Assembly (NCBI GenBank): GCA_041389225.1
Contig: JAWKSI010000001.1
Location: 51,821 to 115,820, forward strand
Reading direction: 5' to 3'
DNA from: Candidatus Doudnabacteria bacterium
GTDB lineage: Bacteria > Patescibacteriota > Doudnabacteria > UBA920
DNA length: 64,000 bases
In this document: positions 1 to 64,000 of the stretch, in pieces
How the letters are laid out: the number at the start of each line of letters is the position of its first letter
How positions within the stretch are numbered: position 1 is the first letter of the stretch
The notes under the pieces: generated by a model
The model's database searches: none
Told to the model about the DNA's origin: nothing
Seen by the model: only the letters and a program-made list of their open reading frames with translations
Translations under genes and position numbers: made by a program

Positions 1-273
1 AGAGTGGACTTTGTAATAACCGTCTTTACTGTCTGGTGCGTTGTCCAAAATCTGCTCTTGGTTGGGTGAATCAACAGCTTGATCTTGGCGATCGATGTTT
101 TCTAAACCTGTGACATTGGCCACGATATCTAAACCTTCGGTGTCTACTTTTTGTAGATCTCCTACATAATCCAAAACACTCGAAAGATCTTGTCTAAATT
201 TTTCGACTTCTTGGTCTGATAATTTGATTCGCGACAACTTAGCGACTTTTTTGACTTCTTCTACGCTTAACAT
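1..273 (-). CDS. gatC: Asp-tRNA(Asn)/Glu-tRNA(Gln) amidotransferase subunit C. Partial: the start is at 273 and the C-terminus runs off the window edge.
   Basis: Minus-strand translation from the ATG at 273 gives MLSVEEVKKVAKLSRIKLSDQEVEKFRQDLSSVLDYVGDLQKVDTEGLDIVANVTGLENIDRQDQ...KDGYYKVHS. This matches the GatC pattern (LS.EE...F...L..IL.YV..L...DT.GV.P...V). The ORF is open to position 1. Confidence 0.75.
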   Translation of the reverse strand, partial: MLSVEEVKKVAKLSRIKLSDQEVEKFRQDLSSVLDYVGDLQKVDTEGLDIVANVTGLENIDRQDQAVDSPNQEQILDNAPDSKDGYYKVHS

Positions 274-352
274 GAATTCATTATAGTTAAATATAGCCAA
301 AAAGAAAAGCGGTGAAAAAATCACCGCAAAAACTTTTTTTTGCAAAAATCGT

Positions 353-577
353 CTAGAGGATATTGGAAGCACGGAGCTCTGCTTCGTTTAATTTCTGGGT
401 TTTTCCGGGTGAGCTCTCTGGTCGGCCAGAAACAATCTCACTAATATCTTCCTCGGTCAACTCTTCAGAAGATTTATTTTGCGCACTTTTTTCACCAAAG
501 AGACTTTCGTGTTCTTTATCACTAAGCCATGGTTTTTTTACAAATCCTGTCGTCATACTTATTTTTTTCCTTGCCAC
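353..577 (-). CDS. hypothetical small basic/acidic protein (74 aa)
   Basis: ORF in the track with no recognisable motif. It lies between gatC and the large repeat-protein gene. Confidence 0.3.
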   Translation of the reverse strand: MARKKISMTTGFVKKPWLSDKEHESLFGEKSAQNKSSEELTEEDISEIVSGRPESSPGKTQKLNEAELRASNIL

Positions 578-995
578 AAAAGGCGTCTATATTTTACCTT
601 AAAACCAAAATAAGTTTTTTACCAATTTTGCGATTTGCGATCTTATTCCTAAGAACTGCTCTAGATTTTTCCTCCTCCTTCATACAAACAAAAAACTTGG
701 CTTGCGCCAAGACTTCATTTGTAATTTTTTTTTAAAATTTATGAAATAGTCTTAGCACTCGTATTAACCAGAAAAAAGGCAAAGGTTGCCTTAGTGGTAA
801 TAATACGAGATGTGTGCCAATTAAATTTCATATAGATGGATTATATGCCTATTGTTTTATGATGTCAAACCATTTATCCCCAAACAAAACAATTTTGATA
901 TAAATAAAATGTAGACTAAGTTATAATTTAAATAAATACTTACTATAATTTTATTCATCTCATTAATTTATTAAGCTAAAAGCCATAAAACTAAA

Positions 996-3900
996 ATGAA
1001 CTTCGAAAGAATGCCAGTTCCGGCAAACCAAGAACAAGAAAACAATCAATCTCTGGATAAAGATATAGAGAGCTATTTAAAAGAGAGGGGTCAATTAAGA
1101 AGTGATTTAGTCGATCTTTCACTCGAAAAGCTACTCAATAGCCATCCAGAATATCACACAGAAATTGCTAATCGTATGATTTACATGGGTCAGGTCTGGG
1201 ATATCGCTAAAAACCTTGAGAAGTTCAAAGGTCTTGACCATATAGAAATTGCTAATCGTATGATTGACAGAGGGAAAGCCGATGCCGTAGCTGCAAACCT
1301 CGAGAAGTTTGAGGGTCTAAATCACACAGTGATTGCAAATCGTATGATTGACAAGTATAAGGCCGATGCCGTAGCTGCAAACCTCGAGAAGTTTGATAGT
1401 TTTGGACAGGAAACAGCCCTTAAGCTTATTGACAATCATGAGTACATAACTGTCGCTGATAACCTCGAGAAATTCGATGGTCTAAATCACACAGTGATTG
1501 CAAATCGTATGATTGACAATGGCCAGGACTGGGCTATCGCTAAAAACCCTGAGAAGTTCGAGGGGCTTGGACAAGAAACAGCCCTGAAGCTTATTGACAA
1601 AGATCAGGCCGGGATTGTCGCTAAAAACCTTGAGAAGTTTGATAGTCTTGGACAGGAAACAGCTCTCGCACTTATTGACAAAGGTCAGGCCGGGGTTGTC
1701 GCTGATAACCTTGAGAAGTTCAAAGGTCTTGACCATATAGAAATTGCTAATCGTATGATTGACAAGGGTCAGGCCGGGGTTGTCGCTAAAAACCTTGAGA
1801 AGTTCAAAGGTCTTGACCATATAGAAATTGCTAATCGTATGATTGACGAAAGTCAAGTCAATGCCGTAGCTGCAAACCTTGAGAAGTTCAAAGGTCTTGA
1901 CCATATAGAAATTGCTAATCGTATGATTGACAAAGGGAAAGCCGATGCCGTAGCTGCAAACCTTGAGAAGTTCAAAGGTCTTGACCATATAGAAATTGCT
2001 AATCGTATGATTGACAAAGGGAAAGCCGATGCCGTAGCTGCAAACCTCGAGAAGTTTGAGGGTCTAAATCACACAGTAATTGCCAATCATATGATTGATA
2101 AAGATCAAGCCAATGCCGTCATTAGAAACTTCTTTAAGTTCTATGGTCTTGGACCAAAAATAGCCCTGAAGCTTATTGACAAGGATCAGGCCGATGCCGT
2201 AGCTGCAAACCTCGAGAGGTTCGAGGGTCTAAATCACACAGTAATTGCCAATCATATGATTGATAAAGATCAAGCCAATGCCGTCATTAGAAACTTCTTT
2301 AAGTTCAAGGGGCTTGGACAAGAAACAGCCCTCAAACTTATTGACAAAGATAAAGCCAATGTCGTCATTAAAAACCTCTCTGCGTTCAAGGGTCAAGATC
2401 ACATAATAATTGCTAATCATATAATTGACAGTGGACAAGCTAAAGTTGCCGCTGAAAACCTCTCTAAGTTCGAAGGCCTAGATTGCGGAGTGTTTGGTAC
2501 TGATTTGAATCGAATAACGATTGCCAATCGTATGATTGATAAAGATCAAGCCAATGTCGTCGTTAACAACTTCTTTAAGTTCGAGGGTCTTGGACAAGAA
2601 ACAGCCCTCAAGCTTATTGACAAAGATCAGGCCGATGCCGTTGTTAAAAAGCTCGAGAAGTTCAAGGGTCTTGGACAGGAAACAGCATACGGTCTAGCCC
2701 AGGCAGGTTACATTATTAAAGTAATAGAGCGCACCGATATCTTCCCTGATCTCGACCGTATTACCCTTGCCAGGGAAGCATGCAAAAGAGGAAATGGAGC
2801 TGATGCTTTACTTCATAATCGCTTTACCTTTACAGACCTCCAGCTATCTAATGAAGAGTATACTGACCTTGCAGAGAAAATCTTAACAGAGGCAACAGAT
2901 TGGCAAGACCAGGAGAATATAGCCGGGCCTTACCGCGCAGGTAGAGAAATTTTTGGAGATAGATTTATGTTGGAGTACTTAGCCGATCCTAATCTCTCAC
3001 GACACGATGGTCTACATGCTTTCAACAAAATTATAGAGCTATACGAATCAACAGACATGAAACCAAAAACCTTTTACGGCAATATACTCAAACAAGTTGC
3101 CATGGATGGAGAGTCCTACGAAGAGGGTTCCTCACATCATCACCTTAACAGCATTGCGCTTTCCCTTAACAGGAATTATGAGGAAGTAGCCAAAGAAGCT
3201 GCGCTTTATGACATACCGGAATTACAAGAACTAGTTGAGCACTATAAAACAACAGACAATATTTTTAGCTCATGGGGTAATCTAAAACGCTATTCCGAAA
3301 TTTCTCAGCTGCTAGAACGAACAGAACTTTTAGAAGACGTGCAAAAGCTGAGAGCAGAAGGTAGGGAGAAGCTTTATAACTATGTTATAAAGCTGGCTTT
3401 CCACAAAAACAGTAAAGTTGATCTAGGAGCCGTAATGCAATTTTGGAAAGACACGGAGAGATTCCTTGATGCCGACGACGAACATACCAATGATGAAATT
3501 CAATCGCGTAAAAAACCTTCGAACTACATTCGTATTCCCCACCTCGACCTTAATGCTTCCGAGCTTGTCGATGCTTATGTCGAAGGATCTTACGATAACC
3601 TGCAAGTCTTTAATCCAATGGAGATTCGTTACGTTATAGATATAAATGGTAGAAAAGAAACCATGGTCGCTCGCATCAATAAAAAAAGTGATCCCGATGG
3701 AGCTCTTGCAGGTAACGACACTGCTTGCTGCATGCCATTTGGTTCAGGCAAAAACACCGTCTATATGTTTAACCCCAATACGGCGCTATTTACTCTTCAG
3801 ATAGAAAAAGGAGGTGGCTCGAGAAGGACTATTGCGCAGAGCGTACTTACAAAAGACACTGATGTAAAGATTTCAGTACCTGAAATTATTGAAAAAATGC

Positions 3901-4862
3901 AGGACTTTGATACTCATCTTAACGAAGTCGCCTCAGAAAATATTCTCAAAGAACAGGAGTCAATCCTTGCCTGTGATAATGTCGAAGTTGCAAAAAATTA
4001 CACAAAAGAAGAACACACTGATGCCATAGAAGACATCTACCGAGACTTTTTTACCGAATATTTAAATCGGTATGGTGAAAGACAAAATTTTAATACAGAA
4101 AAAGTTGTTATCGGTATGGGCTACAGTGATTCATTGACACATCTACCTGAAGAAAAAAATACCTTTGTTCCCAAGGCACCTGTGGGGTACTCCGACAAAA
4201 CCGGTAAAAATGTTTACAGGCTAGATCTTATTCAAGATAAGAAAGAAGAACAATTAGAACCAAAAGCTTTTATAAGCAAAACTATAACCGACTATGAGAG
4301 AGATCATGACGAGCAGAAAGATCTCGACCTAGGAAGAGGTATAGATCTCCTTACCTTCGAAGACTCTCTTCCTGTTGCTTATCTTGAAGGTAAAATCTAT
4401 AAAGACAATGAATCTTTAATGGTCTACCTGCACAATATAGAAAATGGACTCATTGCAAAAGATGTTAACAACGAAGCAAAAGGTAGACCTAACATGAGCC
4501 TTAAATATACAGACGAAAAAGGATATATGCGTGGCTATATTTTTGCTTACGAAGGAAAGCTTAACTCTGGTGAGCGAGGTATTTATATTACCGACCTCGC
4601 CGCTGACTCAACTTCAAAACTTGGCGGTAGGCGCCTAATCAAAGCATTCGCTAAGCGCTATAAAAAGGAATATCTCGACAAAGGAAACTTGATTCCTATC
4701 TATGCGGAGGCAAGAGATAGCACGTCATATAGAATTATCAATAAACAATTAGAACGTATAGGCCAAGATTTAGGTATAGAGATCGAAATAGAGAAAACAG
4801 GTGAGCATTATGAAGGTGATGACCTTATGCATGATGTTTATCTCAGACCACGCCAAGTATAA
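996..4862 (+). CDS. large tandem-repeat protein (1288 aa). About 19 copies of a 28-aa helical repeat (consensus LEKFKGLDHIEIANRMIDKGKADAVAAN) are followed by a roughly 700-aa C-terminal region ending in a GNAT-like acetyltransferase fold. There is no signal peptide.
   Basis: An 84-nt unit repeats directly in the DNA from about 1150 to 2700. The C-terminus reads YIFAYEGKLNSGERGIYITDLAADSTSKLGGRRLIKAFAKRY, which resembles GNAT motif A. The long uninterrupted ORF starts in an AT-rich promoter-like upstream region. Confidence 0.7.
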   Translation: MNFERMPVPANQEQENNQSLDKDIESYLKERGQLRSDLVDLSLEKLLNSHPEYHTEIANRMIYMGQVWDIAKNLEKFKGLDHIEIANRMIDRGKADAVAANLEKFEGLNHTVIANRMIDKYKADAVAANLEKFDSFGQETALKLIDNHEYITVADNLEKFDGLNHTVIANRMIDNGQDWAIAKNPEKFEGLGQETALKLIDKDQAGIVAKNLEKFDSLGQETALALIDKGQAGVVADNLEKFKGLDHIEIANRMIDKGQAGVVAKNLEKFKGLDHIEIANRMIDESQVNAVAANLEKFKGLDHIEIANRMIDKGKADAVAANLEKFKGLDHIEIANRMIDKGKADAVAANLEKFEGLNHTVIANHMIDKDQANAVIRNFFKFYGLGPKIALKLIDKDQADAVAANLERFEGLNHTVIANHMIDKDQANAVIRNFFKFKGLGQETALKLIDKDKANVVIKNLSAFKGQDHIIIANHIIDSGQAKVAAENLSKFEGLDCGVFGTDLNRITIANRMIDKDQANVVVNNFFKFEGLGQETALKLIDKDQADAVVKKLEKFKGLGQETAYGLAQAGYIIKVIERTDIFPDLDRITLAREACKRGNGADALLHNRFTFTDLQLSNEEYTDLAEKILTEATDWQDQENIAGPYRAGREIFGDRFMLEYLADPNLSRHDGLHAFNKIIELYESTDMKPKTFYGNILKQVAMDGESYEEGSSHHHLNSIALSLNRNYEEVAKEAALYDIPELQELVEHYKTTDNIFSSWGNLKRYSEISQLLERTELLEDVQKLRAEGREKLYNYVIKLAFHKNSKVDLGAVMQFWKDTERFLDADDEHTNDEIQSRKKPSNYIRIPHLDLNASELVDAYVEGSYDNLQVFNPMEIRYVIDINGRKETMVARINKKSDPDGALAGNDTACCMPFGSGKNTVYMFNPNTALFTLQIEKGGGSRRTIAQSVLTKDTDVKISVPEIIEKMQDFDTHLNEVASENILKEQESILACDNVEVAKNYTKEEHTDAIEDIYRDFFTEYLNRYGERQNFNTEKVVIGMGYSDSLTHLPEEKNTFVPKAPVGYSDKTGKNVYRLDLIQDKKEEQLEPKAFISKTITDYERDHDEQKDLDLGRGIDLLTFEDSLPVAYLEGKIYKDNESLMVYLHNIENGLIAKDVNNEAKGRPNMSLKYTDEKGYMRGYIFAYEGKLNSGERGIYITDLAADSTSKLGGRRLIKAFAKRYKKEYLDKGNLIPIYAEARDSTSYRIINKQLERIGQDLGIEIEIEKTGEHYEGDDLMHDVYLRPRQV

Positions 4863-4915
4863 ACCTTTATGCTACAATAAAAATACTTTACTAAATAATC
4901 ATTTAATCAACCATT

Positions 4916-5464
4916 ATGTTAATATTTGCAATTGTTATTGGCGCGATTTTATTGATCGGAATTGGTTTGTACAATTCTTTGATTCGCGGCCGAAACCAAG
5001 TCGACGAAGCCTGGGCTGACATCGAAGTTCAACTCAAGCGACGTTACGATCTTATTCCAAATTTAGTCAGCACAGTCAAAGGCTTTGCTGCTCAAGAATC
5101 TGGTGTCCTCGAAAAAGTGACCGAAGCCCGCACTCGAGCGATGGGCGCGCAAACTGTCCAAGAACACCAGCAAGACGAAAATATGCTTTCTGGAACACTC
5201 AAAAGCTTGTTCGCAGTTGCCGAAAACTACCCTGACCTCAAGTCAAATCAAAACTTTTTGCAACTTCAAAATGACCTCACAGACACCGAAGACAAAATCC
5301 AAGCAGCTCGTCGTTTTTACAACGGTAATGTGCGTGACTTTAATACCAAAGTTCAGGTTTTTCCAACCAACCTATTTGCTTCAATGCTTGGATTCAAAAC
5401 AAGAGAATTCTTTGATATTGATGACAATGGCCCAGAAAGCCAAAACGTAAAAGTTGAGTTCTAA
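4916..5464 (+). CDS. lemA: LemA family membrane protein
   Basis: N-terminal TM helix followed by NSLIRGRNQVDEAWADIEVQLKRRYDLIPNLV...AENYPDLKSNQNFLQLQ, the typical LemA pattern. Paired with the downstream htpX as in many genomes. Confidence 0.85.
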   Translation: MLIFAIVIGAILLIGIGLYNSLIRGRNQVDEAWADIEVQLKRRYDLIPNLVSTVKGFAAQESGVLEKVTEARTRAMGAQTVQEHQQDENMLSGTLKSLFAVAENYPDLKSNQNFLQLQNDLTDTEDKIQAARRFYNGNVRDFNTKVQVFPTNLFASMLGFKTREFFDIDDNGPESQNVKVEF

Positions 5465-5519
5465 ATAAATCAATAGTACTATCATCCTGCCTGTACCCAA
5501 ATGAGTGAGAAGTGTAGTC

Positions 5520-5548
5520 GCGAAGGATCTCTCAATGAGATCCTTCGC
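5520..5548. repeat. perfect 12-bp-stem hairpin (gcgaaggatctc/tcaat/gagatccttcgc) inside a REP-like element that shares motifs with the 10.5-11.0 kb repeat array
   Basis: The inverted repeat is read directly from the sequence. The flanks tgtacccaaatgagtgag and ttcgttca..gaatgac recur at 10949-10975 and 10905-10920. Confidence 0.6.
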
Positions 5549-5589
5549 TTCGTTCACCCGTTCAAATACAGACAGAATGACATAAAGTT

Positions 5590-6483
5590 ATGCTCACTTA
5601 TACCGAAGTATCCAAAAACAAAACCTATTCCGTCTTACTAATTTTAATCTTCTTAGTCATAATTAGCGGACTTGGTTTTGTCCTTGGTCAAATTTATGGT
5701 TCTCCAGAAATTTTGATCTTCGCTGTAATTTTTAGTTTTGGCTCTGCTTTTGTTTCATACTTTGCGGCTGATAAAATAGCTCTTTCAATGTCGGGAGCAA
5801 TTCCGCTCACCAAAGAACAAGCACCGGAGCTCTATCGAACTGTCGAAAATCTGAGCATGACTGCAGGACTTCCAATGCCTCGTGTCTATATTATTAACGA
5901 CGCCGCGCTCAACGCTTTTGCTACAGGCCGCAATCCACAAAACGCAGCGGTTGCTGTTACTTCTGGATTACTACAAAAGCTTAATCAAACTGAACTCGAA
6001 GGAGTTATCGCTCACGAACTTTCACATGTTGGAAATTACGATATTCGCTTTATGGCTTTGGTTATGGTTTTGGTTGGTACAGTATCTTTGCTTTCTAACT
6101 GGTTTTTTAGATTCAGTTTTTTGGGTAATCGCAAAAAAGAAGGAAGTAATCCAATTTTCCTACTCATTGGTTTGGGGTTATTAATTCTCTCGCCGATTAT
6201 TGCCACATTAATCAAACTTGCAGTTAGTCGCAAAAGAGAATTTCTCGCTGATGCCTCTGGTGCTTTGCTTACTCGCTATCCCGAAGGCTTAGCTTCGGCA
6301 CTCGAAAAAATCTCAACCCATAGCCAACCTCTTAGCACAGCTAATACCGCTACAGCACACCTATTTATCAGCAACCCTCTCAAAAACAACTTGGCCAAAT
6401 CACAAAGTTGGTTTACAAATTTATTCAACACTCACCCGCCAGCTGACGAACGAATTCGCCGTTTAAGAGAGATGGGTCGCTAA
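5590..6483 (+). CDS. htpX: HtpX-like M48 zinc metalloprotease
   Basis: HEXXH motif (AHELSHVGNYD), TM helices at the N-terminus and in the middle, C-terminal HPP..ERIRRL. Confidence 0.85.
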   Translation: MLTYTEVSKNKTYSVLLILIFLVIISGLGFVLGQIYGSPEILIFAVIFSFGSAFVSYFAADKIALSMSGAIPLTKEQAPELYRTVENLSMTAGLPMPRVYIINDAALNAFATGRNPQNAAVAVTSGLLQKLNQTELEGVIAHELSHVGNYDIRFMALVMVLVGTVSLLSNWFFRFSFLGNRKKEGSNPIFLLIGLGLLILSPIIATLIKLAVSRKREFLADASGALLTRYPEGLASALEKISTHSQPLSTANTATAHLFISNPLKNNLAKSQSWFTNLFNTHPPADERIRRLREMGR

Positions 6484-6504
6484 AAAATTATTAAACTAAA
6501 ACCT

Positions 6505-6780
6505 ATGCCAGAAAAACCATCATTTAATCCCGATCTCCCTCAGCGATCCATCGATCGAGAAACAATATATCTTCACATTAACGAAGCAGAAGATAGTCCG
6601 TTTGAAAATGAAGAACAAGAACTGGAGTATTTAAAAAATGAAGTTCTAGCTGTAGAGTCAGAACTCAAAGAAGCTTTAGATTCTCAAAACTTTAACACCT
6701 CCACTCAATTGCACGGGTACAGTAGAGCTTTTTACAACCGTATTCAACAATTAGAAAACAAATTTAAAGACCAAGAATAA
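6505..6780 (+). CDS. hypothetical acidic protein (91 aa)
   Basis: ORF only. Acidic and helical. Confidence 0.35.
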   Translation: MPEKPSFNPDLPQRSIDRETIYLHINEAEDSPFENEEQELEYLKNEVLAVESELKEALDSQNFNTSTQLHGYSRAFYNRIQQLENKFKDQE

Positions 6781-7080
6781 ATGAACCCAGAAAACCCTCG
6801 CAGGCCAGACCAAGAAGAACAAGAGCTAATGACTAACAAAGCTTTGCTCGACTATCTTTTTAAAGATGGCGAAAATCCCTACGAAAACATACAACAATCT
6901 CTAACCGTGACCAAAAAGATTTTGGAGTACTTAAATGTCGATCTTGAGTCAGCTCAACAAGAAAACAAGCCATACGAGATTGCTGGGATTGAGTACAGCA
7001 TAGCTGTAGTCAATAAAAAAATCGCTGAACAAGAACAAGAGATCAACGATCAACCTCTAGAACTTGGCGACATAGGCTAA
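6781..7080 (+). CDS. hypothetical acidic protein (99 aa)
   Basis: ORF only. It starts at the stop codon of the previous ORF (TAAATG). Confidence 0.35.
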   Translation: MNPENPRRPDQEEQELMTNKALLDYLFKDGENPYENIQQSLTVTKKILEYLNVDLESAQQENKPYEIAGIEYSIAVVNKKIAEQEQEINDQPLELGDIG

Positions 7081-7576
7081 AAGAAACCAATCGCATCATA
7101 ACTAAACCTCGACTAACAAGTCGAGCTTTTATTTTTTGTTTCTGCTCATACTCCATTTTGGATACTTCTTCCACAGAACCAAAATTTTTTTCTACGTATT
7201 TTTTTGCAATGGCAATTTCGTCTTCCAAACTCACTTGCTCTGATAAACTTTCTTCTATTAAATCAGTTGGTAACTTTTTGAGCATCATTTTTTGCTTCAT
7301 CATAAATTTGCCCCAATACTTAAAATCCTTCATGTTTCGAATAAAAATCTCGGCGTACTTGTCATCATCTATATATCGATCTTCTTTAAGCTTAACCAAA
7401 ACATGATCGATCACTTCTGGTAAGTAACCACGCTTTTGCATTTTCTCGCGCATTTCGCCTTGAGTGCGCATGCTGATATTCAAAACAAACAACGCGTAGT
7501 TGTACGCGTGCTCAATATCACTCGGATCTTTTAGAGGCTTAGCTTTTTTAAACATCTCGACTTTAAAATGATACAA
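7043..7576 (-). CDS. recX: RecX-like regulatory protein. The real start is probably the internal Met at about 7558 (MFKKAKPL...).
   Basis: ...HAYNYALFVLNISMRTQGEMREKMQKRGYLPEVIDHVLVKLKEDRYIDDDKYAEIFIRN... matches the RecX three-helix repeat pattern (L..R..S..EL..KL..KG.....I..VL..L.E..Y.DD..YA). Confidence 0.65.
   Translation of the reverse strand: MYHFKVEMFKKAKPLKDPSDIEHAYNYALFVLNISMRTQGEMREKMQKRGYLPEVIDHVLVKLKEDRYIDDDKYAEIFIRNMKDFKYWGKFMMKQKMMLKKLPTDLIEESLSEQVSLEDEIAIAKKYVEKNFGSVEEVSKMEYEQKQKIKARLVSRGLVMMRLVSFSLCRQVLEVDR
7108..7137. terminator. bidirectional intrinsic terminator: ctcgac..gtcgag hairpin plus a T-run
   Basis: Sits between the convergent 6781..7080 (+) and recX (-) genes. 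Confidence 0.5.
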
Positions 7577-7616
7577 TTATTATAGTACAAATACATAAAG
7601 AAAATCTCAACGACCA

Positions 7617-7645
7617 TTGACAGAACAAAGGTTTTCTTATATAAA
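7617..7645 (+). promoter_or_regulatory. sigma-70-type promoter for clpC
   Basis: TTGACA (7617-7622), a 17-nt spacer, then TATAAA (7640-7645). Confidence 0.55.
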
Positions 7646-7649
7646 TATA

Positions 7650-7676
7650 TTATCACTCTTTATCTTAGAGTGATAA
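7650..7676 (+). promoter_or_regulatory. CIRCE-like inverted repeat TTATCACTC-N9-GAGTGATAA (HrcA-operator-like) immediately downstream of the -10
   Basis: Perfect 9-bp arms with a 9-nt spacer. The CIRCE consensus TTAGCACTC-N9-GAGTGCTAA differs by one symmetric position. Confidence 0.5.
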
Positions 7677-7799
7677 AAATATTATTGAACAGACATAGAT
7701 TATTGTCTAGATTTGTCCATCACAAGACATAATTTGGAAACCAAGCATGCATCGTAATTAACTTACGCTGAGTAAGGTTAAAAAAATTATAACGCAGTA

Positions 7800-10403
7800 A
7801 TGAGCAAGCGCTCTGGACAATATAAAATTATCATGAATAACTTCGCCTTTATTTTAGAACGACTTTCAAGCCGAGCCAAAAATGCGCTCATTGCAGCACA
7901 AATGGTTTCGGAAGAACTCCACCACGATCATATCGGAACGGAGCATCTTTTGTTTGGCATTGTCGCCGAAAAAGCTTCCTTTGCCGCAGAAATTTTGATC
8001 AAATCAAAAGTCACCCCTGATGTAGTCAAACAAGAAGTTTCACTTGTTAACCAAAACAGTCAAATCGCTTCGTGGAAACCAGTTCTCTCCCCTAACCTCA
8101 AAAGTGCGATCGAAAAATCTGCGATCATTGCTAGCCAGTACGGTTATCAATTTATTGGTACCGAACATTTTTTGTACGGCCTAACTACAACGGGCAACAA
8201 CAAGTCTCGAGTAATTCTCTCTAAACTCGGAATCAACATGAACGAACTCGAACAAAATCTTATTGCTGTATTCGAAAATATTTCTAAGTTTCCAGAAATT
8301 CCAGGACAAGACAACGACCCCGAACCGACTCACGAAAACCACCCACACCCTGGTGCAATGATGCCAACCCCTGACGGTAAACGCGGCAATGTGCTCGAAC
8401 AATTTACTACAGACTTAACTCAAAAAGCAGCGCAAGGAAAAATCGACCCAGTAATTGGTCGCAAAAAAGAGATCGAACGTGTTATCAGCATCCTTGGTCG
8501 CCGAACCAAAAATAACCCAGTCCTAATTGGCGAAGCTGGAGTTGGAAAAACCGCAATCGTCGAAGGTCTTGCATTAGCAATCGCCAACCGTGAAGTTCCA
8601 GATAATTTACTCGACAAAAAAATCTTAGCTCTCGACTTAGCTTTGGTTGTTGCAGGTTCAATGTTTAGAGGAGAATTTGAGAATCGACTCAAGCAAATTA
8701 TTGATGAAGTTAAAGAAAACGAAAATGTCATCCTCTTTATTGACGAACTTCATACCATGGCTGGCGCTGGCGCTTCGCAAGGTAGTTTGGACGCGGCTAA
8801 TATTCTCAAACCTGCACTAGCCCGTGGTGAAATGCGCACTATCGGCGCCACCACAATTTCGGAATACAAAAAACATATCGAGACTGATGCTGCACTCGAA
8901 CGACGCTTTCAATCAATCTTAGTAGAAGAGCCGAGCAAAGAAGAAACTATTGCTATCCTCAAAGGTATTCGACCTAACTACGAAAAACACCATAACGTTC
9001 AGATTACTGACGAAGCTATTAATGCTGCCGTCGAACTTTCTGATCGCTACATTCAAGATCATCACCTCCCCGATAAAGCTGTTGACCTTGTCGACGAAAC
9101 TGCAGCTTTTCTTCGAAGTATTCATAGCAACTCCAAACTTGCCAAAACCAAACGCAAAGTTGAATCAGAATTAGAAACTCTCGAACAAGAAAAAACCAAA
9201 GCTGTGATGGAACAAGATTTTACAACTGCACTCCACTTGCGAAGCCAAGAAGATCGTTTACTCAAACAAAAAAAAGAACTCGATCTTTTGGCAGCCAAAG
9301 AAAAAGGTCCGGTATATTCGATTAGCGCCCAAGACATCGCCCATACCGTAAGTCTCATGACCAAAATCCCGTTACAAAAACTAGCACAGAGCGAAGTCGG
9401 AAAACTTACAAACCTCGAAAAAGTTCTCAAAACCAAAATCGTTGGTCAAGACGAATCTATTACCGAAATTGCCAAAACTATTCGCCGCAGTCGCGCTGGA
9501 TTGGCCGACCCAAATCGCCCAATCGGTTCTTTTATGTTCTTAGGTCCAACTGGAGTTGGAAAAACCGAAACCGCCAAAGCTATTGCCGCGGAAGTATTTG
9601 AAGACCCTGATGCACTAATTAGAGTCGATATGTCAGAGTTTATGGAACGCCACAATGTCGCGCGATTAATTGGCGCACCCGCTGGTTATGTTGGCTACGA
9701 AGAAGGTGGTCGCCTAACCGAAGCAGTTCGCCGTAAACCTTATGCAGTTGTCTTGTTTGACGAAATCGAAAAAGCACACCCAGAAGTATTCAATATCTTG
9801 CTTCAAATTCTTGAAGATGGTCAACTTACAGACAGCTCCGGGAAACGAGTCAACTTTACCAACACTGTGATAATTATGACTTCCAACCTTGGTATGCAAG
9901 AGCTTAATGCCCAAGCTAACAAAATTGGTTTTGCCGACAAAGAAGAAGAAACTAATCAAAAAGCCAAGCTCGAACAAGAATACGAACGCATCAAAGTCGG
10001 TCTACTAGAAAAACTCAAAAAAGATTTGCGGCCAGAATTTCTAAACCGAATCGATAAAGTTTTGATTTTTAAACCACTAGGACAAACCGAACTCAAAAAA
10101 ATTACAAGACTTCAACTCAAAGAATTATCAGAGCGTATCAAAGCTCAAGGTTCGGAACTCAAATTTGAGACACCTGTGGTCAACTTCATTACACAAAAAA
10201 GTTACGACCCGTTGCAAGGAGCGCGCTACATTCGTAAAAATATCCAAGATTTAGTCAGCGACCCATTGGCTGAAGAAATTATTTCGAATGAACTTATTCC
10301 TGGTTCAATTATCACGATTACTTTGGACCACGATGAGCAAATTCGCTTTGAACGATCTGCGAACAAAACTGCAACCAAAAAACCAGAACCAGTAGTTGCG
10401 TAA
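7800..10403 (+). CDS. clpC: ClpC-type AAA+ chaperone: Clp_N repeats, two AAA modules, a short UVR-like middle domain and an IGF-like loop
   Basis: Walker A motifs GEAGVGKTAIVEGLA and GPTGVGKTETAKAIA. The UVR-like segment is EQDFTTALHLRSQEDRL. KIGFADKEE is a ClpP-docking-loop-like segment. The shortness of the middle domain argues against ClpB. Confidence 0.9.
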   Translation: MSKRSGQYKIIMNNFAFILERLSSRAKNALIAAQMVSEELHHDHIGTEHLLFGIVAEKASFAAEILIKSKVTPDVVKQEVSLVNQNSQIASWKPVLSPNLKSAIEKSAIIASQYGYQFIGTEHFLYGLTTTGNNKSRVILSKLGINMNELEQNLIAVFENISKFPEIPGQDNDPEPTHENHPHPGAMMPTPDGKRGNVLEQFTTDLTQKAAQGKIDPVIGRKKEIERVISILGRRTKNNPVLIGEAGVGKTAIVEGLALAIANREVPDNLLDKKILALDLALVVAGSMFRGEFENRLKQIIDEVKENENVILFIDELHTMAGAGASQGSLDAANILKPALARGEMRTIGATTISEYKKHIETDAALERRFQSILVEEPSKEETIAILKGIRPNYEKHHNVQITDEAINAAVELSDRYIQDHHLPDKAVDLVDETAAFLRSIHSNSKLAKTKRKVESELETLEQEKTKAVMEQDFTTALHLRSQEDRLLKQKKELDLLAAKEKGPVYSISAQDIAHTVSLMTKIPLQKLAQSEVGKLTNLEKVLKTKIVGQDESITEIAKTIRRSRAGLADPNRPIGSFMFLGPTGVGKTETAKAIAAEVFEDPDALIRVDMSEFMERHNVARLIGAPAGYVGYEEGGRLTEAVRRKPYAVVLFDEIEKAHPEVFNILLQILEDGQLTDSSGKRVNFTNTVIIMTSNLGMQELNAQANKIGFADKEEETNQKAKLEQEYERIKVGLLEKLKKDLRPEFLNRIDKVLIFKPLGQTELKKITRLQLKELSERIKAQGSELKFETPVVNFITQKSYDPLQGARYIRKNIQDLVSDPLAEEIISNELIPGSIITITLDHDEQIRFERSANKTATKKPEPVVA

Positions 10404-10433
10404 AAAAATATAAATCAACAACACTAGCAACCC

Positions 10434-10468
10434 AAACCCGCTAATACTAAAGCGGGTTTTGGTTTTTA
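10434..10468 (+). terminator. intrinsic terminator after clpC (aaacccgc...gcgggttt plus a T-run)
   Basis: Hairpin and T-tract read directly from the sequence. Confidence 0.6.
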
Positions 10469-10574
10469 TATGCCTTTGTATTATTATCTTCTAAAGGTTT
10501 TATTGTTAAGTTAAAATTTTAGCGATCAACCACCACCTAAGTTCTGTATTTTAAAACCAAACCTTTTCTTCTTG

Positions 10575-11034
10575 GTCATCCTGAGCGCTTTTTTCCCTTT
10601 GTCATCCTGAGCGAAGTACTTGTTCTTCGTCATCCTGAGGAGCTTGCGACGAAGGATCTCTTTCCCAAACCAAAGTCCCATTTCCCTCGACCTCCGCACT
10701 GCCCTGAGGTCGGTCTCAGGAAATAGAACTTTGGTTTTTGTTTCCCATATATTCCCAAACCAAAACTTTTCTTCCCTCGAACTCCGAGCGCCTTCGCGAA
10801 GTCGTTCTCGAGAAGAAAAGCTTTGGTTTTTTGTCGTATTAATCCTCTGTCATCCTGAGCGGAGGCGAAGACGGAGTCGAAGGATCCTTTTTGTAGATTC
10901 TTCACTTCGTTCAGAATGACGTTGTGTTTGTTTAACCTTTTTTCCCTTCGTCATCCTGCTTGTACCCGAATGGGTGAGCGGAACAAGTAAAATTGTCATC
11001 CTGAGCGGAGGCGAAGCCGGAGTCGAAGGATCTC
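10575..11034. repeat. array of at least 6 short interspersed repeat copies with core GTCATCCTGAGCG...CGAAGGATC. Two long near-identical 38-40-nt copies lie at 10849-10887 and 10995-11034. Sub-repeats ttcccaaaccaaa and ctttggttttt also occur.
   Basis: Copies at 10575, 10601, 10628, 10849, 10949 and 10995. Spacing is irregular (26, 27, about 220, 100 and 46 nt). The array fills the clpC-comFC intergenic region. The ORFs predicted here (10620..11044) are repeat artefacts. Confidence 0.7.
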
Positions 11035-11104
11035 TTGCCCTCAAAAACTTGAAAAAAACTTGAACAACAAATTGCTATGCTTCAAAATATAATTTTCTTA
11101 TTTT

Positions 11105-11812
11105 ATGTTAAATTTTTTGAAACAATTTGTATTAGCAATCAAGTTTTGGATCCTCGAAGCGATTCTGCCTTATCAATGCGTTGGTTGCAATCAAGTAGGT
11201 AATTTATTTTGTTCAAACTGTCAAAGACAAACCACATTAGCAATCGACAAGTGCATCGTTTGCCAAAAACCAAGCTGGCAAGGATTCACTCACCCAAAAT
11301 GCCAAACCAGATACACACCGGATCGCTTAATAACTTTTTTTGCGTACCAAAATCGCGCCATCAAAACACTCATCGGCCTAACCAAACTCAACTTTATCTC
11401 CAATGCAATTCAAGTACTCGCACAAGCAAGCTCAAATAGAATCAAAATTTTGACTAATCATGATTTTGTTCTATGTCCAGTTCCTTTGTCTGATTATAAG
11501 TTAAGGTTTCGCGGTTTCAATCAAAGTCTAATAATCGCAAAAGTTTTAAACAAAAATTTTGAATGGCCTATCGCTCAAATTGTTGCCAAAAAGCTTTTTA
11601 TCAAACAACAAAAATTTCTCAACCAAACTGATCGCCAAGCTAACATCAAAGAGGCTTTTCTACCAACACAAGAATTAATCCAATCACCGCCAAATACAGT
11701 CATAATCGTTGACGATATTATTACGTCTGGGTCAACTTTTAAAGCAATTTCAAAGGTTCTTAAGAAAAATGGAGTACAAATAGTGTGGTGCTTAGCACTC
11801 GCCCAAGACTAA
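11105..11812 (+). CDS. comFC: ComF family competence protein (phosphoribosyltransferase domain with an N-terminal zinc ribbon)
   Basis: N-terminal CxxC..CxxC (YQCVGCN...CSNCQ). PRTase motif VIIVDDIITSGSTF. Confidence 0.8.
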   Translation: MLNFLKQFVLAIKFWILEAILPYQCVGCNQVGNLFCSNCQRQTTLAIDKCIVCQKPSWQGFTHPKCQTRYTPDRLITFFAYQNRAIKTLIGLTKLNFISNAIQVLAQASSNRIKILTNHDFVLCPVPLSDYKLRFRGFNQSLIIAKVLNKNFEWPIAQIVAKKLFIKQQKFLNQTDRQANIKEAFLPTQELIQSPPNTVIIVDDIITSGSTFKAISKVLKKNGVQIVWCLALAQD

Positions 11813-11870
11813 TTGCTTTTACTAGGATTTTAGGGTAAAATTATCAAGTAAAATCATGAGTCTAAGTTAT

Positions 11871-11961
11871 GGAGAGTTGGCTGAGTGGTCGAAAGCGCCT
11901 CACTGCTAACGAGGTAGGGGTTTATAGCCTCTCAAGGGTTCGAATCCCTTACTCTCCGCCA
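11871..11961 (+). tRNA. tRNA-Ser(GCT)
   Basis: GGAGAGT acceptor stem, D-arm GCTGAGTGGTCGAAAGC, anticodon loop cTGCTAa, long variable arm, T-arm GGGTTCGAATCCC, 3' end ACTCTCCGCCA. Confidence 0.85.
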
Positions 11962-12010
11962 CTAAAATTTTTATCGTGCAGACCTACACACTATCGATTT
12001 TAGGTTAAAT

Positions 12011-12040
12011 AAAACCGCCGTAAGGCGGTTTTATTTATTC
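12011..12040. terminator. bidirectional terminator (aaaaccgcc gtaa ggcggtttt)
   Basis: Hairpin flanked by A-runs and T-runs, between the tRNA and the vapC 3' end. Confidence 0.55.
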
Positions 12041-12510
12041 TATTTTAATTTTATATCTTTAGGTTTCAGTAAATTTATCCCTGGAACTATTTCGAAGTCG
12101 TCTTTACCATCCCTTGAGAGTATACTTTTAACATTATTATTTTTCATAATCACACAATGAAAAGCATCTCCCCAGCCAGGATTGTATAAATTCATATTTT
12201 CACCAACATCTGACCAAAAATCATCAAAGGTATAATTGCTGTTTTTATGTGTATCTAGGATAAAAAACTTAACATTATAGATCTTTGATGATCTTTGAAG
12301 CCTATTAATATCTGAAGCAACTTTTTTGGGCTTTATATTAAATTGATTTATTAATACTTTTGCCAGCTCAACAAAAGTAAATAATGAGGTTACAAACCTA
12401 ACACTCTCCATCCCACTTAGCACCTCAACAGCATTTTCTATTTCAGAGCTAAATTCATCTTTCATATACCATGAAACAAATATATTTGTATCTAAATATA
12501 TATCTTTCAT
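12040..12510 (-). CDS. vapC: PIN-domain protein (VapC-like toxin)
   Basis: The N-terminus MKDIYLDTNIFVSWY is typical of PIN domains (D..N, acidic residues). 156 aa. Confidence 0.7.
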   Translation of the reverse strand: MKDIYLDTNIFVSWYMKDEFSSEIENAVEVLSGMESVRFVTSLFTFVELAKVLINQFNIKPKKVASDINRLQRSSKIYNVKFFILDTHKNSNYTFDDFWSDVGENMNLYNPGWGDAFHCVIMKNNNVKSILSRDGKDDFEIVPGINLLKPKDIKLK

Positions 12511-12511
12511 T

Positions 12512-12667
12512 TTATTTCTTAGCTTTGAATTTTACTGGAACTTCAACCTTTACAGCTTTTTTAGCTTTAAATGAAACACTCTCACCATTTTTAGTTTTAA
12601 AACTAACAGTTACCGGCTTTTGGACTGTCTTGGTAGCCTTAAATTCAACAATTTTTTTGCGTGTCAT
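12512..12667 (-). CDS. unannotated 51-aa lysine-rich ORF (MTRKKIVEFKATKTVQKPVTVSFKTKNGESVSFKAKKAVKVEVPVKFKAKK), a candidate antitoxin partner of VapC
   Basis: Minus-strand translation from the ATG at 12667. Its stop overlaps the vapC start. It falls below the 60-aa cut-off of the ORF track. Confidence 0.4.
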   Translation of the reverse strand: MTRKKIVEFKATKTVQKPVTVSFKTKNGESVSFKAKKAVKVEVPVKFKAKK

Positions 12668-12676
12668 AATTCGATT

Positions 12677-13949
12677 CTACACCAATTTAAGAATCTTGTC
12701 TTCATACTTAATTTTAGATTTTAAATTAGACAATAATAATCTTTTCTCACTAATAGAGCCTTCTTTCAGCAAATATTTTGCATAATTTTTTATGTCAGCG
12801 TCTTTATTATTAGAGACACTCTTAATACCCAAGACACTGGATTGAAATTTATTAAACCTGCTTACTTCGAGCTCTAGCCTTTTCTTAATCCCCAGTTCAT
12901 CAATATCCGTATAATCAATAATTTTAGCTAACTGATCAATCAGCTCTTTTTCTCTAATATACTTGTTTTTACAAAACCTATCTTTAGCTCTAGTGCAGGA
13001 ATAATAAATGTATTTGTTTGACCCACCGTTTTTTAGCTCTTTCCATTTTTCTTCTGCTGATATTCCTGAGCCACACTTACCGCATATAAACATTTTAGTA
13101 AATGCGAATTCTTTAGATTGTCTAGAAATATTATTTCTCTTAAGTTGTTCCTGAACTTTATCAAATAACTCCTTGGTTATAATTGGCTTGTGTCTTCCTT
13201 GATAAACATTGCCGCTATTTCTTGGATATTCAAATTCTCCGTAATAAAAGGTGCTTTGAAGTATTTTGTAAACCGCCGAAAGTGTTACAGGTCTATTACC
13301 TCTTGTATAGAAGTTAAGCTCGAATCTTAACCAGTGATATAACTTTCTACCTGACCATTTTTCGTGAGCCACTTTTTCGAACATTTGTTTTATAACTAAG
13401 GCTCTCTGAGGATCCTGAATAACCACACCCTTTCTATCTGTGCGCTTTTGGTTTAGATAGCCCAAAGGTGCCATATTTGGCCAAAAACCAAGCTCTACGC
13501 GCGTCCTCAACCCTCTTTTAACATTTATACCACGATTGTCATTTTCTAGCTTAGCTTGAGACCCCAATATCATCAGCAAAAACTTTTCATTTGGATTATT
13601 AGAAAACTCTTGGCCGTATGTTCTAATTTTTTGCAATTGCCCTCCATCCATTAAATCGACAATAGATCCCAAGTCTCCAGCATTACGAGATAACCTATCA
13701 GGCGCCCAGGTGAGTATGCCGTTAAATTCTACCCTCTTTAATTTCGCTTAAGAGCTCATTAAAGACTGGTCTTTGATTAGTTTCTTTAGCAGAATGTGAT
13801 TCTTGTTTAATTGTCACAATCTCAAGCCGATCACGCTCTGCTATTTGTAGCATCTCTTTTATCTGTGAATCTATAGACATTACCTGCTTCTCGTCGCCCT
13901 CGGAGCTACCCCTTGCGTATAGACAATATCTTATCTTTATTTCTTCCAT
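12677..13949 (-). CDS. large serine recombinase: resolvase catalytic domain plus recombinase and zinc-ribbon domains, interrupted by one frameshift at about 13722-13730
   Basis: The N-terminal 75-aa ORF (YARGSS..Q) reads on in another frame as ...GILTWAPDRLSRNAGDLGSIVDLMDGGQ.... Removing one T from the attt run at the junction restores ...EGRINGILTW.... The C-terminus has Cys-rich CGKCGSG..YYSC. Confidence 0.8.
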
Positions 13950-14020
13950 ACCACATTAATGACGCACCTGCCTTTTTTAGTCTAGGTAGATAATTTAAAA
14001 ATCAGCCATTTGGCTGATTT

Positions 14021-14722
14021 TTAAGAATACTTATATTCGAGTTTCTCTTTGACTTTTTTCCAATTTGGTAGCTTCTTGTCTAAACAAGCAAAAAATAACT
14101 TATTATGCTTTCTATATTTAATATGGCATAGCTCATGGATTAAAACATAATCTATACAATCTTTAGATGCGTGAATAAGTTTTGGATTTAATGATACTTT
14201 TTTACCCTTAAGGAAACTTCCCCACCTCTTCGACATATTTCTTAGTTCTAACACCAAATCATTATTTTTCGGAAATAGCTTTTTCATCTTCTCAAACCTA
14301 TCCTCAAATACAACAACTGTTTTTTCTTTATACCACCGATCAATTAATATTTTTGTATACGAACTGTTCTTAACTGATTTACTTGTTCTCACCTCAAAGA
14401 CCCCTCTAAAGAGGCATATCGAATCAGCTTTAGCACTTTTAACTACTAATTTATATTGCCTACCTAAATATAATAAACTTTCCCCAGAAACATACTCACG
14501 TTTATATTCTTTTTTATTCACTCGATCAAAAAAGTCGAGCTGTTTATTCATCCAAAACCATTTTCGTTTTAAAAACTGTTCAACTTTATACAGGTCAATA
14601 TCCAAGGGACCTTTGACCACTATTTCTTTGCTCGGTTTAATCGTTAAAGATAAACTTTTGCGTTTTTGTTTTATTAATTGATATTGGTATTGGTAATTTC
14701 CGTATACAAATTTTTTGATCAT
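14021..14722 (-). CDS. WLM/DUF45 (YgjP-like) zinc metallopeptidase, a known companion of type I R-M operons
   Basis: HEXXH motif in DYVLIHELCHIKYRKHN. Lies immediately downstream of hsdR. Confidence 0.7.
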   Translation of the reverse strand: MIKKFVYGNYQYQYQLIKQKRKSLSLTIKPSKEIVVKGPLDIDLYKVEQFLKRKWFWMNKQLDFFDRVNKKEYKREYVSGESLLYLGRQYKLVVKSAKADSICLFRGVFEVRTSKSVKNSSYTKILIDRWYKEKTVVVFEDRFEKMKKLFPKNNDLVLELRNMSKRWGSFLKGKKVSLNPKLIHASKDCIDYVLIHELCHIKYRKHNKLFFACLDKKLPNWKKVKEKLEYKYS

Positions 14723-17700
14723 TAGATTATCTTATGGTTATTCTCTGCCAACTGCACGGCTTTTTCAATCACTTCTTTACTAGCTTCTGGGCTTAAATCC
14801 AAATCATATTCAACCCTTGCCACATCATACAAATAGTCGTCAATTTTATTCATCATCTTTCTTTTTACATCTAAATTTTTATGCCAATCCACTATACTTT
14901 CTTGTTTGATTATACCTATGATATCTAATATTACCGAGGTATAATTTTCGCCGTCTAAAGGTATTAAGTTCTGTAAATTTCTATACAGAATGTCAGCACC
15001 TTTAACAGCAGTTACTTTTTCTGGCAAGCCTTCATCTCTTTTATTTACCACTTGGTCTTCAATCAACCTTAATTGTTTTAAGGCTTCGATGTCTGCCAGT
15101 TTCTTTAATCTCATTTGATCTAAAATCTCTTGGATTTTTTGAAAAGCGATCATAAAATTCTGGATCAGACTCAACATTTTCTCTAATTGTCTTATCTGTC
15201 TGGGCCGCGATCGCTTCTGCTTTAGATTTGTCGGAACCTAGATTTTCTACTTCTTCTTGAAATGCATCTCGGTCGGTAATGTTAACTTGCTTAGTCAAAA
15301 GTTCTACCCCTTTTGCATCAACGTATTTATCCAGCACATCAATTAAAGACTGTTTGTATTCTCCTAAATCTACAGAATCACCATAAACCAAACTTGAAGC
15401 TTTTCTTAATTCCATAAATTTCTTTAGCTCTCTTTTATATAAATCAATGTGTTTAAATTCTTTTACAAAGTTTTGTAAGACGAGACATTCATTAAACTCA
15501 CGAATAAACTTATTCATAGTTTTATAAAATACATCTCTTTGCTGTTCATCCTCTAAATGTCTAATAAAAACCTCGTCATCTTTAGAACCCTTAACTTCTT
15601 TAAAAATATCGTGAAGTTCACCATATGAATGTTCCAGCGATTCTATTTTGTCATCTACATCAATTAAAGCACTCTTAACATCATCTTCATCATAATTACC
15701 AAATAGTTTCATTGCGGTATCAATATTCTTAGCATTTTCCGAATAGTCGACTATAAAACCAGCAGTTTTTGGCAAGACTTCATTTTCAAATAATCTATTG
15801 ACCCGAGCAATAGCTTGCAGTAAATTATGATCTCTTAAGTCTTTGGATAAATACAAAACTGTATTTCGTGGAGCATCAAATCCAGTAAGAAGCTTATCTA
15901 CCACTATAATAATCTCCACCCCATCTTCATTATTTTTAAAACTACTAATCACACCGTCTTCATAAGATTTTACACTAGAGTGATTAGCCCTAACTTCGCC
16001 CAAATAATCCACTACAGTCTTTTTATGGGTATTAACTTTATCTCCATCCTCATGTTCATCAGAAATCACTACAGCTGTATTGATCTTCCCACTAATTGCA
16101 AAAGCTCGCTGGAACAACACCGCAGAAAACTTTGATGGTGCTACAACCTGTGCCTTTAATCCAGTACCTTTAAAATTATCCAAAAAGTGTTTTTCTATAT
16201 CAAAAGCTATCTCTGCAATTCTCTGGGGATTGTCTTTAATAATTTTACTTCCTACATATTGCTGAATCTCTTGCTTTTGTTTGTCCGACATTCCAGCGGT
16301 AATCCGCTCGATATGTTTGTCGATCATGTCTTTATTCTGCACTAAATCGACATATCGACCCTCATAAATTAAAGGTAAAATAACTTTATCATCTAAGGCA
16401 TCATCAATTGTATACCTATCAATGTAGCTACCAAATTTTCTCCAACTTTCAGCTTCTTTTTTCATTAATGGAGTGCCTGTAAAGGCAATATAACAAGCGT
16501 TAGGAATTATCCGATTCATTTCCAAATTGGCAATCCCGGTTTGACTGCGGTGTGCTTCATCAATTAATACAAAAATATTTGAATCATTATCAACCAAGCC
16601 AGTTCGCTTTTTACTGGCTGATTCAAACTTATGCACCAAAGTAGTAATTACGTCCAAACTCTTATCTTTTATTAATCCTAATAAATGCTCGCCACTAGTG
16701 GCCTGGGTTACACCCTTTTTAAGATTACAGTTTTTAAAAGTATCTTTAATTTGTTTGTCTAAATCTTTACGATCTGTAACTACAATCACTCTTGGGTTGG
16801 TAATATTCGGATCTTCTATTAACGCTTTCACAAACATGACCATTGTTAAAGATTTACCTGACCCTTGAGTATGCCAAATTAACCCACCTTTTCTCTTACC
16901 TTCGCCATTAGCACCTTCTTCGTATTCATTAATTCGATTAAATATTTTACGGATTGCAAAATACTGTTGGTACCTGGAGATCTTTTTTATCCCAGCGTCA
17001 AAAACTATATAGTTTTTAGTTAAATCTAAAAGCCTGTCTGGTTTAAATAAAAACACCACACCTTTATCTTGTTCTGTTACCAATCTACTTGTATGTTGTG
17101 TAGTTTGTTCAGGAGATCCATTTAAATCTTTAACCAACTGATTATATACTTTTGGTTCAATTTGCCTTTGCATTACAGACAAAACCTCAGATTCTACTTC
17201 TTCTACACTTAAGCCTTTTTCCTTCCATGCGCTATAAAACTTATTAGGTGTTCCCGTGGTACCATATCTTAAGTCCTTACCATTAGTGCCAACTAATAGT
17301 TGAGCATATGTAAATAACTTAGGGCAATAATCTGCTCCCTGGTTGCGATTTTGTTGCGAGAAAGCCTTGTCTACATCTACGCTAGATTTTTTGTTTTCTA
17401 TTACTGCGAAGGGTATTCCGTTTACAAAACAAACAATGTCTGGGCGAATCTTTTGCTTTCCTTGGGCTTCAAATTCTACAGATACATGGTAGTCATTATT
17501 ATCTGGATTTTTAAAATCTATAAATCTAAAATTCTTAGAAACCTTTTTACCATCGTGATGCACGACTATTGTTTTCCCACCAGCCGTCGGCATAATAGTG
17601 TTAAACACTTCTTGTGAACTATCTATTAAGCCTTTGTATTCTAAATTCTCTAATTCATCAATTGCATCCCTAACATCCTTTTCTCCAAACTTATAGTTTT

Positions 17701-17896
17701 TACCATCTACTTCGTAACTATTAAGCTCCATTAGTTTTTTAGATGCAATATCGTGCAGCAAAAAAGTGCTTGAGTCATTTCCACGCAGCTGCATTATTTC
17801 TTCTCGAGAAATATATTTATATCCAAGATTAATCAATAACTCTACAAAAGGTAATTGTGATTGCCTGGCTTCATCAAAATGTACTTGTTCTAACAT
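14722..17896 (-). CDS. hsdR: Type I restriction enzyme R subunit HsdR, roughly 1060 aa if one frameshift at the A6 run (about 15160-15166) is corrected
   Basis: N-terminal HsdR nuclease region, SF2 helicase motifs (HTQGSGKSLT, FVLIDEAHRSQ) and a C-terminal domain carried by the 151-aa ORF. Reading A6 as A5 gives the continuous ...DPEFYDRFSKIQEILDQMRLKK.... Confidence 0.9.
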
Positions 17897-17998
17897 AATT
17901 TAGTAATTTAATTCCTATAAATAAGTGGGTTTTTATATTTGACATAAACATGATTTATGCTATAATACCTACATCAATACGAAAAGGGATCCGAACGG

Positions 17999-18544
17999 TT
18001 AATTACCTAAGGAGCCCTTTTCTTTTTGCATGATTTTACTTTTAATACTAGGATTTTCTAGTTGATCAAAATATTCTGCGCCAATTTTTTTATATAAAGA
18101 GGAAGCGTATTTTTTATTTGGAAATAATACCTTTAAAAACCTATTTTCGGATATCAAAAAATCAACGAGCATTTTATAGTCGCCATCGCCAGACACTAAG
18201 ACAACTTTATCAAAGTCATCTTTTTTATACATCTTTTTCATAATAGAAAAAATAATATCACAATCCACATTTCCTTTTTTATTTCCCAGCATTGCAGAAT
18301 TATGTTCTCTAAAGACTAAAACAAAACCGGCTTCTTGTATATCTGTATATAAATCTTGATAGTCTTCGTTAAGCCACCCTAAAAAATAATATGCAGTTTT
18401 AACCTTATATTTATTTGCCAAGTATACCCGAAATTTCTCCAAGTCTACTTTCCAAGGACTTATTTCATGCTTAGTGGTGCCCATAAATAAATTTTGCCCA
18501 TCAATATAGGCTAAATTATTTGGTTGTGATTGATAGTCATTCAT
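17999..18544 (-). CDS. NYN (LabA-like, PIN-superfamily) nuclease-domain protein
   Basis: AYIDGQNLF...DCDIIFSIM...VVLVSGDGDYKMLVDFL matches the NYN pattern (IDG.NL...D......VLVSGD.DF). Lies between hsdS and hsdR. Confidence 0.7.
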   Translation of the reverse strand: MNDYQSQPNNLAYIDGQNLFMGTTKHEISPWKVDLEKFRVYLANKYKVKTAYYFLGWLNEDYQDLYTDIQEAGFVLVFREHNSAMLGNKKGNVDCDIIFSIMKKMYKKDDFDKVVLVSGDGDYKMLVDFLISENRFLKVLFPNKKYASSLYKKIGAEYFDQLENPSIKSKIMQKEKGSLGN

Positions 18545-18552
18545 ATAAGATA

Positions 18553-19731
18553 CTACTTTACTTTTTCTAATAAGTCTTCTGGGGTTCTAATCTTCCCAGT
18601 AACTAAATTGTTTAATAAATATTTTTTCTGTTCTTGCCAGAGGGTAAGTTTTTTCTGGAGAGCGGCGATCTCATCATCAGCAGAGGTGAGAATATCAGCG
18701 ATTGCTTTTTGTTCCCTTAGTTCTGGAACACTATATTTAATAGACAGAAGTTCTGACTTATTCAACTTTGCTCTTGTTCCTCCGTTCAAATACATCAAAA
18801 CATTTTTATGCACCGTTGAATAAAAAAGGAAATCTTGAGAATTTTTTTCATTCGCTTTAATAACATGCGCATGATTGTTAACCCATGATTTCCCATATAC
18901 ACGATAAGCGATTGGTCGATTTTGATATTCATCAAATTGACCTCCATCTTCTGCAACCAGAATAATATCTTCATCAAAAAGATAATCATTTACATAATCA
19001 ACGATATTATTTGCACCGCAGTATGGAATAATGCCTTGCATTCTCGATCTTTCGTCAGAGTTTAATGGAACTCTCTTTGCGTCTAAACAAATAGCAATAT
19101 CTTTAAGTTTTACCTCTTTCCACTCGTCACTAAACCCAGGTAAACGTTTTTTGCCTGTGAGGAGTTGTTGCATCAAACCCTTTTTGATATTTTTCTTTAA
19201 AGCAATTTTCTTTTTAAGTTTTTCAATAGCCTCATCCCATGTTTCGAGAACAGTAGCGATACGGTTTTGTTCAAGGAGAGGGGGAAATTTCATGGGGCAA
19301 GAAAGTATGTCATCTTTTCGTAAGTTTGTTTGATTTACCCCATCATCAAAAGAAAGGAAGTAGCGATTTCTGCTTAGAGCAAGATATAAGAACTTCCTTG
19401 ATACCCCCTTTGCCCTAAATCCTCCAATTCTTTGATTTAGAGTATAAGTATTGTCTTTATTGACATAAAAACACTTTGCTATAGCTTTCCCATTTGGGAC
19501 ATCACTCATTACCATTGCAATGTCTCCTTTTTTTAAAGGGACCAAAAACTTATTTGAGTATTTTTTTATTTTTCCATTAGATGAAATAAATTTTGAATTC
19601 ACAACTACATAATTTCCGTTTTCATCAATATCTTTTTCATGCCCTTTTCCATTGAAAAAGTCTACTACTTCTCTGAGTTGTTTTTTTACCCACCCATTAG
19701 GAATATTTTGTTGTTTATTTCTGGTCTTCAT
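18553..19731 (-). CDS. hsdS: Type I restriction-modification specificity subunit HsdS (two target-recognition domains)
   Basis: 392 aa. The central and C-terminal conserved coiled regions (LLEQNRIATVLE.., LREQKAIADILTSADDEI) are typical of HsdS. Confidence 0.8.
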   Translation of the reverse strand: MKTRNKQQNIPNGWVKKQLREVVDFFNGKGHEKDIDENGNYVVVNSKFISSNGKIKKYSNKFLVPLKKGDIAMVMSDVPNGKAIAKCFYVNKDNTYTLNQRIGGFRAKGVSRKFLYLALSRNRYFLSFDDGVNQTNLRKDDILSCPMKFPPLLEQNRIATVLETWDEAIEKLKKKIALKKNIKKGLMQQLLTGKKRLPGFSDEWKEVKLKDIAICLDAKRVPLNSDERSRMQGIIPYCGANNIVDYVNDYLFDEDIILVAEDGGQFDEYQNRPIAYRVYGKSWVNNHAHVIKANEKNSQDFLFYSTVHKNVLMYLNGGTRAKLNKSELLSIKYSVPELREQKAIADILTSADDEIAALQKKLTLWQEQKKYLLNNLVTGKIRTPEDLLEKVK

Positions 19732-20208
19732 TTAATTTCTTTTTGATTGAATTCCTTGTTCAACCACAGCTTCTATATTTCTCGCAATCCAGTTATATGC
19801 ATCAGACCCTGCGTCATACACAGAAATATATTCTGATAAATTTTTGCCATTCTTTAAGCCGATTTTTATAAACGGGTTAATGCCCTTGGAACATGTTCCT
19901 GTTCGTGGGTCCCTGAGATTATGAATGTATATTCCGACCAATCCTTTTTTACTATTCCATGCTTTTTCTATTTCATACTTTACCCACTTGCTTTTATGAG
20001 TCTCCGCTCCAATCAAAACAACAACACAAGAAGATTTTTCTATGTTTTCGTCAATCCACCGACGTATCGCCGCATCTCCACCTCTTTTAATTTCTTCCCA
20101 TCTATTTGGGGTGACGGGTTTATTAGCTTCAATAACACCTATGTTTCTAATTTGTTGTACTCTCATTACATCATTACGAAAATGAAAGCTGTAAAATATA
20201 TTCCTCAT
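19732..20208 (-). CDS. ThsB-like TIR-domain protein (DUF1863 / MTH538 TIR-like family), 158 aa
   Basis: NIFYSFHFRNDVMRVQQIRN...NRWEEIKRGGDAAIRRWIDENIEKSSCVVVLIGAETHKSKWVKYEIEKA...GLVGIYIHNLRD...SKGINPF aligns motif-by-motif with Thoeris ThsB-type proteins (VFFSFHY.D...RV..VRN, VLIG..T..R.WV.YEI.K, IGIHI...KD, KG.NPF). The gene is wedged between hsdM and hsdS, and its stop abuts the hsdS start. Confidence 0.75.
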   Translation of the reverse strand: MRNIFYSFHFRNDVMRVQQIRNIGVIEANKPVTPNRWEEIKRGGDAAIRRWIDENIEKSSCVVVLIGAETHKSKWVKYEIEKAWNSKKGLVGIYIHNLRDPRTGTCSKGINPFIKIGLKNGKNLSEYISVYDAGSDAYNWIARNIEAVVEQGIQSKRN

Positions 20209-20214
20209 AATTAA

Positions 20215-20612
20215 AATATACTAATTAATATTACTAATAAAATAGTGGGTATATAAAATAACTTTAAGGTATTGGACCACATGCAATACAAAATAGCAGT
20301 GTCACGCAATGAATTAAATTTAGAAACAGACATTGAATAATCTATAAGTGCTTCATCTTTGATATTTCTAACTTCATCATATAAATGCCTGTATTTGCGC
20401 TCTAAAGATAAAAATAAGCATCATGAATCCAAAATATCATGATTACCAAAATCAATATAATCTGCAATTCATTTCTACAAATTCTAAAAATGCTGCTGCT
20501 AACGCCACAACTAGTGTTATCATCCATCCTCTCAGGGTGAATAGATTATTTCCCATGCGAGAAATAACCTCTTGAATCATTTGCAAATGTGCAATCTTTT
20601 TGTTATCCGACA
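20215..20612 (-). pseudogene. small membrane protein gene (about 165 aa, two predicted TM segments) broken into three frames
   Basis: Minus-strand ATG at 20612 gives MSDNKKIAHLQMIQEVISRMGNNLFTLRGWMITLVVALAAAFLEFVEM. The reading continues in the other two frames as NELQIILILVIMIFWIHDAYFYL and ERKYRHLYDEVRNIKDEALIDYSMSVSKFNSLRDTAILYCMWSNTLKLFYIPTILLVILISIF. It lies directly upstream of the TIR gene. Confidence 0.4.
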
Positions 20613-20626
20613 TATTAATTTTTGAC

Positions 20627-22129
20627 TATTTAATACTCATAGCCTTTAAGTATTTTTTCATCTGTTCTTCAAGCTCTTTCAATTCTGGCTCAAGCTTCGA
20701 CAACTCCTGTAGTTTTGCTCCAATATCTACTGGTCTTCTTCAAGATATCGACATATCTTGTAATATTTAGATTAAAATCATTTTCTTTAATCTCTTTAAA
20801 CTTAACCACACGAGCAAACTTCTCGACATCTTTACGATCTTTGTAGCTTTTAAAGATTTTATCTATGTTTTCTTCGGTTAAAGTATTTTGAGCTTTCCCA
20901 GATTTATACTCTTTAGACGCCTCGATAAACATGACATCTTTTTTGCTCTCATTCTCTGCCCCTGCCTCACGAGATCTGTCTATCACCAAAATAGCTACAG
21001 GAATACCGGTAGTAGAGAATAGTCCTGCAGGCAGGCCAATAACAGCATCAATCAAGTTTTCTTCTAGTAACTGCTTTCTAATTTTCCCTTCAGCGCCACC
21101 TCTAAATAACACACCATGAGGCACTATAATAGCTCCACGACCTGTTTTAGGTTTTAAGGTTTCTACCATATGGCTGATAAAAGCATAGTCACCTTTGTCT
21201 TTAGGTGGCACTCCACGGTGAAAACGGTTAAATGGATCACCTTCGGCATTTTCGGCTCCCCATTTTTTTAGACTAAAAGGAGGATTAGCTACTGCAACAT
21301 CAAATTTAATTAATTTACCATTTTCTACTAGCAGTGGATTATTTAAAGTATCACCCCACTCAAGTCGGGCAGAGTCTTTGCCATGCAAGAACATGTTCAT
21401 ACGAGCTAGCTGGTAAGTAGAACCCGTGGATTCTTGTCCATATAAAGCGTAATCGTTTGACCCTTGAGATTCTACTTCTTCTCCTGCTAACAAAAGTAAA
21501 CCACCTGAGCCAACAGCGAAATCACAAATACGATCTCCAGGTTTTGGTTGAGCAAGTTTGGCCACCAATTTTGCAACATTCCTAACAGTAAAAAATTCTC
21601 CTGCCTTTTTTCCTGCGTCTGCACCAAATCGCTCGATCATATACATATAAGATTCGCCGAGAACATCCTCACCAACTTCAGACAAATCAATCTTATTAAA
21701 ATCCTGCATCAAGTGCCTGATCATTTTATTACGTTGATCAAGCTTGCCTAAGATTGACTCATTATTAAAGTCTACAGAAAAAATTCCTTCGAGCTTATCA
21801 CGATTCTCTTCTTCTATTTTATGAAGAGCTTTATTAATCTCTTCACCAATATTGTCAGATTCTATCTTTTCGTATAAAGCATCAAATGTAGCTTCTTCTG
21901 GAATATAAAAACGATCGAGTTTCATCTTTTCTTCGACACGCTTCTTATCACCCTGGTAACGCTCTACATACTCAGCCCTTTTTATTTTAGAAATGTCACT
22001 GACATATTTAAAGAAAAGCATTACTAATACATAATCTTTATACACTCCAGCATCAACAGATGTCCTAGAAGAATCCGCTGCCTGCCAAAGCACTTTATTT
22101 AATTCTGGTTGTGTTATTTTTTTAGACAT
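20627..22129 (-). CDS. hsdM: Type I R-M N6-adenine DNA methyltransferase HsdM. The annotated stop at 20690 is probably a 1-nt indel, and the reading continues to 20627 as ...ELEPELKELEEQMKKYLKAMSIK.
   Basis: N-terminal HsdM domain and NPPF motif (VAVANPPFSLKKW). A typical coiled C-terminus is recovered after a 1-nt correction near 20695. Confidence 0.9.
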
Positions 22130-22709
22130 TATTTTGTAGTTTAAGAAAAATGGTCTTTAGTATATCGCGTTTTAGCTGCTTTTGTTTGTCGTGGAGGTTT
22201 ATCTGCTTAATAACATTATTATACAAATCAACTATAGTTTTTTGTTGTTCTAGACTAGGTAATAAGATAGAAGTTTCACCTAAGACAGATTTAGATATGT
22301 GCATAATAGTACTTCCTCTGGCTTTTTGCATTATTTCTGATTGAAAAGCAGGTGAGTTTAAGTAAAAATTTAAGTACTCAGGATTAACCTTTTTGTCTTT
22401 GATTCTAATAATATACAAAGAGGAGTTTGCCATTGATTTTTGTTCGCTTTGAACCAGGGAAGATCTAAATTCTTTCCCGGGAGTACTGCGGGACAACATT
22501 AGAATATCATTCTGGTGTATCACTGCTGGAGACCTGGCTGGTAAACTTTCTAGCTTAGGTAAATTACTCAGCTCCGATATCTTGGTATTGCTTACAATGT
22601 CAGATGCTTGCACCACTGGATATTGGCCGTTTTCAGAGTAGTCCTTAATATAGATTGCTGCCCCAGATATAATATCGACAAGATCTTTTAACATAATATT
22701 TGAACTCAT
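22122..22709 (-). CDS. hsdS: half-size HsdS (single target-recognition domain), overlapping the hsdM start
   Basis: 195 aa. It has a TRD-like region and the conserved C-terminal helix (LEQQKTIVDLYNNVIKQINLHDKQKQLKRDIL). Confidence 0.6.
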   Translation of the reverse strand: MSSNIMLKDLVDIISGAAIYIKDYSENGQYPVVQASDIVSNTKISELSNLPKLESLPARSPAVIHQNDILMLSRSTPGKEFRSSLVQSEQKSMANSSLYIIRIKDKKVNPEYLNFYLNSPAFQSEIMQKARGSTIMHISKSVLGETSILLPSLEQQKTIVDLYNNVIKQINLHDKQKQLKRDILKTIFLKLQNNV

Positions 22710-22739
22710 ACAGACATTATACTAAGTTATAATTTTCTG

Positions 22740-23153
22740 TCAAATATTTTGATTATTTTTCTTAATCCCTGCAGCTTTAGCAATAATATCTGCCAAAGTA
22801 TGGGCTTCTTTTAGGTTTTCTGGGATTTCTTGTTCTTTTGAATAGACAATTCTAATGGTCTTATCACTACTATCTTTACTCGAGTAATGTTTATTATTAT
22901 GCTTTAATGCAAATTTTATTAAATCGCTCTTCCCTTCCTGTATCCCTTGTATCAGAGCATTTTCTGCAATATCCCCAATATTTTCTTTACCCTCTTTAAT
23001 TGCTTTATTAGTTTGAGCGGTAAACCGTTTACTAGATTTCCTTAATCTGTAATAGCTTGCCTTGCTGAATCCAGTCTTTTTACAGGAATACAAAACATTG
23101 CCAGTTTTTTCTAGCTCAGTTAAGAATCTTTGTTTTTGATCTTTAGAAATCAT
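22740..23153 (-). CDS. hypothetical protein with an N-terminal HTH (KKTGFSKASYYRLRK)
   Basis: ORF with an HTH-like motif. Its stop overlaps the start of the upstream methyltransferase. Confidence 0.4.
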   Translation of the reverse strand: MISKDQKQRFLTELEKTGNVLYSCKKTGFSKASYYRLRKSSKRFTAQTNKAIKEGKENIGDIAENALIQGIQEGKSDLIKFALKHNNKHYSSKDSSDKTIRIVYSKEQEIPENLKEAHTLADIIAKAAGIKKNNQNI

Positions 23154-23905
23154 TTTGTAAGAGATTGGTATCTATCGATAATTACTTGGCAGTAATTTAA
23201 GTCTATTTCAAAAGCAATACATTTCCTGCGTGTTTGCTCGCATGCAAGTAAAGTTGACCCAGAACCTGCAAACAAATCCAGTACTGTATCACCTATATTA
23301 CTACTATTTAAAATCATCTCTCTTAAAAGCGGTAGGGGCTTCATCGTTGGATGAAGTTTGCTTTTCTGCGGTTTTGGATAAAACAAAGCTGATTTACTTT
23401 TGGATTTATAAAATTTATGCCTGCCGTGCCAGCCGTAATAGATGAGTTAGTGCTGTGGTAAATAATCGAGTCGTCCTATCACTGGCTTATTTTTTACCCA
23501 GACAAGCATTTGCCCAAGTTTAATCTGTACTTTATCGCAAGCTTTCTTTAATGCAAAAATTAACTTATCTGAATTAAAAATATATATTGAATTATGTTCT
23601 GCAAAATATGGCGCAATGTTTTGCAGCCACCCAACAGAAAACTCCTTATAACTCTCTTCTGACTGCACTTCATCTCCAATTATTTCTGTATCATTACTTA
23701 ATTCTGCAAACTTGTATTTACTTTTTGTATAATCTACGCCGTAAGGCGGATCGGTGAGTAATAAATTAATTTTCTTTCCTGTTAATGCCTGATCCACCAA
23801 GTCTTTATCACGGCTATCACCGCAAACAAGAATATGACTACCAAGTTCGACTATACTGCCGTACTTAATTAAGTTTTTTGGCTTTTTGTCCTGTAAGTTC
23901 TTCAT
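23150..23905 (-). pseudogene. ParB-associated N6/N4 DNA methyltransferase (second copy) interrupted by an in-frame TAA at 23447-23449
   Basis: LLLTDPPYGV motif in the N-terminal part. HPTMKPLPLL and FAGSGST motifs in the C-terminal part. The two ORFs are in the same frame: ...DYLPQH*LIYYGWHGRHKFY.... Confidence 0.7.
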
Positions 23906-25129
23906 ATCTATTGATAATTAATTGTGTAAAGATAGGTGATTGCTCAATTACAAAAGCCTTTCGCTTTAATTGCTCGCAAGCAAGAAGCTCACTACCACTG
24001 CCTCCGAAACCGATAAAAATATTGTCTCCGGGTTTACTACGCCTCAGTAGTGGTCGTTCAAATAAAGACACGGGCTTCTGGGTTGGGTGCTCATAACTGC
24101 CCTGCGATTCTTTCGTCAACCAAATATCAATCATATCTTCAATGTTAGAAATGGTAGCATTACCAGTTCCAACATTGGATTTAATATCTCGTGGAAGTTT
24201 TTATGTTTATCAGATAAATATGGCTTCCCAAGAGTTCCATAAATTACTGGCTCATAGCACTTATTAAATCCAGATTTTGGAGTACAGTTGATCCCATTTT
24301 TGATCCAGACGCAAGTCCGCTTATAACTAATGCCTAGATTTTTATATATTGTTTGAACCAATCCTACGTTCCGCTGATCATTCCATATAAATATGTGAAC
24401 GTCGGGTTTTGTAATTTTAAGGCTAGTAGATATAGCTTTAGTTAAGAACTTCTCGTACTCATCACTCGACAAGTTATCGTTAAAATGTCCTCCATACTGA
24501 GATTTCCCAGATATTCCTTTATCATAATCCATGCAGATTCCATATGGCGGGTCACTAAGAATCATATCCATCTTTTCTCCGTTAGTTACTTTTAAAACAT
24601 CTGTTTCTTCAGTGCTGTCGCCGCAAAGTAGATAGTGATTTCCAAGTTTGAATAAATCCCCAGTTTTTATCTTTGTGTGTTTTGCCTGCTCTTCTTGCTG
24701 GGGCTTAATATCTAAATCTTCAAGAGAAATTTGGTTATCCCAAATATCACTTAACTCATTTTGACCAAACCCTATATCGAGCAACAAGTCTAAATCAAAT
24801 TCCTTCAAAAGCTCGTTGTTCCATGACCCAGTATTCTGGTTACTTCTAAGCAAATATTCTTCAAGCTCTGTTTTGTTCAGAAGACGACTTGGTACACGAA
24901 CTTCTATTTCTTCATCTGTTCTGCCAAGTAGCTTTAATATTTTGAGCCTTTGATGACCACTAATTACTGTGCCATCAAGATTAATAGCAATAAGCTCTAC
25001 ATAGTTAAACCGTTTAAAACTTTCAGTTAAGTGCTCTTTTTGAGTTTCGGACAAAGTCCTTGGATTTTTGTCGTAAGGAATTAAATCCTTAACTAGTCTT
25101 TTTTGCGTAGACCAAACTAAATTTTTCAT
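23865..25129 (-). CDS. ParB-like nuclease domain fused to an N6/N4 DNA methyltransferase, split by a frameshift at an A5 run (about 24196-24200)
   Basis: N-terminal ParB-like region (LIPYDKNPRTLSE), MTase motifs ILSDPPYGI, EHPTQKPV and FIGFGGSGS. Reading A5 as A6 gives the continuous ...DKHKKLPRDIKSNVGTGNATISNIEDMIDIWL.... Confidence 0.75.
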
Positions 25130-26109
25130 AGTATTGCTTTTTAATTGTCTAGTATAATTTCAGCAGACATATTAGCGTTACCTCAAAAGGAGTTTAGAAA
25201 ATAAAAAACTGCTTTTTTAAAAGCAGCTTTGTTTGTTATCCACTCCGAATAATTACAGCTCCGGAGTTTTATTTAAATTTAAAGTTATACGAACTATTTA
25301 TTCTATAACCAAGACCGGGTTGAGATTCAACTAAATTAATAGTAGTATCTAATTCTCTACGCACCTTTTTATTAATATTGCTATACCTTTTCTAAAGGCC
25401 TTCGCTTGAAGCATACGATCCAGGTGCTACTATTAATTGTTCTGAAGTTCTATATTTTATATCTTCAGATAAAGCTTTCAAAGCCATTACGCCCTTATTA
25501 GTTAAATTTATTTGCTTATCATTACCTAAATGTAGTGTCCTTGACCGTATATCTAAGAAAATAGATTTTTGATTTATTACACGCCACTATTCTGTTGCTC
25601 AAAAGTTCGATAATTCTTTGATTTTGTTTTGTATTTATAATCTATGCTTCTTGTCTACTAGATTCGTTTAAGCGTGTAGTAATATTTTTTAAAGGTTTAA
25701 CAATATGACTAAAATCGGTAATTCGTCTTAAACTCTGAGAAAGCTCATTAATTGAATTTAAAAACGGCAAGTTAAAATCAGATTTTCTCACCTCGCTCTA
25801 TTCGTTTACTTATAGATTTTTATTTTCAAGCTTTACTTTCATACTATAATTATACCGTAAAATTAAACTTAAAATCATGGAAATTAGCCAAAAAACCATA
25901 GATAGACTTCATAAATATTTCTTAAAAACCTATGGGGTGGATATGACAGAAGAAGAAACGAGAGAATCAGCTGAAAGTCTAATAGGGGCTTTTTCTCTAC
26001 TAATAGAGATGGATCAAAAGGAAAACCAAAAGCAACAAATGAATAGTAATCAAAATAACAAATAACTGTTATAATGATATAAAATTACTTAATTTTATTA
26101 AAAAATCCT

Positions 26110-26729
26110 ATGAAAAATGAAATAGAAGCAACTTTTCTATCGGTAGACAAAGATGATATGAGAGAAAAGTTTAAAGTAACGGCTATACCCTAAAAACTCC
26201 AGAGTATATGATGCGACGAAAGACTTTTGATTTCTCCAAAGTCTCCCCTGGTAAAAATAAATGGGGTCGAGTTAGAACAGAATCGGATAAAACTACAATG
26301 ACAATTAAAGAAATTACTGGTGACGGTGTAAATGATACCTATGAAGTAGAATTAGTGGTTAACGATTTTGATACTGCCACAGAATTCTTTGAAGCATGTA
26401 ACATTCACCCTAAATCTTTTCAAGAAAATATGAGAGAAGTCTGGGTTAAAGATAATATCGAAGCTACCATAGATATGGCCAGGTCTAAATCCTTTTGTTG
26501 AATTTAGAGACCATAGATGAATCAGCTCAAAACAGCAAGTAAAGAACTTGAGTTTAATTATGATGAGGCTCTATTTGGTAGTATTGATTTAGTATATGAA
26601 AAAGAACTGGAATTCCAGCTGCGGAAATTATCAAACTCCCAGAAATTACATTCGACAAAGTCCCTCAAAAATAAAAAAACGAGCCGTGGAAATAAATTCC
26701 GCGGCTCTTTAGTTTGTAATTTGAATTAA
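26110..26729 (+). pseudogene. CYTH-like (class IV adenylate cyclase / triphosphate tunnel family) gene fragmented into about 3 pieces
   Basis: The N-terminus MKNEIEATFLSVDKDDMREKFKV carries the CYTH EIE..F signature. It continues in the 26208..26501 ORF after a stop/frameshift, and possibly in 26517..26729. Confidence 0.4.
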
Positions 26730-26757
26730 AGTGTCCTTAATTGGTGGGTATTTATAC

Positions 26758-27705
26758 TCACCAGGCTCTTCCATGCACCATCCCTCCACATTTGTCCAGA
26801 GCCCTGCAATTGAAATTGCAGAATGGTGTCACCGTTAACCGAAGAGAGGTCTTAGATAAAAGCCTTTTGACCTCAATTTCTCCGATTTGACCCTGCAAAG
26901 CAGTCTTTAAACTGTCAGGTTTGCCGAAATGAGTTGGAAGGAAGAAACCAATATCCCTTCTTAAATAACAGAAGTATAAATTTAAGTATGGGTCAACCCT
27001 AGCGTAATCACCAAAACCCTCCTCACAAACTTCTGTATACTGACAAGTCGAGCAAGGATGGTTTGAGCGATCCAGTTTGTCACCAAGCTTTACCTCGACT
27101 AAGCCCCCGCCCAGTAAATGGAACCTTAACCTTTTTCTTCCCAATTGCTTTCTTACCCTTTCAATCTCTATCGTTCTTGGCAAGACCATATTTTTAACAA
27201 CTGGTCGCCAATCTTGATAATGAGGTTTTATGGGTTTGGTCACTTTCAGGGGTCCATAACAAAGTGAACAGTTTAAGGCGACACTTATACTCTTCCAAAA
27301 GATAACTGTTCTGGAATGTCAGAAGTATAACCTTTTAGCAAAACTCGGTTAAAATCAATTTTAATACCCAGATTCAGGGCTTTTTTTACCCCAGATATAA
27401 ATTGATCGTAGTCTCCATGACCACCAGAAATCTCTTTGAAGACTATTGGATTAGTCGAATGCCAACTAGTCCGTATAAAGGACAAGCCTGCGACGGAAAG
27501 CTGTTTTCAAATCCGCCTAACAATTGTCCGTTAGTAGTCATTGAAACTTTAAACCCTTTATCAACCAAACAGTGAACAACATCATTGATTCGATACTTGC
27601 CATCCCTCCACAATAGCGGTTCAAGAGCACCGATTTCCAAGTTTCGATTCCCCCTATACTAATCCACTCATCAGCGATACTCAAGATGTTACCAAATGAC
27701 AGTGG
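26758..27705 (-). pseudogene. radical-SAM-like enzyme remnants (at least 3 frame-broken pieces). The canonical CxxxCxxC region is missing.
   Basis: Motif EPLLWRDGKYRINDVVHCLVDKGFKVSMTTNGQLL. Cys-rich C-terminal fragment (CSTCQYTEVCEEGFG..., FCNFNCRALDKCGG). Confidence 0.45.
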
Positions 27706-27707
27706 TT

Positions 27708-28270
27708 TCATGATCCCCCTCCTACTTTTGAAATATAACCCAGAATCTTCTCTAGCGTTTGTTCTTTTGAATCACTACTGGTATCCAAAGTGATCAAGTC
27801 CATGTCCAAAAACTTTTGAACCTCGTCAAGAAAACCACTGTTGTTTTCAAGCTTCACATCACTTTTCTTTTCCAATCTATTTCTAATCCGAGCATCCCGC
27901 ACACCGGAATCACAGGTTAACAAAAATGAATAGTCGGGTTTTATAATGTTCGACTCATCGTGAATTAATTTTATCCTGCGATCCAGTACTAAATGGTATG
28001 CCATTGTAGAAGATATGTACCTATCAGAAACAACAGAATTTCTTTTCAGAAATTTCTGAATCTGAGAACTATCATGGTCAATAGCTAACCTGTAAAAGCA
28101 ATACCTCTGAATAGGAGTGGCTGTGTTTTCAACTTCTTGCGAAACTGAGCAAAACTATCAGAAGGTGATTTGTAGCATATATAACCACATCTCTCAGCCA
28201 ACAATTCAGTTATTGTAGTTTTACCTACACCATCGACTCCGTCTATAGAAATAAACAAGTTCTTTTTCCA
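27708..28270 (-). pseudogene. thymidylate (dNMP) kinase-like gene split in two (P-loop N-terminus and lid/C-terminus)
   Basis: ISIDGVDGVGKTT P-loop in 28085..28345. The C-terminal fragment 27708..28004 reads ...DYSFLLTCDSGVRDARIRNR.... Confidence 0.5.
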
Positions 28271-28283
28271 CAATACACCTCCG

Positions 28284-28772
28284 CTACTGAACAGAAACAA
28301 CGTAGTATTCCTTGCTATTGTTTCTGATATTAATCTCCACCTCATCTCTCTTTTTGCCGATTAAAGCATTTGAAATTGGGGAACCGAGAGAAACTACTCT
28401 TATGACTTTATCCTCAAACTTAAATTCTTGACCACCGCCAGTTGGAAGCAAGAAGTATCTAACTATTTGATTAGTCCCATACTCTTCTAACTCGACAATA
28501 GCGTAAATTGATCCATGTTGGATAGATTTCGGGTGGTCAACTTTTAAAGTCTTTAACCTTGCTAGCTTCTCCCTCAAATCTACTAAAGTTCTTTCTTGAC
28601 CGCCTGCTAAATATTGAGCCTCTTCTTTAAAAGTATCGTAACGAGAGACCATTGCTCCTTTATGGAACTTTGATTCATCTTCTGCTGCTTTTTTAGAAGT
28701 TTCTGATATTTTAATATCAGCCTCAACAATAGCGATAATTTTGTCTACTATTTCTTTCTTTAATTCTTCCAT
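28284..28772 (-). CDS. GreA/GreB-family (Rnk-like) transcription elongation factor homologue
   Basis: N-terminal coiled coil. The C-terminal FKBP-like domain reads YFLLPTGGGQEF...IRVVSLGSPISNALIGKKRDEVEI. Confidence 0.55.
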   Translation of the reverse strand: MEELKKEIVDKIIAIVEADIKISETSKKAAEDESKFHKGAMVSRYDTFKEEAQYLAGGQERTLVDLREKLARLKTLKVDHPKSIQHGSIYAIVELEEYGTNQIVRYFLLPTGGGQEFKFEDKVIRVVSLGSPISNALIGKKRDEVEINIRNNSKEYYVVSVQ

Positions 28773-29035
28773 ATAACCTCCAAGTATTTTTTAAAATTCA
28801 ACTAAATTATTATAATTTAGCTAATAACTATAGTATAAAAATCAGTTTTAGTCAAACGAAAAACCATGTGTAGCTGTGTCTCATTTGTCTCATTTTGTTG
28901 ATTAAAATCGCGACCCGAACTCCTCAAATTTGATATACTTAAAATATCTATAAAAGCCTTACTGGGCTTGCTCTCTGCCGGTACTTAACCAGAGTGGCCC
29001 GCCACGGATCTGTTTGCCACTTGTGGTAAATAGAA

Positions 29036-29147
29036 CCATGGTAATGATAAGGTCTTCTCTATCCTGACCATTTTTATCCGCCGACTCTAAGAGGCGGAAT
29101 ATATAGCGGAAATGTCGGAGCTTTAGCTTCGGCCTTACTCTCCACCA
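29036..29147 (+). mobile_element. right-end (attR-like) arm of the tRNA-Ser(GCT) island, ending in a degenerate copy of the tRNA 3' end (ccttactctccacca)
   Basis: cttactctcc is identical to the 3' end of the tRNA-Ser(GCT) at 11947-11956. The preceding roughly 100 nt is about 70% identical to 31701..31796. Confidence 0.55.
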
Positions 29148-29160
29148 CCTCGTGCTAGCA

Positions 29161-29206
29161 CGAGACACCATAAAAACACCCACACGGGTGTTTTTATGGT
29201 GTCTCG
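29161..29206. repeat. perfect 21-bp inverted repeat (cgagacaccataaaaacaccc / gggtgtttttatggtgtctcg) with a 4-nt loop. A shorter palindrome ctcgtgctagcacgag precedes it.
   Basis: Read directly from the sequence. It lies immediately outside the attR-like core. Confidence 0.7.
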
Positions 29207-29314
29207 AATATCTGAAAATTTAATATACAACCTACGCCCAAATTTTGTGCTAAAATATAGACAAAAGTGCTGATTTTACTTGTAACAAAACGTCTAACCA
29301 CAGCGTCTTAAACT

Positions 29315-29902
29315 ATGCTTAACCGTAAAGATCTGACAGATTCCATTCCACAAAATAAGCTATTAGCCCTTCTTACTCAAGCCCAAGCTGGCAAAGAAGA
29401 AGCTCTAGCCGATCTTTATGAAGCGTATTATCTCAAAATCTATCGCTTTATTTTTTATCGCGTTAGCCACAAAGAAACTGCCGAAGACTTAACCGAAGAC
29501 ACCTTCGTCAAGGCTTTCGCCAGCATCAAAAGACTTAAAGATAATCAAGCCTTCGAAGGCTGGCTCTACCGTATCGCTCGCAATTTGGTCATCGATTATT
29601 ACCGAGCCAAAAAACAATTAGTTCCACTCGACTCTCTCGAGAACACTCTCGAATACGATACCAATCTAGTTGAACTCATAAACCTCAAAGTCGAACAAAC
29701 CTTACTCATCAAGCTTCTTGACGAATTAACCGAAGAACAACAAACAGTTATCAAAATGAAGTTCGTCGAAGATTTGGACAACTCCACAATCGCAGCCGCG
29801 CTTAATAAATCAGAAGGTTCGATTAGAGTAATTTCACACCGAGCTATCGCTAAACTCAAAGATATCTTCAAGCAAAACTTTAAACCTAATACCAAAGACT
29901 AA
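29315..29902 (+). CDS. sigma-70 family (ECF-like) RNA polymerase sigma factor
   Basis: Region 2 (YEAYYLKIYRFIFYRVSHKETAEDLTEDTFVKAF) and region 4 HTH (EEQQTVIKMKFVEDLDNSTIAAALNKSEGSIRVISHRA). Confidence 0.8.
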   Translation: MLNRKDLTDSIPQNKLLALLTQAQAGKEEALADLYEAYYLKIYRFIFYRVSHKETAEDLTEDTFVKAFASIKRLKDNQAFEGWLYRIARNLVIDYYRAKKQLVPLDSLENTLEYDTNLVELINLKVEQTLLIKLLDELTEEQQTVIKMKFVEDLDNSTIAAALNKSEGSIRVISHRAIAKLKDIFKQNFKPNTKD

Positions 29903-29928
29903 CTCCTCTATAATATATAAGATAAAAG

Positions 29929-31173
29929 ATGAAAAAACTTTCTCCATACAATTTTAATAACTCGCAACCCAAACCTCTTTCGGAGTCAGCTTTTGAGTCT
30001 TCTTTTGAATCAATTATTATAGAACAATCCCTAGAACAAATTAGTCAAGGACAAGCACCGGCCACAATCCTTGCTCAATACCAAGACCAGCTTTCTTCAG
30101 AACAACACGCCGAGCTAGCAGATATACTCGATACAGTTAACCTCCTCACCTCGATCAAAACCAAAACCCCACCTACTCCACTCAAGCAACATAAATACGC
30201 CGAACTCAGAGCAAACAAATGGCGCTTTGCACAATTACTCAACTTTACCAAATACGCTGCTATTCCTTTGGTTCTCGCTATCGCATTCACCGGCAGTCGC
30301 AGCTTAATCTATGCAACCGATCAAAGTCTACCAGGAGAAACACTCTTCTCACTCAAGCGTGCTACCGAAAAAGCCCGAGTCAGCCTCACTTTTGACAAAG
30401 AACACGCAGCCCAACTCGAAGCCCAAATTACCCAAAAACGTTTAGAAGAAACCAAAAAAGTCTTAGCCGAATCAAACGACCCCGAACAAAAAGCTTTGGC
30501 TATCGCCGAACTCACAACCCAAACCCAAAAAGCTTTTGACTCAGCTGCGGACATAATTCCATCAGAAGCTCTCAAAGAAGGTGATTCTGATCTTCTCAAA
30601 ACTTTAGTTGCGATCAACAAAGAACAAAAAAATCTTAGCGCTACTTCTATCGAACTCGAAGATGCCGAATCACTAGCCAGCAGCACCAAAGAAAACGATA
30701 AAACCATTGCTAAACTAGTCGCTACAGTTAACGAACAATCTCTAGCTGACTTGCCTAACAAAGTTTCGGTCACGGGCGAAGTAACTTCCAAAAACTCATC
30801 TTACATCACAGTCGAATCTAATACTTTTAAACTCAACGATCAAACTACTCTTCTCAACTATGACGGCGAAGCTACTTCACTCGAAAACATTGAAGGAAAA
30901 ATTACCATCATAGGGACTTCCGAAAACAATCAACTCGTGGCCAAGAAAATCTTGATTACCGAAACACAAAACGCAGAACCACAAACAACTTCTACCAATC
31001 CAGAAGTTAAAGGCGCCAAAACACCATCTTATTACCCAAAACCACAGCCAAAAGCCACTACCCAAGAACCAGAAGATGAACCAACTATCGAACCAGAAGT
31101 AATTCTTCCTACCCAAAACGAAGCAACTGCAGGATTTATAGTAGAGCCAGCACAAAAACAATACGCTCCTTAA
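29929..31173 (+). CDS. membrane-anchored protein, putative cognate anti-sigma factor (single TM, extracytoplasmic C-terminal domain)
   Basis: Immediately downstream of the sigma factor. TM helix AAIPLVLAIAFTGSRSLIYA. Pro/Thr-rich C-terminus. Confidence 0.45.
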   Translation: MKKLSPYNFNNSQPKPLSESAFESSFESIIIEQSLEQISQGQAPATILAQYQDQLSSEQHAELADILDTVNLLTSIKTKTPPTPLKQHKYAELRANKWRFAQLLNFTKYAAIPLVLAIAFTGSRSLIYATDQSLPGETLFSLKRATEKARVSLTFDKEHAAQLEAQITQKRLEETKKVLAESNDPEQKALAIAELTTQTQKAFDSAADIIPSEALKEGDSDLLKTLVAINKEQKNLSATSIELEDAESLASSTKENDKTIAKLVATVNEQSLADLPNKVSVTGEVTSKNSSYITVESNTFKLNDQTTLLNYDGEATSLENIEGKITIIGTSENNQLVAKKILITETQNAEPQTTSTNPEVKGAKTPSYYPKPQPKATTQEPEDEPTIEPEVILPTQNEATAGFIVEPAQKQYAP

Positions 31174-31358
31174 TCTTTTTTGGATGAACTGCCTACAAAG
31201 TTTTGTAGACAGTGATCCCGAAACGATAAACCGGGACAAACTCATGAGTTATCTTACTAAAGCTAACTCTCAATATAAGAAAAAACAGGTCAATTCTAGA
31301 GTGCGACCTGTTTTTTATTTTCCAAAAAGATGCTATAATAAGCGCAAGTTTGCAACCT

Positions 31359-31446
<88 letters not shown>

Positions 31447-31843
31447 CAAACTTGACTGCCATTTATGGTAGTTAAGTTTGTGGTAGAAATGAAGGGTGAG
31501 AAATAGAGTGGTTCTACTTTTGCATAGTATTTGCAAAAGTAGAAACCAAAAGGTCTGGGAGACCTTTTGGTAACGGCGGGTCGCCGCAGCGTATCTCGAC
31601 GAGCTACAATGAGCGTAAGCGAATGTAGCGAGGAGAGTAGCGGAAGGTGACCGAATCCCTCCACTTCCGCCATGGATTTGGTCATCGCAGATGATCAAAT
31701 CCATGGTAATGGTGGAGCATTCTCTATCCTGACTCATCTTTGTCCGTTGACGTTAGGAGGCGGAATACATATGGAAATGCCGGAACGAAGTTACGGCCTC
31801 CACTTCCGCCACAAACTTGACTGCCATTTATGGTAGTTAAGTT
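31447..31843 (+). mobile_element. tandem integration scars. Two further copies of the tRNA-Ser(TGA) 3' end (31652-31672 and 31797-31811, both ...cctccacttccgcca) are present. A 32-nt downstream flank (caaacttgactgccatttatggtagttaagtt) is duplicated at 31447 and 31812. The region also contains an arm element (31701-31796) homologous to 29036-29132.
   Basis: Direct repeats read from the sequence. Perfect 11-bp hairpins at 31514-31542 and 31546-31570. A 17-bp hairpin at 31670-31706. Confidence 0.6.
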
Positions 31844-31950
31844 ATAAAAGCTCGCAAACAAAATTTAGATTCAAGATATTTATAGAACAGCTCATGATCT
31901 ATAGCTACCTTTGATCTAACTTCAAAATCAAAAAATTAAAAACACAAAAA

Positions 31951-33103
31951 ATGAAAACTGAACAACGGCACTGGACCCAAAACCGTGGTTGGCAAAACCT
32001 CGGCTCCAGTCAACTAACCAAAGACCAAGCTCCTCAATTAGTATTGGTCTTTGGTGGTCGCAAAGTTTTGGAAGACCCAGCTCATTATCAAGAAATCAAA
32101 GACTTCTACCCAGAAGCTAATATTCTTATGTGCTCAACCGCTGGCGAAATCATAGATACAATGGTCTATGATGACTCACTCGCGCTCACAGCAATTCACT
32201 TTGAAAAAACTACTTTGCAAATTGCCAAAGCGGTAATCACCGATCAATCTGAAAGCGAAAGCAAGGGTCAAGAATTAGCCAACCAACTACCTAAAGATGG
32301 TTTGGTGCATGCGCTAATCTTCACTGACGGACTCAAAGTAAATGGAACCGCTTTAGTCAAAGGTTTAACTGATAATTTGCCAAAAGAAATTACAGTCACC
32401 GGTGGGATGGTTGGCGATGGAGCAAACTTCGAAAAAACTCTCATTGGTTTTAACCAAGAACCAGCAGAAGGTCAACTTATACTAATTGGTCTGTACGGGA
32501 GTGAACTTAGAGTTGGTCATGGGTCAATGGGAGGCTGGGATCCTTTTGGGCCAGAACGAACAATTACCAAATCTGAACACAATGTTTTGTACGAACTAGA
32601 CGGACAACCAGCTCTCGAACTTTACAAAAAGTATCTCGGCGACGAAGCCGCGGGACTTCCTAGCACTGGCCTACTCTTCCCTCTTAGTCTTAAAATCAAT
32701 ACCGATCAAGGTGAAGTAGAAGTTGTGAGAACCTTACTTTCAGTCGACGAAACCAACCAAAGCATGACCTTTGCCGGAGATATGCCAGAAGGAACTTCGG
32801 CAAAACTTATGAAAGCAACTTTGAACGTCTCATGATGGCGCTCAAGGCGCAGCCAAAATGAGTCTCGATAGCTCTAAATTAGAAGGTACAGAACTCGCTC
32901 TTTTGATTAGTTGTGTCGGCCGCAAGCTTGTCCTCAAAGAAAAAATCGAAGAAGAAGTCGAAGCAGTTCAATCTGCACTCGGTGGCCAAGCGGCGATCAC
33001 TGGTTTTTATTCATACGGTGAAATCTCACCAGTAACTGCTCTCAACCAACAGTGCCAACTCCACAACCAAACCATGACCGTTACTATTTTCAAAGAAGTA
33101 TAG
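31951..33103 (+). CDS. FIST-domain sensor protein (FIST_N plus FIST_C), split by an apparent 1-nt indel near 32830
   Basis: Two adjacent ORFs in different frames. The C-terminal part has ALLISCVGRKLVL...GFYSYGEISP (FIST_C). The second frame is open upstream (..SHDGAQGAAKMSLD..). Confidence 0.65.
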
Positions 33104-33106
33104 ACC

Positions 33107-33496
33107 ATGCACCCTACCCTGAAGAGACAACTTAAACATATCTACGGAGATCCAAAAAATACCCCTGCCAATCTCGAGGAACTAGTTAATGCTATCTCCG
33201 AAACCTACGAAGGTTTTGATAAGGATCGCAAAATGATCGAACGATCAATCGACATAAGTTCGCATGAACTTTCGGAAGCGAACCAAAAACTTAGACAAGA
33301 AAAAGCCAAAATTGAGCTGGAGGTTCAAAAGCGCACCGATGAATTAAGAAGAAAAGTCGAAGACCTAGAAAAATACGAAGAAATCACCACAGGTCGAGAA
33401 CTCAAAATGGTAGAACTCAAAGAACAGATTCGCAACCTAATCGAAGAAAACCAAAAACTCAAAGCTAACTCAAATAGCAACCAGACCACAATTTAG
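33107..33496 (+). CDS. coiled-coil protein (129 aa), hypothetical
   Basis: Heptad-rich sequence. It sits in an apparent operon with the FIST and histidine kinase genes. Confidence 0.4.
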   Translation: MHPTLKRQLKHIYGDPKNTPANLEELVNAISETYEGFDKDRKMIERSIDISSHELSEANQKLRQEKAKIELEVQKRTDELRRKVEDLEKYEEITTGRELKMVELKEQIRNLIEENQKLKANSNSNQTTI

Positions 33497-33501
33497 TTTA
33501 C

Positions 33502-34134
33502 ATGCTCAAGGTCAAACGCAAATCAATTCTGATAATTTCGATTACCTCAGTGATCTTACTCACTGGGGTTTTGGTATTTAAATACCAATCAAAAAATTTA
33601 CAACCATATTCGACTTTTGAGCAAGAACAACTAGATCCAATTTTACAAAATGAAATTGAGCCACTAATCCAACTTGCTCAAAATCCAATAATTCAAGAAG
33701 TTTTACAAAACTCCAACCAATCTCAAAATACCGAATTATACCCAGAGCAAATTTTGGCCTTAGATCAACACTGGAAAGAAACAGATCAATCCGATTCTTT
33801 TTTTGAAGAATTTTATACCAACCCCGCTGCAATCGAACTGCTCAAGTTTCAAGAGAATCATTATGGAATCCCAGAAATATTTTTGACCGGCCAAGCAGGA
33901 TTTATTATCGCTCAAACTAACAAAACTAGCGACTTCTACCAAGCTGATGAAGAATGGTGGCAAAAAGCATATAACCAAGGCCAAGGGCAAGCTTACTACG
34001 ATCAAATAGAATTTGACGAAAGCGCTCAATCGCAATCGATACCGATCCAAGTCCCGGTGTACGATTCAAACCACCAAGTGATTGGTGTGATCAAAGCAAT
34101 TTTTGACATAGTTAAAATTCAAACCTTACTGTAA
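33502..34134 (+). CDS. membrane-anchored periplasmic protein (210 aa), hypothetical sensor-associated
   Basis: N-terminal TM (ILIISITSVILLTGVLVF). Immediately upstream of the histidine kinase. Confidence 0.4.
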   Translation: MLKVKRKSILIISITSVILLTGVLVFKYQSKNLQPYSTFEQEQLDPILQNEIEPLIQLAQNPIIQEVLQNSNQSQNTELYPEQILALDQHWKETDQSDSFFEEFYTNPAAIELLKFQENHYGIPEIFLTGQAGFIIAQTNKTSDFYQADEEWWQKAYNQGQGQAYYDQIEFDESAQSQSIPIQVPVYDSNHQVIGVIKAIFDIVKIQTLL

Positions 34135-34135
34135 G

Positions 34136-36385
34136 ATGTTAAATCCTCTCAAATCAGTTAGCGCCAAACTGACTTCTATACTTTTTATATTTATTTTGAT
34201 TATTTTGATAGTCGAAGTTTTTTCTATTTGGGGAATTAACAAACTCATTAAGTCAGAACAAAATATCACCGGAGTTCAACTCCCGATCGCCCAAACTAGT
34301 TCACAAGCTTTGATCGCGCTTAGAGAATCTAATTTGGCAATCACAAAAACTTTTTTACTTCAAAATATCGAACAACTCGATGAAGTAAGACTGCGAGAAG
34401 CGCAGTTCTCCAAAGCAGCGCTACGTTTTACAATGCTGAACAACGCTCTGCTTTATGGAAGCAAGTCACAAGAGTTTGAAAAAACTCAAGGCGGCATTCT
34501 CAAGAACGAATGGAAACTCTACACTGCAAACAACCCAGAACTAATTATTCCAAAAGTTACTGACCAACAAACCGCCATAGTCAAACAAACTCTAGAACAA
34601 TACAAGACTGTTGTCAGCAAAGCGCTGCAGATTTTTGCTTTGCAAAAAAAGGTCATCAGACTCACCTACCAAAATCAACCGTTAAGCCAAATCAAGTCCT
34701 CACAAAATGAGATTTCTGAATTATTTGTCCAAATTGATAATCTCGAAAATGAAATTACTCAAAACATGAACTTACTAGCAGAAATTAATCAAAACACAAC
34801 CTACCGGTTAATCGCCGAACAAGGATCGCGTTCGACAACTATTCAAGTAATCACAATAATTATTTCGTTCTTTGGTTTGATCACAATGCTTACTTTGGGT
34901 TTATATGCCATCAAAACATACATCACCAACCCAATCAAACTTTTGACCACTAACATTCGGAAAGTCTCCAGTGGTGATCTTACTACGCATGTTCCTGTGG
35001 TTTCGGAGGATGAACTTGGAGTACTCGCAAAATCCTTCAACTACATGACTGATAAACTTGCAGATTCTTATCAAAACTTAGAATCAAAAATTGCCGAAAA
35101 AACCAAAAAGCTCGCTACCGAAGTTGATATCTCAGATAAAGCTCGTCGAACTGCTTTGCACGTGATGGAAGATTTGCGAGAAGAAAAAGACAAACTCGAA
35201 AATTCCAAAACTGCAATGATGAATATTTTGGAAGATATTCAAGATGAAAAAAATCGTTTCAAAGACCAGGTAGTTGAAACGCAAAAGTTCCAGCTGGCTG
35301 TAGAAAGCGCCTCGGATCAAGTAATTATCTCTGACCCTGAAGGAATTATTTTGTATACCAACCCTGCAACCGAAAAAATCACAGGTTTTTCGCAAGATGA
35401 AATTATTGGTAAAAAAGTCGGAACCAAAGAACTTTGGGGTGGTCACATGAGTAGAGACTTCTACCAAGAATTATGGAGGACAATCAAAATTGAAAAGAAA
35501 GTTTTTGTAGGTGAAGTCAAAAATAAACGCAAGAGCCAAGAAGAATACATTTCGCAAGTAAGCATCTCCCCTGTTCTCGACCAAAAAGGAGAAGTGTTAT
35601 TCTTTGTCAGCATCGAACGCGACATCACCAAAGAAAAAATGGTTGACCAAGCCAAGACCGAATTTGTCTCTTTGGCATCCCATCAGCTCCGTACTCCCCT
35701 CACAGCCATAGGCTGGTATACCGAAATGTTGTTAGCTGGTGACGCTGGTAAAATTACAAAAAAACAAAAAGAATTTCTCGAAGAAGTTTATGCTGGCAAC
35801 AAACGCATGGTTGATCTAGTAAATGCTTTACTCAATGTCTCGCGTTTGGAGTTAGGGACAATAGCGGTTGAACCAGAACCAGCAAACATTATCGAAATCG
35901 CTCAAGGAGTAATCTCTGATCTCAAAGCAATCATATTAGAAAAACAAGACAAGATCGTCACTCACTTTGATCAAAATATCCCAATCACTCCCTTGGATAA
36001 AAAATTAGTCTATATGATATTTCAAAATTTACTGACCAATGCGATCAAATACAGTCCAGACAAATCAACAATTACAACTTCGATCCAAACTGATGAGACC
36101 AATATCAAGATTAGTGTCGCCGACCAAGGACTGGGGATTCCACAATCCCAGCAAGATAAAATATTTACAAAACTATTTAGAGCTGATAATGTAAAAGGGA
36201 CAGACACGACTGGTACAGGACTGGGTTTATATATTATCAAATCGATCTTGGATCATTCGGGTGGCACAATTAGATTTGAATCAATCCAAAATCAAGGCAC
36301 GACCTTTTTTGTTACGATTCCAAAATCAGGAATGAAAAAACAAGAAGGTAGCAAAACACTTAATGTTAAATCAAACTACTATTAA
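34136..36385 (+). CDS. sensor histidine kinase (periplasmic sensing region, HAMP, PAS, HisKA, HATPase_c)
   Basis: H-box LASHQLRTPLTAI. N/G boxes (NLLTNAIKYS, DQGLGIP, GTGLGLYI). Two TM segments. HAMP-like NIRKVSSGDLTTHV. Confidence 0.85.
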   Translation: MLNPLKSVSAKLTSILFIFILIILIVEVFSIWGINKLIKSEQNITGVQLPIAQTSSQALIALRESNLAITKTFLLQNIEQLDEVRLREAQFSKAALRFTMLNNALLYGSKSQEFEKTQGGILKNEWKLYTANNPELIIPKVTDQQTAIVKQTLEQYKTVVSKALQIFALQKKVIRLTYQNQPLSQIKSSQNEISELFVQIDNLENEITQNMNLLAEINQNTTYRLIAEQGSRSTTIQVITIIISFFGLITMLTLGLYAIKTYITNPIKLLTTNIRKVSSGDLTTHVPVVSEDELGVLAKSFNYMTDKLADSYQNLESKIAEKTKKLATEVDISDKARRTALHVMEDLREEKDKLENSKTAMMNILEDIQDEKNRFKDQVVETQKFQLAVESASDQVIISDPEGIILYTNPATEKITGFSQDEIIGKKVGTKELWGGHMSRDFYQELWRTIKIEKKVFVGEVKNKRKSQEEYISQVSISPVLDQKGEVLFFVSIERDITKEKMVDQAKTEFVSLASHQLRTPLTAIGWYTEMLLAGDAGKITKKQKEFLEEVYAGNKRMVDLVNALLNVSRLELGTIAVEPEPANIIEIAQGVISDLKAIILEKQDKIVTHFDQNIPITPLDKKLVYMIFQNLLTNAIKYSPDKSTITTSIQTDETNIKISVADQGLGIPQSQQDKIFTKLFRADNVKGTDTTGTGLGLYIIKSILDHSGGTIRFESIQNQGTTFFVTIPKSGMKKQEGSKTLNVKSNYY

Positions 36386-36394
36386 TCAATTACC

Positions 36395-36781
36395 ATGGCC
36401 GACACAAACAAAACAATCCTAATCGCAGAAGATGAACATCCACTTCGCACAGCAGTATCAACCAAACTAAACAAAGAAGGTTATACTGTTTTGGAAGCAC
36501 AAGATGGTGAAGAAGCTTTAGCTCTCGCTTTAGACAAGCACCCAGATCTAATCTTGCTTGATATTATGATGCCAAAACTAACTGGCATTGACGTTATTCA
36601 TAAACTCCGAGAAGATGACTGGGGTAAAACAGCCCAAATCATGCTTTTAACAAACCTCAACGACCAAGAAAAAGTTGCAGACTCAATGATCAATGGTGTT
36701 TATGCTTATCTAGTCAAAAGCGACTGGCGACTCGAAGATATTGTCGAAAAAATCAAACAAAAAATCGAAGAACTCAATTAG
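36395..36781 (+). CDS. single-domain response regulator (CheY-like receiver)
   Basis: ILIAEDE...DLILLDIMMPKLTG...LTNL, the D-D-K receiver pattern. 128 aa. Confidence 0.85.
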   Translation: MADTNKTILIAEDEHPLRTAVSTKLNKEGYTVLEAQDGEEALALALDKHPDLILLDIMMPKLTGIDVIHKLREDDWGKTAQIMLLTNLNDQEKVADSMINGVYAYLVKSDWRLEDIVEKIKQKIEELN

Positions 36782-36785
36782 AACA

Positions 36786-36820
36786 AAGCCTCTCTTAGAA
36801 AAAGAGAGGCTTTTATTATT
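36786..36820 (+). terminator. intrinsic terminator (aagcctctctt/agaaa/aagagaggctt plus a T-run)
   Basis: Hairpin followed by TTTTATTATTT. Confidence 0.6.
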
Positions 36821-36879
36821 TCCCTAATTTTAAACTTTTTGTAGTATAATATAGATAGAAGATTATTAAAGACAATATT

Positions 36880-37329
36880 ATGGACCAAAATAATCAAGCT
36901 CCGATGCAAAATGCAACCGAGCCAAATAGTCAGACTATTACACTTCAAATCCCCTACCCAGAACAGCCAAGTCGGGCTTGGGCTTTGGCAAGTTTGCTAT
37001 TTTTTGTTAAACCACTTTTACTAATCCCGCATATCGTAATTATGTACGTTCTTTCAATTTTTGCGGTCTTAAGTTACTTGGTATCTCAAATTTATGTTTT
37101 GTTTACTGGTCATTACCCACGAGCAATTTTTGAATTTATGAAAGGGATGACCCTATGGCAAATGCGGCTTAATTCCTTCATGCTTGGTCTTACCGATCAA
37201 TACCCAGAATTTAGTTTCGGGGAAGACAACCACAAAGGCGCCATGCTCACCATCAAGCGCTTCGCAATAGCAGTTGGTATTATTATCTTTCTAATTATTA
37301 TTCTGGCAATTTTTGGATCAAATGGCTAA
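36880..37329 (+). CDS. hypothetical membrane protein (149 aa)
   Basis: ORF with several hydrophobic helices. Confidence 0.4.
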   Translation: MDQNNQAPMQNATEPNSQTITLQIPYPEQPSRAWALASLLFFVKPLLLIPHIVIMYVLSIFAVLSYLVSQIYVLFTGHYPRAIFEFMKGMTLWQMRLNSFMLGLTDQYPEFSFGEDNHKGAMLTIKRFAIAVGIIIFLIIILAIFGSNG

Positions 37330-37795
37330 AAACTTTGACACAATCTTAGAGTGGCGAGCACCAGAGTTTAAGTATTATCAAAAGAACGCTGCCTGGTTTA
37401 TCACGCTATCGCTAATCACCGGCTTGATTATGGCCTACATGTTTATTGTCCATGATATTTTTGGTGCAATTAGTATGCTTATCTTAGCAATTTTTATTTG
37501 GCTATTTGCCTTACACAAACCTAACACTATTCAAATTGTCATTAGTGATATTGGAATTCATATCAACCAAACTATTTATCCTTACGAAAAGATTAAACAC
37601 TTTTGGGTTCTAAACACTCCCCAGCACCAAGCGCTTAATTTTGAAACTACAGCATACCTCAATCACATTCAAACAATAGAAATTAACCAAGAAGATCCAG
37701 AGCTTATCCGCGATGTTCTACTAGAATTGCTCCCTGAACATGCGGAAGTTGCACCTACTACCGCTCAACATATTTCTCATTATTTTAGGTTTTAA
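37313..37795 (+). CDS. hypothetical membrane protein (160 aa, two N-terminal TM helices)
   Basis: ORF overlapping the previous stop. Hydrophobic N-terminus. Confidence 0.4.
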   Translation: MDQMAKNFDTILEWRAPEFKYYQKNAAWFITLSLITGLIMAYMFIVHDIFGAISMLILAIFIWLFALHKPNTIQIVISDIGIHINQTIYPYEKIKHFWVLNTPQHQALNFETTAYLNHIQTIEINQEDPELIRDVLLELLPEHAEVAPTTAQHISHYFRF

Positions 37796-37800
37796 GATTT

Positions 37801-39858
37801 ATGGACCTTAAACTGACAGACAAAGTTACACAAATGCCGGGCGTTGGTCCGGCATTTTCAAAACAGCTCGCCAAACTTAAAGTCAAGACGATCGCAGACT
37901 TATGGTACCACTTTCCTAATCGATATGTTGATTTTAGTAAACAAATTCAAATCGCCGAAGCCCAGAATAATCAGTTAGGAACTTTTATTGGAACAATCTC
38001 TCAATTAACCAAAAGTAGTCGTTTTGGACGCAGAGCCAGCATAGTGAGAGCCAAGCTAACCGACAAAAGCGGCAGTATTGATTTGGTTTGGTTCAACCAA
38101 CCCTATGTTGCAATCATTCTTAAAAATAAAATGAAGATTGCGGTTTCTGGTAAAGTAGGTCAATTTAACTCTCTGCAATTAACTAATCCGCTATTTGAAC
38201 CTGTGCAAAAAGCAGGGACAAAGACCAGTAAGATTATTCCAATTTATCCCTTAACCAAAGGTTTAACCAATCAAAAGCTCGTTAATTTAATTGAGTTGAT
38301 TAAGAACATTCAAATTCCAGATTACTTATCACAAAATCTTCTTAATAAATTTGAGTTGCAAAAACTCTCAGACAGCTTACACAATTTACACTTCCCAAAC
38401 AATTTGGATAACATTCAAGACTCTCAATTTAGAATTGCAGTAGACGATACGTTACCAGAACAACTCGCTGTACTCAAAAATGAACAAGCGATTCAAGAAA
38501 AGCCAGCACTCCAAATTCCTATTCCACTCAAAGAAATCAAATCGTTTATAACAAACCTCCCATTTAACTTAACCAACTCCCAAAAGCGTGCCATTTGGGA
38601 CATTGTTACCGATCTCAATTCTACTACTCCAAGCAATCGCTTATTACAAGGTGACGTATCGAGTGGTAAAACTATGGTCGCGATTTTAGCCAGCTTAGCT
38701 ATAGCCAATCATGGCTCGCAAGTAGCAATCCTTGCGCCAACCGAAATACTAGCAGAACAACACTTTAAAACTTTTAAAGAATTTCTCGCTAAGTACAAAA
38801 TAAACATCACGTTACTCACGCAAAATAATGCCAGTACAGTAACAAAAAATAAATCTCAAGTTTTAAACAAGTCTGATGTTTTGAACCACATCCAGACAGG
38901 TCAAAGCTCTATCGTCATAGGAACTCACGCTTTACTTAAGAATAAAGTTGCCTGGCATAAGTTAAGCCTGGTTATTATAGATGAACAACACCGCTTTGGT
39001 GTAACCCAAAGACGTCAACTCAAAAACTTCTCCGTAGATTCTACACCACACCTATTAACTATGTCCGCAACTCCGATCCCACGCACACTCGCTCTATCAT
39101 TATATGGAAAACTCAAAGTTTCGAGATTATTAGCCATCCCAAATTTACGCAAACCTATTCTGACCAAACTCGCCAATCAAAGCGACAGAGCGTTGGTTTA
39201 TCAACACATCACCAAAGAAATCAAAAACGGCAATCAATGTTTCGTAGTCACTCCCAAAATTAACGAATCAGACGGACAAGTCAAATCTGTCAAAACAGAA
39301 TTCGAACAAATCAAAACTAAGTTCAAACAATTTAGAGTTGGCTTGATACACGGCCAACTCCAAAGCGATCAAAAGTCTCAAGTCATGCAAGACTTCATTG
39401 ACAAAAAATTGGATATTTTGGTAGCAACCACAGTAATTGAAATTGGGATCGACATCCCTGACGCAACTATTATTGTTATCGAAGGGGCCGAAAGGTTTGG
39501 TTTAGCTCAACTCCACCAGCTCAGAGGACGAGTTGGTCGGAGTAATAAACAGAGCTACTGTTATATTTTTTGTTCAAGTGATTTTCCGCAAGAAGTCCCG
39601 CGCTTACAAATTTTTGCCCAAACCCAAGATGGTTTAGCTCTAGCAGAATACGATCTCAAAACTCGAGGCTTTGGTGATCTTTTTGGGCAATCTCAATCTG
39701 GTTTTAACTTCAAATTTCCAGCTTTTATTACTATCAAAGCTCTCCAAACAGCCAGAAAACTTGGCCAAGAAATTCTGGCCTTAGATCCAACTCTCAACAA
39801 CTACCCGTTCCTCAAAAAAACTGTTAATCAATTAAGCAAAACTATCCATCTTGAATAA
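37801..39858 (+). CDS. recG: ATP-dependent DNA helicase RecG
   Basis: Wedge/OB N-terminus. Helicase motifs LQGDVSSGKT, IIDEQHRFG, HQLRGRVGR. 685 aa. Confidence 0.9.
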   Translation: MDLKLTDKVTQMPGVGPAFSKQLAKLKVKTIADLWYHFPNRYVDFSKQIQIAEAQNNQLGTFIGTISQLTKSSRFGRRASIVRAKLTDKSGSIDLVWFNQPYVAIILKNKMKIAVSGKVGQFNSLQLTNPLFEPVQKAGTKTSKIIPIYPLTKGLTNQKLVNLIELIKNIQIPDYLSQNLLNKFELQKLSDSLHNLHFPNNLDNIQDSQFRIAVDDTLPEQLAVLKNEQAIQEKPALQIPIPLKEIKSFITNLPFNLTNSQKRAIWDIVTDLNSTTPSNRLLQGDVSSGKTMVAILASLAIANHGSQVAILAPTEILAEQHFKTFKEFLAKYKINITLLTQNNASTVTKNKSQVLNKSDVLNHIQTGQSSIVIGTHALLKNKVAWHKLSLVIIDEQHRFGVTQRRQLKNFSVDSTPHLLTMSATPIPRTLALSLYGKLKVSRLLAIPNLRKPILTKLANQSDRALVYQHITKEIKNGNQCFVVTPKINESDGQVKSVKTEFEQIKTKFKQFRVGLIHGQLQSDQKSQVMQDFIDKKLDILVATTVIEIGIDIPDATIIVIEGAERFGLAQLHQLRGRVGRSNKQSYCYIFCSSDFPQEVPRLQIFAQTQDGLALAEYDLKTRGFGDLFGQSQSGFNFKFPAFITIKALQTARKLGQEILALDPTLNNYPFLKKTVNQLSKTIHLE

Positions 39859-39992
39859 CAAAAAAGCATGGTTGAGACCGTAATTTGACACAACCCTAAT
39901 TTGATGATATAAAAATAAAGTATCCTAGCAACATCGGGGTACGCGTCGTCCCGACGGCGTTGAAAAAACAAAAAAAGAGGAATGTATGAACT

Positions 39993-40202
39993 ATGAACAT
40001 CAAAAAAATTATGGAGGAAGAACGCCAGAAAAGCCGGAGAGTAAGAAGAGTATCATCTTACGATCGAGGTGCTCGAGTAGATAGCACTGAAATTGAAAAA
40101 ACACCTGGATCAGATGTCTTTATCAATTACGGCGATTACTGGAGTAGGCTGAACACCTACATACAAACTAAGCACGCGCGTTCAAGGTCAGCAAACGCTT
40201 AA
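39993..40202 (+). CDS. hypothetical small basic protein (69 aa)
   Basis: ORF with an AGAGGA-like RBS. An intrinsic terminator follows. Confidence 0.3.
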   Translation: MNIKKIMEEERQKSRRVRRVSSYDRGARVDSTEIEKTPGSDVFINYGDYWSRLNTYIQTKHARSRSANA

Positions 40203-40216
40203 TTTTTCTTCCACCC

Positions 40217-40252
40217 AACGGACCGACCCCCCCAACGGTCCGTTGTTTTTTT
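40217..40252 (+). terminator. intrinsic terminator (aacggaccg ... cggtccgtt plus T8)
   Basis: Read from the sequence. The T-run overlaps the radA stop codon on the other strand. Confidence 0.6.
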
Positions 40253-41546
40253 ATTTTAAATCCAAAGTTTTTATAGACTTAGCCACTACCTGTTTGCTAA
40301 AACCAAGTTTCTTAGCTTCTTTGAGGCGTTTATCTTTTTGCGAAACTTGTCTAATTTCTCCCAAAAGACCAACCTCTCCAAAAGAAATCGTACCTTTAGG
40401 AAACGCTTTACCATAATAAGATGACAAAATCGCCATTACCACAGGAAGATCAGCAGCACGCTCAGTAATTTTGAAGCCACCTGCAACGTTAATGAATACA
40501 TCCTGGTTAGATAAATTGATTCCCAAAGTCTTTTGCATAATTGCAATCAAAAGTTGCAGTCGGTTAACATCAAATCCCGAAGCCACGCGCCGCGGATAAT
40601 TCAAATTTGTCGTGTTGGTCAAAGCTTGGATTTCGACCAACAAAACTTTATTACCTTCGAGCACCGCAGTAACACTGCTCCCAGGCAAGCTTTCAGTTTT
40701 GTGTTCTAAAAACATCGCTGCTGGATTAGCGACCTCGACCAAGCCGATATCTTTCATCTCTAAAACCCCAACCTCACCGATGCTCCCAAAGCGATTTTTG
40801 TTTCCTCGTAATATTCTCAAGTCCCCCAAACGCTCACCTTCTAAATACAACACTGCATCTACCATATGTTCGATTGTCTTTGGTCCAGCTAACATACCTT
40901 CTTTGGTCACATGACCAATTAGCAGAGTTGTAGTATTGGTAGTTTTTGCTAATCTTACCAAACTATTGGTCACAAAGGATAACTGCGAAACTCCACCAAT
41001 CACCCCACCGGCTTGCTCACTACTCATAGTTTGAATCGAATCAATAATCACCATTTGAGGTTTGACTTGCAAAATAACTTGTTCAATTGCTTCAAAGTTA
41101 GTTTCCGAAAAGACCGCAATATCTTGCTTAAGACCTAAGCGTTGATTACGCATTTTGATTTGCTCAGCAGATTCTTCGCCACTCACGTACAGTACCGAAT
41201 GGTTATTTTTTTCTAATAAATTTGCTAATTGCAAAGACAAAGTTGACTTTCCGATTCCTGGATCGCCACCAAGCAAAATCACCGAGCCTGGAACAAACCC
41301 ACCACCAAGAACTAAGTCTACTTCGCCAATTCCGCTCGAAAATCTTGAAACTTGTTTAATATTAACTTGAGAAAGCCTTTGCGGTTGACTACTCAAAAAC
41401 ATAGCTTGAGATTTACTCGCGCTTGTACGCTGTGGGGCAGCCTGCTCTATATAAGTATTCCACTGTTCACAAGCCGAGCATTTGCCTTGCCATTTTGGGC
41501 TAGTTTGACCGCAATTTTGGCAAATAAATATAGTTTTCTTTGACAT
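40251..41546 (-). CDS. radA: DNA repair protein RadA/Sms
   Basis: N-terminal zinc ribbon (CQNCG..CSAC), RecA-like P-loop GDPGIGKSTL, and a Lon-protease-like C-terminal domain. Confidence 0.9.
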   Translation of the reverse strand: MSKKTIFICQNCGQTSPKWQGKCSACEQWNTYIEQAAPQRTSASKSQAMFLSSQPQRLSQVNIKQVSRFSSGIGEVDLVLGGGFVPGSVILLGGDPGIGKSTLSLQLANLLEKNNHSVLYVSGEESAEQIKMRNQRLGLKQDIAVFSETNFEAIEQVILQVKPQMVIIDSIQTMSSEQAGGVIGGVSQLSFVTNSLVRLAKTTNTTTLLIGHVTKEGMLAGPKTIEHMVDAVLYLEGERLGDLRILRGNKNRFGSIGEVGVLEMKDIGLVEVANPAAMFLEHKTESLPGSSVTAVLEGNKVLLVEIQALTNTTNLNYPRRVASGFDVNRLQLLIAIMQKTLGINLSNQDVFINVAGGFKITERAADLPVVMAILSSYYGKAFPKGTISFGEVGLLGEIRQVSQKDKRLKEAKKLGFSKQVVAKSIKTLDLK

Positions 41547-41589
41547 AATCTAATTATAGCGTAATTGCTTCAAGAAAATTTCCACAAAA

Positions 41590-41625
41590 AAAATCCTCGC
41601 TTGTGGTGCGAGGATTTTTGATTTT
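41590..41625. terminator. bidirectional terminator (aatcctcgc..cgaggattt flanked by A-runs and T-runs)
   Basis: Between the radA start region and the end of the 41635..42780 gene. Confidence 0.5.
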
Positions 41626-41634
41626 ATCATTTTT

Positions 41635-42780
41635 TTAATTTCCAGTTTCACTAGAATTTGCAGAAAATAGAAAAATATAATACAAGGCATTATCAGTAGA
41701 ATTTCTAAAGAACAAAACATCTTCGTTTTGGCTCAAAACCATATCTACCGCGCTGATAGTAACTCCTGGCGAGAACTCAGTCCGCTGATTAGTCACAACA
41801 TCAACTTTATAGATCGTCTCTTGACCTGCAGTCAAATCTTGAGCAGCTGCAATGACACTTTGACTATCTTTAGTCCAAACTGCTTTAACATTAGAAGTAT
41901 TAAGACCCAAACTCTTTAACTCCCCAGTGACCAAATTCTTAACCCATAACGTATTCTGTCGAGTTGTTGGATCAAGCTTTGTAAACAAAAACTTATTGCT
42001 ATCAGGACTCCAAGTCACACCAGTATTATATCCGTCGGTGATTACAGAACTAAAGGTTTTACCATCAGGTGTGACGCTGTTGATTTTATTCAAATTAGGA
42101 TTCGCTGTTTGAGTTCGATAAAACAAAATATTTTGGCCATTAGGAGAAATATGAATAACGTTATCAGGTTCGTATAAGTCGGTCAAAATTTGATAATTAT
42201 TTGTATCAGGATCAGCTAAGTTAAGCGTTGTATTTCCTTCCCCGTCAACCCAAGTAAACATAATTTTATCACCAGTTGGCATCCAATCTACGCTCTTAAC
42301 TTGACTTGGTAAATCAACATATAAACCAGAATCAGGATTATAAAAACTCCATGTCTTACTCAAACCTTCGCCGAATTCGACCATATAACTATTGCCAACT
42401 AACGGCCACAAAATCTTCGAAATACCAGATTTTGGAGGAACGGTCACTTCTCTTTTATTACTAAGCAAAACCGTATTATTAGAAATACTATAATCTGTAA
42501 TATATAATTGCCCTGACCGCACCGCATATGATAAGCCGTCACCTCTAAAGGTGAGAATCGGAGAAATCGTATAATCGTCTGTTAATTTAGACGCGCCCGT
42601 AGGCTGAGGTTCTAAATCTGGTTCTTCTACTGGAACTTCGATTTGTGGTTGCTCTACTACAGGGGTAGTATCAGTCTGAGCATTATCATTACTCGAACTT
42701 TTTTGCCAAATAATAAAACCCAAAGTTCCTACAATAAGTAGAAAAATTGCACCCAATATAACGATAGCTCTTCTATTCAC
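41635..42780 (-). CDS. membrane-anchored TolB-like beta-propeller protein (WD40/PD40-like repeats)
   Basis: N-terminal TM. Repeated motifs ...SPDG/SPNG.. (VTWSPDSNKFLF, HISPNGQNILFY). Confidence 0.5.
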   Translation of the reverse strand: MNRRAIVILGAIFLLIVGTLGFIIWQKSSSNDNAQTDTTPVVEQPQIEVPVEEPDLEPQPTGASKLTDDYTISPILTFRGDGLSYAVRSGQLYITDYSISNNTVLLSNKREVTVPPKSGISKILWPLVGNSYMVEFGEGLSKTWSFYNPDSGLYVDLPSQVKSVDWMPTGDKIMFTWVDGEGNTTLNLADPDTNNYQILTDLYEPDNVIHISPNGQNILFYRTQTANPNLNKINSVTPDGKTFSSVITDGYNTGVTWSPDSNKFLFTKLDPTTRQNTLWVKNLVTGELKSLGLNTSNVKAVWTKDSQSVIAAAQDLTAGQETIYKVDVVTNQRTEFSPGVTISAVDMVLSQNEDVLFFRNSTDNALYYIFLFSANSSETGN

Positions 42781-42843
42781 TTTAGTAACCCTTTCTTTTT
42801 GTTTCTTTTGCTTAGAACTTTTACTTTATTATACCACAATTTT

Positions 42844-43896
42844 CTAAAACGATTTAATCCAAGTACACACATCTTGAGTGGTCGAAGCGTATTCTGTTCC
42901 TGTCGCCCAATCCACAACCGATGACACCGCGCCTTGAATCGTCCCTATGACGCCACCACTTCCAAGTCCAGTTGTATCACACACATACCACCATATCGCC
43001 GCAAAAAATATAACCATCATGCTTATTACAAAGAAGTCAAAAATAATCACAAGTGCTTGTTCCCACCATACAAACCCTTGAAACAATGCAACATTTTTGA
43101 ACATCCACCCAGCGATCATATACAAAGTTAAAAACAACATTATAAAAGGTGAGACAATAATTGATATAGGTGAAGACACTACCGCCAGACATAACAGCAA
43201 AACCACAAACATAAAAACTTTTGTAGCCGCACGGGTTGCCAAAAAAGTTGCTCGACTAATGTTACCATCTTTAAGTTCAAAACCCGCCTCTACTGCATCG
43301 TTGACTCCAAGACTAATTGCAATGTTTAAAAAAATAGATACCAAAAATCCCAATCCTAAAGTTTCAACTCCAGTTGCTGCTCCCCCCGCTGTAACAGCTG
43401 CTTGCAAACCTTTGGTGGCTGCTTGAGCCCCAGCTTTAGCTGTCGTTTTTGCTATCTGTTCTGCACCTTTTTTGGCAATTTTCTTCGCGCCTTCTTTTGC
43501 TAATTTACCAGCGCTTTTACTCAAGCCCTTTTGGAACCCTTTTTTAAAAGCTTCATTCCCAATCTTTTTGCCCAAATACTGGCTTGCTTTTTTACGGGCA
43601 ACTCGATTTGCATAGCGCTTAGCAAAATCATGATTACCGTCACCTGATTGATTAGCAAATTTATCAACGCCAAAGTTTTTTCCTAATTTTGTATCACCAA
43701 GCTTATTTAGAACAGTCTGACCTGCACGTTTTTGCGCTGCCTCTTTAGCTTTACGCATTGCTGTATTTTTGAGCTCATCAAAAACTTTGGACGAACGGTT
43801 AGAAGCCGAATCCGGCAAAACACCATTTTGGTTTTGATCTAAAATCGAATCAGCATCCGAACCATAATTATTTTCATCATACAACAACATAACCAA
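42844..43896 (-). CDS. polytopic membrane protein with a Lys/Ala-rich N-terminal region (T4SS-cluster component, unknown role)
   Basis: At least 4 TM helices in the C-terminal half. The gene abuts the VirB4-like gene. Confidence 0.4.
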   Translation of the reverse strand: MVMLLYDENNYGSDADSILDQNQNGVLPDSASNRSSKVFDELKNTAMRKAKEAAQKRAGQTVLNKLGDTKLGKNFGVDKFANQSGDGNHDFAKRYANRVARKKASQYLGKKIGNEAFKKGFQKGLSKSAGKLAKEGAKKIAKKGAEQIAKTTAKAGAQAATKGLQAAVTAGGAATGVETLGLGFLVSIFLNIAISLGVNDAVEAGFELKDGNISRATFLATRAATKVFMFVVLLLCLAVVSSPISIIVSPFIMLFLTLYMIAGWMFKNVALFQGFVWWEQALVIIFDFFVISMMVIFFAAIWWYVCDTTGLGSGGVIGTIQGAVSSVVDWATGTEYASTTQDVCTWIKSF

Positions 43897-45744
43897 CTAT
43901 AATTCGGTTAAATCTTCTTTGCTTTCTTCGATTTCTAATAACTGTTTTGGGTCTGTCGTAATAATTTGATCCTCAACATATGAAGCATAAATTTTGATTG
44001 CTGCGTGTTTAAGCCCGGCAAAGAAAATACCTTCCCCAACGTCACTTTCGAGCAATAAGTATTTTTCACCTTCGGTTAGGAAGAAAGTTTCTTGGACAAT
44101 ATCAATCGCTGCTGGGCTTTGCTTGAGCAACAATTGAATCGAAGAGTTAGTCACAATTGGCTTACCGTAAGGACTAGCCATAAAATCTGCCACGTCTTGA
44201 GTAATGGTCGTCAAGCCAAGGTAATATTTACGTGCTCTTTTTGCAATTCCATAGACAAACCTGGCGCTATCTTCGTGTTGCATCATAATCCAAGCTTCGT
44301 CTAAGACAAGAATGCGTTTTTTGAGTTCGCTTCTGACTACATTCCAAATATGTCCAAGCACAATATACATAGCGATTGGTCTAAGTTGATCTTCCAAATC
44401 ACGAATCGAAAAGACCAGCATTTGGTTATTAAGCTGAACATTAGTTTGGTTATTTAACAAACCGGCAAAAGTTCCTTCTGTAAACTTCCCTAAACGTAAA
44501 GCCAAACCTTCTCCACCAACCATACCTTGCAAAATTTCGATCAGATCTTCCATTACTGGCATTTCAAGGTTTTGGAAATTTGAATTTTCGGTAATATCTT
44601 TTTTAGCATAAGTTTGCCAAATCGCTTTGTCCAAAATTGCTTCTTCGGTTGGATCAAGCTGTCCTAAGACCAACCCCATCAAGCCCATAATATTTATTAC
44701 CGCGGCACGCAAAGTATCGGCCGAATCTTCATCTGCGATTCCAATAGGAAGATCAAACGGATTAATTCTAAAGTCAGAGTTGAGCGAAAGATTAATGTAT
44801 GTTCCGCCAACAGCTTCAGCCAAATGTTGATATTCATTTTCTGGGTCGATAACAATAACATCAATACCAACCATTAACGAACGCAGGATTTCTAATTTTA
44901 CAGCGTACGACTTCCCTGCCCCAGATTTTGCAAAAACGACAAAGTTTGCGTTCTCCATCTGAAAACGATCAAACAAAATTAAACTATTATTATGACGGTT
45001 AACCCCGTACAAAATTCCATCATTCCCAGTAAGGTCAGAAGAGACAAAAGGAAAAGTGCTCGACAAAGGACTAGTGTTAAGATTATTTGCCACATCAAGT
45101 TCGTCCAAACCTAACGGCAAAGTCGAATTAAAACCAGGTTCGGTTGCCAGCATCGCGCGTTTTGTCACAACTAATTTAGCTCCTAATGCGCTTTCTAAAA
45201 TTTTAGAATTCTTGTCTAAGTTTTCCAAACTATCTGCGTATAAAGTAAAGTAAAGAGCAAACCGAAAGTAATGCTCAGTTCCTTGTTGCAACTCATCACG
45301 CAACTCTTCGACATCATGATACGCTGTTTCGAGCATTGGATTGCGAGCCAAACCTTTTTCTTGTTCGATGGTGATTTGCGAGCCAATTTCCCCAACTTTG
45401 GATTTTAATTTTTTGAGGACCACCCCAGAATCAATCGGGTAAATAAACATCGAAACATCCATCGCACTTTCGGAGTTGATAATAAAAGACAACCAATTGC
45501 TAGACAAAAATCTAGGATAAGCTAAAACAAAAAAACTACGTCCAAACTTACCATTTAACTCAAAATGGCTTTGGGTAAACTTAAGCGAAGCTGGAGAAAG
45601 CAAATCACGCAAAGTCGTAATACCAGCGCGGTACTCCTTCTCTACTTCGGCCAACTTTTTGTCCGCCGAAACTTCACCTTTGAGATGCTCAAGCTCAGCT
45701 CGCTTTTTATCGATATCAGATTTATTTAAAGAAAATAAAGCCAT
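43897..45744 (-). CDS. VirB4/TrbE-family type IV secretion ATPase (ATPase portion)
   Basis: Walker A FAKSGAGKSYAV, Walker B ILVLDEAW. 615 aa. Confidence 0.75.
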   Translation of the reverse strand: MALFSLNKSDIDKKRAELEHLKGEVSADKKLAEVEKEYRAGITTLRDLLSPASLKFTQSHFELNGKFGRSFFVLAYPRFLSSNWLSFIINSESAMDVSMFIYPIDSGVVLKKLKSKVGEIGSQITIEQEKGLARNPMLETAYHDVEELRDELQQGTEHYFRFALYFTLYADSLENLDKNSKILESALGAKLVVTKRAMLATEPGFNSTLPLGLDELDVANNLNTSPLSSTFPFVSSDLTGNDGILYGVNRHNNSLILFDRFQMENANFVVFAKSGAGKSYAVKLEILRSLMVGIDVIVIDPENEYQHLAEAVGGTYINLSLNSDFRINPFDLPIGIADEDSADTLRAAVINIMGLMGLVLGQLDPTEEAILDKAIWQTYAKKDITENSNFQNLEMPVMEDLIEILQGMVGGEGLALRLGKFTEGTFAGLLNNQTNVQLNNQMLVFSIRDLEDQLRPIAMYIVLGHIWNVVRSELKKRILVLDEAWIMMQHEDSARFVYGIAKRARKYYLGLTTITQDVADFMASPYGKPIVTNSSIQLLLKQSPAAIDIVQETFFLTEGEKYLLLESDVGEGIFFAGLKHAAIKIYASYVEDQIITTDPKQLLEIEESKEDLTEL

Positions 45745-46436
45745 TACTGTTGATTAGCGTTAATGGTAATTTTGGATAATTGTGCAGCATCTATCGTTGG
45801 TCCAGCAGCAAAGTTATACGAGTTATAAACCAATTCGATTAACTGATTGGTATTTAATCTCACCACCCTAAGCCCAATACTACTCAAATTGGATTCTACT
45901 GTAGTTGTACGCTCGTCCAAAACTCTACGGCCTTCGGTTATTTTGGTCTCTCTGTCCGCGATTTGCTTAGACTGTCCAGAACCAAAAATCTTGGCAAATA
46001 ACCCAACCGGATTTGGGTCAATTGGAATATTGTAAGGAACAATCACGTAAAAATTCTTATTCATTACATTAGCAGATTCAACTAAACGATCTACAAAATC
46101 AACATACTCAGCAGTTTGCACTTTGAGCAATTCGTTAGTTTGAGACTGCATCTTTTCTTTGAGCTTGGTTGTATAATCAGAAATTTCCATCTTACGGCTC
46201 TGCATCAAAATTTGAATATGATATTCCAAAGAATTAACAAATCTCTGATAACCGTAAATCAAAGCATTCTGCTCCTCTTCATTTTTGAGATCAAAGTTAG
46301 TGCTCGAAACAGCCAAAACCGAACGAATCCCTCCGTTCTTCATAATCAACATATCATCTCTAATCTCGGATACAGCCAAAAACTGCTGAGTCGGAGAGCC
46401 AAGAATTTTTTTTGTTTTGATTTCTTGATTAGCCAT
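45744..46436 (-). CDS. VirB4 N-terminal-domain-like protein, encoded as a separate ORF overlapping the ATPase start
   Basis: ...FLAVSEIRDDMLIMKNGGIRSVLAVSSTNFDLKNEEEQNALIYGYQRFVNSLEYHIQILMQSRK... resembles the CagE/TrbE/VirB N-domain. The TAATG junction overlaps the downstream ORF. Confidence 0.5.
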   Translation of the reverse strand: MANQEIKTKKILGSPTQQFLAVSEIRDDMLIMKNGGIRSVLAVSSTNFDLKNEEEQNALIYGYQRFVNSLEYHIQILMQSRKMEISDYTTKLKEKMQSQTNELLKVQTAEYVDFVDRLVESANVMNKNFYVIVPYNIPIDPNPVGLFAKIFGSGQSKQIADRETKITEGRRVLDERTTTVESNLSSIGLRVVRLNTNQLIELVYNSYNFAAGPTIDAAQLSKITINANQQ

Positions 46437-46885
46437 TAGTTTGGTTTTTGAGAAATTAAATCTAATAATTTTTTCTGTTCTGCCTGTTGCTGTTCTAATA
46501 CGTAATTAAGTTCTTTGATTTTTACACCTCGTTGGCTTAAGCTCTGATGGTCGGTGTCTTGCTCAGTAATTGTCACTTCCTGGTTAGAGTCGATTGCCAC
46601 CTGTCCTTCTTTGTGAAACACATAAATCTTGGCGCCTAATAAAAATCTAAAAAAATTACCAGCGCTAGAATACAACGGCCGACCATTCATTTTTCCAAAC
46701 GCCAAAACAATTGCAGGCAAACCAGTTAATATTCCAACAACAACAGTCACCAAAACTTGATTGGAAATTGTAAAAATCACGAACGTAAAAACTCCAGCTC
46801 CAAAGACAATCGCAAATTGTTTGAAGGTCATACCTCCAACAATTTTATCTTCAACATCTGTAAATTGTGGTACTGAGAATTGCAT
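46436..46885 (-). CDS. PrgI/VirB3-like small membrane protein
   Basis: PQFTDVEDKIVGGMTFKQFAIVFGAGVFTFVI, a short conserved N-terminus followed by two TM helices. Confidence 0.5.
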   Translation of the reverse strand: MQFSVPQFTDVEDKIVGGMTFKQFAIVFGAGVFTFVIFTISNQVLVTVVVGILTGLPAIVLAFGKMNGRPLYSSAGNFFRFLLGAKIYVFHKEGQVAIDSNQEVTITEQDTDHQSLSQRGVKIKELNYVLEQQQAEQKKLLDLISQKPN

Positions 46886-46916
46886 ATTAATTATAACATT
46901 TAAAAATTAAACTTAT

Positions 46917-48062
46917 TTAACTTCTATTAATTTTGATTTCTTGTAGTAAATCTGCCATCATTGCAAATTGCTCTTCATTAAACCCGGACTGACTTATGTC
47001 ACGGCCTGACAAACTCAATCGTCCATACTCCATATAACCCTTATACAATGCACTTGCTTCCAGGCTATGTAGAATCGCGAAATAACCATTTATATTAATC
47101 AGATCAGATAAGTTACTCTTAATTTTTTGATAATTTCCTAAAGATAAATGCTTTGGTTCTAATTGCAAAACCTCTTCCAAACTAGAAAGTTCTGGCAGAT
47201 CAACATCAGGTGATGCTGGCACTTCCATAGAGGTAGAAGGAGTAGGAACACTGCTTTTTTTACTCGGAGAATCTACTCGCGCATCAGTTAACTTATTAGG
47301 CCAAGCCGCTACACCACCTTCATCACTTGGGGTCGAAGTGAGCTTTTGATTCAAAATCTTAGTCACGTCATCTTGCAAAGAAAATCTTGGATCAACTTGA
47401 GTAGGTTTTGGTATTTTGATTACTGGTCGGTTCTTATTTGTATCTATTTTTTGATCAGGTGCCCGCACTACAGATTTTGGTTTATCAACTTTGGTCTGCG
47501 GAGTGATAGGTCTTGTAGTCTGCACTGGACTATTTTGAGCCGCTTCTTGTGACGCAGGTTGCTTTGTTATTTGCTTGCTGGACGGCGAGCTGTTAATTAC
47601 AGATTGATGAGATTTGGCAATCAATTTATTAAGTTGATTGATATTCTGGCGAGTTACAGGAGTTCTTGCTGGCTTTACAAGTGGAGCTCCAGAAGGACTA
47701 AGAGAAGGACTAGCAGGAACTTGAGTACCAGCACTTGTTTGAGGCAAATGAGCTGCTAGCTCAGATGGCAAATTATTAATATGTTGCAACCCGCCTTGCG
47801 ACGCATCAGGCACAGGCAAATCTGCTGGTGCGTTAGTAATAAGACCAGATTTAGCTTGCTCTTCTTTTTGTCTCAGAGGCTGCTGGTTAACATTGGCCAT
47901 AGGACTTTGAGCCTTTGGTATCAAAATATCTTCCAACTCTTTAACCTGCTTATCATTCATTAATTCAAGCAAAGCTATCCAATCGGTTTTTTCTTGACTG
48001 GAAAGTAACTGACTTGAATTAATCAAAGCGACTAATCGATTGTAATGTTCTTGATTAAGCAT
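46917..48062 (-). CDS. hypothetical Pro/Ser/Gln-rich protein (381 aa)
   Basis: ORF with a low-complexity middle. Lies in the T4SS-like cluster. Confidence 0.4.
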   Translation of the reverse strand: MLNQEHYNRLVALINSSQLLSSQEKTDWIALLELMNDKQVKELEDILIPKAQSPMANVNQQPLRQKEEQAKSGLITNAPADLPVPDASQGGLQHINNLPSELAAHLPQTSAGTQVPASPSLSPSGAPLVKPARTPVTRQNINQLNKLIAKSHQSVINSSPSSKQITKQPASQEAAQNSPVQTTRPITPQTKVDKPKSVVRAPDQKIDTNKNRPVIKIPKPTQVDPRFSLQDDVTKILNQKLTSTPSDEGGVAAWPNKLTDARVDSPSKKSSVPTPSTSMEVPASPDVDLPELSSLEEVLQLEPKHLSLGNYQKIKSNLSDLININGYFAILHSLEASALYKGYMEYGRLSLSGRDISQSGFNEEQFAMMADLLQEIKINRS

Positions 48063-48063
48063 T

Positions 48064-48810
48064 TTATTTTCTGTTTTTGAGTTCTGCTAACTTTTGATCA
48101 ATCATTGCTAACTTAGAAGATAAATTATCAACATTAACTGCTTCTTGGGGTTCTTCTTGTGGCTGACCTGGCTCAAAATCTATACCATATAAATCTTGAT
48201 AAAATTCTGCCCAATCAAAATCTTCAGGAAAATCATTGATATCAATTTCTTCTGGCAACAAATCCGCAAAAGCGGGATTGCTTTGTGCAAAATCTAATAG
48301 CTGAAAAATATTGTTCAAAATTCTCTCTTGACCAGCTGCCAACTTGCGCACCAATTCTGATTTACTGAAATACGAAACCAAATCTATCGCTTCACGCTCA
48401 AGTGGATTAACATTAGAAAAAGCAACGTAATCTTTGATCGCTTCCGAAATAGTCAGACCTTTCTCACTCTCGATGTTTGCTTTAAACAACAGCTGCTCAT
48501 TGTTATCTTCCAAAAGTTTTGCGACCTGGCGACACAACTCTAACATATCCGGAACAAATTCTATTTTTTCACAGTAGTCATTAAAGTTCTGGAATAAATC
48601 AAAATTTTCAATTTTGTAAGCAATCAAAATTGATTCGCTCATCAACCTGATTAGCCTTTCTTGACTCAAGCTTTGCATTCTCACATAGCTCAACATCAAC
48701 CTAAGTTCTCTAGTTAACTTAACTCGGCCTTCTTGTTCGGCCAATAGCAACTTAACCGCTTCCGAAGCATCTTGCGTTGATAAAATTGTTAATAATTCAC
48801 GTTCAGTCAT
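48064..48810 (-). CDS. hypothetical acidic cytoplasmic protein (248 aa)
   Basis: ORF only. Confidence 0.4.
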   Translation of the reverse strand: MTERELLTILSTQDASEAVKLLLAEQEGRVKLTRELRLMLSYVRMQSLSQERLIRLMSESILIAYKIENFDLFQNFNDYCEKIEFVPDMLELCRQVAKLLEDNNEQLLFKANIESEKGLTISEAIKDYVAFSNVNPLEREAIDLVSYFSKSELVRKLAAGQERILNNIFQLLDFAQSNPAFADLLPEEIDINDFPEDFDWAEFYQDLYGIDFEPGQPQEEPQEAVNVDNLSSKLAMIDQKLAELKNRK

Positions 48811-48849
48811 TTTATTTTTTGTTTGTCTATCATTTAATCACTCAAGTTT

Positions 48850-51800
48850 TTACTTACCAGATGCTACCCTCAAAGCATCTAAGACATTCTTTTCCAAAAC
48901 AATCTGTCCCGAACTGTGCATTGACACAAGGTCCGATGCAACTTTTGTTCCAGTCCGTGATCTTACTGTTTTTAAGACATCATTGTTTTTATCGAGCTTA
49001 TTAATTTCTTCCAATTGTCCAGGCAACAAAATCTTTTTCCCACCAGAATCAGTCCCAAAAATCTCATTTGGCTTCTTATCCCAAAGTTTCTTCTTGCCAG
49101 CTGATTTTCTAAGCTTTTCGTTGTGAACCGAATCAGTATTCCAAAAAATCTGTTGGTTTTCGTTAACATAAGTTGCGTCACCCAAACCCAAATTACCATT
49201 CTTTTTGGAAATCGCAGATATTTGACTCGCCAAAAGATTTCTTTCTGCCTGTGTCAGATTAGCAAAATCTTGATTAATGAATTTGCGCAAATCAGTAATA
49301 TTATTAAAGAACGACTTTTGTGTTAACAAATCTGGAAAGTCACCCAACTCAGCAAGTTTTTTGGTGATCTCACCAGCCAAAATAGTATTGTTTTCTTTTT
49401 GAGCTTTATCATACATTCTCATCAACATCTGTGAGTCATCGATGTTGTTAATTTTCTCCCGTTCGTCTTTAATTTTTTCTGCCTTCTTGTTTTTATCTCG
49501 CATAGACTCTGGGAAACTTTTATCTTTGACAATTTGAGCAGTCGACTCGGCAATTCGCTGCCTGTCTTCTTCGGTCCAATGACCTTCATCAAAATTAGTG
49601 ATAAGTTTGGTTGGATCATCTTGTGAAATTCCTAATGCCGAGCGTAACTTATTATCACTTTCAATATCAGCATTAAGATTATTGATCTCGAGCTGAGCAT
49701 TATCTACGCCAAAAGTGTTGATATCTTTTAAAATATCTGGATCAAACGAATCTATCGAGACTTCGTCCTTACCTAATCGCTTGGCTTCTTTCAAGTCAGT
49801 ATTATTCACAATGCCGTCATGTTTATTTTGCAAATCATCGATTTGGTCATCAAAACCTTTTTCTCTAGCTAAGTATTCTGCTTTGAGCGAAGCAGCTGTC
49901 TTATTATCACCGCGCGCTACAGCCTTACCTTCTGCCTTACGTAAATCTTTGAGCTGTTGATCTGATTCTTTAGCTTGTTTAGTTGTTTTTATTTTAGACT
50001 CTAACTTATCTGAATAATAATCAAGATCTGCTAAAGAAATATCTTGGCCGGATTTTAAACTTTGGAATTCTTTTTTAATTTTTTCTAAATCTAATTTCTT
50101 ACTAGATTTTTCTTGGCGTTCTTTATCCGTTAAGAGTTTGCCAAACTCTCCAGCGTTGTTTTCTACATCTTCTGCGGTTCGGCCAACCATCTTCCACCCT
50201 AAAGTCTTTGCGTGATGAACTTTATTCTGACCAATTTTATCAAAATAATTATCAAAGTGACCCCGACCAGCTTGAATTCGTTTCTGCATATCTTCTCTTG
50301 GCTTGGTAAAATAATTTGACCAAGCAGATTTTGCGGCATCGCCAGGTTTAGCCAAAACCGAAATCAATGACTTAGCTCGGTCATTGTTTTTGTATTTAGT
50401 AATAAGAGCGTCTGCGGCCATATCTTTTCCTGTAACTGCTCCAAACTTAGCAGCTTTGTAAGGCAAAGCTGCAACCTGCTTGGCTTTTCTCTTTGCCCAG
50501 TTTACGATTTCTTTAGAACCATATGTTCCACTCTGAGAAGCAAAGATCATCCCGCCAAACAAAAACAACAAAACTATAAAATGCGAAGCTGTGGTAAAAA
50601 CAAAACTTGTTAACTCACCAGCAACATACTGCTTAATCCCTAATACTTCGTATGCCGAACTAGTGTCAACAGTTTGCCCAACCCGATTAGACATCGCCAC
50701 AGCAAGCAAAGCCGAAATATTTAAAAAGAAAGCCAAGATTGGTACTGTGGTTGCGTACTTAATAAAATTAGACCACCATTGATTTGCTGCTTTTTGGGTC
50801 ATTGGCAAGATATAGCCAACATACGCAATCGGTGAAACCAAATACAAAAGCCACAAAGCGACAACTCTAATTGACGCAAAGGCAGCCAAGGCTACAAAAG
50901 CAAAGAATGCCGACACTGACAAAATCCACAAAACAATTGCTTTTGGAATATCACTCGCTGTTACATCAGCATCAAAGTTATTACCACTGCTAGTTAATCC
51001 AGTCACAATATTTTCGCTTGTACTTCCACTTGTCGCACCGACTCCATCTCTAAATACCAAGACCGGATCTACCATCAACTTCGCACCTAAGGCTTCGATC
51101 ACTTTGTTATCAGCTGGCAAAAATTGTGATTGAACAGTATCAGCAATAGCGACAATTCCTTGACCGATCACTAAACTAAAGTTAACTAGCAAAGCTGCCA
51201 AAATTAACCTAATAATAAATCCACGAGTTTTACTCGAGTCCTCTTGCTGAAACAAAATTCTTAGACCCATGTACAACAACGCAGCAATAAAGAATATATT
51301 GCTCAAGTTGCGCATAATTATCCAACCAGGATAAATAAAGTTAACAAACGAATCTTTCCATGGGCTGACATGCAAAATTGCGGTTAAGAAAGGCGCAACT
51401 ATCAAAGAAAAGATATAGTACAAAGTCGAGGTCATGAGCAGTACCAAGTACGAAATCACCTTAGCAAGAAATCCGTACAAAGTTGAAGCTACGCTTTGCT
51501 GTCCTTGTTCTGTGGACGAAGTACTTTGCGTGGTTAAATCAGAAAACCCATACTTAGCAAACTGTTCATCTTCACACTTCGCAGTATCACGTCCTGCAGC
51601 TTGTAAATCCGCCTTACAAGCCTCTTTGATTGCATCCAAAGTTTCAAAGACTTCGACTGTAAATTTTGGCGGTGTTTTTCCTAGCATAACTCGGACACCA
51701 ACATCAAATATATAATCTAGATCTTTTCCACCAGCCACAATAGGCAAGACAACAAATTCGGTCGAGCTAATCGCACCCTGAGGCAATCCTGCAGTTTTAC

Positions 51801-53001
51801 TTTCGGCCGTACTATTCCAAGCGGTAGATTTTATAACAGGGTTAATTCCACCTTGAGGTAAACCAGGAAAATTAGAGCTCAAGCTTCCTCTATCGTCATT
51901 GTAAAAAACATTTCCCGAACAATCACTTAGAATACGACCTGCATCACATTGAGCATATTCTTTGGCTCGACTTGCATAATTAATTGCAAAGTGAATTCCT
52001 TGGAACTTTGGGTTAAACTGAGGAATCCAACCATCATCTTTATTTGGCAATTCAAATTCATCGCCGACCTTTAGCGCATAAGAATCATCCTTCCATTTTG
52101 CATAAATTGAATCAGGGCCCTTCGCTTGTCCAAAAGATAAACTGCTGTCAGATTTAAGAACTCGATATTTACTTCGCAATCCTTGATCATTTTGAGGTGT
52201 AAAAGTGACACCAAGATCACTAATCAATTTGACCCCATCAGAACTGACGGTAGTAGAAGTGCTGTTGTTGGGACTAAAATCATCAGAAACCTGTCCAGGG
52301 GTTCCGACTGGAGCTGTCAAAGACAACTCCCGCCAAAAAGCATAATTATCTCCCAGAGGAATATTAATAAAGTTGCTTGGATTTCCAGGCTCATACATCT
52401 TGAGATAAAAATATGCGTAATAATTATCTCCGCTACTAAGCGCATTTTTCAAATCAGTACCAGAGTTAGTTGACTTAAATAACTGACCAACACTCCCAAC
52501 AGGAAGTTTATTAGAAAATCCAACCACAGTACCGCTCGAATCAGTAATTGGCATGGCATCAGTGCTTATTCTTGTCGAATTGCCATGCTGCCAGCTAGCT
52601 AAGTTAAAATAATTGTCATACAGCGAAATCTTCATCTCATACTCAAATTTCAACTTTCCAGTACAATAACCAGCAACTTGAGAATCTTTAAATTTGACCC
52701 TCATACCAATCTGAAAAACTTGGTCTAAGTTAATCGGTGTATTAGCTTCGGGTGAAAAAGCATAGTCAACATCAGCATTGGTAAAACCAACAGCTCCCAA
52801 ACTACACTGATTTACCGAACCCCGAGGGTTTGCTTGAGCGTTAGCGAGGAAAATCGAACCACGCGCCCCGATCAAAATAAATAGAGTCAAAAAAACTAGC
52901 AAAGCTTTTTTGCTTTGCTGGTTTTTGAGCCATAAAATCAAAGACTTTTTGAATAAAATCCTTTTATTTACGATATATTTTTCAATTTGTTTGAGTTTCA
53001 C
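48850..53001 (-). CDS. giant membrane protein (1383 aa): signal/TM, a roughly 480-aa extracellular domain, 6-7 TM helices (VirB6/TrbL-like core) and a charged coiled-coil cytoplasmic tail
   Basis: Hydrophobic segments between roughly aa 520 and 800. K/E/D-rich C-terminal 500 aa. Confidence 0.45.
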   Translation of the reverse strand: MKLKQIEKYIVNKRILFKKSLILWLKNQQSKKALLVFLTLFILIGARGSIFLANAQANPRGSVNQCSLGAVGFTNADVDYAFSPEANTPINLDQVFQIGMRVKFKDSQVAGYCTGKLKFEYEMKISLYDNYFNLASWQHGNSTRISTDAMPITDSSGTVVGFSNKLPVGSVGQLFKSTNSGTDLKNALSSGDNYYAYFYLKMYEPGNPSNFINIPLGDNYAFWRELSLTAPVGTPGQVSDDFSPNNSTSTTVSSDGVKLISDLGVTFTPQNDQGLRSKYRVLKSDSSLSFGQAKGPDSIYAKWKDDSYALKVGDEFELPNKDDGWIPQFNPKFQGIHFAINYASRAKEYAQCDAGRILSDCSGNVFYNDDRGSLSSNFPGLPQGGINPVIKSTAWNSTAESKTAGLPQGAISSTEFVVLPIVAGGKDLDYIFDVGVRVMLGKTPPKFTVEVFETLDAIKEACKADLQAAGRDTAKCEDEQFAKYGFSDLTTQSTSSTEQGQQSVASTLYGFLAKVISYLVLLMTSTLYYIFSLIVAPFLTAILHVSPWKDSFVNFIYPGWIIMRNLSNIFFIAALLYMGLRILFQQEDSSKTRGFIIRLILAALLVNFSLVIGQGIVAIADTVQSQFLPADNKVIEALGAKLMVDPVLVFRDGVGATSGSTSENIVTGLTSSGNNFDADVTASDIPKAIVLWILSVSAFFAFVALAAFASIRVVALWLLYLVSPIAYVGYILPMTQKAANQWWSNFIKYATTVPILAFFLNISALLAVAMSNRVGQTVDTSSAYEVLGIKQYVAGELTSFVFTTASHFIVLLFLFGGMIFASQSGTYGSKEIVNWAKRKAKQVAALPYKAAKFGAVTGKDMAADALITKYKNNDRAKSLISVLAKPGDAAKSAWSNYFTKPREDMQKRIQAGRGHFDNYFDKIGQNKVHHAKTLGWKMVGRTAEDVENNAGEFGKLLTDKERQEKSSKKLDLEKIKKEFQSLKSGQDISLADLDYYSDKLESKIKTTKQAKESDQQLKDLRKAEGKAVARGDNKTAASLKAEYLAREKGFDDQIDDLQNKHDGIVNNTDLKEAKRLGKDEVSIDSFDPDILKDINTFGVDNAQLEINNLNADIESDNKLRSALGISQDDPTKLITNFDEGHWTEEDRQRIAESTAQIVKDKSFPESMRDKNKKAEKIKDEREKINNIDDSQMLMRMYDKAQKENNTILAGEITKKLAELGDFPDLLTQKSFFNNITDLRKFINQDFANLTQAERNLLASQISAISKKNGNLGLGDATYVNENQQIFWNTDSVHNEKLRKSAGKKKLWDKKPNEIFGTDSGGKKILLPGQLEEINKLDKNNDVLKTVRSRTGTKVASDLVSMHSSGQIVLEKNVLDALRVASGK

Positions 53002-53082
53002 TTAAAATCCAAATTTAGTTCCAGAATTCTTCAAAAGTTGTATATATTATACCACGTTTTAAGCACAAACCCCAAAGATAAT

Positions 53083-53108
53083 CCCCAAACAAAAAACCGA
53101 CCACTTGG
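53083..53108 (-). terminator. intrinsic terminator for the 53128..55071 gene
   Basis: The minus strand reads ccacaaaccgacc caagt ggtcggtttttt. Confidence 0.5.
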
Positions 53109-53127
53109 GTCGGTTTGTGGATTAAAA

Positions 53128-55071
53128 TTATCTTGGACTAAAGACCACAGCTTGTCCGCGAGGGAACACTTGCACAGTAGAAACTCCTTGCACAGAACCA
53201 GTTTTAAGATTAAACCCAACCCCAACTTCTGCGACTTTGTTATTTGAACTATCGTAAAGTTCGACAAATAAAGTTCTTTGTTCCAAACCACTTGCCCCAG
53301 CAGAACCCGCAGGCGCTACAAAACTCAATTTAGCCAAACCAGCAGCCAGATCTGCAACATCCAAACTAGCTAACTGTCCCGAAATTTTATCTCTAACCAC
53401 AACACGGTAATTTTGAGCATTATTATTTCGTTCGACAAATCCTGCAAAATCTATATTAACTTGATAAGTTTGTCCAGAAGTTAACTCACTGAGCTTACTT
53501 GTACCTCCAACAGAACTAAGGTAAACACTCACTCCATTATTTTCAAATTGTTTAGAATCAACCCCGCCATCACTTCCAATCCCGGCAACAGTTGAACCAA
53601 CTGCTATAGCTGTTGGTGCAAGGGCCGCAATTCCCGCTTCTTTAAGTACTTGGCTATTGCTCTTTTTTCCAGTAATCAAATTAGACAAAAAGTTTGATGC
53701 AACTCCAGAGACAAAATTAGCATAGAAAGGCAAGTTGTCAGATTTTAGATTAGCGGCTTGATTAAGATACTGATCAAGATAAGAATTAAGTTGGCCCGCG
53801 ACAAATCCACCTGGAGAAGTAATCGCTTTACATATATCAACTACAGGGGAATCAAATTGATTTGATAAAGAGTTATACTTCTGTCCAACGACTTCTAGAT
53901 TTTGTTCAGCTTTATTAAGCTCTTCTATTGTTGTCTGTCCTTGTGCGTAAGCTTCTTTGAGTTTTTCGTAAACTTCATTAGCAGTGTAAAGTTCTTTAGT
54001 TGCAGAATCATAGCTATTATCAATTTGCTGCTGCATCGCGATCGAACCACTACAATCTCGAGGTGGTGCAAACCCTTGACTCGCGTCAATTTCTTGTTGA
54101 GTGCTAGTCTGAGCAGAAGCACTAACCTTTGCCGCTTCATCAGCAATATTTAGATATTGGAATACCGGGCTTGCTTCGGCACTTCCATAACTCGCCAGAC
54201 ACTTATAAAACGAACTATCTGACGTGCTTGAACTTGCACTTGCCCCTAGGTTACCACAATTAGACGCAAGTGTTTTTTGCGCTTGATCATTTGCATAAGT
54301 AATCGCTGACAAAACTTTCCCCGGTGTTTTTTTGCTTTGAATCAACGAACGCAACACCGCTTGTTTTTTGGCATCGCCGGTATAGTTCTCGTTGATATAC
54401 TTCATACTATAAACTTGTGTCGAAACCGCATCTGCATAAGCCAAGTAGTCATCAATCTTATACTTTTCGACAGCATTATTAACTAACTGAGTTGTTAGGT
54501 TTTGGTTAAGATTCAAAATTAACTTAACCAAGAAGGCTCGCAAAATATCTTTAAACTGAGCTGCTTGTCTTTCTTTAAGAGCGTCAATTTTTTGTCTTAA
54601 TGAAGAGCTAATAGTTGTATATTTAGTTTCTTCTGTTTGAATCGCCTGACCAGTTAACAAAGATGTCACCGGAATTTGCTGCAACGAAATCACATAAGCG
54701 TCGATACACTCTTTAGCGGCGGTCGCTGTGGCAATTTGTGCAGAAGCTTTAACAGCACCAACGATACCACCACTCAAAATATCTAATGTCTCCGAACCAG
54801 CTCCTCCAGAAATCGAATCAATGCTATCGCCGACTTCCAAAGCATCAGCTGCTTTAAAAGTTGCAGTACAAGAATTTCCAAAAGATGCTTTTAAAGTTGT
54901 AATCGAAACATTAGATGTCACTGCATCACCAACACCTGCAACCAAAGCAACTCCAACTGGACCAACTTCAATCACAGGCTGTGGTACGATCACCGCTTTG
55001 GTAACTTGAGGTGTAACCAAAAAAGAAAAAGTTACCGCAACTAATAAAATGTAACTAAGGATTTTTTTCAT
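53128..55071 (-). CDS. secreted Ser/Ala-rich protein (647 aa) with a signal peptide, possible pilus or surface component
   Basis: N-terminus MKKILSYILLVAVTFSFLVTPQVTKA. Low-complexity A/S/G/T-rich sequence. Confidence 0.45.
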   Translation of the reverse strand: MKKILSYILLVAVTFSFLVTPQVTKAVIVPQPVIEVGPVGVALVAGVGDAVTSNVSITTLKASFGNSCTATFKAADALEVGDSIDSISGGAGSETLDILSGGIVGAVKASAQIATATAAKECIDAYVISLQQIPVTSLLTGQAIQTEETKYTTISSSLRQKIDALKERQAAQFKDILRAFLVKLILNLNQNLTTQLVNNAVEKYKIDDYLAYADAVSTQVYSMKYINENYTGDAKKQAVLRSLIQSKKTPGKVLSAITYANDQAQKTLASNCGNLGASASSSTSDSSFYKCLASYGSAEASPVFQYLNIADEAAKVSASAQTSTQQEIDASQGFAPPRDCSGSIAMQQQIDNSYDSATKELYTANEVYEKLKEAYAQGQTTIEELNKAEQNLEVVGQKYNSLSNQFDSPVVDICKAITSPGGFVAGQLNSYLDQYLNQAANLKSDNLPFYANFVSGVASNFLSNLITGKKSNSQVLKEAGIAALAPTAIAVGSTVAGIGSDGGVDSKQFENNGVSVYLSSVGGTSKLSELTSGQTYQVNIDFAGFVERNNNAQNYRVVVRDKISGQLASLDVADLAAGLAKLSFVAPAGSAGASGLEQRTLFVELYDSSNNKVAEVGVGFNLKTGSVQGVSTVQVFPRGQAVVFSPR

Positions 55072-55823
55072 TACTGTAACTTAACTCCATACTTCTGATT
55101 AATTTCTTCGCGAACCATTCCTATTCTATCAATCAGACTAAACAAGTTTTTAGAATAAATTTGTAAGTTAACAGCCCCACTCTCTCCACCAGCAAAGCCC
55201 AAACCAATCTGTCCTAAAGTTTGGTAATAAATCGACGAGAGTCTGTGATAATTTAACAACTCATCCGGAACAGGAATTTGTCTCATACTATTTACGATAG
55301 CTTCGGTCTGATTCGCAACTTCTCGCAACCGAGCTGGATCTGATTCGTTGAGCACAGCAAAAATTTCGATGGTATCATAATAACCTTCGATCCGAGAAAT
55401 TCGATCAGCATATTGTTGAACAGTTTGCGCGTCAGTATAAATTACACTCTGCACAGGAATTTGCGACAACTCTTGTTCAGAAAATAATTGCTCAGCAGTT
55501 GGAATATCTCCAAGTCCAATAGCTGCGCCCAAAACTTGACCATTATCATCAACACGATCCAGTAAAGAAAGTTGTTGATCCTGAATATTATTCGAAGTAT
55601 CTAATTCGGCAAATAACTGGTCCAGCTCCGACTCAACCTGACTTTGTGCTTGTTCAAATGTCAAAACTGGTTTTTGATCATCAGCATTTGCAGTCAAAGA
55701 ACCAACCAAATTATTAAGCTGAGGGATAATCAAAATTAAAAAAATCACCACAGCTGCGCCCAATAAAAGCGCGTGGTTAAACCCAAAACCCAAACGTTGA
55801 AAATTTTGTTTCCAATCAGCCAT
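55071..55823 (-). CDS. membrane-anchored protein (250 aa), hypothetical
   Basis: N-terminal TM (ALLLGAAVVIFLILIIPQL). Overlaps the downstream gene start. Confidence 0.4.
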   Translation of the reverse strand: MADWKQNFQRLGFGFNHALLLGAAVVIFLILIIPQLNNLVGSLTANADDQKPVLTFEQAQSQVESELDQLFAELDTSNNIQDQQLSLLDRVDDNGQVLGAAIGLGDIPTAEQLFSEQELSQIPVQSVIYTDAQTVQQYADRISRIEGYYDTIEIFAVLNESDPARLREVANQTEAIVNSMRQIPVPDELLNYHRLSSIYYQTLGQIGLGFAGGESGAVNLQIYSKNLFSLIDRIGMVREEINQKYGVKLQ

Positions 55824-55933
55824 AAAGCAAAAAACCTGTTGGTTTTACTTAAAATAAATTAAATTGTGATTTTGTTTCAATAACTTTATCAGTTAAAATA
55901 ATTATAGCAAATTTAACTAAAAAAATCAAGCAA

Positions 55934-56470
55934 ATGAAGCTAATTTTATCACTTTTTATTATTTTAGGGTCGACAGTTTTAATGTCATCTGCATGTGCTC
56001 GTACTTTTGACTCAAACCAGCACTCGCCTATCGGTCAAACTGTAGATCAATCGGAGAAAATCTCAGAACAAACAAACCCGCAACTCCCAACAGTGCAAAT
56101 CCAAATCGCCGACCAAACCATTACAGCCGAAGTTGCTTCGACTCAAAAACAAAAAGAGCGCGGCTTGTCATACCGCAAATCTCTAGAACCAAATTCTGGA
56201 ATGTTATTTGATTTTAGTAATCAACCAAAATTTATTCCAAGCTTCTGGATGAAGGGTATGAACTTTGACTTAGATTTAATCTGGATTGAAGATCAGACTA
56301 TTATCGACATCAGCCATCAAGTTACCGCGCCAAGCTCAAACCAAATTCCTAACAACCAACTCCCGACCTACTCCCCAAGCAAAGCAGTCAACTTTGTCCT
56401 CGAAGTCCCCAGCGGTTGGGCTCAACAACACAATATTGATGTTGGTCAAACAATCGAAATAAAAAATTAA
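55934..56470 (+). CDS. DUF192 (COG1430) domain protein, secreted
   Basis: Signal peptide, then GLSYRKSLEPNSGMLFDF......MKGMNFDLDLIWIEDQTIIDI...LEVPSGWA. Confidence 0.65.
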   Translation: MKLILSLFIILGSTVLMSSACARTFDSNQHSPIGQTVDQSEKISEQTNPQLPTVQIQIADQTITAEVASTQKQKERGLSYRKSLEPNSGMLFDFSNQPKFIPSFWMKGMNFDLDLIWIEDQTIIDISHQVTAPSSNQIPNNQLPTYSPSKAVNFVLEVPSGWAQQHNIDVGQTIEIKN

Positions 56471-56471
56471 A

Positions 56472-57302
56472 CTAAGAACTTAGTTTAATTTTTGTTTGTA
56501 AGTCTAACCACTGTTCGATCGTCAAATGTTGCGGCCGTGCGGTTTCCAAAATTTTTGCTTTTTCCAAAGCCTCCAGAGCTTGAGTTTTGGTTAAACCAAA
56601 ATTATTAACCAAAGTATTGTGAATCTGTTTTCTCTTTCCAGCAAAGCACGCTTTCCATAATTTAAACAATCCTTCCAAATCCTCAACTTTGTACTTAGGT
56701 TCTTTGTGCAAAATAATCGCGACCGCAGCGCTATCAACTTTTGGTGCAGGAAAAAATTTACCAGCAGGGACTATTTCGATCAATTCTGTATCAGCAAATA
56801 ATTGTACTGACAAAGCTAACAAGTTAAGTTTGCCTGGTTTGGCAGTTAAATTTTGCGCGACTTCTTTTTGCATCAACAACGACATTGCTTGCGGCTTAAC
56901 TTGAGCCTGCATAAACAATTGAATAATTTTTCCTGTCACGTAATATGGAATGTTGGCAACAACTTTGTATGGCTGTTGGGATAAGTGTTTAACAAAATCA
57001 TATTTGAGAACATCCGCCAAAACATAATCTAGATTTGAAAAGTTTTTTTTGTAATCTTCTAAAACAGGAATAAATTGTTTATCTTTTTCGATTGCCAAAA
57101 CCTGTTGGGAATTTTCTAACAAAATTCTAGTAAGATTACCGATCCCAGGTCCAACCTCGACAACCTTATCATCTTGATTGAGATTGATCGCTTCGATCAT
57201 ACGATAAAAAACCATTTCGTCCATCAAAAAATTTTGTCCAAAAATTTTATTTGGACTCAAACCATACTGTTCTAAATATTTATCTAGAGATTTTTGATCC
57301 AT
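56472..57302 (-). CDS. rsmA: 16S rRNA (adenine1518/1519-N6)-dimethyltransferase RsmA/KsgA
   Basis: FGQNFLMD and VVEVGPGIGNLT motifs. 276 aa. Confidence 0.85.
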   Translation of the reverse strand: MDQKSLDKYLEQYGLSPNKIFGQNFLMDEMVFYRMIEAINLNQDDKVVEVGPGIGNLTRILLENSQQVLAIEKDKQFIPVLEDYKKNFSNLDYVLADVLKYDFVKHLSQQPYKVVANIPYYVTGKIIQLFMQAQVKPQAMSLLMQKEVAQNLTAKPGKLNLLALSVQLFADTELIEIVPAGKFFPAPKVDSAAVAIILHKEPKYKVEDLEGLFKLWKACFAGKRKQIHNTLVNNFGLTKTQALEALEKAKILETARPQHLTIEQWLDLQTKIKLSS

Positions 57303-57303
57303 A

Positions 57304-59451
57304 CTAAAAAGGTTCGTAATTTAAATTGTCATCAGCATACAAAGCCGCGAGATTACCATCTACATTAACAACTTCGTTGGGTAGAACTTGTAAAATCCTT
57401 GATGGAGGGTTAGCTTGAAAACTCCCAAACATTTGCCTAGATTGCGCGTATAACAAAAATAATCGCTTGCGAGCACGAGTCAAACCAACATAAGCCAATC
57501 TAATTTCTTCGGCTAGTTGAGATGGATCCATCAAACTGTTAGTATGCGGCAAAATCCCCTCTTCTAAACCTACAAAAAATACTGTCTCAAACTCTAAACC
57601 TTTGGCGGCGTGCAATGTCATTAAAGTCACAGAATTTCTTTGATCAGTCAAATTATCCAAGTCAGTTACCAAAGCCACTTCTTCCAAAAATTCTGCCAAT
57701 CCTTCTTGCCATGGAGCGTGATCAAATTTTTGTACTACCGTAAACAACTCACGCATGTTTTCGACACGAGCTTCACCTACTTCTGTACCATCACGGTAAA
57801 AATCTTCTAGTTTGGACAACTTTAAAATAACTTCCAGCACTGCAGATAATTTACTTTCTTCTGGAATATTACTGGCGGTTTGCAAAATTCCAAAAAAACT
57901 TTGAAGCGCCGCTTGCTGCTTAGCACTGTAACCTAACTGCAAAATTAATTCTTGCAATCGCGGCAAATCTACAGCTTGAGTTAGATTCAAAATTAACTCT
58001 CTAATTTTTTCGACAGATTTTTCTCCCAAACCGCGCGCCGGCAAATTAATTACCCGCTTTAGACTTACAATATCAACCGGATTAGAAATCAGGCGCAAAA
58101 ATGCAATAACATCTTTGACTTCTTTACGGTCGTAGAACTTAACACCGCCAACAATGTGATACGGAATCCCAGCTTCGATAAAAATTTCTTCTATCTGACG
58201 TGACTGCGAATGCGTGCGGTACAAAACTGCAAACTCTGCCAAACTAGTATGATCTTTTGGCAATTGTGGAACATAACCACTATACGCATCCAAACCTGAC
58301 GGCCGACGATTCTGTTTAAGAAATTGATCCAAAATCGAAAATCCCCCATTAACACTTGGTTCCTGATATTCCGGTTCAGCAAATTCTTCTTCTGAATAAC
58401 TTAATTCTTCTGATTCTTGTTCTGGAGAACTTAATCCAATAATTTTTTTGGCAACAAAGATCGCCTCTGCCCGACCATCAAAAGATTCTTTGATCACTAC
58501 TTTTTCACCGTCACCATTATTAGTCCACAAAGTTTTTGGTTTTTGTTCGGTGTTAAGTTCGATGACCTTTTGTGCAGCGGTTAAGATATTTTGACTTGAA
58601 CGATAATTTTGTTCGAGTTTGATAACCAAAGCATCTTTAAAATCCTTTTCAAAATTTAAAATATTAGCAATGTTACTACCTCTAAAACCATAAATACTCT
58701 GAGCATCATCCCCAACAACAAACAAATTTTGATTCTTGGCTAGTAAATGTAAAAACATATATTGCGCTTGGTTAGTGTCTTGATATTCATCAACCAAAAT
58801 ATATTGCCATAAGTCTTGGTAGTTGCGTAACACTTGAGGAAAATTTTCAAACAACTTAATCGGCAACATCAACAAATCATCAAAGTCAACGCTATTTTGT
58901 TTAACTAAATAATTTTGATACCGCGCGTAAACCTGTGCCACCATCTGATGCAAGTCACCTTCTAACCCTAAGTCAAATTGCGCTGGAGTCTGAAGCAAAT
59001 TTTTTGCGCTGGAGATATAAGCTTTAAACAAAGTTGGTTTGTATTGAGTTGGGATTCCTAAATCGGACAAAATATCTTTAAGAACTTTAAGTTGATCATC
59101 AGTATCAATAATTACAAAACCGTGACTATAACCAAGGTGAGTAATGTACTTGCGCAGAATGCGAACTCCAATCGAATGAAAAGTCCCAAGCGCTGGCTGA
59201 GAACTTAACTTAGTTTTAGATTCAGCTTGTAGTAAAGCTGTAACTCGACTCTGCATTTCTTTAGCAGCTTTATTGGTAAACGTAACCGCCAAAATATGTT
59301 CGGGTTTGATTAAGTCTTGCTCGATCAAATATGCAATACGATAAGTTAAGACTCTGGTTTTACCGCTACCAGCTCCCGCCAAAACTAAAACAGGCCCGAG
59401 AGGGGCTGTTACCGCTGATAGCTGTTGTTGGTTGAGTTGAGATAAATTCAT
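57304..59451 (-). CDS. uvrD: UvrD/PcrA-family ATP-dependent DNA helicase
   Basis: Motif I LAGAGSGKT, motif II LVDEYQDTN, plus motifs IV-VI. 715 aa. Confidence 0.9.
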   Translation of the reverse strand: MNLSQLNQQQLSAVTAPLGPVLVLAGAGSGKTRVLTYRIAYLIEQDLIKPEHILAVTFTNKAAKEMQSRVTALLQAESKTKLSSQPALGTFHSIGVRILRKYITHLGYSHGFVIIDTDDQLKVLKDILSDLGIPTQYKPTLFKAYISSAKNLLQTPAQFDLGLEGDLHQMVAQVYARYQNYLVKQNSVDFDDLLMLPIKLFENFPQVLRNYQDLWQYILVDEYQDTNQAQYMFLHLLAKNQNLFVVGDDAQSIYGFRGSNIANILNFEKDFKDALVIKLEQNYRSSQNILTAAQKVIELNTEQKPKTLWTNNGDGEKVVIKESFDGRAEAIFVAKKIIGLSSPEQESEELSYSEEEFAEPEYQEPSVNGGFSILDQFLKQNRRPSGLDAYSGYVPQLPKDHTSLAEFAVLYRTHSQSRQIEEIFIEAGIPYHIVGGVKFYDRKEVKDVIAFLRLISNPVDIVSLKRVINLPARGLGEKSVEKIRELILNLTQAVDLPRLQELILQLGYSAKQQAALQSFFGILQTASNIPEESKLSAVLEVILKLSKLEDFYRDGTEVGEARVENMRELFTVVQKFDHAPWQEGLAEFLEEVALVTDLDNLTDQRNSVTLMTLHAAKGLEFETVFFVGLEEGILPHTNSLMDPSQLAEEIRLAYVGLTRARKRLFLLYAQSRQMFGSFQANPPSRILQVLPNEVVNVDGNLAALYADDNLNYEPF

Positions 59452-59816
59452 CTACTATATTATAGCATTTTGAAACTACTATATTTTGAACAAAAATATT
59501 GATATAAAATCCTTGATTTATGGCTTAAATAAAAGGAATGTGGACAAAATAAGGCTTATTTAGTAGTAAATTTCAAAGTTATCCCAGATTAGACTTGAAA
59601 AGCCCTCAAGACCTTGTTAAACTTGCTAAGTAATAACTTAAAATCATAAATTTAGATCAAGTTCTGACCTAAATTTTACCGATAATTAAGCCAATTATTT
59701 GTATTTTTTCGAGAGACTACTACGACTAAAATTTGCAGATATATTCGTAGTCGAAACAATCAAATAAGACGGCATTCGTTGATTAGCCACAGCCTGCAAT
59801 ACATGGCCTGTCTTCT

Positions 59817-61091
59817 ATGACTAGACGAAAAGGAATCTCTATTCAACCTCTCAACTTTAAGAAACTCATTCTTAAAAAATTAAAACTTTACTGGTTTATG
59901 TTCCAGTATTTCGGGAAAAAGCTTGTGCACTCACTTCGTGCAAAGTACCCAAAAATCTCACAATTATATACTCAACAATTCCCAGCAACTTCTGTAAACA
60001 AAAAGTTAGATGTTTGGGATTTGGGACTAAGCTTCTCCAGCGAGTTAATAGTCGCCGGCGTAGTAGTTGTTGTTGGATTAATTAACTTAGTAGTTTTTAA
60101 TCCTCTTAAAGCAGAATACATTCATAATGATTCAAGCTTTGCCGCTCAACTATTACAACGACACAGTGAATATAATCCTCAATTGGCTGTTGCACAAAAT
60201 ACGATTAGCACTGTAATCGAAGACCACGGCGGGCTATTCGCGAACGCATATGCGAGCGAAAATAATGTATTAAGTAGCACAGACAGCATCTCAGCATTAC
60301 AAGAAAATAGTATTATTGATGATTCTGGAATAACTAAGCCTAATCCTGACAATATTCAACGACTAGTCTCTGACCAAGTTGTAATCTACGAAACAAAGCC
60401 ATTTGATACAGTTTATACTGTTGCTTCACAATTTGGACTTTCGACTCAAACAATCAGAGACAGTAATGGTTTACCTAATAATGCTTTATTAGCTGGCTGG
60501 CAATTATTAATTCCCCCTGTCGATGGTGTGGTTGTCCAAATCAAAGACGAAGAATTAACTTTAGCGCAACTTGCTAAAGACTACCAAGCTGATATCAATC
60601 AAATTATTTCTTATAACGGTCTAACTGGCCCTGATGATATGGTTGCAATGGATGACTACTTAATTATCCCTGGTGGAGAATTACCAGAAGCATCTATTCC
60701 TGCACCATCTTCTGTTGTTCAACAGCAAAGTCAAACTGCAGTTTCATCTTACAAACCATCTGCACCAACTGCTTCACTCAAACGCAACAACCGCTTCGCA
60801 GCTGGTCACTGTACTGACTACGTTGCCCGTAAAGTAAAAGTTACCTGGAGAGGAAACGCCAACCAATGGCCAAGCAATGCTCGCGCCCAAGGTTACACTG
60901 TCGACCGTAATCCGGTTGCTGGCGCGATCCTAGTAACCAACGAAAGTTGGTGGGGTCACGTTTCTTACATCGAAAAAGTTGTTGGCAGTAAAGTATACAT
61001 CAGTGAATGGAACTACGCTGGACTCTTTAATACAACTCACCGCGTAATCGACATTTCTGATCGCAGAGTCAAAGCTGTAATTCACCCATAA
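59817..61091 (+). CDS. LysM-LysM-CHAP peptidoglycan hydrolase with an N-terminal TM anchor
   Basis: Two LysM-like segments (YTVASQFGLSTQTIRDSNGL, LTLAQLAKDYQADINQIISYNGL). CHAP catalytic Cys/His (AAGHCTDYVARK ... WGHVSYIE). Confidence 0.7.
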   Translation: MTRRKGISIQPLNFKKLILKKLKLYWFMFQYFGKKLVHSLRAKYPKISQLYTQQFPATSVNKKLDVWDLGLSFSSELIVAGVVVVVGLINLVVFNPLKAEYIHNDSSFAAQLLQRHSEYNPQLAVAQNTISTVIEDHGGLFANAYASENNVLSSTDSISALQENSIIDDSGITKPNPDNIQRLVSDQVVIYETKPFDTVYTVASQFGLSTQTIRDSNGLPNNALLAGWQLLIPPVDGVVVQIKDEELTLAQLAKDYQADINQIISYNGLTGPDDMVAMDDYLIIPGGELPEASIPAPSSVVQQQSQTAVSSYKPSAPTASLKRNNRFAAGHCTDYVARKVKVTWRGNANQWPSNARAQGYTVDRNPVAGAILVTNESWWGHVSYIEKVVGSKVYISEWNYAGLFNTTHRVIDISDRRVKAVIHP

Positions 61092-61105
61092 AACTTAATA
61101 TTTTA

Positions 61106-61135
61106 AAACCGCACAAATCTTGTGCGGTTTTTTGA
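61106..61135 (+). terminator. intrinsic terminator (aaaaccgcaca/aatct/tgtgcggtttttt)
   Basis: Read from the sequence. Confidence 0.6.
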
Positions 61136-61168
61136 TATAATATAACTAAGAAAATTAATCATAATTTT

Positions 61169-61558
61169 ATGATCGCAGACAATACAATTTATCTAGCGCA
61201 ATTAATAGCACCGGCTATGATTGCAATTGGAATTGGTATCCTTACTCACCAGGAGTTTTATATCAAAACCTTTAAACATCTTAAAGAAGAAACTTTAGCA
61301 ATGTACATCGGCGGAATCGTCGCAATGGTAGTAGGAACAGCAATTTTACTAAACCATAATTCTTGGGATAACTTAGCCTCAGCTTTAATTACCTTGATTG
61401 GCGTTGGCGCTTTACTTAAAGGTGCAATCCTTTCAACCTTACCAAGATTACTAGAAAGTAGTTTTAGTAAACTCATTACTCCTTCAATTTTGCCTTTAGT
61501 TGGTTCTGTTTACCTAATCGTAGGTTTATACCTTGGTTGGGTTGGATATATTAACTAG
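61169..61558 (+). CDS. hypothetical membrane protein (129 aa, 4 TM)
   Basis: ORF, hydrophobic throughout. Confidence 0.4.
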   Translation: MIADNTIYLAQLIAPAMIAIGIGILTHQEFYIKTFKHLKEETLAMYIGGIVAMVVGTAILLNHNSWDNLASALITLIGVGALLKGAILSTLPRLLESSFSKLITPSILPLVGSVYLIVGLYLGWVGYIN

Positions 61559-61569
61559 TTTTGCTAAAA

Positions 61570-61605
61570 CAAAAAACCGCCTAGGCTTTGGCGGTTTTTT
61601 GTTTA
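61570..61605. terminator. bidirectional terminator (aaaaaaccgcc...ggcggtttttt)
   Basis: Between convergent genes. Confidence 0.55.
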
Positions 61606-61625
61606 TTCAATTTATTACTCTAATT

Positions 61626-63452
61626 CTAATTCTGAACGCGGCCAGAATTTTCAGCATTGATCAGATTTCCCGTAGTCAACTTCTGTCCTTTTGCCAAAAC
61701 GCTTGCGCCGGTAAAATCGTCAGTTGCGACAAACTCGATATCTTTGAGCAGTTCTACATCTTGACCTAACTGAGTCGCTGTGGGTGTAATCGTAACTAAC
61801 ATAGATAATTTACGAGAAGCTTTATCTCCCCCAGCGTGAGCAACTAATTGCCCAAAGTTCCAAGTAATCTTGCCTGTCGATTTATCGAAGGAAACAAAGT
61901 TCTTTTCGTTATTAGAAAAAGTTGCCGTATCCAAGTTAACACCTGTTGGCACGTAAGCTACCAAAACACCGTCCGCCATTTGGTTACTACTATTAGACAA
62001 CGATAATTCCAAATTAAAGGCGCTGCTCTGACCGACAACCGGCGGCAATGCACCAGCAGAATGTTCTGCAGTACCCACCACCCCAACTGGACTCGAAACT
62101 TTAATGCGGTTCTCTGGCCCAGGAATAAATGTTGAGTTTTCGTTAGATTTAACTTTAGCTGTTAGTTTAATTTCCAAATTAGTCTCATTGGTTGTTGTTG
62201 CTGGATTCTTAAGTTTAAAACTATAGCGCAAAGTACCACTGCTTCCTGCATTAACAGTTTCTAATGCACGAACTCCAGCCGCATCCCACCTAATAGTTCC
62301 ATCACTGACAAAACCAGATTCTGAGCGGAGTGAACTTAGCTCAACACAACCACAATCTACTTCGGCAATAATCTGCAAACCTGTATTGGCAATATCTGTA
62401 TTGTTTTCATACTTCAACTCGACTGTAACAGATTGGCCTGGGTCGACAACTCCACCAGATGAACTTCCGCTCAACTTCTGTTCAATATTAAGTGGTCGAG
62501 ATTGAATCACTGTAATAAAGCTGTGACTTGATTGAGTATAAAAATCACCCTGGTTATCAAGCACTAGGAATTCTGCGATAAACTCCGCATTTTGACCGGA
62601 ATTTGCTGACTTAAAGGTTCCAGTAAATTCAATTTCTCCAGTCTCATCTGGATCCAAAACACCCAAATTCCATATATTTTTGCCCAAAGATGGTTCAGGT
62701 CGGCCTTTAACAAATTCAAATCCTTCAGGATATACCACTTCGATGCGGCCTTGATCGATTTCTTTTTTAGAGCTATTTCGATAGTTGATCTTATAGCTTA
62801 CAGTGTCACCGCTTGAAGCAATTTCTGGACCGCTCAAGTCTATCAATACATCGGACGCCACCAATCTAACTTGATGTGACTGTTCCAAAGTAAAGCCAGA
62901 ACTAAAATTATCATAACTGTAATGTAATCTCGCGACCAATCTCTTACTGTCATTAACATCACCTTGCGCTAAAGTCTTAACAATCACTACAGCATTTTGG
63001 CCAGTTGCCAAATCTGGAACAGCAAAAGCCGAACCAGACAAATTATCTGCTTTTGGAGTACTACTAATATATGCCAAGCCTTCATCATAAACTAACTCCA
63101 AATTCATATCTACCAATCTACTGGAATCCTGGTTTGTGATCTTAACTTTATAAATCACTTCACCACCAGCCGAAACTGTACTAGGCGCATCAATATCGAT
63201 TGTTACATTTGCCTCTTTGGTTGGCTCTTGTTTTTGCGGCCAGAAAGCAATCGCAGCCAAAACTGCGATGATTATTACACCAACAATACTCGCCACCAAA
63301 TACCATTTATTTTCGGCAGCAAAGTTTTTGATCTTTTCCGAAAATGTAGTGGTTTGCAAATCAGGGGCTAACGGGATTTCGGGAAACTCAGGTGGAGCTG
63401 CTTGTGGCTCGGACTCTGGCCCCTTTACTGGTTGTGGAGAAAAATCTGTCAT
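61626..63452 (-). CDS. surface protein with DUF11-like (conserved repeat domain) Ig-like repeats and an N-terminal TM anchor
   Basis: TM helix YLVASIVGVIIIAVLAAIAFW. Repeated T.TY.I...N.. blocks (VIYKVKITNQDSSRLVDMNLELVY, VSYKINYRNSSKKEIDQGRIEVVY, VTVELKYENNTDIANTGLQIIAEV). Confidence 0.5.
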   Translation of the reverse strand: MTDFSPQPVKGPESEPQAAPPEFPEIPLAPDLQTTTFSEKIKNFAAENKWYLVASIVGVIIIAVLAAIAFWPQKQEPTKEANVTIDIDAPSTVSAGGEVIYKVKITNQDSSRLVDMNLELVYDEGLAYISSTPKADNLSGSAFAVPDLATGQNAVVIVKTLAQGDVNDSKRLVARLHYSYDNFSSGFTLEQSHQVRLVASDVLIDLSGPEIASSGDTVSYKINYRNSSKKEIDQGRIEVVYPEGFEFVKGRPEPSLGKNIWNLGVLDPDETGEIEFTGTFKSANSGQNAEFIAEFLVLDNQGDFYTQSSHSFITVIQSRPLNIEQKLSGSSSGGVVDPGQSVTVELKYENNTDIANTGLQIIAEVDCGCVELSSLRSESGFVSDGTIRWDAAGVRALETVNAGSSGTLRYSFKLKNPATTTNETNLEIKLTAKVKSNENSTFIPGPENRIKVSSPVGVVGTAEHSAGALPPVVGQSSAFNLELSLSNSSNQMADGVLVAYVPTGVNLDTATFSNNEKNFVSFDKSTGKITWNFGQLVAHAGGDKASRKLSMLVTITPTATQLGQDVELLKDIEFVATDDFTGASVLAKGQKLTTGNLINAENSGRVQN

Positions 63453-63474
63453 AATTATATTTATTATAACATTT

Positions 63475-64000
63475 TTATGTTAAGAAATATTCTCCAGCAA
63501 TAAATTTTCTCTCCAATTGATAGTTTACAAAGCCCAATATCGCTGTCAGTAATTCTTGATTATCCAAAACATTTATCACCATTGGTTGTTTGGATAGCTT
63601 TAAATATTCTTTATATGCTTCTGTAGGCAAAGCAATATCTGAGACACTTCTTCTTTGGATCGCAAAGCCACCTTCTTGATTACTCAAAAAAACTTCTTTA
63701 GGCTCTTCCAAAATAACCAGATTTGATTCTGGATTAAGCCCAATAGCCAATAAAGCTAAGCTGTAAAATTGCACGACCAAAGCTTGGCCTTGTGAAAAAT
63801 CTAAATCTTGGTGATTATTCAAAAGTTTATAAAATTCTAAAACCAAATTAAATAACTGAGTATTTACTTGCTCATCCGGCAAAGCGCGGTATAAAAATTC
63901 TTGAACCACAGATACTAACCGCATCCCTATCTCGGTTTGCAAAACTCCAGCATAACTCTCTAGTACTTGGGAAGAAATAACATTTTGCAATTCGCCTTTT
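63475..64000 (-). CDS. RecO-like protein fragment. The frame is open to the window edge, so the N-terminus lies beyond 64000.
   Basis: The helical C-terminal region (..ALVVQFYSLALLAIGLNP..) is weakly reminiscent of RecO. No zinc finger. Low confidence. Confidence 0.25.
   Translation of the reverse strand, partial: KGELQNVISSQVLESYAGVLQTEIGMRLVSVVQEFLYRALPDEQVNTQLFNLVLEFYKLLNNHQDLDFSQGQALVVQFYSLALLAIGLNPESNLVILEEPKEVFLSNQEGGFAIQRRSVSDIALPTEAYKEYLKLSKQPMVINVLDNQELLTAILGFVNYQLERKFIAGEYFLT

What the first reader, a model, noticed from the sequence alone, without database searches (positions are those of the whole stretch)
19732..20208. Stand-alone ThsB-like TIR (DUF1863) protein
The 158-aa protein matches the Thoeris ThsB / MTH538 TIR-like family motif-by-motif. 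The matching blocks are the N-terminal (V/I)F(Y/F)SFH(F/Y).D, R(V)..(V/I)RN, the central VV(L)IG..T..(R/K)WV.YEI.K and the C-terminal (I)GI(H/Y)IH.L(K/R)D ... KG.NPF. No ThsA (SIR2/SLOG or Macro) gene is nearby. The neighbours are instead a short 2-TM protein gene and a NYN nuclease.
Basis: partly seen in the sequence, partly recalled or inferred. Interest (0 to 1): 0.65.

Follow-up and report, generated by a model that had tools for sequence, protein, structure and literature searches.

The report
Thoeris TIR gene with broken partner
The ORF is a genuine ThsB-type TIR immune-signalling gene, but it is not stand-alone: it is half of a known two-gene anti-phage cassette nested inside a type I restriction operon. 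Its membrane-effector partner is broken by two frameshifts, so this copy is probably a decaying remnant.

Summary
Window 19732-20208 (-) encodes a 158-aa ThsB-family TIR protein: Pfam PF08937 E=1e-27, PADLOC ThsB E=2e-64, 49% identical to the crystal structure 8WCF. Its Glu79 aligns with the catalytic Glu of B. cereus ThsB.

"Stand-alone" is wrong. The short membrane-protein gene just upstream (20211-20613) is the cognate partner, PADLOC candidate PDC-M50A, a roughly 135-aa protein with three transmembrane helices. It lies next to this TIR clade in 46 of 80 genomes. Here two single-base deletions break it.

The pair sits between hsdM and hsdS of a type I restriction-modification operon. The closest relatives have the same arrangement with an intact partner gene. 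PDC-M50 was proposed in 2024 because it is found embedded in such systems. Cross-referencing a 2025 preprint indicates the partner family is what those authors call ThsF, the type V Thoeris effector, which responds to 3'cADPR. The current Pfam DUF2270 model does not detect it, however.

hsdM, hsdR and two further methylase genes are also frameshifted, in a low-GC island next to tRNA-Ser. The copy is therefore probably decaying.

Verdict: a new, probably defunct member of a known kind. Interest is modest.

The parts
19732..20208 (-). thsB: intact 158-aa ThsB-family TIR protein (PADLOC PDC-M50B). The predicted catalytic residue is Glu79, in WVKYEIEKAW. The stop codon directly abuts the hsdS start (TAAATG).
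   Evidence: It is 100% identical to an NCBI protein annotated 'TIR domain-containing protein [Candidatus Doudnabacteria bacterium]'.
20211..20613 (-). Pseudogene of the partner effector (PDC-M50A, probably the ThsF family of type V Thoeris). It would encode about 134 aa with three predicted transmembrane helices. Two single-base deletions, at about 20478/20479 and 20411/20412, break the frame. The stop lies 2 nt before the thsB ATG.
   Evidence: The three ORF fragments hit the N- and C-terminal parts of the PDC-M50A profile. The reconstructed protein hits it full length, E=3.5e-35. A DNA alignment with three intact orthologues shows the two 1-nt gaps. The AF2 model of the orthologue P0124 has pLDDT 91.
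20690..22129 (-). hsdM, the type I methyltransferase. Its 3' end is frameshifted just after codon RYVD (about 20745-20758); the conserved C-terminus continues in another frame.
   Evidence: Pfam N6_Mtase E=1e-96 and HsdM_N.
22122..22709 (-). Half-size hsdS (a single target-recognition domain), the first gene of the operon.
   Evidence: Pfam Methylase_S E=1.6e-16. The same gene occupies the same position in L010, L093 and L095.
22716..22743 (-). A 12/12 match to the sigma-70 consensus, just upstream of the operon. It is a candidate operon promoter.
   Evidence: This is a consensus match only, and promoters of candidate-phyla-radiation (CPR) bacteria are not characterised.
18553..19731 (-). Full-length hsdS specificity subunit, immediately downstream of thsB.
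   Evidence: Pfam Methylase_S E=1e-44; PADLOC Specificity_I E=1.5e-64.
17999..18544 (-). NYN-domain protein in the second variable slot of the operon, between hsdS and hsdR. It is separate cargo and not part of the TIR cassette.
   Evidence: Pfam NYN E=1.4e-15. It has no homologue in any of the 88 related loci. Relatives carry other genes in this slot.
14722..17896 (-). hsdR, the type I restriction subunit, split by a frameshift into 945-aa and 151-aa ORFs that overlap at 15059-15177.
   Evidence: Pfam hits.

Best explanation
The ORF is the thsB gene (a TIR-domain, NAD+-consuming signal synthase) of a two-gene Thoeris-type abortive-infection cassette. In intact relatives the cassette works as follows. 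ThsB senses phage infection and converts NAD+ into a cyclic-ADP-ribose-type signal, most likely 3'cADPR. That signal activates the co-transcribed small effector with three transmembrane helices (PADLOC PDC-M50A, probably the ThsF family of type V Thoeris). The effector oligomerises and breaches the membrane, which stops phage replication. The cassette is nested between hsdM and hsdS of a type I restriction-modification operon, and the whole unit lies on a horizontally acquired island next to tRNA-Ser in a Candidatus Doudnabacteria genome. In this copy the effector gene carries two frameshifts, and hsdM, hsdR and two neighbouring methylase genes are also frameshifted. The TIR ORF is therefore most likely an as-yet-unhit remnant of a decaying defence island, not a working stand-alone enzyme. 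Shown here: the family assignment, the conserved Glu, the conserved pairing, the embedding and the frameshifts. Inferred: the identity of the signal, the membrane-disruption mechanism and the loss of function.
For: TIR identity:
- Searches give the family hits. The AF2 model matches 8WCF 'EcThsB' with TM 0.80 and B. cereus ThsB with TM 0.67-0.69.
- Glu79 is invariant in 25 homologues. It aligns with the YEI Glu of B. cereus ThsB.

Partner gene:
- The reconstructed upstream gene hits PDC-M50A full length, E=3.5e-35.
- An M50A gene is adjacent and co-oriented with the TIR in 46 of 80 genome loci. Most of the rest carry ThsA SIR2-SLOG (21) or a SLOG protein (6) instead. This is effector swapping, typical of Thoeris, and it points to a ThsA-compatible signal.
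- SLOG-M50A fusion proteins exist: P0331 hits Pfam SLOG cluster2 (LD_cluster2) at E=1.7e-15. P0304 has no Pfam hit; its N-terminal region resembles that of P0331 by eye.

Link to type V Thoeris:
- The TIR IMG 2518998441, labelled 'DUF2270 - Type V' in Table S1 of Yirmiya et al. 2025, is 100% identical to the L073 TIR. The only partner of that TIR is an M50A member.
- TIRs 47-49% identical to the experimentally verified B. thuringiensis type V ThsB sit beside M50A members on two Bacillaceae plasmids (hhalign probability 100%).
- The same preprint reports that ThsF has three membrane-spanning helices and responds to 3'cADPR.

Embedding:
- The relatives examined in detail (L009-L012, L093/L094, L095; 68-86% identical) share hsdM-...-A-TIR-hsdS-...-hsdR with an intact A gene.

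Decay:
- Two 1-nt deletions in A.
- The window's A is 10-18 identity points more diverged than expected from its TIR, unlike pairs of intact genes.
- hsdM and hsdR are frameshifted, and two methylases are split.
- Long ORFs elsewhere in the window are uninterrupted.
- The island has 32-36% GC against 37-43% in the flanks.
Against: - No biochemical or phage data exist for this protein or for its close relatives.
- The Pfam DUF2270 model does not detect any M50A member: best E=0.13, in 1 of the 35 distinct members scanned. The equation with ThsF therefore rests on cross-referencing a table that its authors call noisy.
- Type XI Thoeris TIRs, whose signal is unknown, are also about 47% identical to this TIR. 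3'cADPR is therefore not certain.
- The sequence comes from a metagenome-assembled genome, so the indels could be assembly errors or population variants.
- The TIR ORF keeps every invariant residue, so continued function cannot be excluded.
Confidence: 0.72

Rival explanations
1. The frameshifts are sequencing or assembly artefacts, or minority variants, of the metagenome-assembled genome. In the living cell the A-TIR cassette and the type I RM operon are intact and confer defence.
For: The source is a MAG. One deletion lies in a T-run, T6 to T5. All conserved residues of A survive in the reconstructed protein.
Against: At least six frame disruptions cluster in about 12 kb of the island, while more than 25 kb of long ORFs elsewhere in the window are uninterrupted. 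The other A deletion is GG to G, not a long homopolymer. The amino-acid sequence of A is also excessively diverged relative to its TIR, which indel errors would not cause.
Confidence: 0.17
2. The TIR works on its own or in trans. It either acts directly as an NAD+-depleting effector, or it supplies a signal to an effector encoded elsewhere in the genome. In this reading its intactness after loss of the partner reflects selection.
For: The ORF is full length with all family-invariant residues. Stand-alone and effector-type bacterial TIRs are known: Yirmiya et al. list the classes they excluded.
Against: This clade is almost always paired with an effector gene: 73 of 80 loci. No ThsA, SLOG protein or second M50A is present in the 64-kb window. 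At the island's frameshift density, about one per 2 kb, a 477-nt gene escapes a hit by chance about 80% of the time (own calculation). Intactness is therefore weak evidence. The TIR lies in an operon that is itself decaying.
Confidence: 0.08
3. The cassette is functionally coupled to the restriction enzyme in the way PrrC is. ThsB is held inactive by, or monitors, the HsdMS(R) complex and fires when a phage anti-restriction protein disables it.
For: The insertion between hsdM and hsdS is conserved across the relatives examined in detail, with overlapping or abutting gene junctions. Type I RM genes were found near 8 of 46 A-associated loci and near none of the 27 ThsA- or SLOG-associated loci. 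PrrC provides the precedent.
Against: Most A-TIR pairs (38 of 46) have no type I RM genes within 8 kb. On plasmids the pair stands without RM genes. Payne et al. show that embedding is common for many otherwise independent systems. The slots also hold unrelated cargo: NYN, an ATPase, Bro-N, an extra TIR.
Confidence: 0.07

Closest known systems
PADLOC candidate system PDC-M50 (Payne, Hughes, Fineran & Jackson 2024, bioRxiv 10.1101/2024.01.29.577857): cassette FAM_00415>>FAM_00416, 57 RefSeq instances
   Same: Both genes hit the PDC-M50 models: B at E=3.6e-57 and A, once reconstructed, at E=3.5e-35 over the full length. The gene order is A then TIR. The cassette is embedded in a type I RM operon, which is the criterion by which the candidate was defined.
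   Different: Here the A gene is a pseudogene. The host is a candidate-phyla-radiation (CPR) bacterium (Doudnabacteria). PDC-M50 itself is an untested candidate.
Type V Thoeris, ThsB + ThsF ('DUF2270' effector with three transmembrane helices, signal 3'cADPR; Yirmiya et al. 2025, bioRxiv 10.64898/2025.12.03.692087)
   Same: It is a two-gene operon of a TIR and a small effector with three transmembrane helices. TIRs of this clade are listed as 'DUF2270 - Type V' in their Table S1, and one of them is identical to the TIR of a locus whose only partner is an M50A member. Homologues of the verified B. thuringiensis ThsB neighbour M50A proteins.
   Different: The current Pfam PF10028 HMM does not score any M50A member above noise. 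The verified type V ThsB proteins belong to other TIR clades, with a long N-terminal extension. The signal of this TIR clade has not been measured.
Type I Thoeris ThsB of Bacillus cereus MSX-D12 (PDB 6LHY, 9B7D) and 'EcThsB' (PDB 8WCF)
   Same: The family is the same (PF08937) and so is the fold (TM 0.67-0.80). The YEI catalytic Glu and the F-x-S-F-H N-terminal strand are shared. In 21 of 80 genomes, TIRs 55-60% identical to this one are paired with SIR2-SLOG ThsA.
   Different: There is no ThsA here; the partner is a membrane protein. Identity to B. cereus ThsB is 32% over the TIR domain by BLASTP and 23-25% in the structure-based alignment.
PrrC anticodon nuclease in the EcoprrI type IC locus, and TgvAB in the Vibrio cholerae VPI-2 type I RM cluster
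   Same: An independent abortive-infection or restriction module is nested inside a type I hsd operon.
   Different: The proteins and their chemistry are unrelated. No evidence here shows that the TIR cassette senses the state of the restriction enzyme.

Membership tests
ThsB_TIR / DUF1863 (Pfam PF08937) | Profile match above the curated threshold | tested here: met
   96.5 bits against a cut-off of 21.2, E=1.3e-27, covering profile positions 1-99 of 100. PADLOC ThsB E=2.4e-64.
ThsB_TIR / DUF1863 (Pfam PF08937) | Flavodoxin-like TIR fold | tested here: met
   AF2 model with pLDDT 76. Foldseek: 8WCF E=2e-15, TM 0.80; 9B7D and 6LHY ThsB TM 0.67-0.69; other TIRs and DNPH1 further down the list.
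ThsB_TIR / DUF1863 (Pfam PF08937) | Catalytic glutamate in the W-x-x-x-E helix (E85 of B. cereus ThsB; this numbering comes from my own knowledge of Ofir et al. 2021) | tested here: met
   Glu79 (WVKYEIEK) aligns with the Glu in RWVRYEIMK of 6LHY/9B7D. It is invariant in 25 homologues.
ThsB_TIR / DUF1863 (Pfam PF08937) | NAD+ cleavage or cyclisation activity triggered by phage | not testable with these tools
   Requires enzyme and infection assays.
Type I Thoeris (ThsA SIR2-SLOG + ThsB) | An adjacent ThsA gene with SIR2 and SLOG domains | tested here: not met
   phmmer with ThsA and SLOG proteins from related loci finds nothing in any frame of the 64-kb window.
PADLOC PDC-M50 | Adjacent, co-oriented genes that match the M50A and M50B models | tested here: met
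   B: E=3.6e-57. A fragments: 8e-14 and 6e-3. A reconstructed: 3.5e-35 over 3-133 of 134. The A stop lies 2 nt from the TIR start. Caveat: A is frameshifted.
Type V Thoeris (ThsF effector) | Effector is a member of Pfam DUF2270 (PF10028) | tested here: not met
   None of the 35 distinct M50A-family proteins scanned reaches the 25-bit cut-off. The best is 12.3 bits, E=0.13, in one member. No precomputed Pfam domain appears on the 93 proteins returned or the 120 listed.
Type V Thoeris (ThsF effector) | Effector belongs to the protein cluster that Yirmiya et al. call ThsF and lies next to thsB | tested here: inconclusive
   Support is indirect. The Table S1 row 2518998441 'DUF2270 - Type V' equals the L073 TIR, whose only partner is an M50A member. 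Homologues of the B. thuringiensis type V ThsB neighbour M50A genes.
Type V Thoeris (ThsF effector) | Small effector with three membrane-spanning helices | tested here: met
   Three hydrophobic segments at about 25-45, 50-70 and 116-134 in four members. The AF2 model has helices 3-46, 49-85 and 115-133.
Type VII Thoeris / SLATT effectors | Pfam SLATT domain in the effector | tested here: not met
   The only hit is one sub-threshold SLATT_6 match, E=0.086, among the 35 distinct members scanned.
PrrC-type restriction guardians | Embedded in a type I hsd operon | tested here: met
   The order is hsdS'-hsdM-A-TIR-hsdS-NYN-hsdR, and it is conserved in relatives.
PrrC-type restriction guardians | ABC-ATPase plus anticodon-nuclease domains; activation when the restriction enzyme is inhibited | tested here: not met
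   Neither cassette protein has such domains. Activation could not be tested.

The most novel reading that the evidence does not exclude
In this clade, insertion of the TIR/effector cassette between hsdM and hsdS is not just a convenient landing site. It reflects functional coupling: the ThsB sensor monitors the type I restriction complex, or is co-regulated with it, and triggers Thoeris signalling when phage anti-restriction proteins disable the complex. That would make it a TIR-based restriction guardian, analogous to PrrC.
Probability: 0.07. Interest if true: 0.65.

Novelty: new member of a known kind. Interest (0 to 1): 0.3.

Why it matters
The finding matters mostly as annotation. It shows that a gene that looks like an orphan TIR is half of a recognised cassette (PDC-M50, probably type V Thoeris), and that this copy is probably dead.

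Three by-products have modest wider value:
- The partner family is very large (5,722 clusters at 50% identity) yet is not covered by any Pfam model. It probably links the untested PADLOC candidate PDC-M50 to the experimentally verified type V Thoeris.
- One clade of type I restriction operons in candidate-phyla-radiation (CPR) and other bacteria has two variable slots that collect defence cargo.
- CPR bacteria with tiny genomes carry, and lose, such nested immune islands.

Tried and rejected
- Pfam scans of the partner gene (window reconstruction plus 34 homologues) gave no significant family. DUF3278 (8 of 26 members, best E=2e-4), DUF2270, SLATT_6, DUF6769 and 8xMP all stayed below threshold.
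- The AFDB fold library was unavailable, so the structural test against DUF2270 models could not be run.
- The exact-sequence look-up of the NCBI protein P0001 failed, because its annotated start is one codon upstream of the window ATG.
- Literature searches for 'PDC-M50', '8WCF' and '8xMP' found nothing useful.
- A search for att-type direct repeats bounding the island found only chance-level short repeats.
- Rfam found only the two tRNAs.
- Two B. cereus/Priestia plasmid homologues of the type V ThsB (H1, H2) have no adjacent small membrane gene. They did not help.
- I considered the NYN gene as a possible effector for the TIR and rejected it. None of the 88 related loci has a NYN homologue, and hsdS separates it from the TIR.

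Full report
**1. The observation**

Window 19732-20208 (minus strand) is a clean 158-aa ORF. It matches Pfam ThsB_TIR (PF08937) at 96.5 bits against a cut-off of 21.2 (E=1.3e-27). It also passes TIR_2. In PADLOC it matches a ThsB model at E=2.4e-64 and the candidate-system protein PDC-M50B at E=3.6e-57.

Against solved structures it aligns over its full length with 8WCF (E=8.8e-46). It aligns with B. cereus ThsB (6LHY, 9B7D) at E=1.8e-17. Glu79 is invariant in an alignment of 25 homologues.

An AlphaFold2 model (pLDDT 76) superposes on 8WCF, 'Crystal structure of EcThsB', with TM 0.80 and 49% identity. It superposes on B. cereus ThsB with TM 0.67-0.69.

The protein is 100% identical to an NCBI entry annotated 'TIR domain-containing protein [Candidatus Doudnabacteria bacterium]'. 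The host is therefore a candidate-phyla-radiation (CPR, Patescibacteria) bacterium.

**2. The gene is not stand-alone**

Immediately upstream, at 20211-20613, three short ORFs lie in three different frames. Two of them hit the N- and C-terminal ends of the PADLOC model PDC-M50A. When the frames are joined, the 134-135-aa product hits that model end to end (E=3.5e-35).

A DNA alignment with three intact orthologues shows exactly two single-base gaps in the window. One is GG to G at 20478/20479. The other is T6 to T5 at 20411/20412. The stop of this gene is 2 nt from the TIR ATG, and the TIR stop abuts the next start codon (TAAATG). This layout indicates one transcription unit.

**3. The pairing is conserved**

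A scan of one genome per species returned 80 loci encoding TIRs 52-78% identical to this one, from many phyla. The partners are distributed as follows.

| Partner next to the TIR | Loci (of 80) |
|---|---|
| M50A-family gene, adjacent and co-oriented, in either order | 46 |
| Canonical SIR2-SLOG ThsA (type I Thoeris) | 21 |
| Protein of about 196 aa matching the query I judged SLOG-like (not checked against Pfam), with extra TIRs | 6 |
| Truncated or unclear | 7 |

Such effector swapping around one TIR clade is the pattern Yirmiya et al. 2025 used to define new Thoeris types. It implies that this TIR is a signal generator and not an NAD+-depleting effector. It also suggests that the signal is one ThsA can read, most likely 3'cADPR. 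That last step is inference. Type XI TIRs, whose signal is unknown, are also about 47% identical to this one.

**4. What the partner is**

The M50A family is large: 5,722 representatives at 50% identity with E<=1e-3, of which 4,272 have E<=1e-10.

No Pfam family covers it. The 93 proteins returned and the 120 listed carry no precomputed Pfam domain. Direct scans of 35 distinct members give only sub-threshold noise. The best DUF2270 hit is E=0.13 in one member.

Hydropathy shows three transmembrane segments. A confident AF2 model (pLDDT 91) shows a long helical hairpin, residues 3-46 and 49-85, plus a C-terminal helix at 115-133.

The conserved polar residues are Gln15, Arg20, Asp66, Glu73, Arg74, Arg77, Tyr80 and Arg84. 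They lie on the N-terminal helix and on the helix just after the second transmembrane segment. I infer that this face is cytoplasmic and is a plausible nucleotide-binding surface.

Fusions of an N-terminal SLOG-like region to an M50A module exist. P0331 hits Pfam SLOG cluster2 (LD_cluster2) at E=1.7e-15. P0304 has no Pfam hit; its N-terminal region resembles that of P0331 by eye. These fusions support M50A as a membrane output module of cADPR-type signalling.

**5. Relation to published systems**

PDC-M50 is one of 145 untested candidates that Payne et al. [quoted passage not shown] It is their cassette FAM_00415>>FAM_00416, with 57 RefSeq instances.

Yirmiya et al. 2025 verified type V Thoeris. 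There ThsB makes 3'cADPR, and the effector ThsF ('DUF2270', three membrane-spanning helices) is modelled as a ring-shaped homo-oligomer with basic pockets.

Two cross-references tie M50A to their ThsF:
- Their Table S1 lists TIRs with the motif DVMRVQQIRN, characteristic of this clade, as 'DUF2270 - Type V'. One such entry (IMG 2518998441) is 100% identical to the TIR of locus L073 (Salinimonas chungwhensis). The only candidate partner there is an M50A member.
- TIRs 47-49% identical to the verified B. thuringiensis DAR 81934 type V ThsB lie next to M50A-family genes on Terribacillus plasmid pT1 and on Priestia megaterium plasmid p1. The Terribacillus protein matches the M50A profile with hhalign probability 100% (E=3e-46).

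The authors warn that their effector labels are representative-based and noisy. Pfam DUF2270 does not detect M50A. I therefore rate 'M50A = ThsF' as probable, about 80%, and not proven.

**6. Genomic setting**

The minus-strand order of the operon is as follows.

| Position | Gene |
|---|---|
| 22122-22709 | half-size hsdS |
| 20690-22129 | hsdM |
| 20211-20613 | A pseudogene |
| 19732-20208 | thsB |
| 18553-19731 | hsdS |
| 17999-18544 | NYN-domain gene |
| 14722-17896 | hsdR |
| 14021-14722 | YgjP-like metallopeptidase |

A 12/12 sigma-70 consensus match sits just upstream, at 22743-22716.

The closest metagenomic relatives are L093/L094, whose TIR is 86% identical. They carry hsdS'-hsdM-A-TIR-hsdS-hsdR with an intact 139-aa A gene. 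L095 and the genome loci L009-L012 share the arrangement, with extra cargo in two slots:
- The slot between hsdM and A holds a second TIR, an ATPase or a Bro-N protein.
- The slot between hsdS and hsdR holds a 729-aa ATPase, or proteins of 227 aa or 75 aa.

The window's NYN gene occupies the second slot. It has no homologue in any related locus, so it is independent cargo.

Type I RM genes were seen near 8 of the 46 A-associated loci. They were seen near none of the 27 ThsA- or SLOG-associated loci.

Nesting of independent defence modules in type I operons has precedents: PrrC in EcoprrI and TgvAB in the V. cholerae island VPI-2.

**7. State of this copy**

The operon carries several other frame disruptions besides the two in A:
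- hsdM is frameshifted about 45 codons before its end. The conserved C-terminus continues in another frame.
- hsdR is split into ORFs of 945 and 151 aa.
- Two N6_N4 methylase genes at 23150-25129 are each in two pieces.

In contrast, the many long ORFs elsewhere in the window, up to 4.2 kb, are uninterrupted (ClpB).

The reconstructed A protein is also 10-18 identity points more diverged from its orthologues than its TIR is. Among intact relatives of the same A subclade, A is roughly as conserved as the TIR, often more.

The block from 12 to 26 kb has 32-36% GC against 37-43% in the flanks. It begins next to tRNA-Ser and contains a serine-recombinase gene.

Together these points indicate a horizontally acquired defence island that is genuinely decaying. 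They argue against random sequencing error, although read-level confirmation is still needed. At roughly one disruption per 2 kb, a 477-nt gene would stay intact by chance about 80% of the time (own calculation). The intact TIR ORF is therefore not evidence of retained function.

**8. Verdict**

The 'stand-alone' reading is wrong.

The feature is the thsB half of a Thoeris-type cassette (PDC-M50, probably type V) embedded in a type I restriction operon, with its effector pseudogenised. It is a new and probably defunct member of a known kind. Interest is modest (0.3).

The most novel reading that the evidence does not exclude is functional coupling between the TIR sensor and the restriction complex. 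I put that at about 7%.

Noticed in passing
window 17999-18544 (-): A 181-aa NYN-domain (LabA-like) protein is inserted between hsdS and hsdR. None of the 88 related loci has a homologue, and relatives carry other genes in this slot. It may be an independent embedded defence or RNase candidate. It has weak PADLOC hits to NYN and HEC-09.
   Followed up: partly
window 20740-20760; 15059-15177; 23150-25129: More frame disruptions lie in the same island. The hsdM 3' end is frameshifted, hsdR is split into 945 + 151 aa, and two N6_N4 DNA methylase genes are each split in two. One of the methylase genes (24131-25129) has an unassigned N-terminal region of about 190 aa ahead of its methylase domain.
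   Followed up: partly
window 11871-13672: tRNA-Ser(GCT) is followed directly by a PIN-domain gene (12040-12510) and a serine-recombinase gene. The recombinase ORF starts with TTG and shows only the Recombinase and Zn-ribbon domains. The low-GC island (32-36%) extends from here to about 26 kb. No att-like direct repeat was found.
   Followed up: partly
window 17939-17966 (+) and 22716-22743 (-): There are two perfect 12/12 sigma-70 consensus matches. The minus-strand one precedes the operon. The plus-strand one lies in the hsdR-NYN intergenic gap and points antisense into NYN and hsdS.
   Followed up: no
proteins P0331, P0304, P0370: The M50A module occurs in fusions. In P0331 it follows a Pfam SLOG cluster2 domain. 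In P0304 it follows a similar N-terminal region with no Pfam hit. In P0370 it follows an '8xMP' octameric-membrane-protein domain (PF24838), whose profile (136 positions) is about the same length as M50A. 8xMP and M50A may be related small oligomeric membrane modules.
   Followed up: partly
L009 7075-7566; L010 7075-7581: Two relatives carry a second, divergent ThsB paralogue between hsdM and the A gene (order TIR2-A-TIR). The window has only a 76-nt spacer at that position.
   Followed up: no
plasmid hits H15, H22, H25: M50A homologues (35-37% identity) occur on haloarchaeal plasmids (Halorussus, Halorhabdus, Natrinema) and on 51 plasmids in all, 21 of them conjugative. The effector family therefore spans Bacteria and Archaea and is mobile.
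   Followed up: no
L012 5940-8129; L011 5595-7046: Large P-loop ATPases with GxxGxGK(T/S) motifs sit in the variable slots of related type I operons. I guess they may be PrrC/RloC-like or ABC-type embedded defence genes; no family search was run on them.
   Followed up: no

What the first reader, a model, noticed from the sequence alone, without database searches (positions are those of the whole stretch)
20215..20627. Fragmented small 2-TM protein gene immediately upstream of the TIR gene; hsdM C-terminus also needs a 1-nt correction
Minus-strand translation from 20612 gives a plausible 48-aa N-terminus (MSDNKKIAHLQMIQEVISRMGNNLFTLRGWMITLVVALAAAFLEFVEM). It continues in the other two frames (NELQIILILVIMIFWIHDAYFYL; ERKYRHLYDEVRNIKDEALIDYSMSVSKFNSLRDTAILYCMWSNTLKLFYIPTILLVILISIF). 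Small 2-TM proteins next to TIR or nucleotide-signalling genes are often membrane effectors (SLATT-like). Separately, hsdM reads ...TTGVVEA* at 20690. Removing one nucleotide gives ...VVELEPELKELEEQMKKYLKAMSIK* (ending at 20627), a typical HsdM C-terminus.
Basis: seen in the sequence. Interest (0 to 1): 0.5.

Follow-up and report, generated by a model that had tools for sequence, protein, structure and literature searches.

The report
Dead Thoeris membrane effector gene
The broken small gene is a real but inactivated copy of a known three-helix membrane "effector" that pairs with a TIR sensor in a recently described anti-phage system (type V Thoeris / PADLOC PDC-M50). It sits inside a type I restriction operon that is itself decaying, so this is an ordinary defence-island pseudogene.

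Summary
On the minus strand, 20211-20613 reads as one about 134-codon gene spread over three frames.

**The lesions.** Alignment with intact homologues shows two 1-nt deletions: one in a Gly codon at 20477/20478, and one in a T run at 20410-20414.

**What the gene is.** The repaired protein matches PADLOC PDC-M50A over its full length (E 7e-35). It is 60-68% identical to many intact 132-136 aa proteins. The next gene (19732-20208) is an intact ThsB-type TIR.

**The cassette is known.** It was catalogued as PDC-M50, a candidate found embedded in type I R-M operons (Payne 2024). It very probably equals type V Thoeris, ThsB plus the 3-TM effector ThsF "DUF2270" (Yirmiya 2025). TIRs that paper labels "DUF2270 - Type V" match the TIRs lying next to M50A genes in my loci.

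- The protein has three TM segments, not two.
- It gives no SLATT hit.
- The hsdM lesion is a net 5-nt deficit at 20734-20746, not an indel near 20695.

**Real or artefact.** The disruptions cluster in the low-GC island at 12-33 kb (hsdR, hsdM, recombinase, two methylases, a radical-SAM-like gene, FIST). The 43 kb of core genes show none, which favours real decay over assembly error. Interest is low.

The parts
20211..20613 (-). Pseudogene of the PDC-M50A / ThsF-like 3-TM effector (about 134 codons once two bases are restored; stop 20211-20213)
   Evidence: Three-frame reading. PADLOC PDC-M50A E 7e-35 over the full length. 66 intact homologues, up to 68% identical. tblastn hits each fragment in a different frame.
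20477..20478 (-). Lesion 1: a 1-nt deletion inside the Gly codon of ...FLEF-G-RNELQ...
   Evidence: Nucleotide alignment with the intact genes of L006, L001 and L004. Coordinates.
20410..20414 (-). Lesion 2: a 1-nt deletion at a T run (T5 here; intact genes read TTT-[C/T]T.), breaking ...DAYF-L-SLER...
   Evidence: Nucleotide alignment. Coordinates.
19732..20208 (-). Intact ThsB-type TIR gene (158 aa). It starts 2 nt after the effector's stop, and hsdS starts at the base after its own stop.
   Evidence: Pfam ThsB_TIR 1.3e-27. PADLOC ThsB 2.4e-64 and PDC-M50B 3.6e-57. 69% identical over residues 1-157 to the L006 TIR. The WVKYEIE glutamate motif is present (sequence).
20690..22129 (-). hsdM open reading frame as it now stands (479 aa, wrong C-terminal 18 aa)
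   Evidence: Pfam HsdM_N + N6_Mtase. 78% identical to L001 HsdM up to residue 463.
20734..20746 (-). hsdM lesion: a net 5-nt deficit relative to four homologues
   Evidence: Nucleotide alignment with L001, L007, L011 and L012.
20626..20733 (-). Displaced original hsdM C-terminal coding frame (PVDIGAKLQELSKLEPELKELEEQMKKYLKAMSIK*)
   Evidence: Frame translation and homologue C-termini.
22122..22709 (-). Half-size hsdS (195 aa) upstream of hsdM. The same gene exists in the related loci L001-L003.
   Evidence: Pfam Methylase_S. L001 gene table.
18553..19731 (-). hsdS (392 aa, two target-recognition domains)
   Evidence: Pfam Methylase_S, two stretches.
17999..18544 (-). NYN-domain gene between hsdS and hsdR, a second embedded gene
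   Evidence: Pfam NYN 1.4e-15. Weak PADLOC hits to NYN and HEC-09.
14722..17896 (-). hsdR, split by a frame change at an A6 run (15132-15142) into 15059-17896 and 14722-15177
   Evidence: Pfam domains. tblastn with L001 HsdR hits two frames. Junction alignment.
14021..14722 (-). YgjP-like metallopeptidase gene. It follows hsdR here and in the related loci.
   Evidence: Pfam YgjP-like 2.1e-46. The same gene follows hsdR in L001, L003 and L006.

Best explanation
The locus is a two-gene TIR signalling defence cassette nested between hsdM and hsdS of a type I restriction-modification operon. The operon lies on a low-GC genomic island next to tRNA-Ser.

**The two genes.** The first gene encoded a about 134-aa membrane protein of the PDC-M50A family. 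It has an N-terminal amphipathic helix, a TM1-TM2 hairpin, a conserved cytoplasmic helix with an E-R-x-Y-R-x-L-Y-x-x-V-R motif, and a third C-terminal TM helix. The second gene encodes a ThsB-type TIR protein.

**How intact systems work (inferred by analogy).** In type V Thoeris, the TIR senses phage infection and converts NAD+ into a cyclic ADP-ribose isomer. This was shown to be 3'cADPR for one Bacillus system. The small membrane protein (ThsF) is thought to oligomerise into a ring with basic inter-subunit pockets, bind that signal, and breach the membrane, which aborts the infection.

**State in this window.** The effector gene has been inactivated by two independent 1-nt deletions, so the system cannot work as encoded. 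The surrounding hsdM and hsdR are frameshifted too, so the whole defence operon is decaying.

**Shown here:** the gene's identity, the lesions, the pairing with TIR, and the embedding in the R-M operon.

**Inferred:** equivalence with ThsF, the signalling chemistry, the pore mechanism, and that the lesions are biological rather than assembly errors.
For: **Identity.**
- PADLOC PDC-M50A E 7e-35 and PDC-M50B/ThsB E 4e-57 / 2e-64.
- 66 intact homologues, and at least 5784 clusters found with the family profile.

**Lesions.** Two 1-nt gaps against three intact genes.

**Pairing.**
- 64 of 85 loci carrying an M50A homologue have a TIR-like ORF on the same strand directly adjacent.
- Gene tables show ThsB_TIR next to it in L001-L006 and L087.

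**Embedding.**
- 20 of 85 loci have hsdM next to the cassette, including all of the closest relatives.
- L006 shows the same order: hsdM, M50A, TIR, hsdS, X, hsdR, YgjP.
- PDC systems were defined precisely as cassettes embedded in BREX, DISARM or type I R-M systems (10.1101/2024.01.29.577857).

**Link to type V Thoeris (10.64898/2025.12.03.692087).**
- The paper describes ThsF as a 3-TM 'DUF2270' effector.
- Its Table S1 TIRs labelled 'DUF2270 - Type V' match TIRs flanking M50A genes in my loci (passages):
  - 88% to the L087 TIR (Vibrio cholerae);
  - 54% to the 224-aa protein downstream of M50A in L026;
  - 44% over 251 aa between the experimentally validated B. thuringiensis ThsB and the ORF directly upstream of M50A in L036.
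- Table S3 gives the gene order ThsF, ThsB.
- 12 of 80 family members give weak PF10028 hits. In the four I examined individually, these aligned colinearly to the same region: protein about 27-98 against profile 23-93.

**Structure.** The AF2 model of homologue P0002 has pLDDT 90, with helices 5-46, 50-85 and 115-133. There are three hydrophobic segments.

**Effector swapping.** The same TIR clade elsewhere pairs with SIR2-SLOG ThsA, SLOG cluster 3 and HIT proteins. This marks the TIR as the signal producer and its partner as the effector.

**Real decay.**
- At least 10 disruptions lie in 12-33 kb.
- I found none in the other 43 kb, which holds 360 homopolymer runs of at least 5 nt.
- The hsdM lesion is a 5-nt difference, not a homopolymer slip.
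- The island's GC is 0.33-0.35 against 0.37-0.41 elsewhere.
Against: **Pfam membership.** No member of the family reaches Pfam's PF10028 threshold; the best is E 0.0029, 17.7 bits against a cut-off of 25. The window's own protein gives no PF10028 hit at E<=10.

**Indirect link to ThsF.** I could not obtain a ThsF sequence, so the equivalence rests on the partner TIRs and the architecture, not on a direct comparison.

**No validated member.** No type V system with an M50A-type effector from this clade has been tested. One Vibrio type V system gave no defence in E. coli (Table S2).

**Sequencing error not excluded.** Three of the indels I resolved are 1-2 nt changes in or beside short runs (GG, T5/T6, A6). 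This is also the signature of long-read errors. No reads and no near-identical relatives were available: the best TIR identity was 76% in metagenomes, and the effector protein's best match in species-representative genomes was 66%.

**Flank check was coarse.** I checked the flanking regions by ORF continuity and Pfam domain completeness, not by full homology comparison.
Confidence: 0.75

Rival explanations
1. The gene is alive and the frameshifts are sequencing or assembly errors. These could be homopolymer deletions from long reads, or a poorly polished low-coverage island. The organism would then carry a working ThsF-like/ThsB cassette and a working type I R-M system.
For: The two lesions in the effector and the one in hsdR are 1-2 nt length changes in or beside short runs: GG, T5 against T6, and A6. 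Apart from the two deletions, the repaired protein keeps nearly all of the conserved residues of the family. The TIR, hsdS and NYN genes are intact.
Against: The errors would have to avoid 43 kb of core sequence containing 360 runs of at least 5 nt and 137 of at least 6 nt, while hitting the 21-kb island at least 10 times. Under a uniform per-base model the probability is about 1.5e-5 for 10 events. The hsdM lesion is a net 5-nt difference in non-repetitive sequence. The affected genes are all accessory or mobile (recombinase, methylases, R-M, radical SAM, FIST). That is the pattern of relaxed selection.
Confidence: 0.13
2. The small protein is a SLATT-type or holin-like 2-TM effector. This would make it a member of the families used by CBASS and type VII Thoeris.
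For: It is a small membrane protein next to a TIR gene. SLATT effectors do pair with some ThsB proteins in type VII Thoeris (10.64898/2025.12.03.692087).
Against: No SLATT family appears among the 25 Pfam families that most of the 80 members hit at E<=10. One member of 80 has a weak holin hit (Phage_holin_3_6, E 0.017). The protein has three TM segments plus an N-terminal amphipathic helix, not a 2-TM N-terminus followed by a cytoplasmic domain. The window TIR's closest matches in Table S1 are labelled DUF2270 - Type V, not SLATT.
Confidence: 0.04
3. The broken gene is a regulated or phase-variable switch. Slippage at the T run would toggle a toxic effector on and off, or the fragments would be expressed as separate functional peptides.
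For: One lesion lies in a T5/T6 run, a possible slippage site. Switching off a toxic abortive-infection effector could be advantageous.
Against: Restoring the protein needs two independent corrections, and the second site (GG to G) is not a slippery tract. T5-6 is short for phase variation. Intact homologues often have C rather than T at the variable position, so there is no conserved tract. Neighbouring genes are broken in unrelated ways.
Confidence: 0.03
4. M50A is not the downstream effector. It could instead be a membrane anchor, a sensor, or an immunity partner of a TIR that itself kills by NAD+ depletion.
For: No biochemical data exist for this clade. 3'cADPR did not activate a second type V system in the published work. 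21 of 85 M50A loci lack a recognisable adjacent TIR.
Against: The same TIR clade pairs interchangeably with established signal-activated effectors: SIR2-SLOG ThsA, SLOG proteins and HIT hydrolase. This is the pattern of a signal producer with swappable effectors. Several loci have two different TIR genes flanking one M50A gene, as in multi-ThsB Thoeris loci. [quoted passage not shown]
Confidence: 0.05

Closest known systems
PADLOC PDC-M50 (phage defence candidate; Payne, Hughes, Fineran & Jackson 2024, bioRxiv 10.1101/2024.01.29.577857)
   Same: Both proteins match the PDC-M50 HMMs: A at E 7e-35 over the full length, B at E 4e-57. The cassette lies inside a type I R-M operon, which is how PDC systems were discovered.
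   Different: PDC-M50 is a prediction with no experimental test that I could find; a full-text search for 'PDC-M50' returned no papers. Here gene A is a pseudogene.
Type V Thoeris: ThsB + ThsF ('DUF2270', PF10028), Yirmiya et al. 2025, bioRxiv 10.64898/2025.12.03.692087
   Same: It is a two-gene operon of a ThsB TIR plus a small effector with three membrane helices, in the order effector then TIR. TIRs labelled 'DUF2270 - Type V' in Table S1 are close relatives of TIRs adjacent to M50A genes (88%, 82%, 54% and 44% identity), and one is 55% identical to the window's TIR. Weak PF10028 hits align colinearly.
   Different: The family does not pass Pfam's PF10028 threshold, and the profile is 184 positions against about 134 aa here. 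The validated systems come from Bacillus and use a different TIR cluster. The signal (3'cADPR) and the heptameric pore are published for one system and from modelling only. This copy is inactivated.
SLATT-domain effectors (CBASS Cap15-like; type VII Thoeris ThsH)
   Same: Small membrane proteins thought to oligomerise and breach the membrane when a nucleotide signal is made.
   Different: No SLATT hit was seen. There are three TM segments and an N-terminal amphipathic helix. The partner TIRs fall in groups labelled type V, not type VII.
Type II Thoeris ThsA (2 TM + Macro domain; renamed ThsC in Yirmiya et al. 2025)
   Same: A membrane-anchored effector paired with a ThsB TIR.
   Different: There is no Macro domain. 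The whole protein is about 134 aa and consists only of helices.
Other defence genes embedded in type I R-M operons (PrrC; TgvAB in Vibrio cholerae VPI-2, PMC11411939)
   Same: The same genomic habit: a separate defence module inserted within the type I R-M gene cluster.
   Different: The proteins and mechanisms are unrelated: an anticodon nuclease and a type IV restriction enzyme.

Membership tests
PADLOC PDC-M50 | Protein A matches a PDC-M50A HMM | tested here: met
   PDLC04686, E 7.2e-35, residues 3-133 against profile 3-129 of 134. Three further M50A HMMs also hit. The match needs the two-base repair.
PADLOC PDC-M50 | Protein B matches the PDC-M50B HMM and is adjacent on the same strand | tested here: met
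   PDLC04688, E 3.6e-57. The TIR start lies 2 nt after the A stop.
PADLOC PDC-M50 | Both genes intact | tested here: not met
   Gene A carries two 1-nt deletions. Gene B is intact.
Type V Thoeris (ThsB + ThsF) | A TIR-domain ThsB protein | tested here: met
   Pfam ThsB_TIR 1.3e-27. PADLOC ThsB 2.4e-64. 55% identical to a Table S1 'DUF2270 - Type V' TIR.
Type V Thoeris (ThsB + ThsF) | An effector with three membrane-spanning helices | tested here: met
   Hydropathy peaks at 29-45, 52-68 and 117-133. AF2 helices of homologue P0002.
Type V Thoeris (ThsB + ThsF) | Effector belongs to Pfam PF10028 (DUF2270) | tested here: inconclusive
   12 of 80 family members hit PF10028, all below threshold (best E 0.0029, 17.7 bits against 25). 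The four examined individually aligned colinearly. The window's protein gives no hit. A profile-profile test was not possible because no DUF2270 or ThsF sequences were available.
Type V Thoeris (ThsB + ThsF) | Partner TIRs are the ones the authors assign to type V | tested here: met
   Six Table S1 'DUF2270 - Type V' TIRs from four of that paper's TIR clusters, plus the validated B. thuringiensis ThsB, all find their best matches directly beside M50A genes.
Type V Thoeris (ThsB + ThsF) | TIR makes 3'cADPR on infection, the effector is activated by it, and the system protects against phage | not testable with these tools
   Published for a B. thuringiensis system only.
SLATT effectors | Match to a SLATT Pfam family | tested here: not met
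   None for the window's protein at E<=1. None among the top 25 families for the 80 members at E<=10.
SLATT effectors | Two N-terminal TM helices followed by a cytoplasmic helical domain | tested here: not met
   An N-terminal amphipathic helix, then a TM hairpin, a cytoplasmic helix and loop, and a third TM at the C-terminus.
Holins | Match to a holin family, or a phage lysis-cassette context | tested here: not met
   One of 80 members has a weak Phage_holin_3_6 hit (E 0.017). The context is R-M and TIR genes, not lysis genes.
Type I restriction-modification system | HsdM, HsdS and HsdR domains in one operon | tested here: met
   Pfam N6_Mtase and HsdM_N, Methylase_S, HSDR_N, SWI2_SNF2 and T1RH-like_C.
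Type I restriction-modification system | All subunit genes intact | tested here: not met
   hsdM has a net 5-nt deficit. hsdR changes frame at an A6 run.

The most novel reading that the evidence does not exclude
The M50A family may be a separate, still unvalidated 3-TM effector family rather than ThsF/DUF2270 proper. Its first about 100 residues (amphipathic helix, TM hairpin and ERxYR helix) would then be a portable signal-sensing membrane module. The same module is fused to a HIT hydrolase domain in a type XI-like effector (L099, L105). If so, type V and type XI Thoeris would share a common receptor module. The embedded cassette in candidate-phyla bacteria would then be an unstudied Thoeris branch.
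Probability: 0.2. Interest if true: 0.4.

Novelty: new member of a known kind. Interest (0 to 1): 0.15.

Why it matters
It matters little for discovery. The cassette is already in PADLOC and very probably corresponds to a published Thoeris type, and this copy is dead.

It is useful for annotation:
- The three ORF fragments at 20211-20613 should be called one pseudogene.
- The TIR gene should be annotated as an orphaned ThsB.
- The type I R-M system should be marked non-functional (hsdM and hsdR are both frameshifted).

It also gives a clean example of a whole defence island decaying while the neighbouring core genes stay intact. And it shows that the PDC-M50 / type V cassette is habitually carried between hsdM and hsdS in small-genome (Patescibacteria-like) lineages.

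Tried and rejected
- **Source genome.** An exact-protein look-up of the window's TIR found nothing on record. A genome-contig scan with the family alignment gave at best 66% identity. A metagenome scan with the TIR gave at best 76%. No same-lineage sequence was found, so the alleles could not be checked.
- **Fold comparison.** The AF2 model is confident. The AlphaFold-database library was not available, and Foldseek against the PDB gave nothing below E 1.9. The fold therefore added nothing on family.
- **NCBIfam.** No model hits the effector.
- **Getting a real ThsF/DUF2270 sequence for a direct comparison.** The paper's tables hold only TIR sequences and gene ids. Plasmid homologues of the validated ThsB (at most 53% identity) had no effector ORF beside them. 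This route was dropped.
- **Literature.** A search for 'PDC-M50' found no paper.
- **Cache/histidine-kinase pair at 33502-36385.** I considered this as another split gene. I rejected it because the kinase ORF begins with its own Met and TM helix.
- **SLATT and holin readings.** Rejected on the Pfam results and the topology.
Full report
**1. Observation**

On the minus strand an ATG at 20613-20611 opens a frame that reads MSDNKKIAHLQMIQEVISRMGNNLFTLRGWMITLVVALAAAFLEFVEM and stops five codons later. The reading continues in a second frame (NELQIILILVIMIFWIHDAYFYL*) and then in the third (ERKYRHLYDEV...TILLVILISIF*, stop at 20213-20211).

This is not a chance pattern:
- The joined sequence matches the PADLOC PDC-M50A profile from end to end at E 7e-35.
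- It finds 66 intact proteins of 132-136 aa, up to 68% identical, and aligns with them along its whole length.
- tblastn with three intact homologues hits the three fragments in three frames, in colinear order.

A nucleotide alignment with three intact genes shows exactly two single-base gaps in the window:
- One lies inside a Gly codon, between 20478 and 20477. It restores ...FLEF-G-RNELQ..., the family consensus.
- One lies at the T run 20410-20414. It restores ...DAYF-L-SLER....

After the repair, nearly all conserved positions of the family are present. The inactivation therefore looks recent.

**2. hsdM**

The lesion is not near 20695, though.
- The frame encoding PVDIGAKLQELSKLEPELKELEEQMKKYLKAMSIK* (stop 20628-20626) is already open from 20733.
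- It matches the C-termini of four homologues that are 76-78% identical.
- The break is a net 5-nt deficit within 20734-20746, directly after RYVDI.

**3. What the gene is**

The next gene, 19732-20208, starts 2 nt after the effector's stop. It is an intact ThsB-type TIR protein (Pfam ThsB_TIR 1.3e-27; PADLOC ThsB 2.4e-64 and PDC-M50B 3.6e-57).

The effector family is large and widespread:
- At least 5784 clusters at 90% identity match the family profile.
- In a scan of species-representative genomes, 194 stretches encode a relative. These include Patescibacteria, Gammaproteobacteria, Bacillota, Planctomycetota, cyanobacteria, Haemophilus and Vibrio.

The pairing with TIR genes is strong:
- In 64 of 85 loci, a TIR-like ORF lies directly beside the gene on the same strand.
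- It is either a about 160-aa TIR like the window's or a about 230-aa TIR-like protein.
- Several loci have one of each flanking the effector.

In 20 of 85 loci the cassette sits next to hsdM, and this includes all the closest relatives. L006 shows the same order as the window: hsdM, M50A, TIR, hsdS, an extra gene, hsdR, YgjP-like peptidase.

**4. Comparison with what is known**

PADLOC's PDC systems were defined by Payne et al. (bioRxiv 10.1101/2024.01.29.577857) as gene cassettes embedded in BREX, DISARM or type I R-M systems. PDC-M50 is therefore this very arrangement. I found no paper that mentions it by name.

Yirmiya et al. (bioRxiv 10.64898/2025.12.03.692087) describe type V Thoeris as ThsB plus ThsF:
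- ThsF is an effector with three membrane helices, annotated DUF2270.
- AlphaFold3 models it as a ring with basic pockets.
- For a B. thuringiensis system, the TIR makes 3'cADPR on infection, and added 3'cADPR is toxic to cells carrying the system.

I could not get a ThsF sequence, so I compared their Table S1 TIR sequences with my loci. TIRs labelled 'DUF2270 - Type V' find their best matches directly beside M50A genes:
- 88% to the Vibrio cholerae locus L087;
- 82% to L067;
- 54% to the 224-aa protein downstream of M50A in L026;
- 48-52% to the 208-aa proteins in L043 and L064;
- 44% over 251 aa between the validated B. thuringiensis ThsB and the ORF directly upstream of M50A in L036. The same holds for L046 and L044.

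One of these TIRs is 55% identical to the window's TIR. Their Table S3 lists the gene order ThsF, ThsB, as in the window.

Pfam itself does not place the family in PF10028:
- 12 of 80 members give hits below threshold (best E 0.0029).
- In the four I examined individually, these always aligned residues about 27-98 to profile positions 23-93.
- The window's protein gives no hit.

I therefore file the gene as a PDC-M50A member, which was tested and met. I treat it as very probably the ThsF class, inferred from partner genes, architecture and weak colinear similarity.

**5. Not SLATT, not 2-TM**
- No SLATT family appears among the 25 Pfam families that most of the 80 members hit at E<=10.
- The AF2 model of the intact homologue P0002 is confident (pLDDT 90). 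It shows one long helix 5-46 (amphipathic part plus TM1), a second long helix 50-85 (TM2 plus a cytoplasmic helix carrying the conserved E-R-x-Y-R-x-L-Y-x-x-V-R motif), a loop, and a third helix 115-133.
- Hydropathy gives three TM-length peaks.
- No solved structure resembles it.

**6. Mechanism**

The TIR clade to which the window's TIR belongs pairs in other loci with SIR2-SLOG ThsA, with SLOG cluster-3 proteins, and with a HIT hydrolase. This is the pattern of a signal-producing ThsB with exchangeable effectors.

The most likely working of an intact cassette is as follows:
- Infection is sensed by the TIR.
- The TIR makes an NAD+-derived cyclic ADP-ribose signal.
- The signal binds the oligomeric membrane protein.
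- The membrane is damaged, and growth arrest or death of the infected cell follows.

Only the gene identities and associations are shown here. The chemistry and the pore are taken from the cited preprint and remain inferences for this clade.

**7. Are the frameshifts real?**

No reads and no near-identical sequences were available, so I used an internal control.

The region 12-33 kb has lower GC (0.33-0.35 in 12-28 kb, against 0.37-0.41 elsewhere). It begins right after tRNA-Ser(GCT) at 11871-11961 with a PIN gene and a serine recombinase. It holds at least ten disruptions:
- the recombinase;
- hsdR at an A6 run;
- the effector, twice;
- hsdM;
- two N6_N4 methylase genes, each split into an N-part and a C-part;
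- several fragments of a radical-SAM-like gene;
- a FIST gene, with two frame changes.

In the remaining 43 kb the genes follow each other without unexplained gaps. These include ClpB, RecG, UvrD, a histidine kinase, and ORFs of 1288 and 1383 aa. I found no split gene there, although this sequence holds 360 homopolymer runs of at least 5 nt.

A uniform error process would put ten events in the island alone with a probability of about 1.5e-5. The hsdM lesion is also a 5-nt difference in non-repetitive sequence. I therefore judge genuine decay of an accessory island much more likely (about 0.85) than assembly error. Three of the resolved indels are short-run length changes, however, so read mapping remains the decisive test.

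**8. Verdict**

The finding is real and correctly located. It is an inactivated copy of a catalogued and very probably already characterised type of defence cassette, in a decaying type I R-M operon.

The family (SLATT) and topology (2 TM) are wrong, and the hsdM lesion is misplaced. Interest is low.

Noticed in passing
L099:2723-3742 (also L105:319-1110): A 340-aa ORF lies next to a TIR that is 68% identical to a published 'HIT hydrolase - Type XI' ThsB. It combines a HIT domain (residues 22-110) with an M50A-like module (family HMM positions 5-100, E 3.5e-19). The first about 100 residues of the effector therefore look like a portable module shared between type V-like and type XI-like effectors.
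   Followed up: partly
L089-L119 (relatives of the window's TIR): The same TIR clade pairs with different partners in different loci: M50A (L089-91, L093, L096, L101-103, L119), SIR2-STALD ThsA (L094, L112), SLOG cluster 3 (L092, L106, L110, L111) and HIT (L099).
   Followed up: partly
window 14722-17896 (-), junction 15132-15142: hsdR is split at an A6 run. The frame after it (KIQEILDQMRLKKLADIEALK...) matches the homologues' C-terminal domain. Either A5 gained a base or A8 lost two.
   Followed up: yes
window 12683-13934 (-): The large serine recombinase at the island's edge next to tRNA-Ser changes frame near 13735. The resolvase N-terminal part and the recombinase/zinc-ribbon part lie in different frames.
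   Followed up: partly
window 23150-25129 (-): Two N6_N4 DNA methylase genes lie in tandem. Each is split into an N-terminal part (profile 1-111 and 1-86) and a C-terminal part (profile 142-218 and 153-219).
   Followed up: partly
window 26758-28004 (-): A run of short overlapping ORFs, one with a weak Radical_SAM hit (E 0.009). It looks like a heavily fragmented gene. The lesions were not resolved for lack of a close homologue.
   Followed up: no
window 31951-33103 (+): A FIST-domain gene just beyond the second tRNA-Ser (31359-31446) is split. FIST_N plus FIST_C positions 1-66 are in one ORF and FIST_C positions 85-131 in the next, with two frame changes around 32830-32860.
   Followed up: partly
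window 17999-18544 (-): A NYN-domain gene sits between hsdS and hsdR, the slot that holds a KAP NTPase in L006. It gives weak PADLOC hits to NYN (2e-5) and HEC-09 (3e-5), so it may be a second embedded defence candidate. It is intact.
   Followed up: no
L001-L003:5490-5996; L008:6400-6875: Other decayed copies exist. In L001-L003 the TIR gene upstream of the effector is called as 48-aa and 109-aa pieces. In L008 the downstream TIR is hit in two frames.
   Followed up: no
window 11871-11961 and 31359-31446; 12001-28000: Two tRNA-Ser genes (GCT and TGA) bracket the region. GC drops to 0.33-0.35 between 12 and 28 kb, against 0.37-0.41 outside. This fits an acquired island integrated beside tRNA-Ser(GCT).
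   Followed up: partly
window 14021-14722 (-): A YgjP-like metallopeptidase gene directly follows hsdR here and in L001, L003 and L006. It is a conserved companion of this type I R-M lineage.
   Followed up: no

Follow-up and report, generated by a model that had tools for sequence, protein, structure and literature searches.

A gene-less module of about 125 nt stands twice in the window, that is, in the whole 64-kb stretch of Candidatus Doudnabacteria (CPR) DNA that was analysed, at 29005-29132 and 31673-31796, each time between copies of a tRNA-Ser 3' end, and it is an insertion separate from the 17-kb island that borders its first copy. We give about an even chance to the reading that it is a mini integrative element, or the scar left by an integration, at tRNA-Ser 3' ends; most likely it is an integrative element in miniature or the remnant of one, a rather ordinary thing. 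The main value of our analysis is a corrected map, on which the repeated module forms an older and separate layer at the same hot spot as the island.

Sequence and anatomy of the module

The window carries two tRNA genes, tRNA-Ser(GCT) and tRNA-Ser(TGA), whose 3' ends are about 90% identical (28/31 nt) and which, without the island, would stand about 2.3 kb apart. The features of the two loci are the following.

11871-11961, plus strand: tRNA-Ser(GCT), CCA encoded, target of the large-serine-recombinase (LSR) island with the crossover CC at 11956-11957 (ARAGORN, Rfam, att alignment)
28999-29004, plus strand: CCGCCA, in which the attR crossover CC of the LSR island (28999-29000) is followed by the displaced GCCA end of the tRNA; pre-island host-side DNA lies rightwards
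29002-29041, plus strand: hairpin H0 of module 1, a 19-bp stem that begins within the CCA
29047-29054, plus strand: variable patch of module 1, with TAAGG at 29048-29052
29055-29132, plus strand: right part of module 1, with the invariant 14-mer TTCTCTATCCTGAC (29055-29068), hairpin A (29077-29098) and hairpin B (29114-29133)
29133-29147, plus strand: direct repeat of the tRNA-Ser(GCT) 3' end
31359-31446, plus strand: tRNA-Ser(TGA) (ARAGORN, Rfam)
31447-31651, plus strand: extra unit between tRNA-Ser(TGA) and module 2, made of a 32-nt copy of hairpin F (31447-31478) and 173 nt of hairpin-rich sequence X
31640-31672, plus strand: putative internally deleted tRNA-Ser, GCGGAAGGTGAC fused to CGAATCCCTCCACTTCCGCCA, of which 31658-31672 is the left direct repeat of module 2
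31670-31706, plus strand: hairpin H0 of module 2, a 17-bp stem
31712-31719, plus strand: variable patch of module 2, with GTGGAG at 31712-31717
31720-31796, plus strand: right part of module 2, with the 14-mer (31720-31733), hairpin A (31743-31764) and hairpin B (31779-31797)
31797-31843, plus strand: right direct repeat of module 2, CCTCCACTTCCGCCA (31797-31811), and second copy of hairpin F (31812-31843)

The original prediction had placed two copies of a segment, about 70% identical, at 29036-29132 and 31701-31796; both are present at these coordinates, with 74 of the 98 aligned columns identical (76%, z=13 against shuffles), and the similarity reaches about 35 nt further left, through the long hairpin H0 (17-19 bp), to the CCGCCA tRNA-type end. 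Between the flanking repeats the copies are colinear throughout (128 versus 124 nt, 69% identity, z=12.7), and an nhmmer profile built on the pair has no hit in the 64 kb other than these copies (E 1e-50 and 2e-49). A simple recent local duplication, which had been named as a way of explaining the pair away, does not account for copies that are about 71-76% identical and have different flanks. At both loci a CCA immediately precedes the module and the repeat closes it. If the island is taken out, the order at locus 1 is tRNA-Ser(GCT), module (128 nt), 15-nt tRNA-end repeat, terminator and sigma-factor gene, and that at locus 2 is tRNA-Ser(TGA), F (32 nt), X (173 nt), the deleted-tRNA-like stretch, module (124 nt), 15-nt repeat and F; hairpins stand past the downstream repeat at locus 1 (29161-29206) as well as at locus 2 (F).

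The direct repeats of the tRNA-Ser 3' end that bracket the modules match at 14/15 positions at locus 1 and at 15/15 at locus 2. Each copy had been said to run into the 3' end of its own tRNA-Ser, and for copy 1 this is what we find, the sequence CCTTACTCTCCACCA agreeing at 14/15 positions with 11947-11961 of tRNA-Ser(GCT). The tail of copy 2, CCTCCACTTCCGCCA, fits the tRNA-Ser(TGA) of the window at just 12/15 positions; it is identical (15/15) to 31658-31672 upstream of module 2 and 1 nt off the tRNA-Ser 3' end of related Doudnabacteria. The 32 nt past this tail are identical to the 32 nt past tRNA-Ser(TGA). The stretch at 31640-31672, which also reads as GGAAGGTGAC joined with CGAATCCCTCCACTTCCGCCA, is apparently a tRNA-Ser whose middle has been deleted. 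The duplication of the tRNA-Ser 3' end around the module has the signature of site-specific integration. Both copies are linked to tRNA integration sites, and at locus 2 there is no element with genes, none lying between its repeats.

Could the pair be an immobile scar, the remnant of one old integration at one tRNA-Ser that later spread a single time, by ectopic recombination or gene conversion, to the tRNA-Ser next to it? We regard this as possible but unlikely. The close identity of the tRNA 3' ends over 31 nt, the adjacency of the two loci once the island is removed, the occurrence of just two copies in the window, both at tRNA-Ser sites, and the further rearrangement of locus 2, with its duplicated F hairpin and apparently deleted tRNA, are all in line with such a history. 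However, the repeats of copy 2 fit neither tRNA of the window but a third tRNA-Ser type, that of the relatives, and an origin outside the two loci is thereby indicated; in addition, 15 nt of downstream homology is short for recombination, and a divergence of 25-30% between copies that lie beside near-perfect repeats is unlike decay in place.

The hairpin that follows tRNA-Ser(TGA) grows into a 32-nt inverted repeat (31431-31496, 78% complementary), the far arm of which is a degenerate inverted copy of the tRNA-Ser(TGA) 3' end; this extension is missing where hairpin F occurs for the second time (31812-31843). A 9-codon ORF occupies the same place in both modules (MVMIRSSLS at 29038-29067 and MVMVEHSLS at 31703-31732); no ribosome-binding site was found upstream of it, and it is probably meaningless. 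A coding role of the module was rejected, since this short frame (MVM[IV][RE][SH]SLS) is all that it offers and 1-nt indels between the copies break longer frames. No recombinase gene lies inside the roughly 125 nt of the module.

The serine-recombinase island beside module 1

From 12 to 29 kb the genes are on the minus strand, and the G+C content is down to about 0.33 from about 0.40. This 17-kb stretch, 11958-28998, is an LSR defence island, defined by the following features.

11958-11982, plus strand: attL-side P' half-site, GCCACT-N14-GCAGA, forming a dyad with 28974-28998 (14/25); homologous P' half-sites occur in the CPR loci L003, L010, L030 and L008
12677-13949, minus strand: LSR gene (Resolvase, Recombinase and Zn-ribbon), split by one frameshift
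28874-28998, plus strand: conserved non-coding right end of the island (nhmmer), with tandem GTCTCATTT (28878-28896) and the P half-site (28974-28998)

An attP of 52 bp, TCTGC-N14-AGTGGC-CC-GCCACT-N14-GCAGA, is rebuilt when the 25 nt that precede the CC at 28999-29000 are joined to the 25 nt that follow the CC at 11956-11957; its 14/25 dyad is equalled by about 6e-4 of the 25-mers of the window. By nhmmer, 28874-29001 matches the ends of islands in L008/L009 (E 2e-9) and in L030/L031 (E 5e-7), and both alignments reach the last bases of the query, GGCCCG, past which the sequence differs locus by locus among L008/L009, L030/L031 and the window. An uninterrupted attP, with the P half joined to the P' half, is found in L008 (2296-2372 of a 59-kb contig) and in the IMG/VR contig L036 (7300-7345 of 28 kb), on the minus strand in both, and in an alignment of attL, attP and attR sites (n=7 sequences) the halves swap around CCGC. 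Because of the attP dyad, the island-end homology and the uninterrupted attP in two contigs, we place the right junction of the island at 28999-29000, to the left of the repeat. Module 1 therefore belongs to the host-side DNA: until the island came in, it was located behind the tRNA, with its hairpin directly after the CCA of tRNA-Ser(GCT).

These borders bear on the original proposal that the segment, as a carrier of arm-type sites for an integrase, is the P arm on the attR side of two related elements, the 17-kb island being one of them. We now hold that proposal to be highly improbable. It is true that the segment borders on a repeat of the tRNA 3' end at its tRNA-distal side and that short repeats lie inside it, GCGGAAT and GCGGAAAT in copy 1 and GCGGAAT and TGGAAAT in copy 2, motifs which, coming from two sequences, are not separable from chance. 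Nevertheless, attR lies left of the segment, the unit itself measures only about 125 nt, no tyrosine integrase was found among the ORFs tested in the island, and the recombinase of the island is an LSR, a family that acts on simple sites of about 50 bp and has no arm-binding sites. The related islands in L030, L008 and L036 are likewise without the segment, the P half in L030 being joined to unrelated host DNA with no module after the same kind of island, and locus 2 has no genes between its repeats. Among the island ORFs and ten other window ORFs that were scanned, no recombinase other than the LSR was found. The ends of the module were also tried as an LSR-type dyad and rejected, with only 3/25 and 4/25 matches.

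In its Resolvase/Recombinase/Zn-ribbon protein, its attP dyad of about 50 bp and its central dinucleotide, the 17-kb island is the same as LSR elements with simple attP and attB sites, and its tRNA-Ser(GCT) target is common to several CPR genomes. The module differs from such elements in that it has no such dyad, lies outside the element and gave only the right half of the island's site. Homologues of the LSR that are about 70-75% identical are very common in CPR bacteria, and those in L003/L004/L006, L010 and L030 adjoin tRNA-Ser(GCT) in the same arrangement; the island, with attL, attR and attP precisely defined, represents a family that hits tRNA-Ser(GCT) across CPR bacteria. Besides the LSR it encodes a PIN toxin, a type I restriction-modification system with a YgjP peptidase, NYN and ThsB-TIR proteins, several DNA methyltransferase fragments, a GreA-like protein and a split thymidylate-kinase-like gene, some of the ORFs tested having no Pfam match, and its homologue in L008 encodes ParB-methyltransferase fusions. 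The non-coding right end is conserved in the islands of L008, L030 and L036. There the tandem 9-nt repeat is fixed in place and varies in sequence (GTCCCATTT twice in L030, the GGCATTTG type in L008 and L036), and it may be the site of a regulator or directionality factor. In L008 and L036 the LSR element is not integrated at a tRNA and may therefore be an extrachromosomal or phage-like form.

Frameshifts split several genes of the window, namely the LSR (12677-13949), methyltransferases (23150-25129), the thymidylate-kinase-like gene (27708-28345) and the host FIST gene (31951-33103), the last of which measures 294 aa versus about 383 aa in homologues. This suggests either indel errors in the assembly or widespread pseudogenes.

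Folding and the copy-specific patch

Paired changes had been reported to preserve two stems, and this is so for stem B, where we count one true double change; in stem A (TCCGCC/GGCGGA versus TCCGTT/GGCGGA) the change is one-sided, from C to U, and gives G-U pairs. Hairpin H0 has 4 double changes, which brings the double changes to 5 of the 38 predicted pairs, in two sequences only. Folding scores are better for the plus strand (z -3.7 and -6.5) than for the minus strand (z -2.7 and -3.9), and the modules contain 7 G-U pairs when read on the plus strand versus 1 on the minus strand. No Rfam match to the module was obtained at the gathering score or at E<=10; a tmRNA, permuted tmRNA or ribozyme was rejected on negative ARAGORN and Rfam results.

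Between CCATGGTAATG and the 14-mer lie 8 nt that diverge more between the copies than any other part of the module, and in each copy this patch complements the copy's own tRNA-derived repeat, TAAGG against CCTTA in copy 1 and GTGGAG against CTCCAC of both flanking repeats in copy 2 (P=0.038 and P=0.007 versus random 8-mers, judged post hoc). In the predicted fold of copy 2 the patch pairing lengthens H0, and the long hairpin that results is imperfect, with an internal loop of 4x4, whereas in copy 1 the extension is just 5 bp, too weak, and missing from the predicted fold. The idea that patch and downstream repeat pair in one helix that closes the module was rejected, because the registers differ by one between the copies and the pairing of copy 1 is not in the predicted fold. 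Three origins are conceivable for the match of patch and repeat: an attachment site that folds, a helix in an RNA, or the growth of a palindrome by templated mutation. If the module were mobile, the match would be a candidate determinant of specificity.

The G-U excess and the stronger folding of the plus strand count against the mini-element reading in so far as they fit an RNA role at least as well. The alternative that the original prediction had offered, a structured sRNA, could take the form of a non-coding RNA that would be co-transcribed from the tRNA-Ser 3' trailer on the plus strand, with three hairpins and a patch that pairs with the tRNA-type tail; it might, for instance, serve the processing of tRNAs or be a decoy that resembles a tRNA. 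Beyond the strand asymmetry, such an RNA would agree with the compensatory changes in five pairs, with the complementarity of the sole hypervariable patch of each copy to its own tRNA-derived repeat, and with the placement of the module between the tRNA end and the hairpins past the downstream repeat. We nonetheless judge it unlikely: the case is built on two sequences, 4 of the 5 compensatory pairs stand in a near-perfect palindrome and would also be kept by DNA-level processes, Rfam offers no match, the module is missing from the orthologous sites of relatives, the registers of patch and repeat are off by one between the copies, and a 17-kb island of opposite strand now separates module 1 from the tRNA promoter.

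Relatives, known systems and the origin of the module

Further copies were sought with a covariance model over 327 kb (the window and the fetched CPR loci), as the original prediction had proposed, and none appeared beyond the two of the window; nhmmer on the fetched loci likewise gave none. Larger collections were scanned with exact patterns of 21-25 nt, which are blind to copies below about 90% identity. These scans returned no module copy in IMG/VR, 2 hits in GTDB, apparently chance and in coding regions, and 10 hits in the JGI metagenomes, of which 0 had a tRNA nearby or a profile match beyond the pattern, the window's own genome being outside the GTDB and JGI collections. Phages and plasmids gave no module match by blastn, and an autonomous element with the att ends of the module was found in none of the window, GTDB, JGI, IMG/VR, phage and plasmid collections, a search of low sensitivity. 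The syntenic relatives L032, L033 and L035, with the order ClpB-ComF-tRNA-Ser(GCT)-sigma-antisigma-tRNA-Ser(TGA), have unrelated sequence directly after both tRNAs (in L032 tRNA-Ser(GCT) is followed by a clear terminator hairpin), and the module is absent from both orthologous tRNA-Ser sites in all three. Since these nearest available relatives are distant, with at most about 46-47% identity in ComF and 63-64% in FIST, its absence there does not date the insertion.

If the module is a mini integrative element, an element whose attachment site contained about the 15 last nt of a tRNA-Ser would have integrated at the tRNA 3' end. The tRNA-proximal end of the element would have brought a new CCA and its own hairpin H0, the terminator-like start of that arm, and its distal end, with the 14-mer and hairpins A and B, would have come to end against the displaced tRNA end as the other, recombinase-binding arm. 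Both copies share their boundaries and a colinear layout, and it therefore seems that the short form itself was copied, which might have happened through a recombinase encoded elsewhere, the module being then a miniature non-autonomous element, or through recombination between nearby, nearly identical tRNA-Ser 3' ends. Later on, the unrelated LSR defence island entered the CC of the CCGCCA end of tRNA-Ser(GCT) and moved module 1 17 kb away from the tRNA. We count against the mini-element reading that no third copy, no autonomous relative and no candidate recombinase besides the LSR was found. A mobile module would be an att-only element of unusually small size, and a module that is just a scar would be an ordinary result of repeated integration at tRNA genes.

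Integration scars and non-autonomous units flanked by att sites are known beside tRNA and tmRNA genes; such units include the CIMEs (cis-mobilizable elements) of Streptococcus ICEs, which, as described to our knowledge, are kilobases long. At the ssrA gene of Dehalococcoides, islands in tandem and units poor in genes have been reported that lie between repeats of the 3' end of this RNA gene and occur with a serine recombinase (PMC3146451). The module resembles both in the far-side direct repeat of an RNA-gene 3' end, in having no recombinase of its own, in its tandem arrangement with a recombinase-bearing island at one tRNA and in a regenerated gene end that is followed by the element's hairpin. 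It differs from CIMEs in its size of about 125 nt and its lack of genes, and in that its repeats are not the sites of the neighbouring island's recombinase and no helper with matching ends is known. The module shares with MITE-like elements a small size, a structured sequence that codes for nothing, and duplication together with a direct repeat at its flank, but it has no terminal inverted repeats, and where they have a short target-site duplication it is flanked by 15 nt from the end of a particular gene.

The same layout, in unrelated sequence, is found at a tRNA-Gln in another CPR contig, L017 (4380-5160, minus strand), where the tRNA is followed by a 21-bp hairpin, about 95 nt, a second hairpin, a 20-nt tRNA-end repeat and a terminator. 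Inserts of this kind, small and flanked by att sites, therefore seem to arise repeatedly as by-products when elements integrate at CPR tRNA genes. This downstream insert of about 140 nt, closing in the 20-nt repeat of the tRNA 3' end, mirrors the layout of the module, and the upstream flank of the same tRNA-Gln is made of 2-3 tandem units of about 130 nt, each opening with the first 16 nt of the tRNA. In related Doudnabacteria, a structured element of about 100-115 nt lies immediately upstream of both tRNA-Ser genes in 1-3 tandem copies (L032 10737-10952 and 13190-13411; L035 7441-7558 and 10598-10713; also L033 and L034). Its non-terminal units close with a copy of the first 20 or so nt of the tRNA, compensatory changes occur in 11 of 19 predicted pairs and it has no Rfam match; the tRNAs of the window are without it. 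Homology of the module or of segment X to this upstream leader was considered and rejected (z<2).

It is tempting to go one step further and to see in the module a working miniature element with a folded attachment site, a DNA or RNA hairpin of tRNA-end copy, H0 and patch that would mimic or pair with the tRNA-gene target, the patch choosing the tRNA-Ser; together with the upstream tRNA-Ser units of the relatives and the tRNA-Gln units, it would then belong to an undescribed CPR class of tRNA-end-duplicating mini-elements. We consider this quite improbable. Folded single-strand attachment sites are known in integrons (attC) and in CTX phage, whose attP(+) is used by XerCD. The tRNA-type end, hairpin and inverted tRNA end of copy 2 are predicted to make up one long imperfect hairpin with a central 4x4 loop, which may be likened to a folded mimic of a duplex target. 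The likeness is limited by copy 1, with its 5-bp extension outside the predicted fold, by the lack of a linked IntI or Xer enzyme and by the target, which is a tRNA end and not attI or dif.

The same two tRNA-Ser genes show other differences between the window and its relatives. About 5.6 kb (13488-19157) lie between tRNA-Ser(TGA) and tRNA-Arg/RecG in L032, with ThsB-TIR, HTH and unknown genes that L035 does not have there, which suggests another island at the tRNA-Ser(TGA) 3' end; no tRNA-end repeat was found at this stretch. The tRNA-Ser(GCT) of the window is of the GGAGAGTTGGCTGAG type, as in other CPR lineages (L003, L010), and stands at a position syntenic with the relatives. Their own tRNA-Ser(GCT) (L032 10940-11033, L035 7546-7638) is very similar to their tRNA-Ser(TGA) in the acceptor, D and T arms, and looks as if it had arisen by duplication and a change of anticodon.
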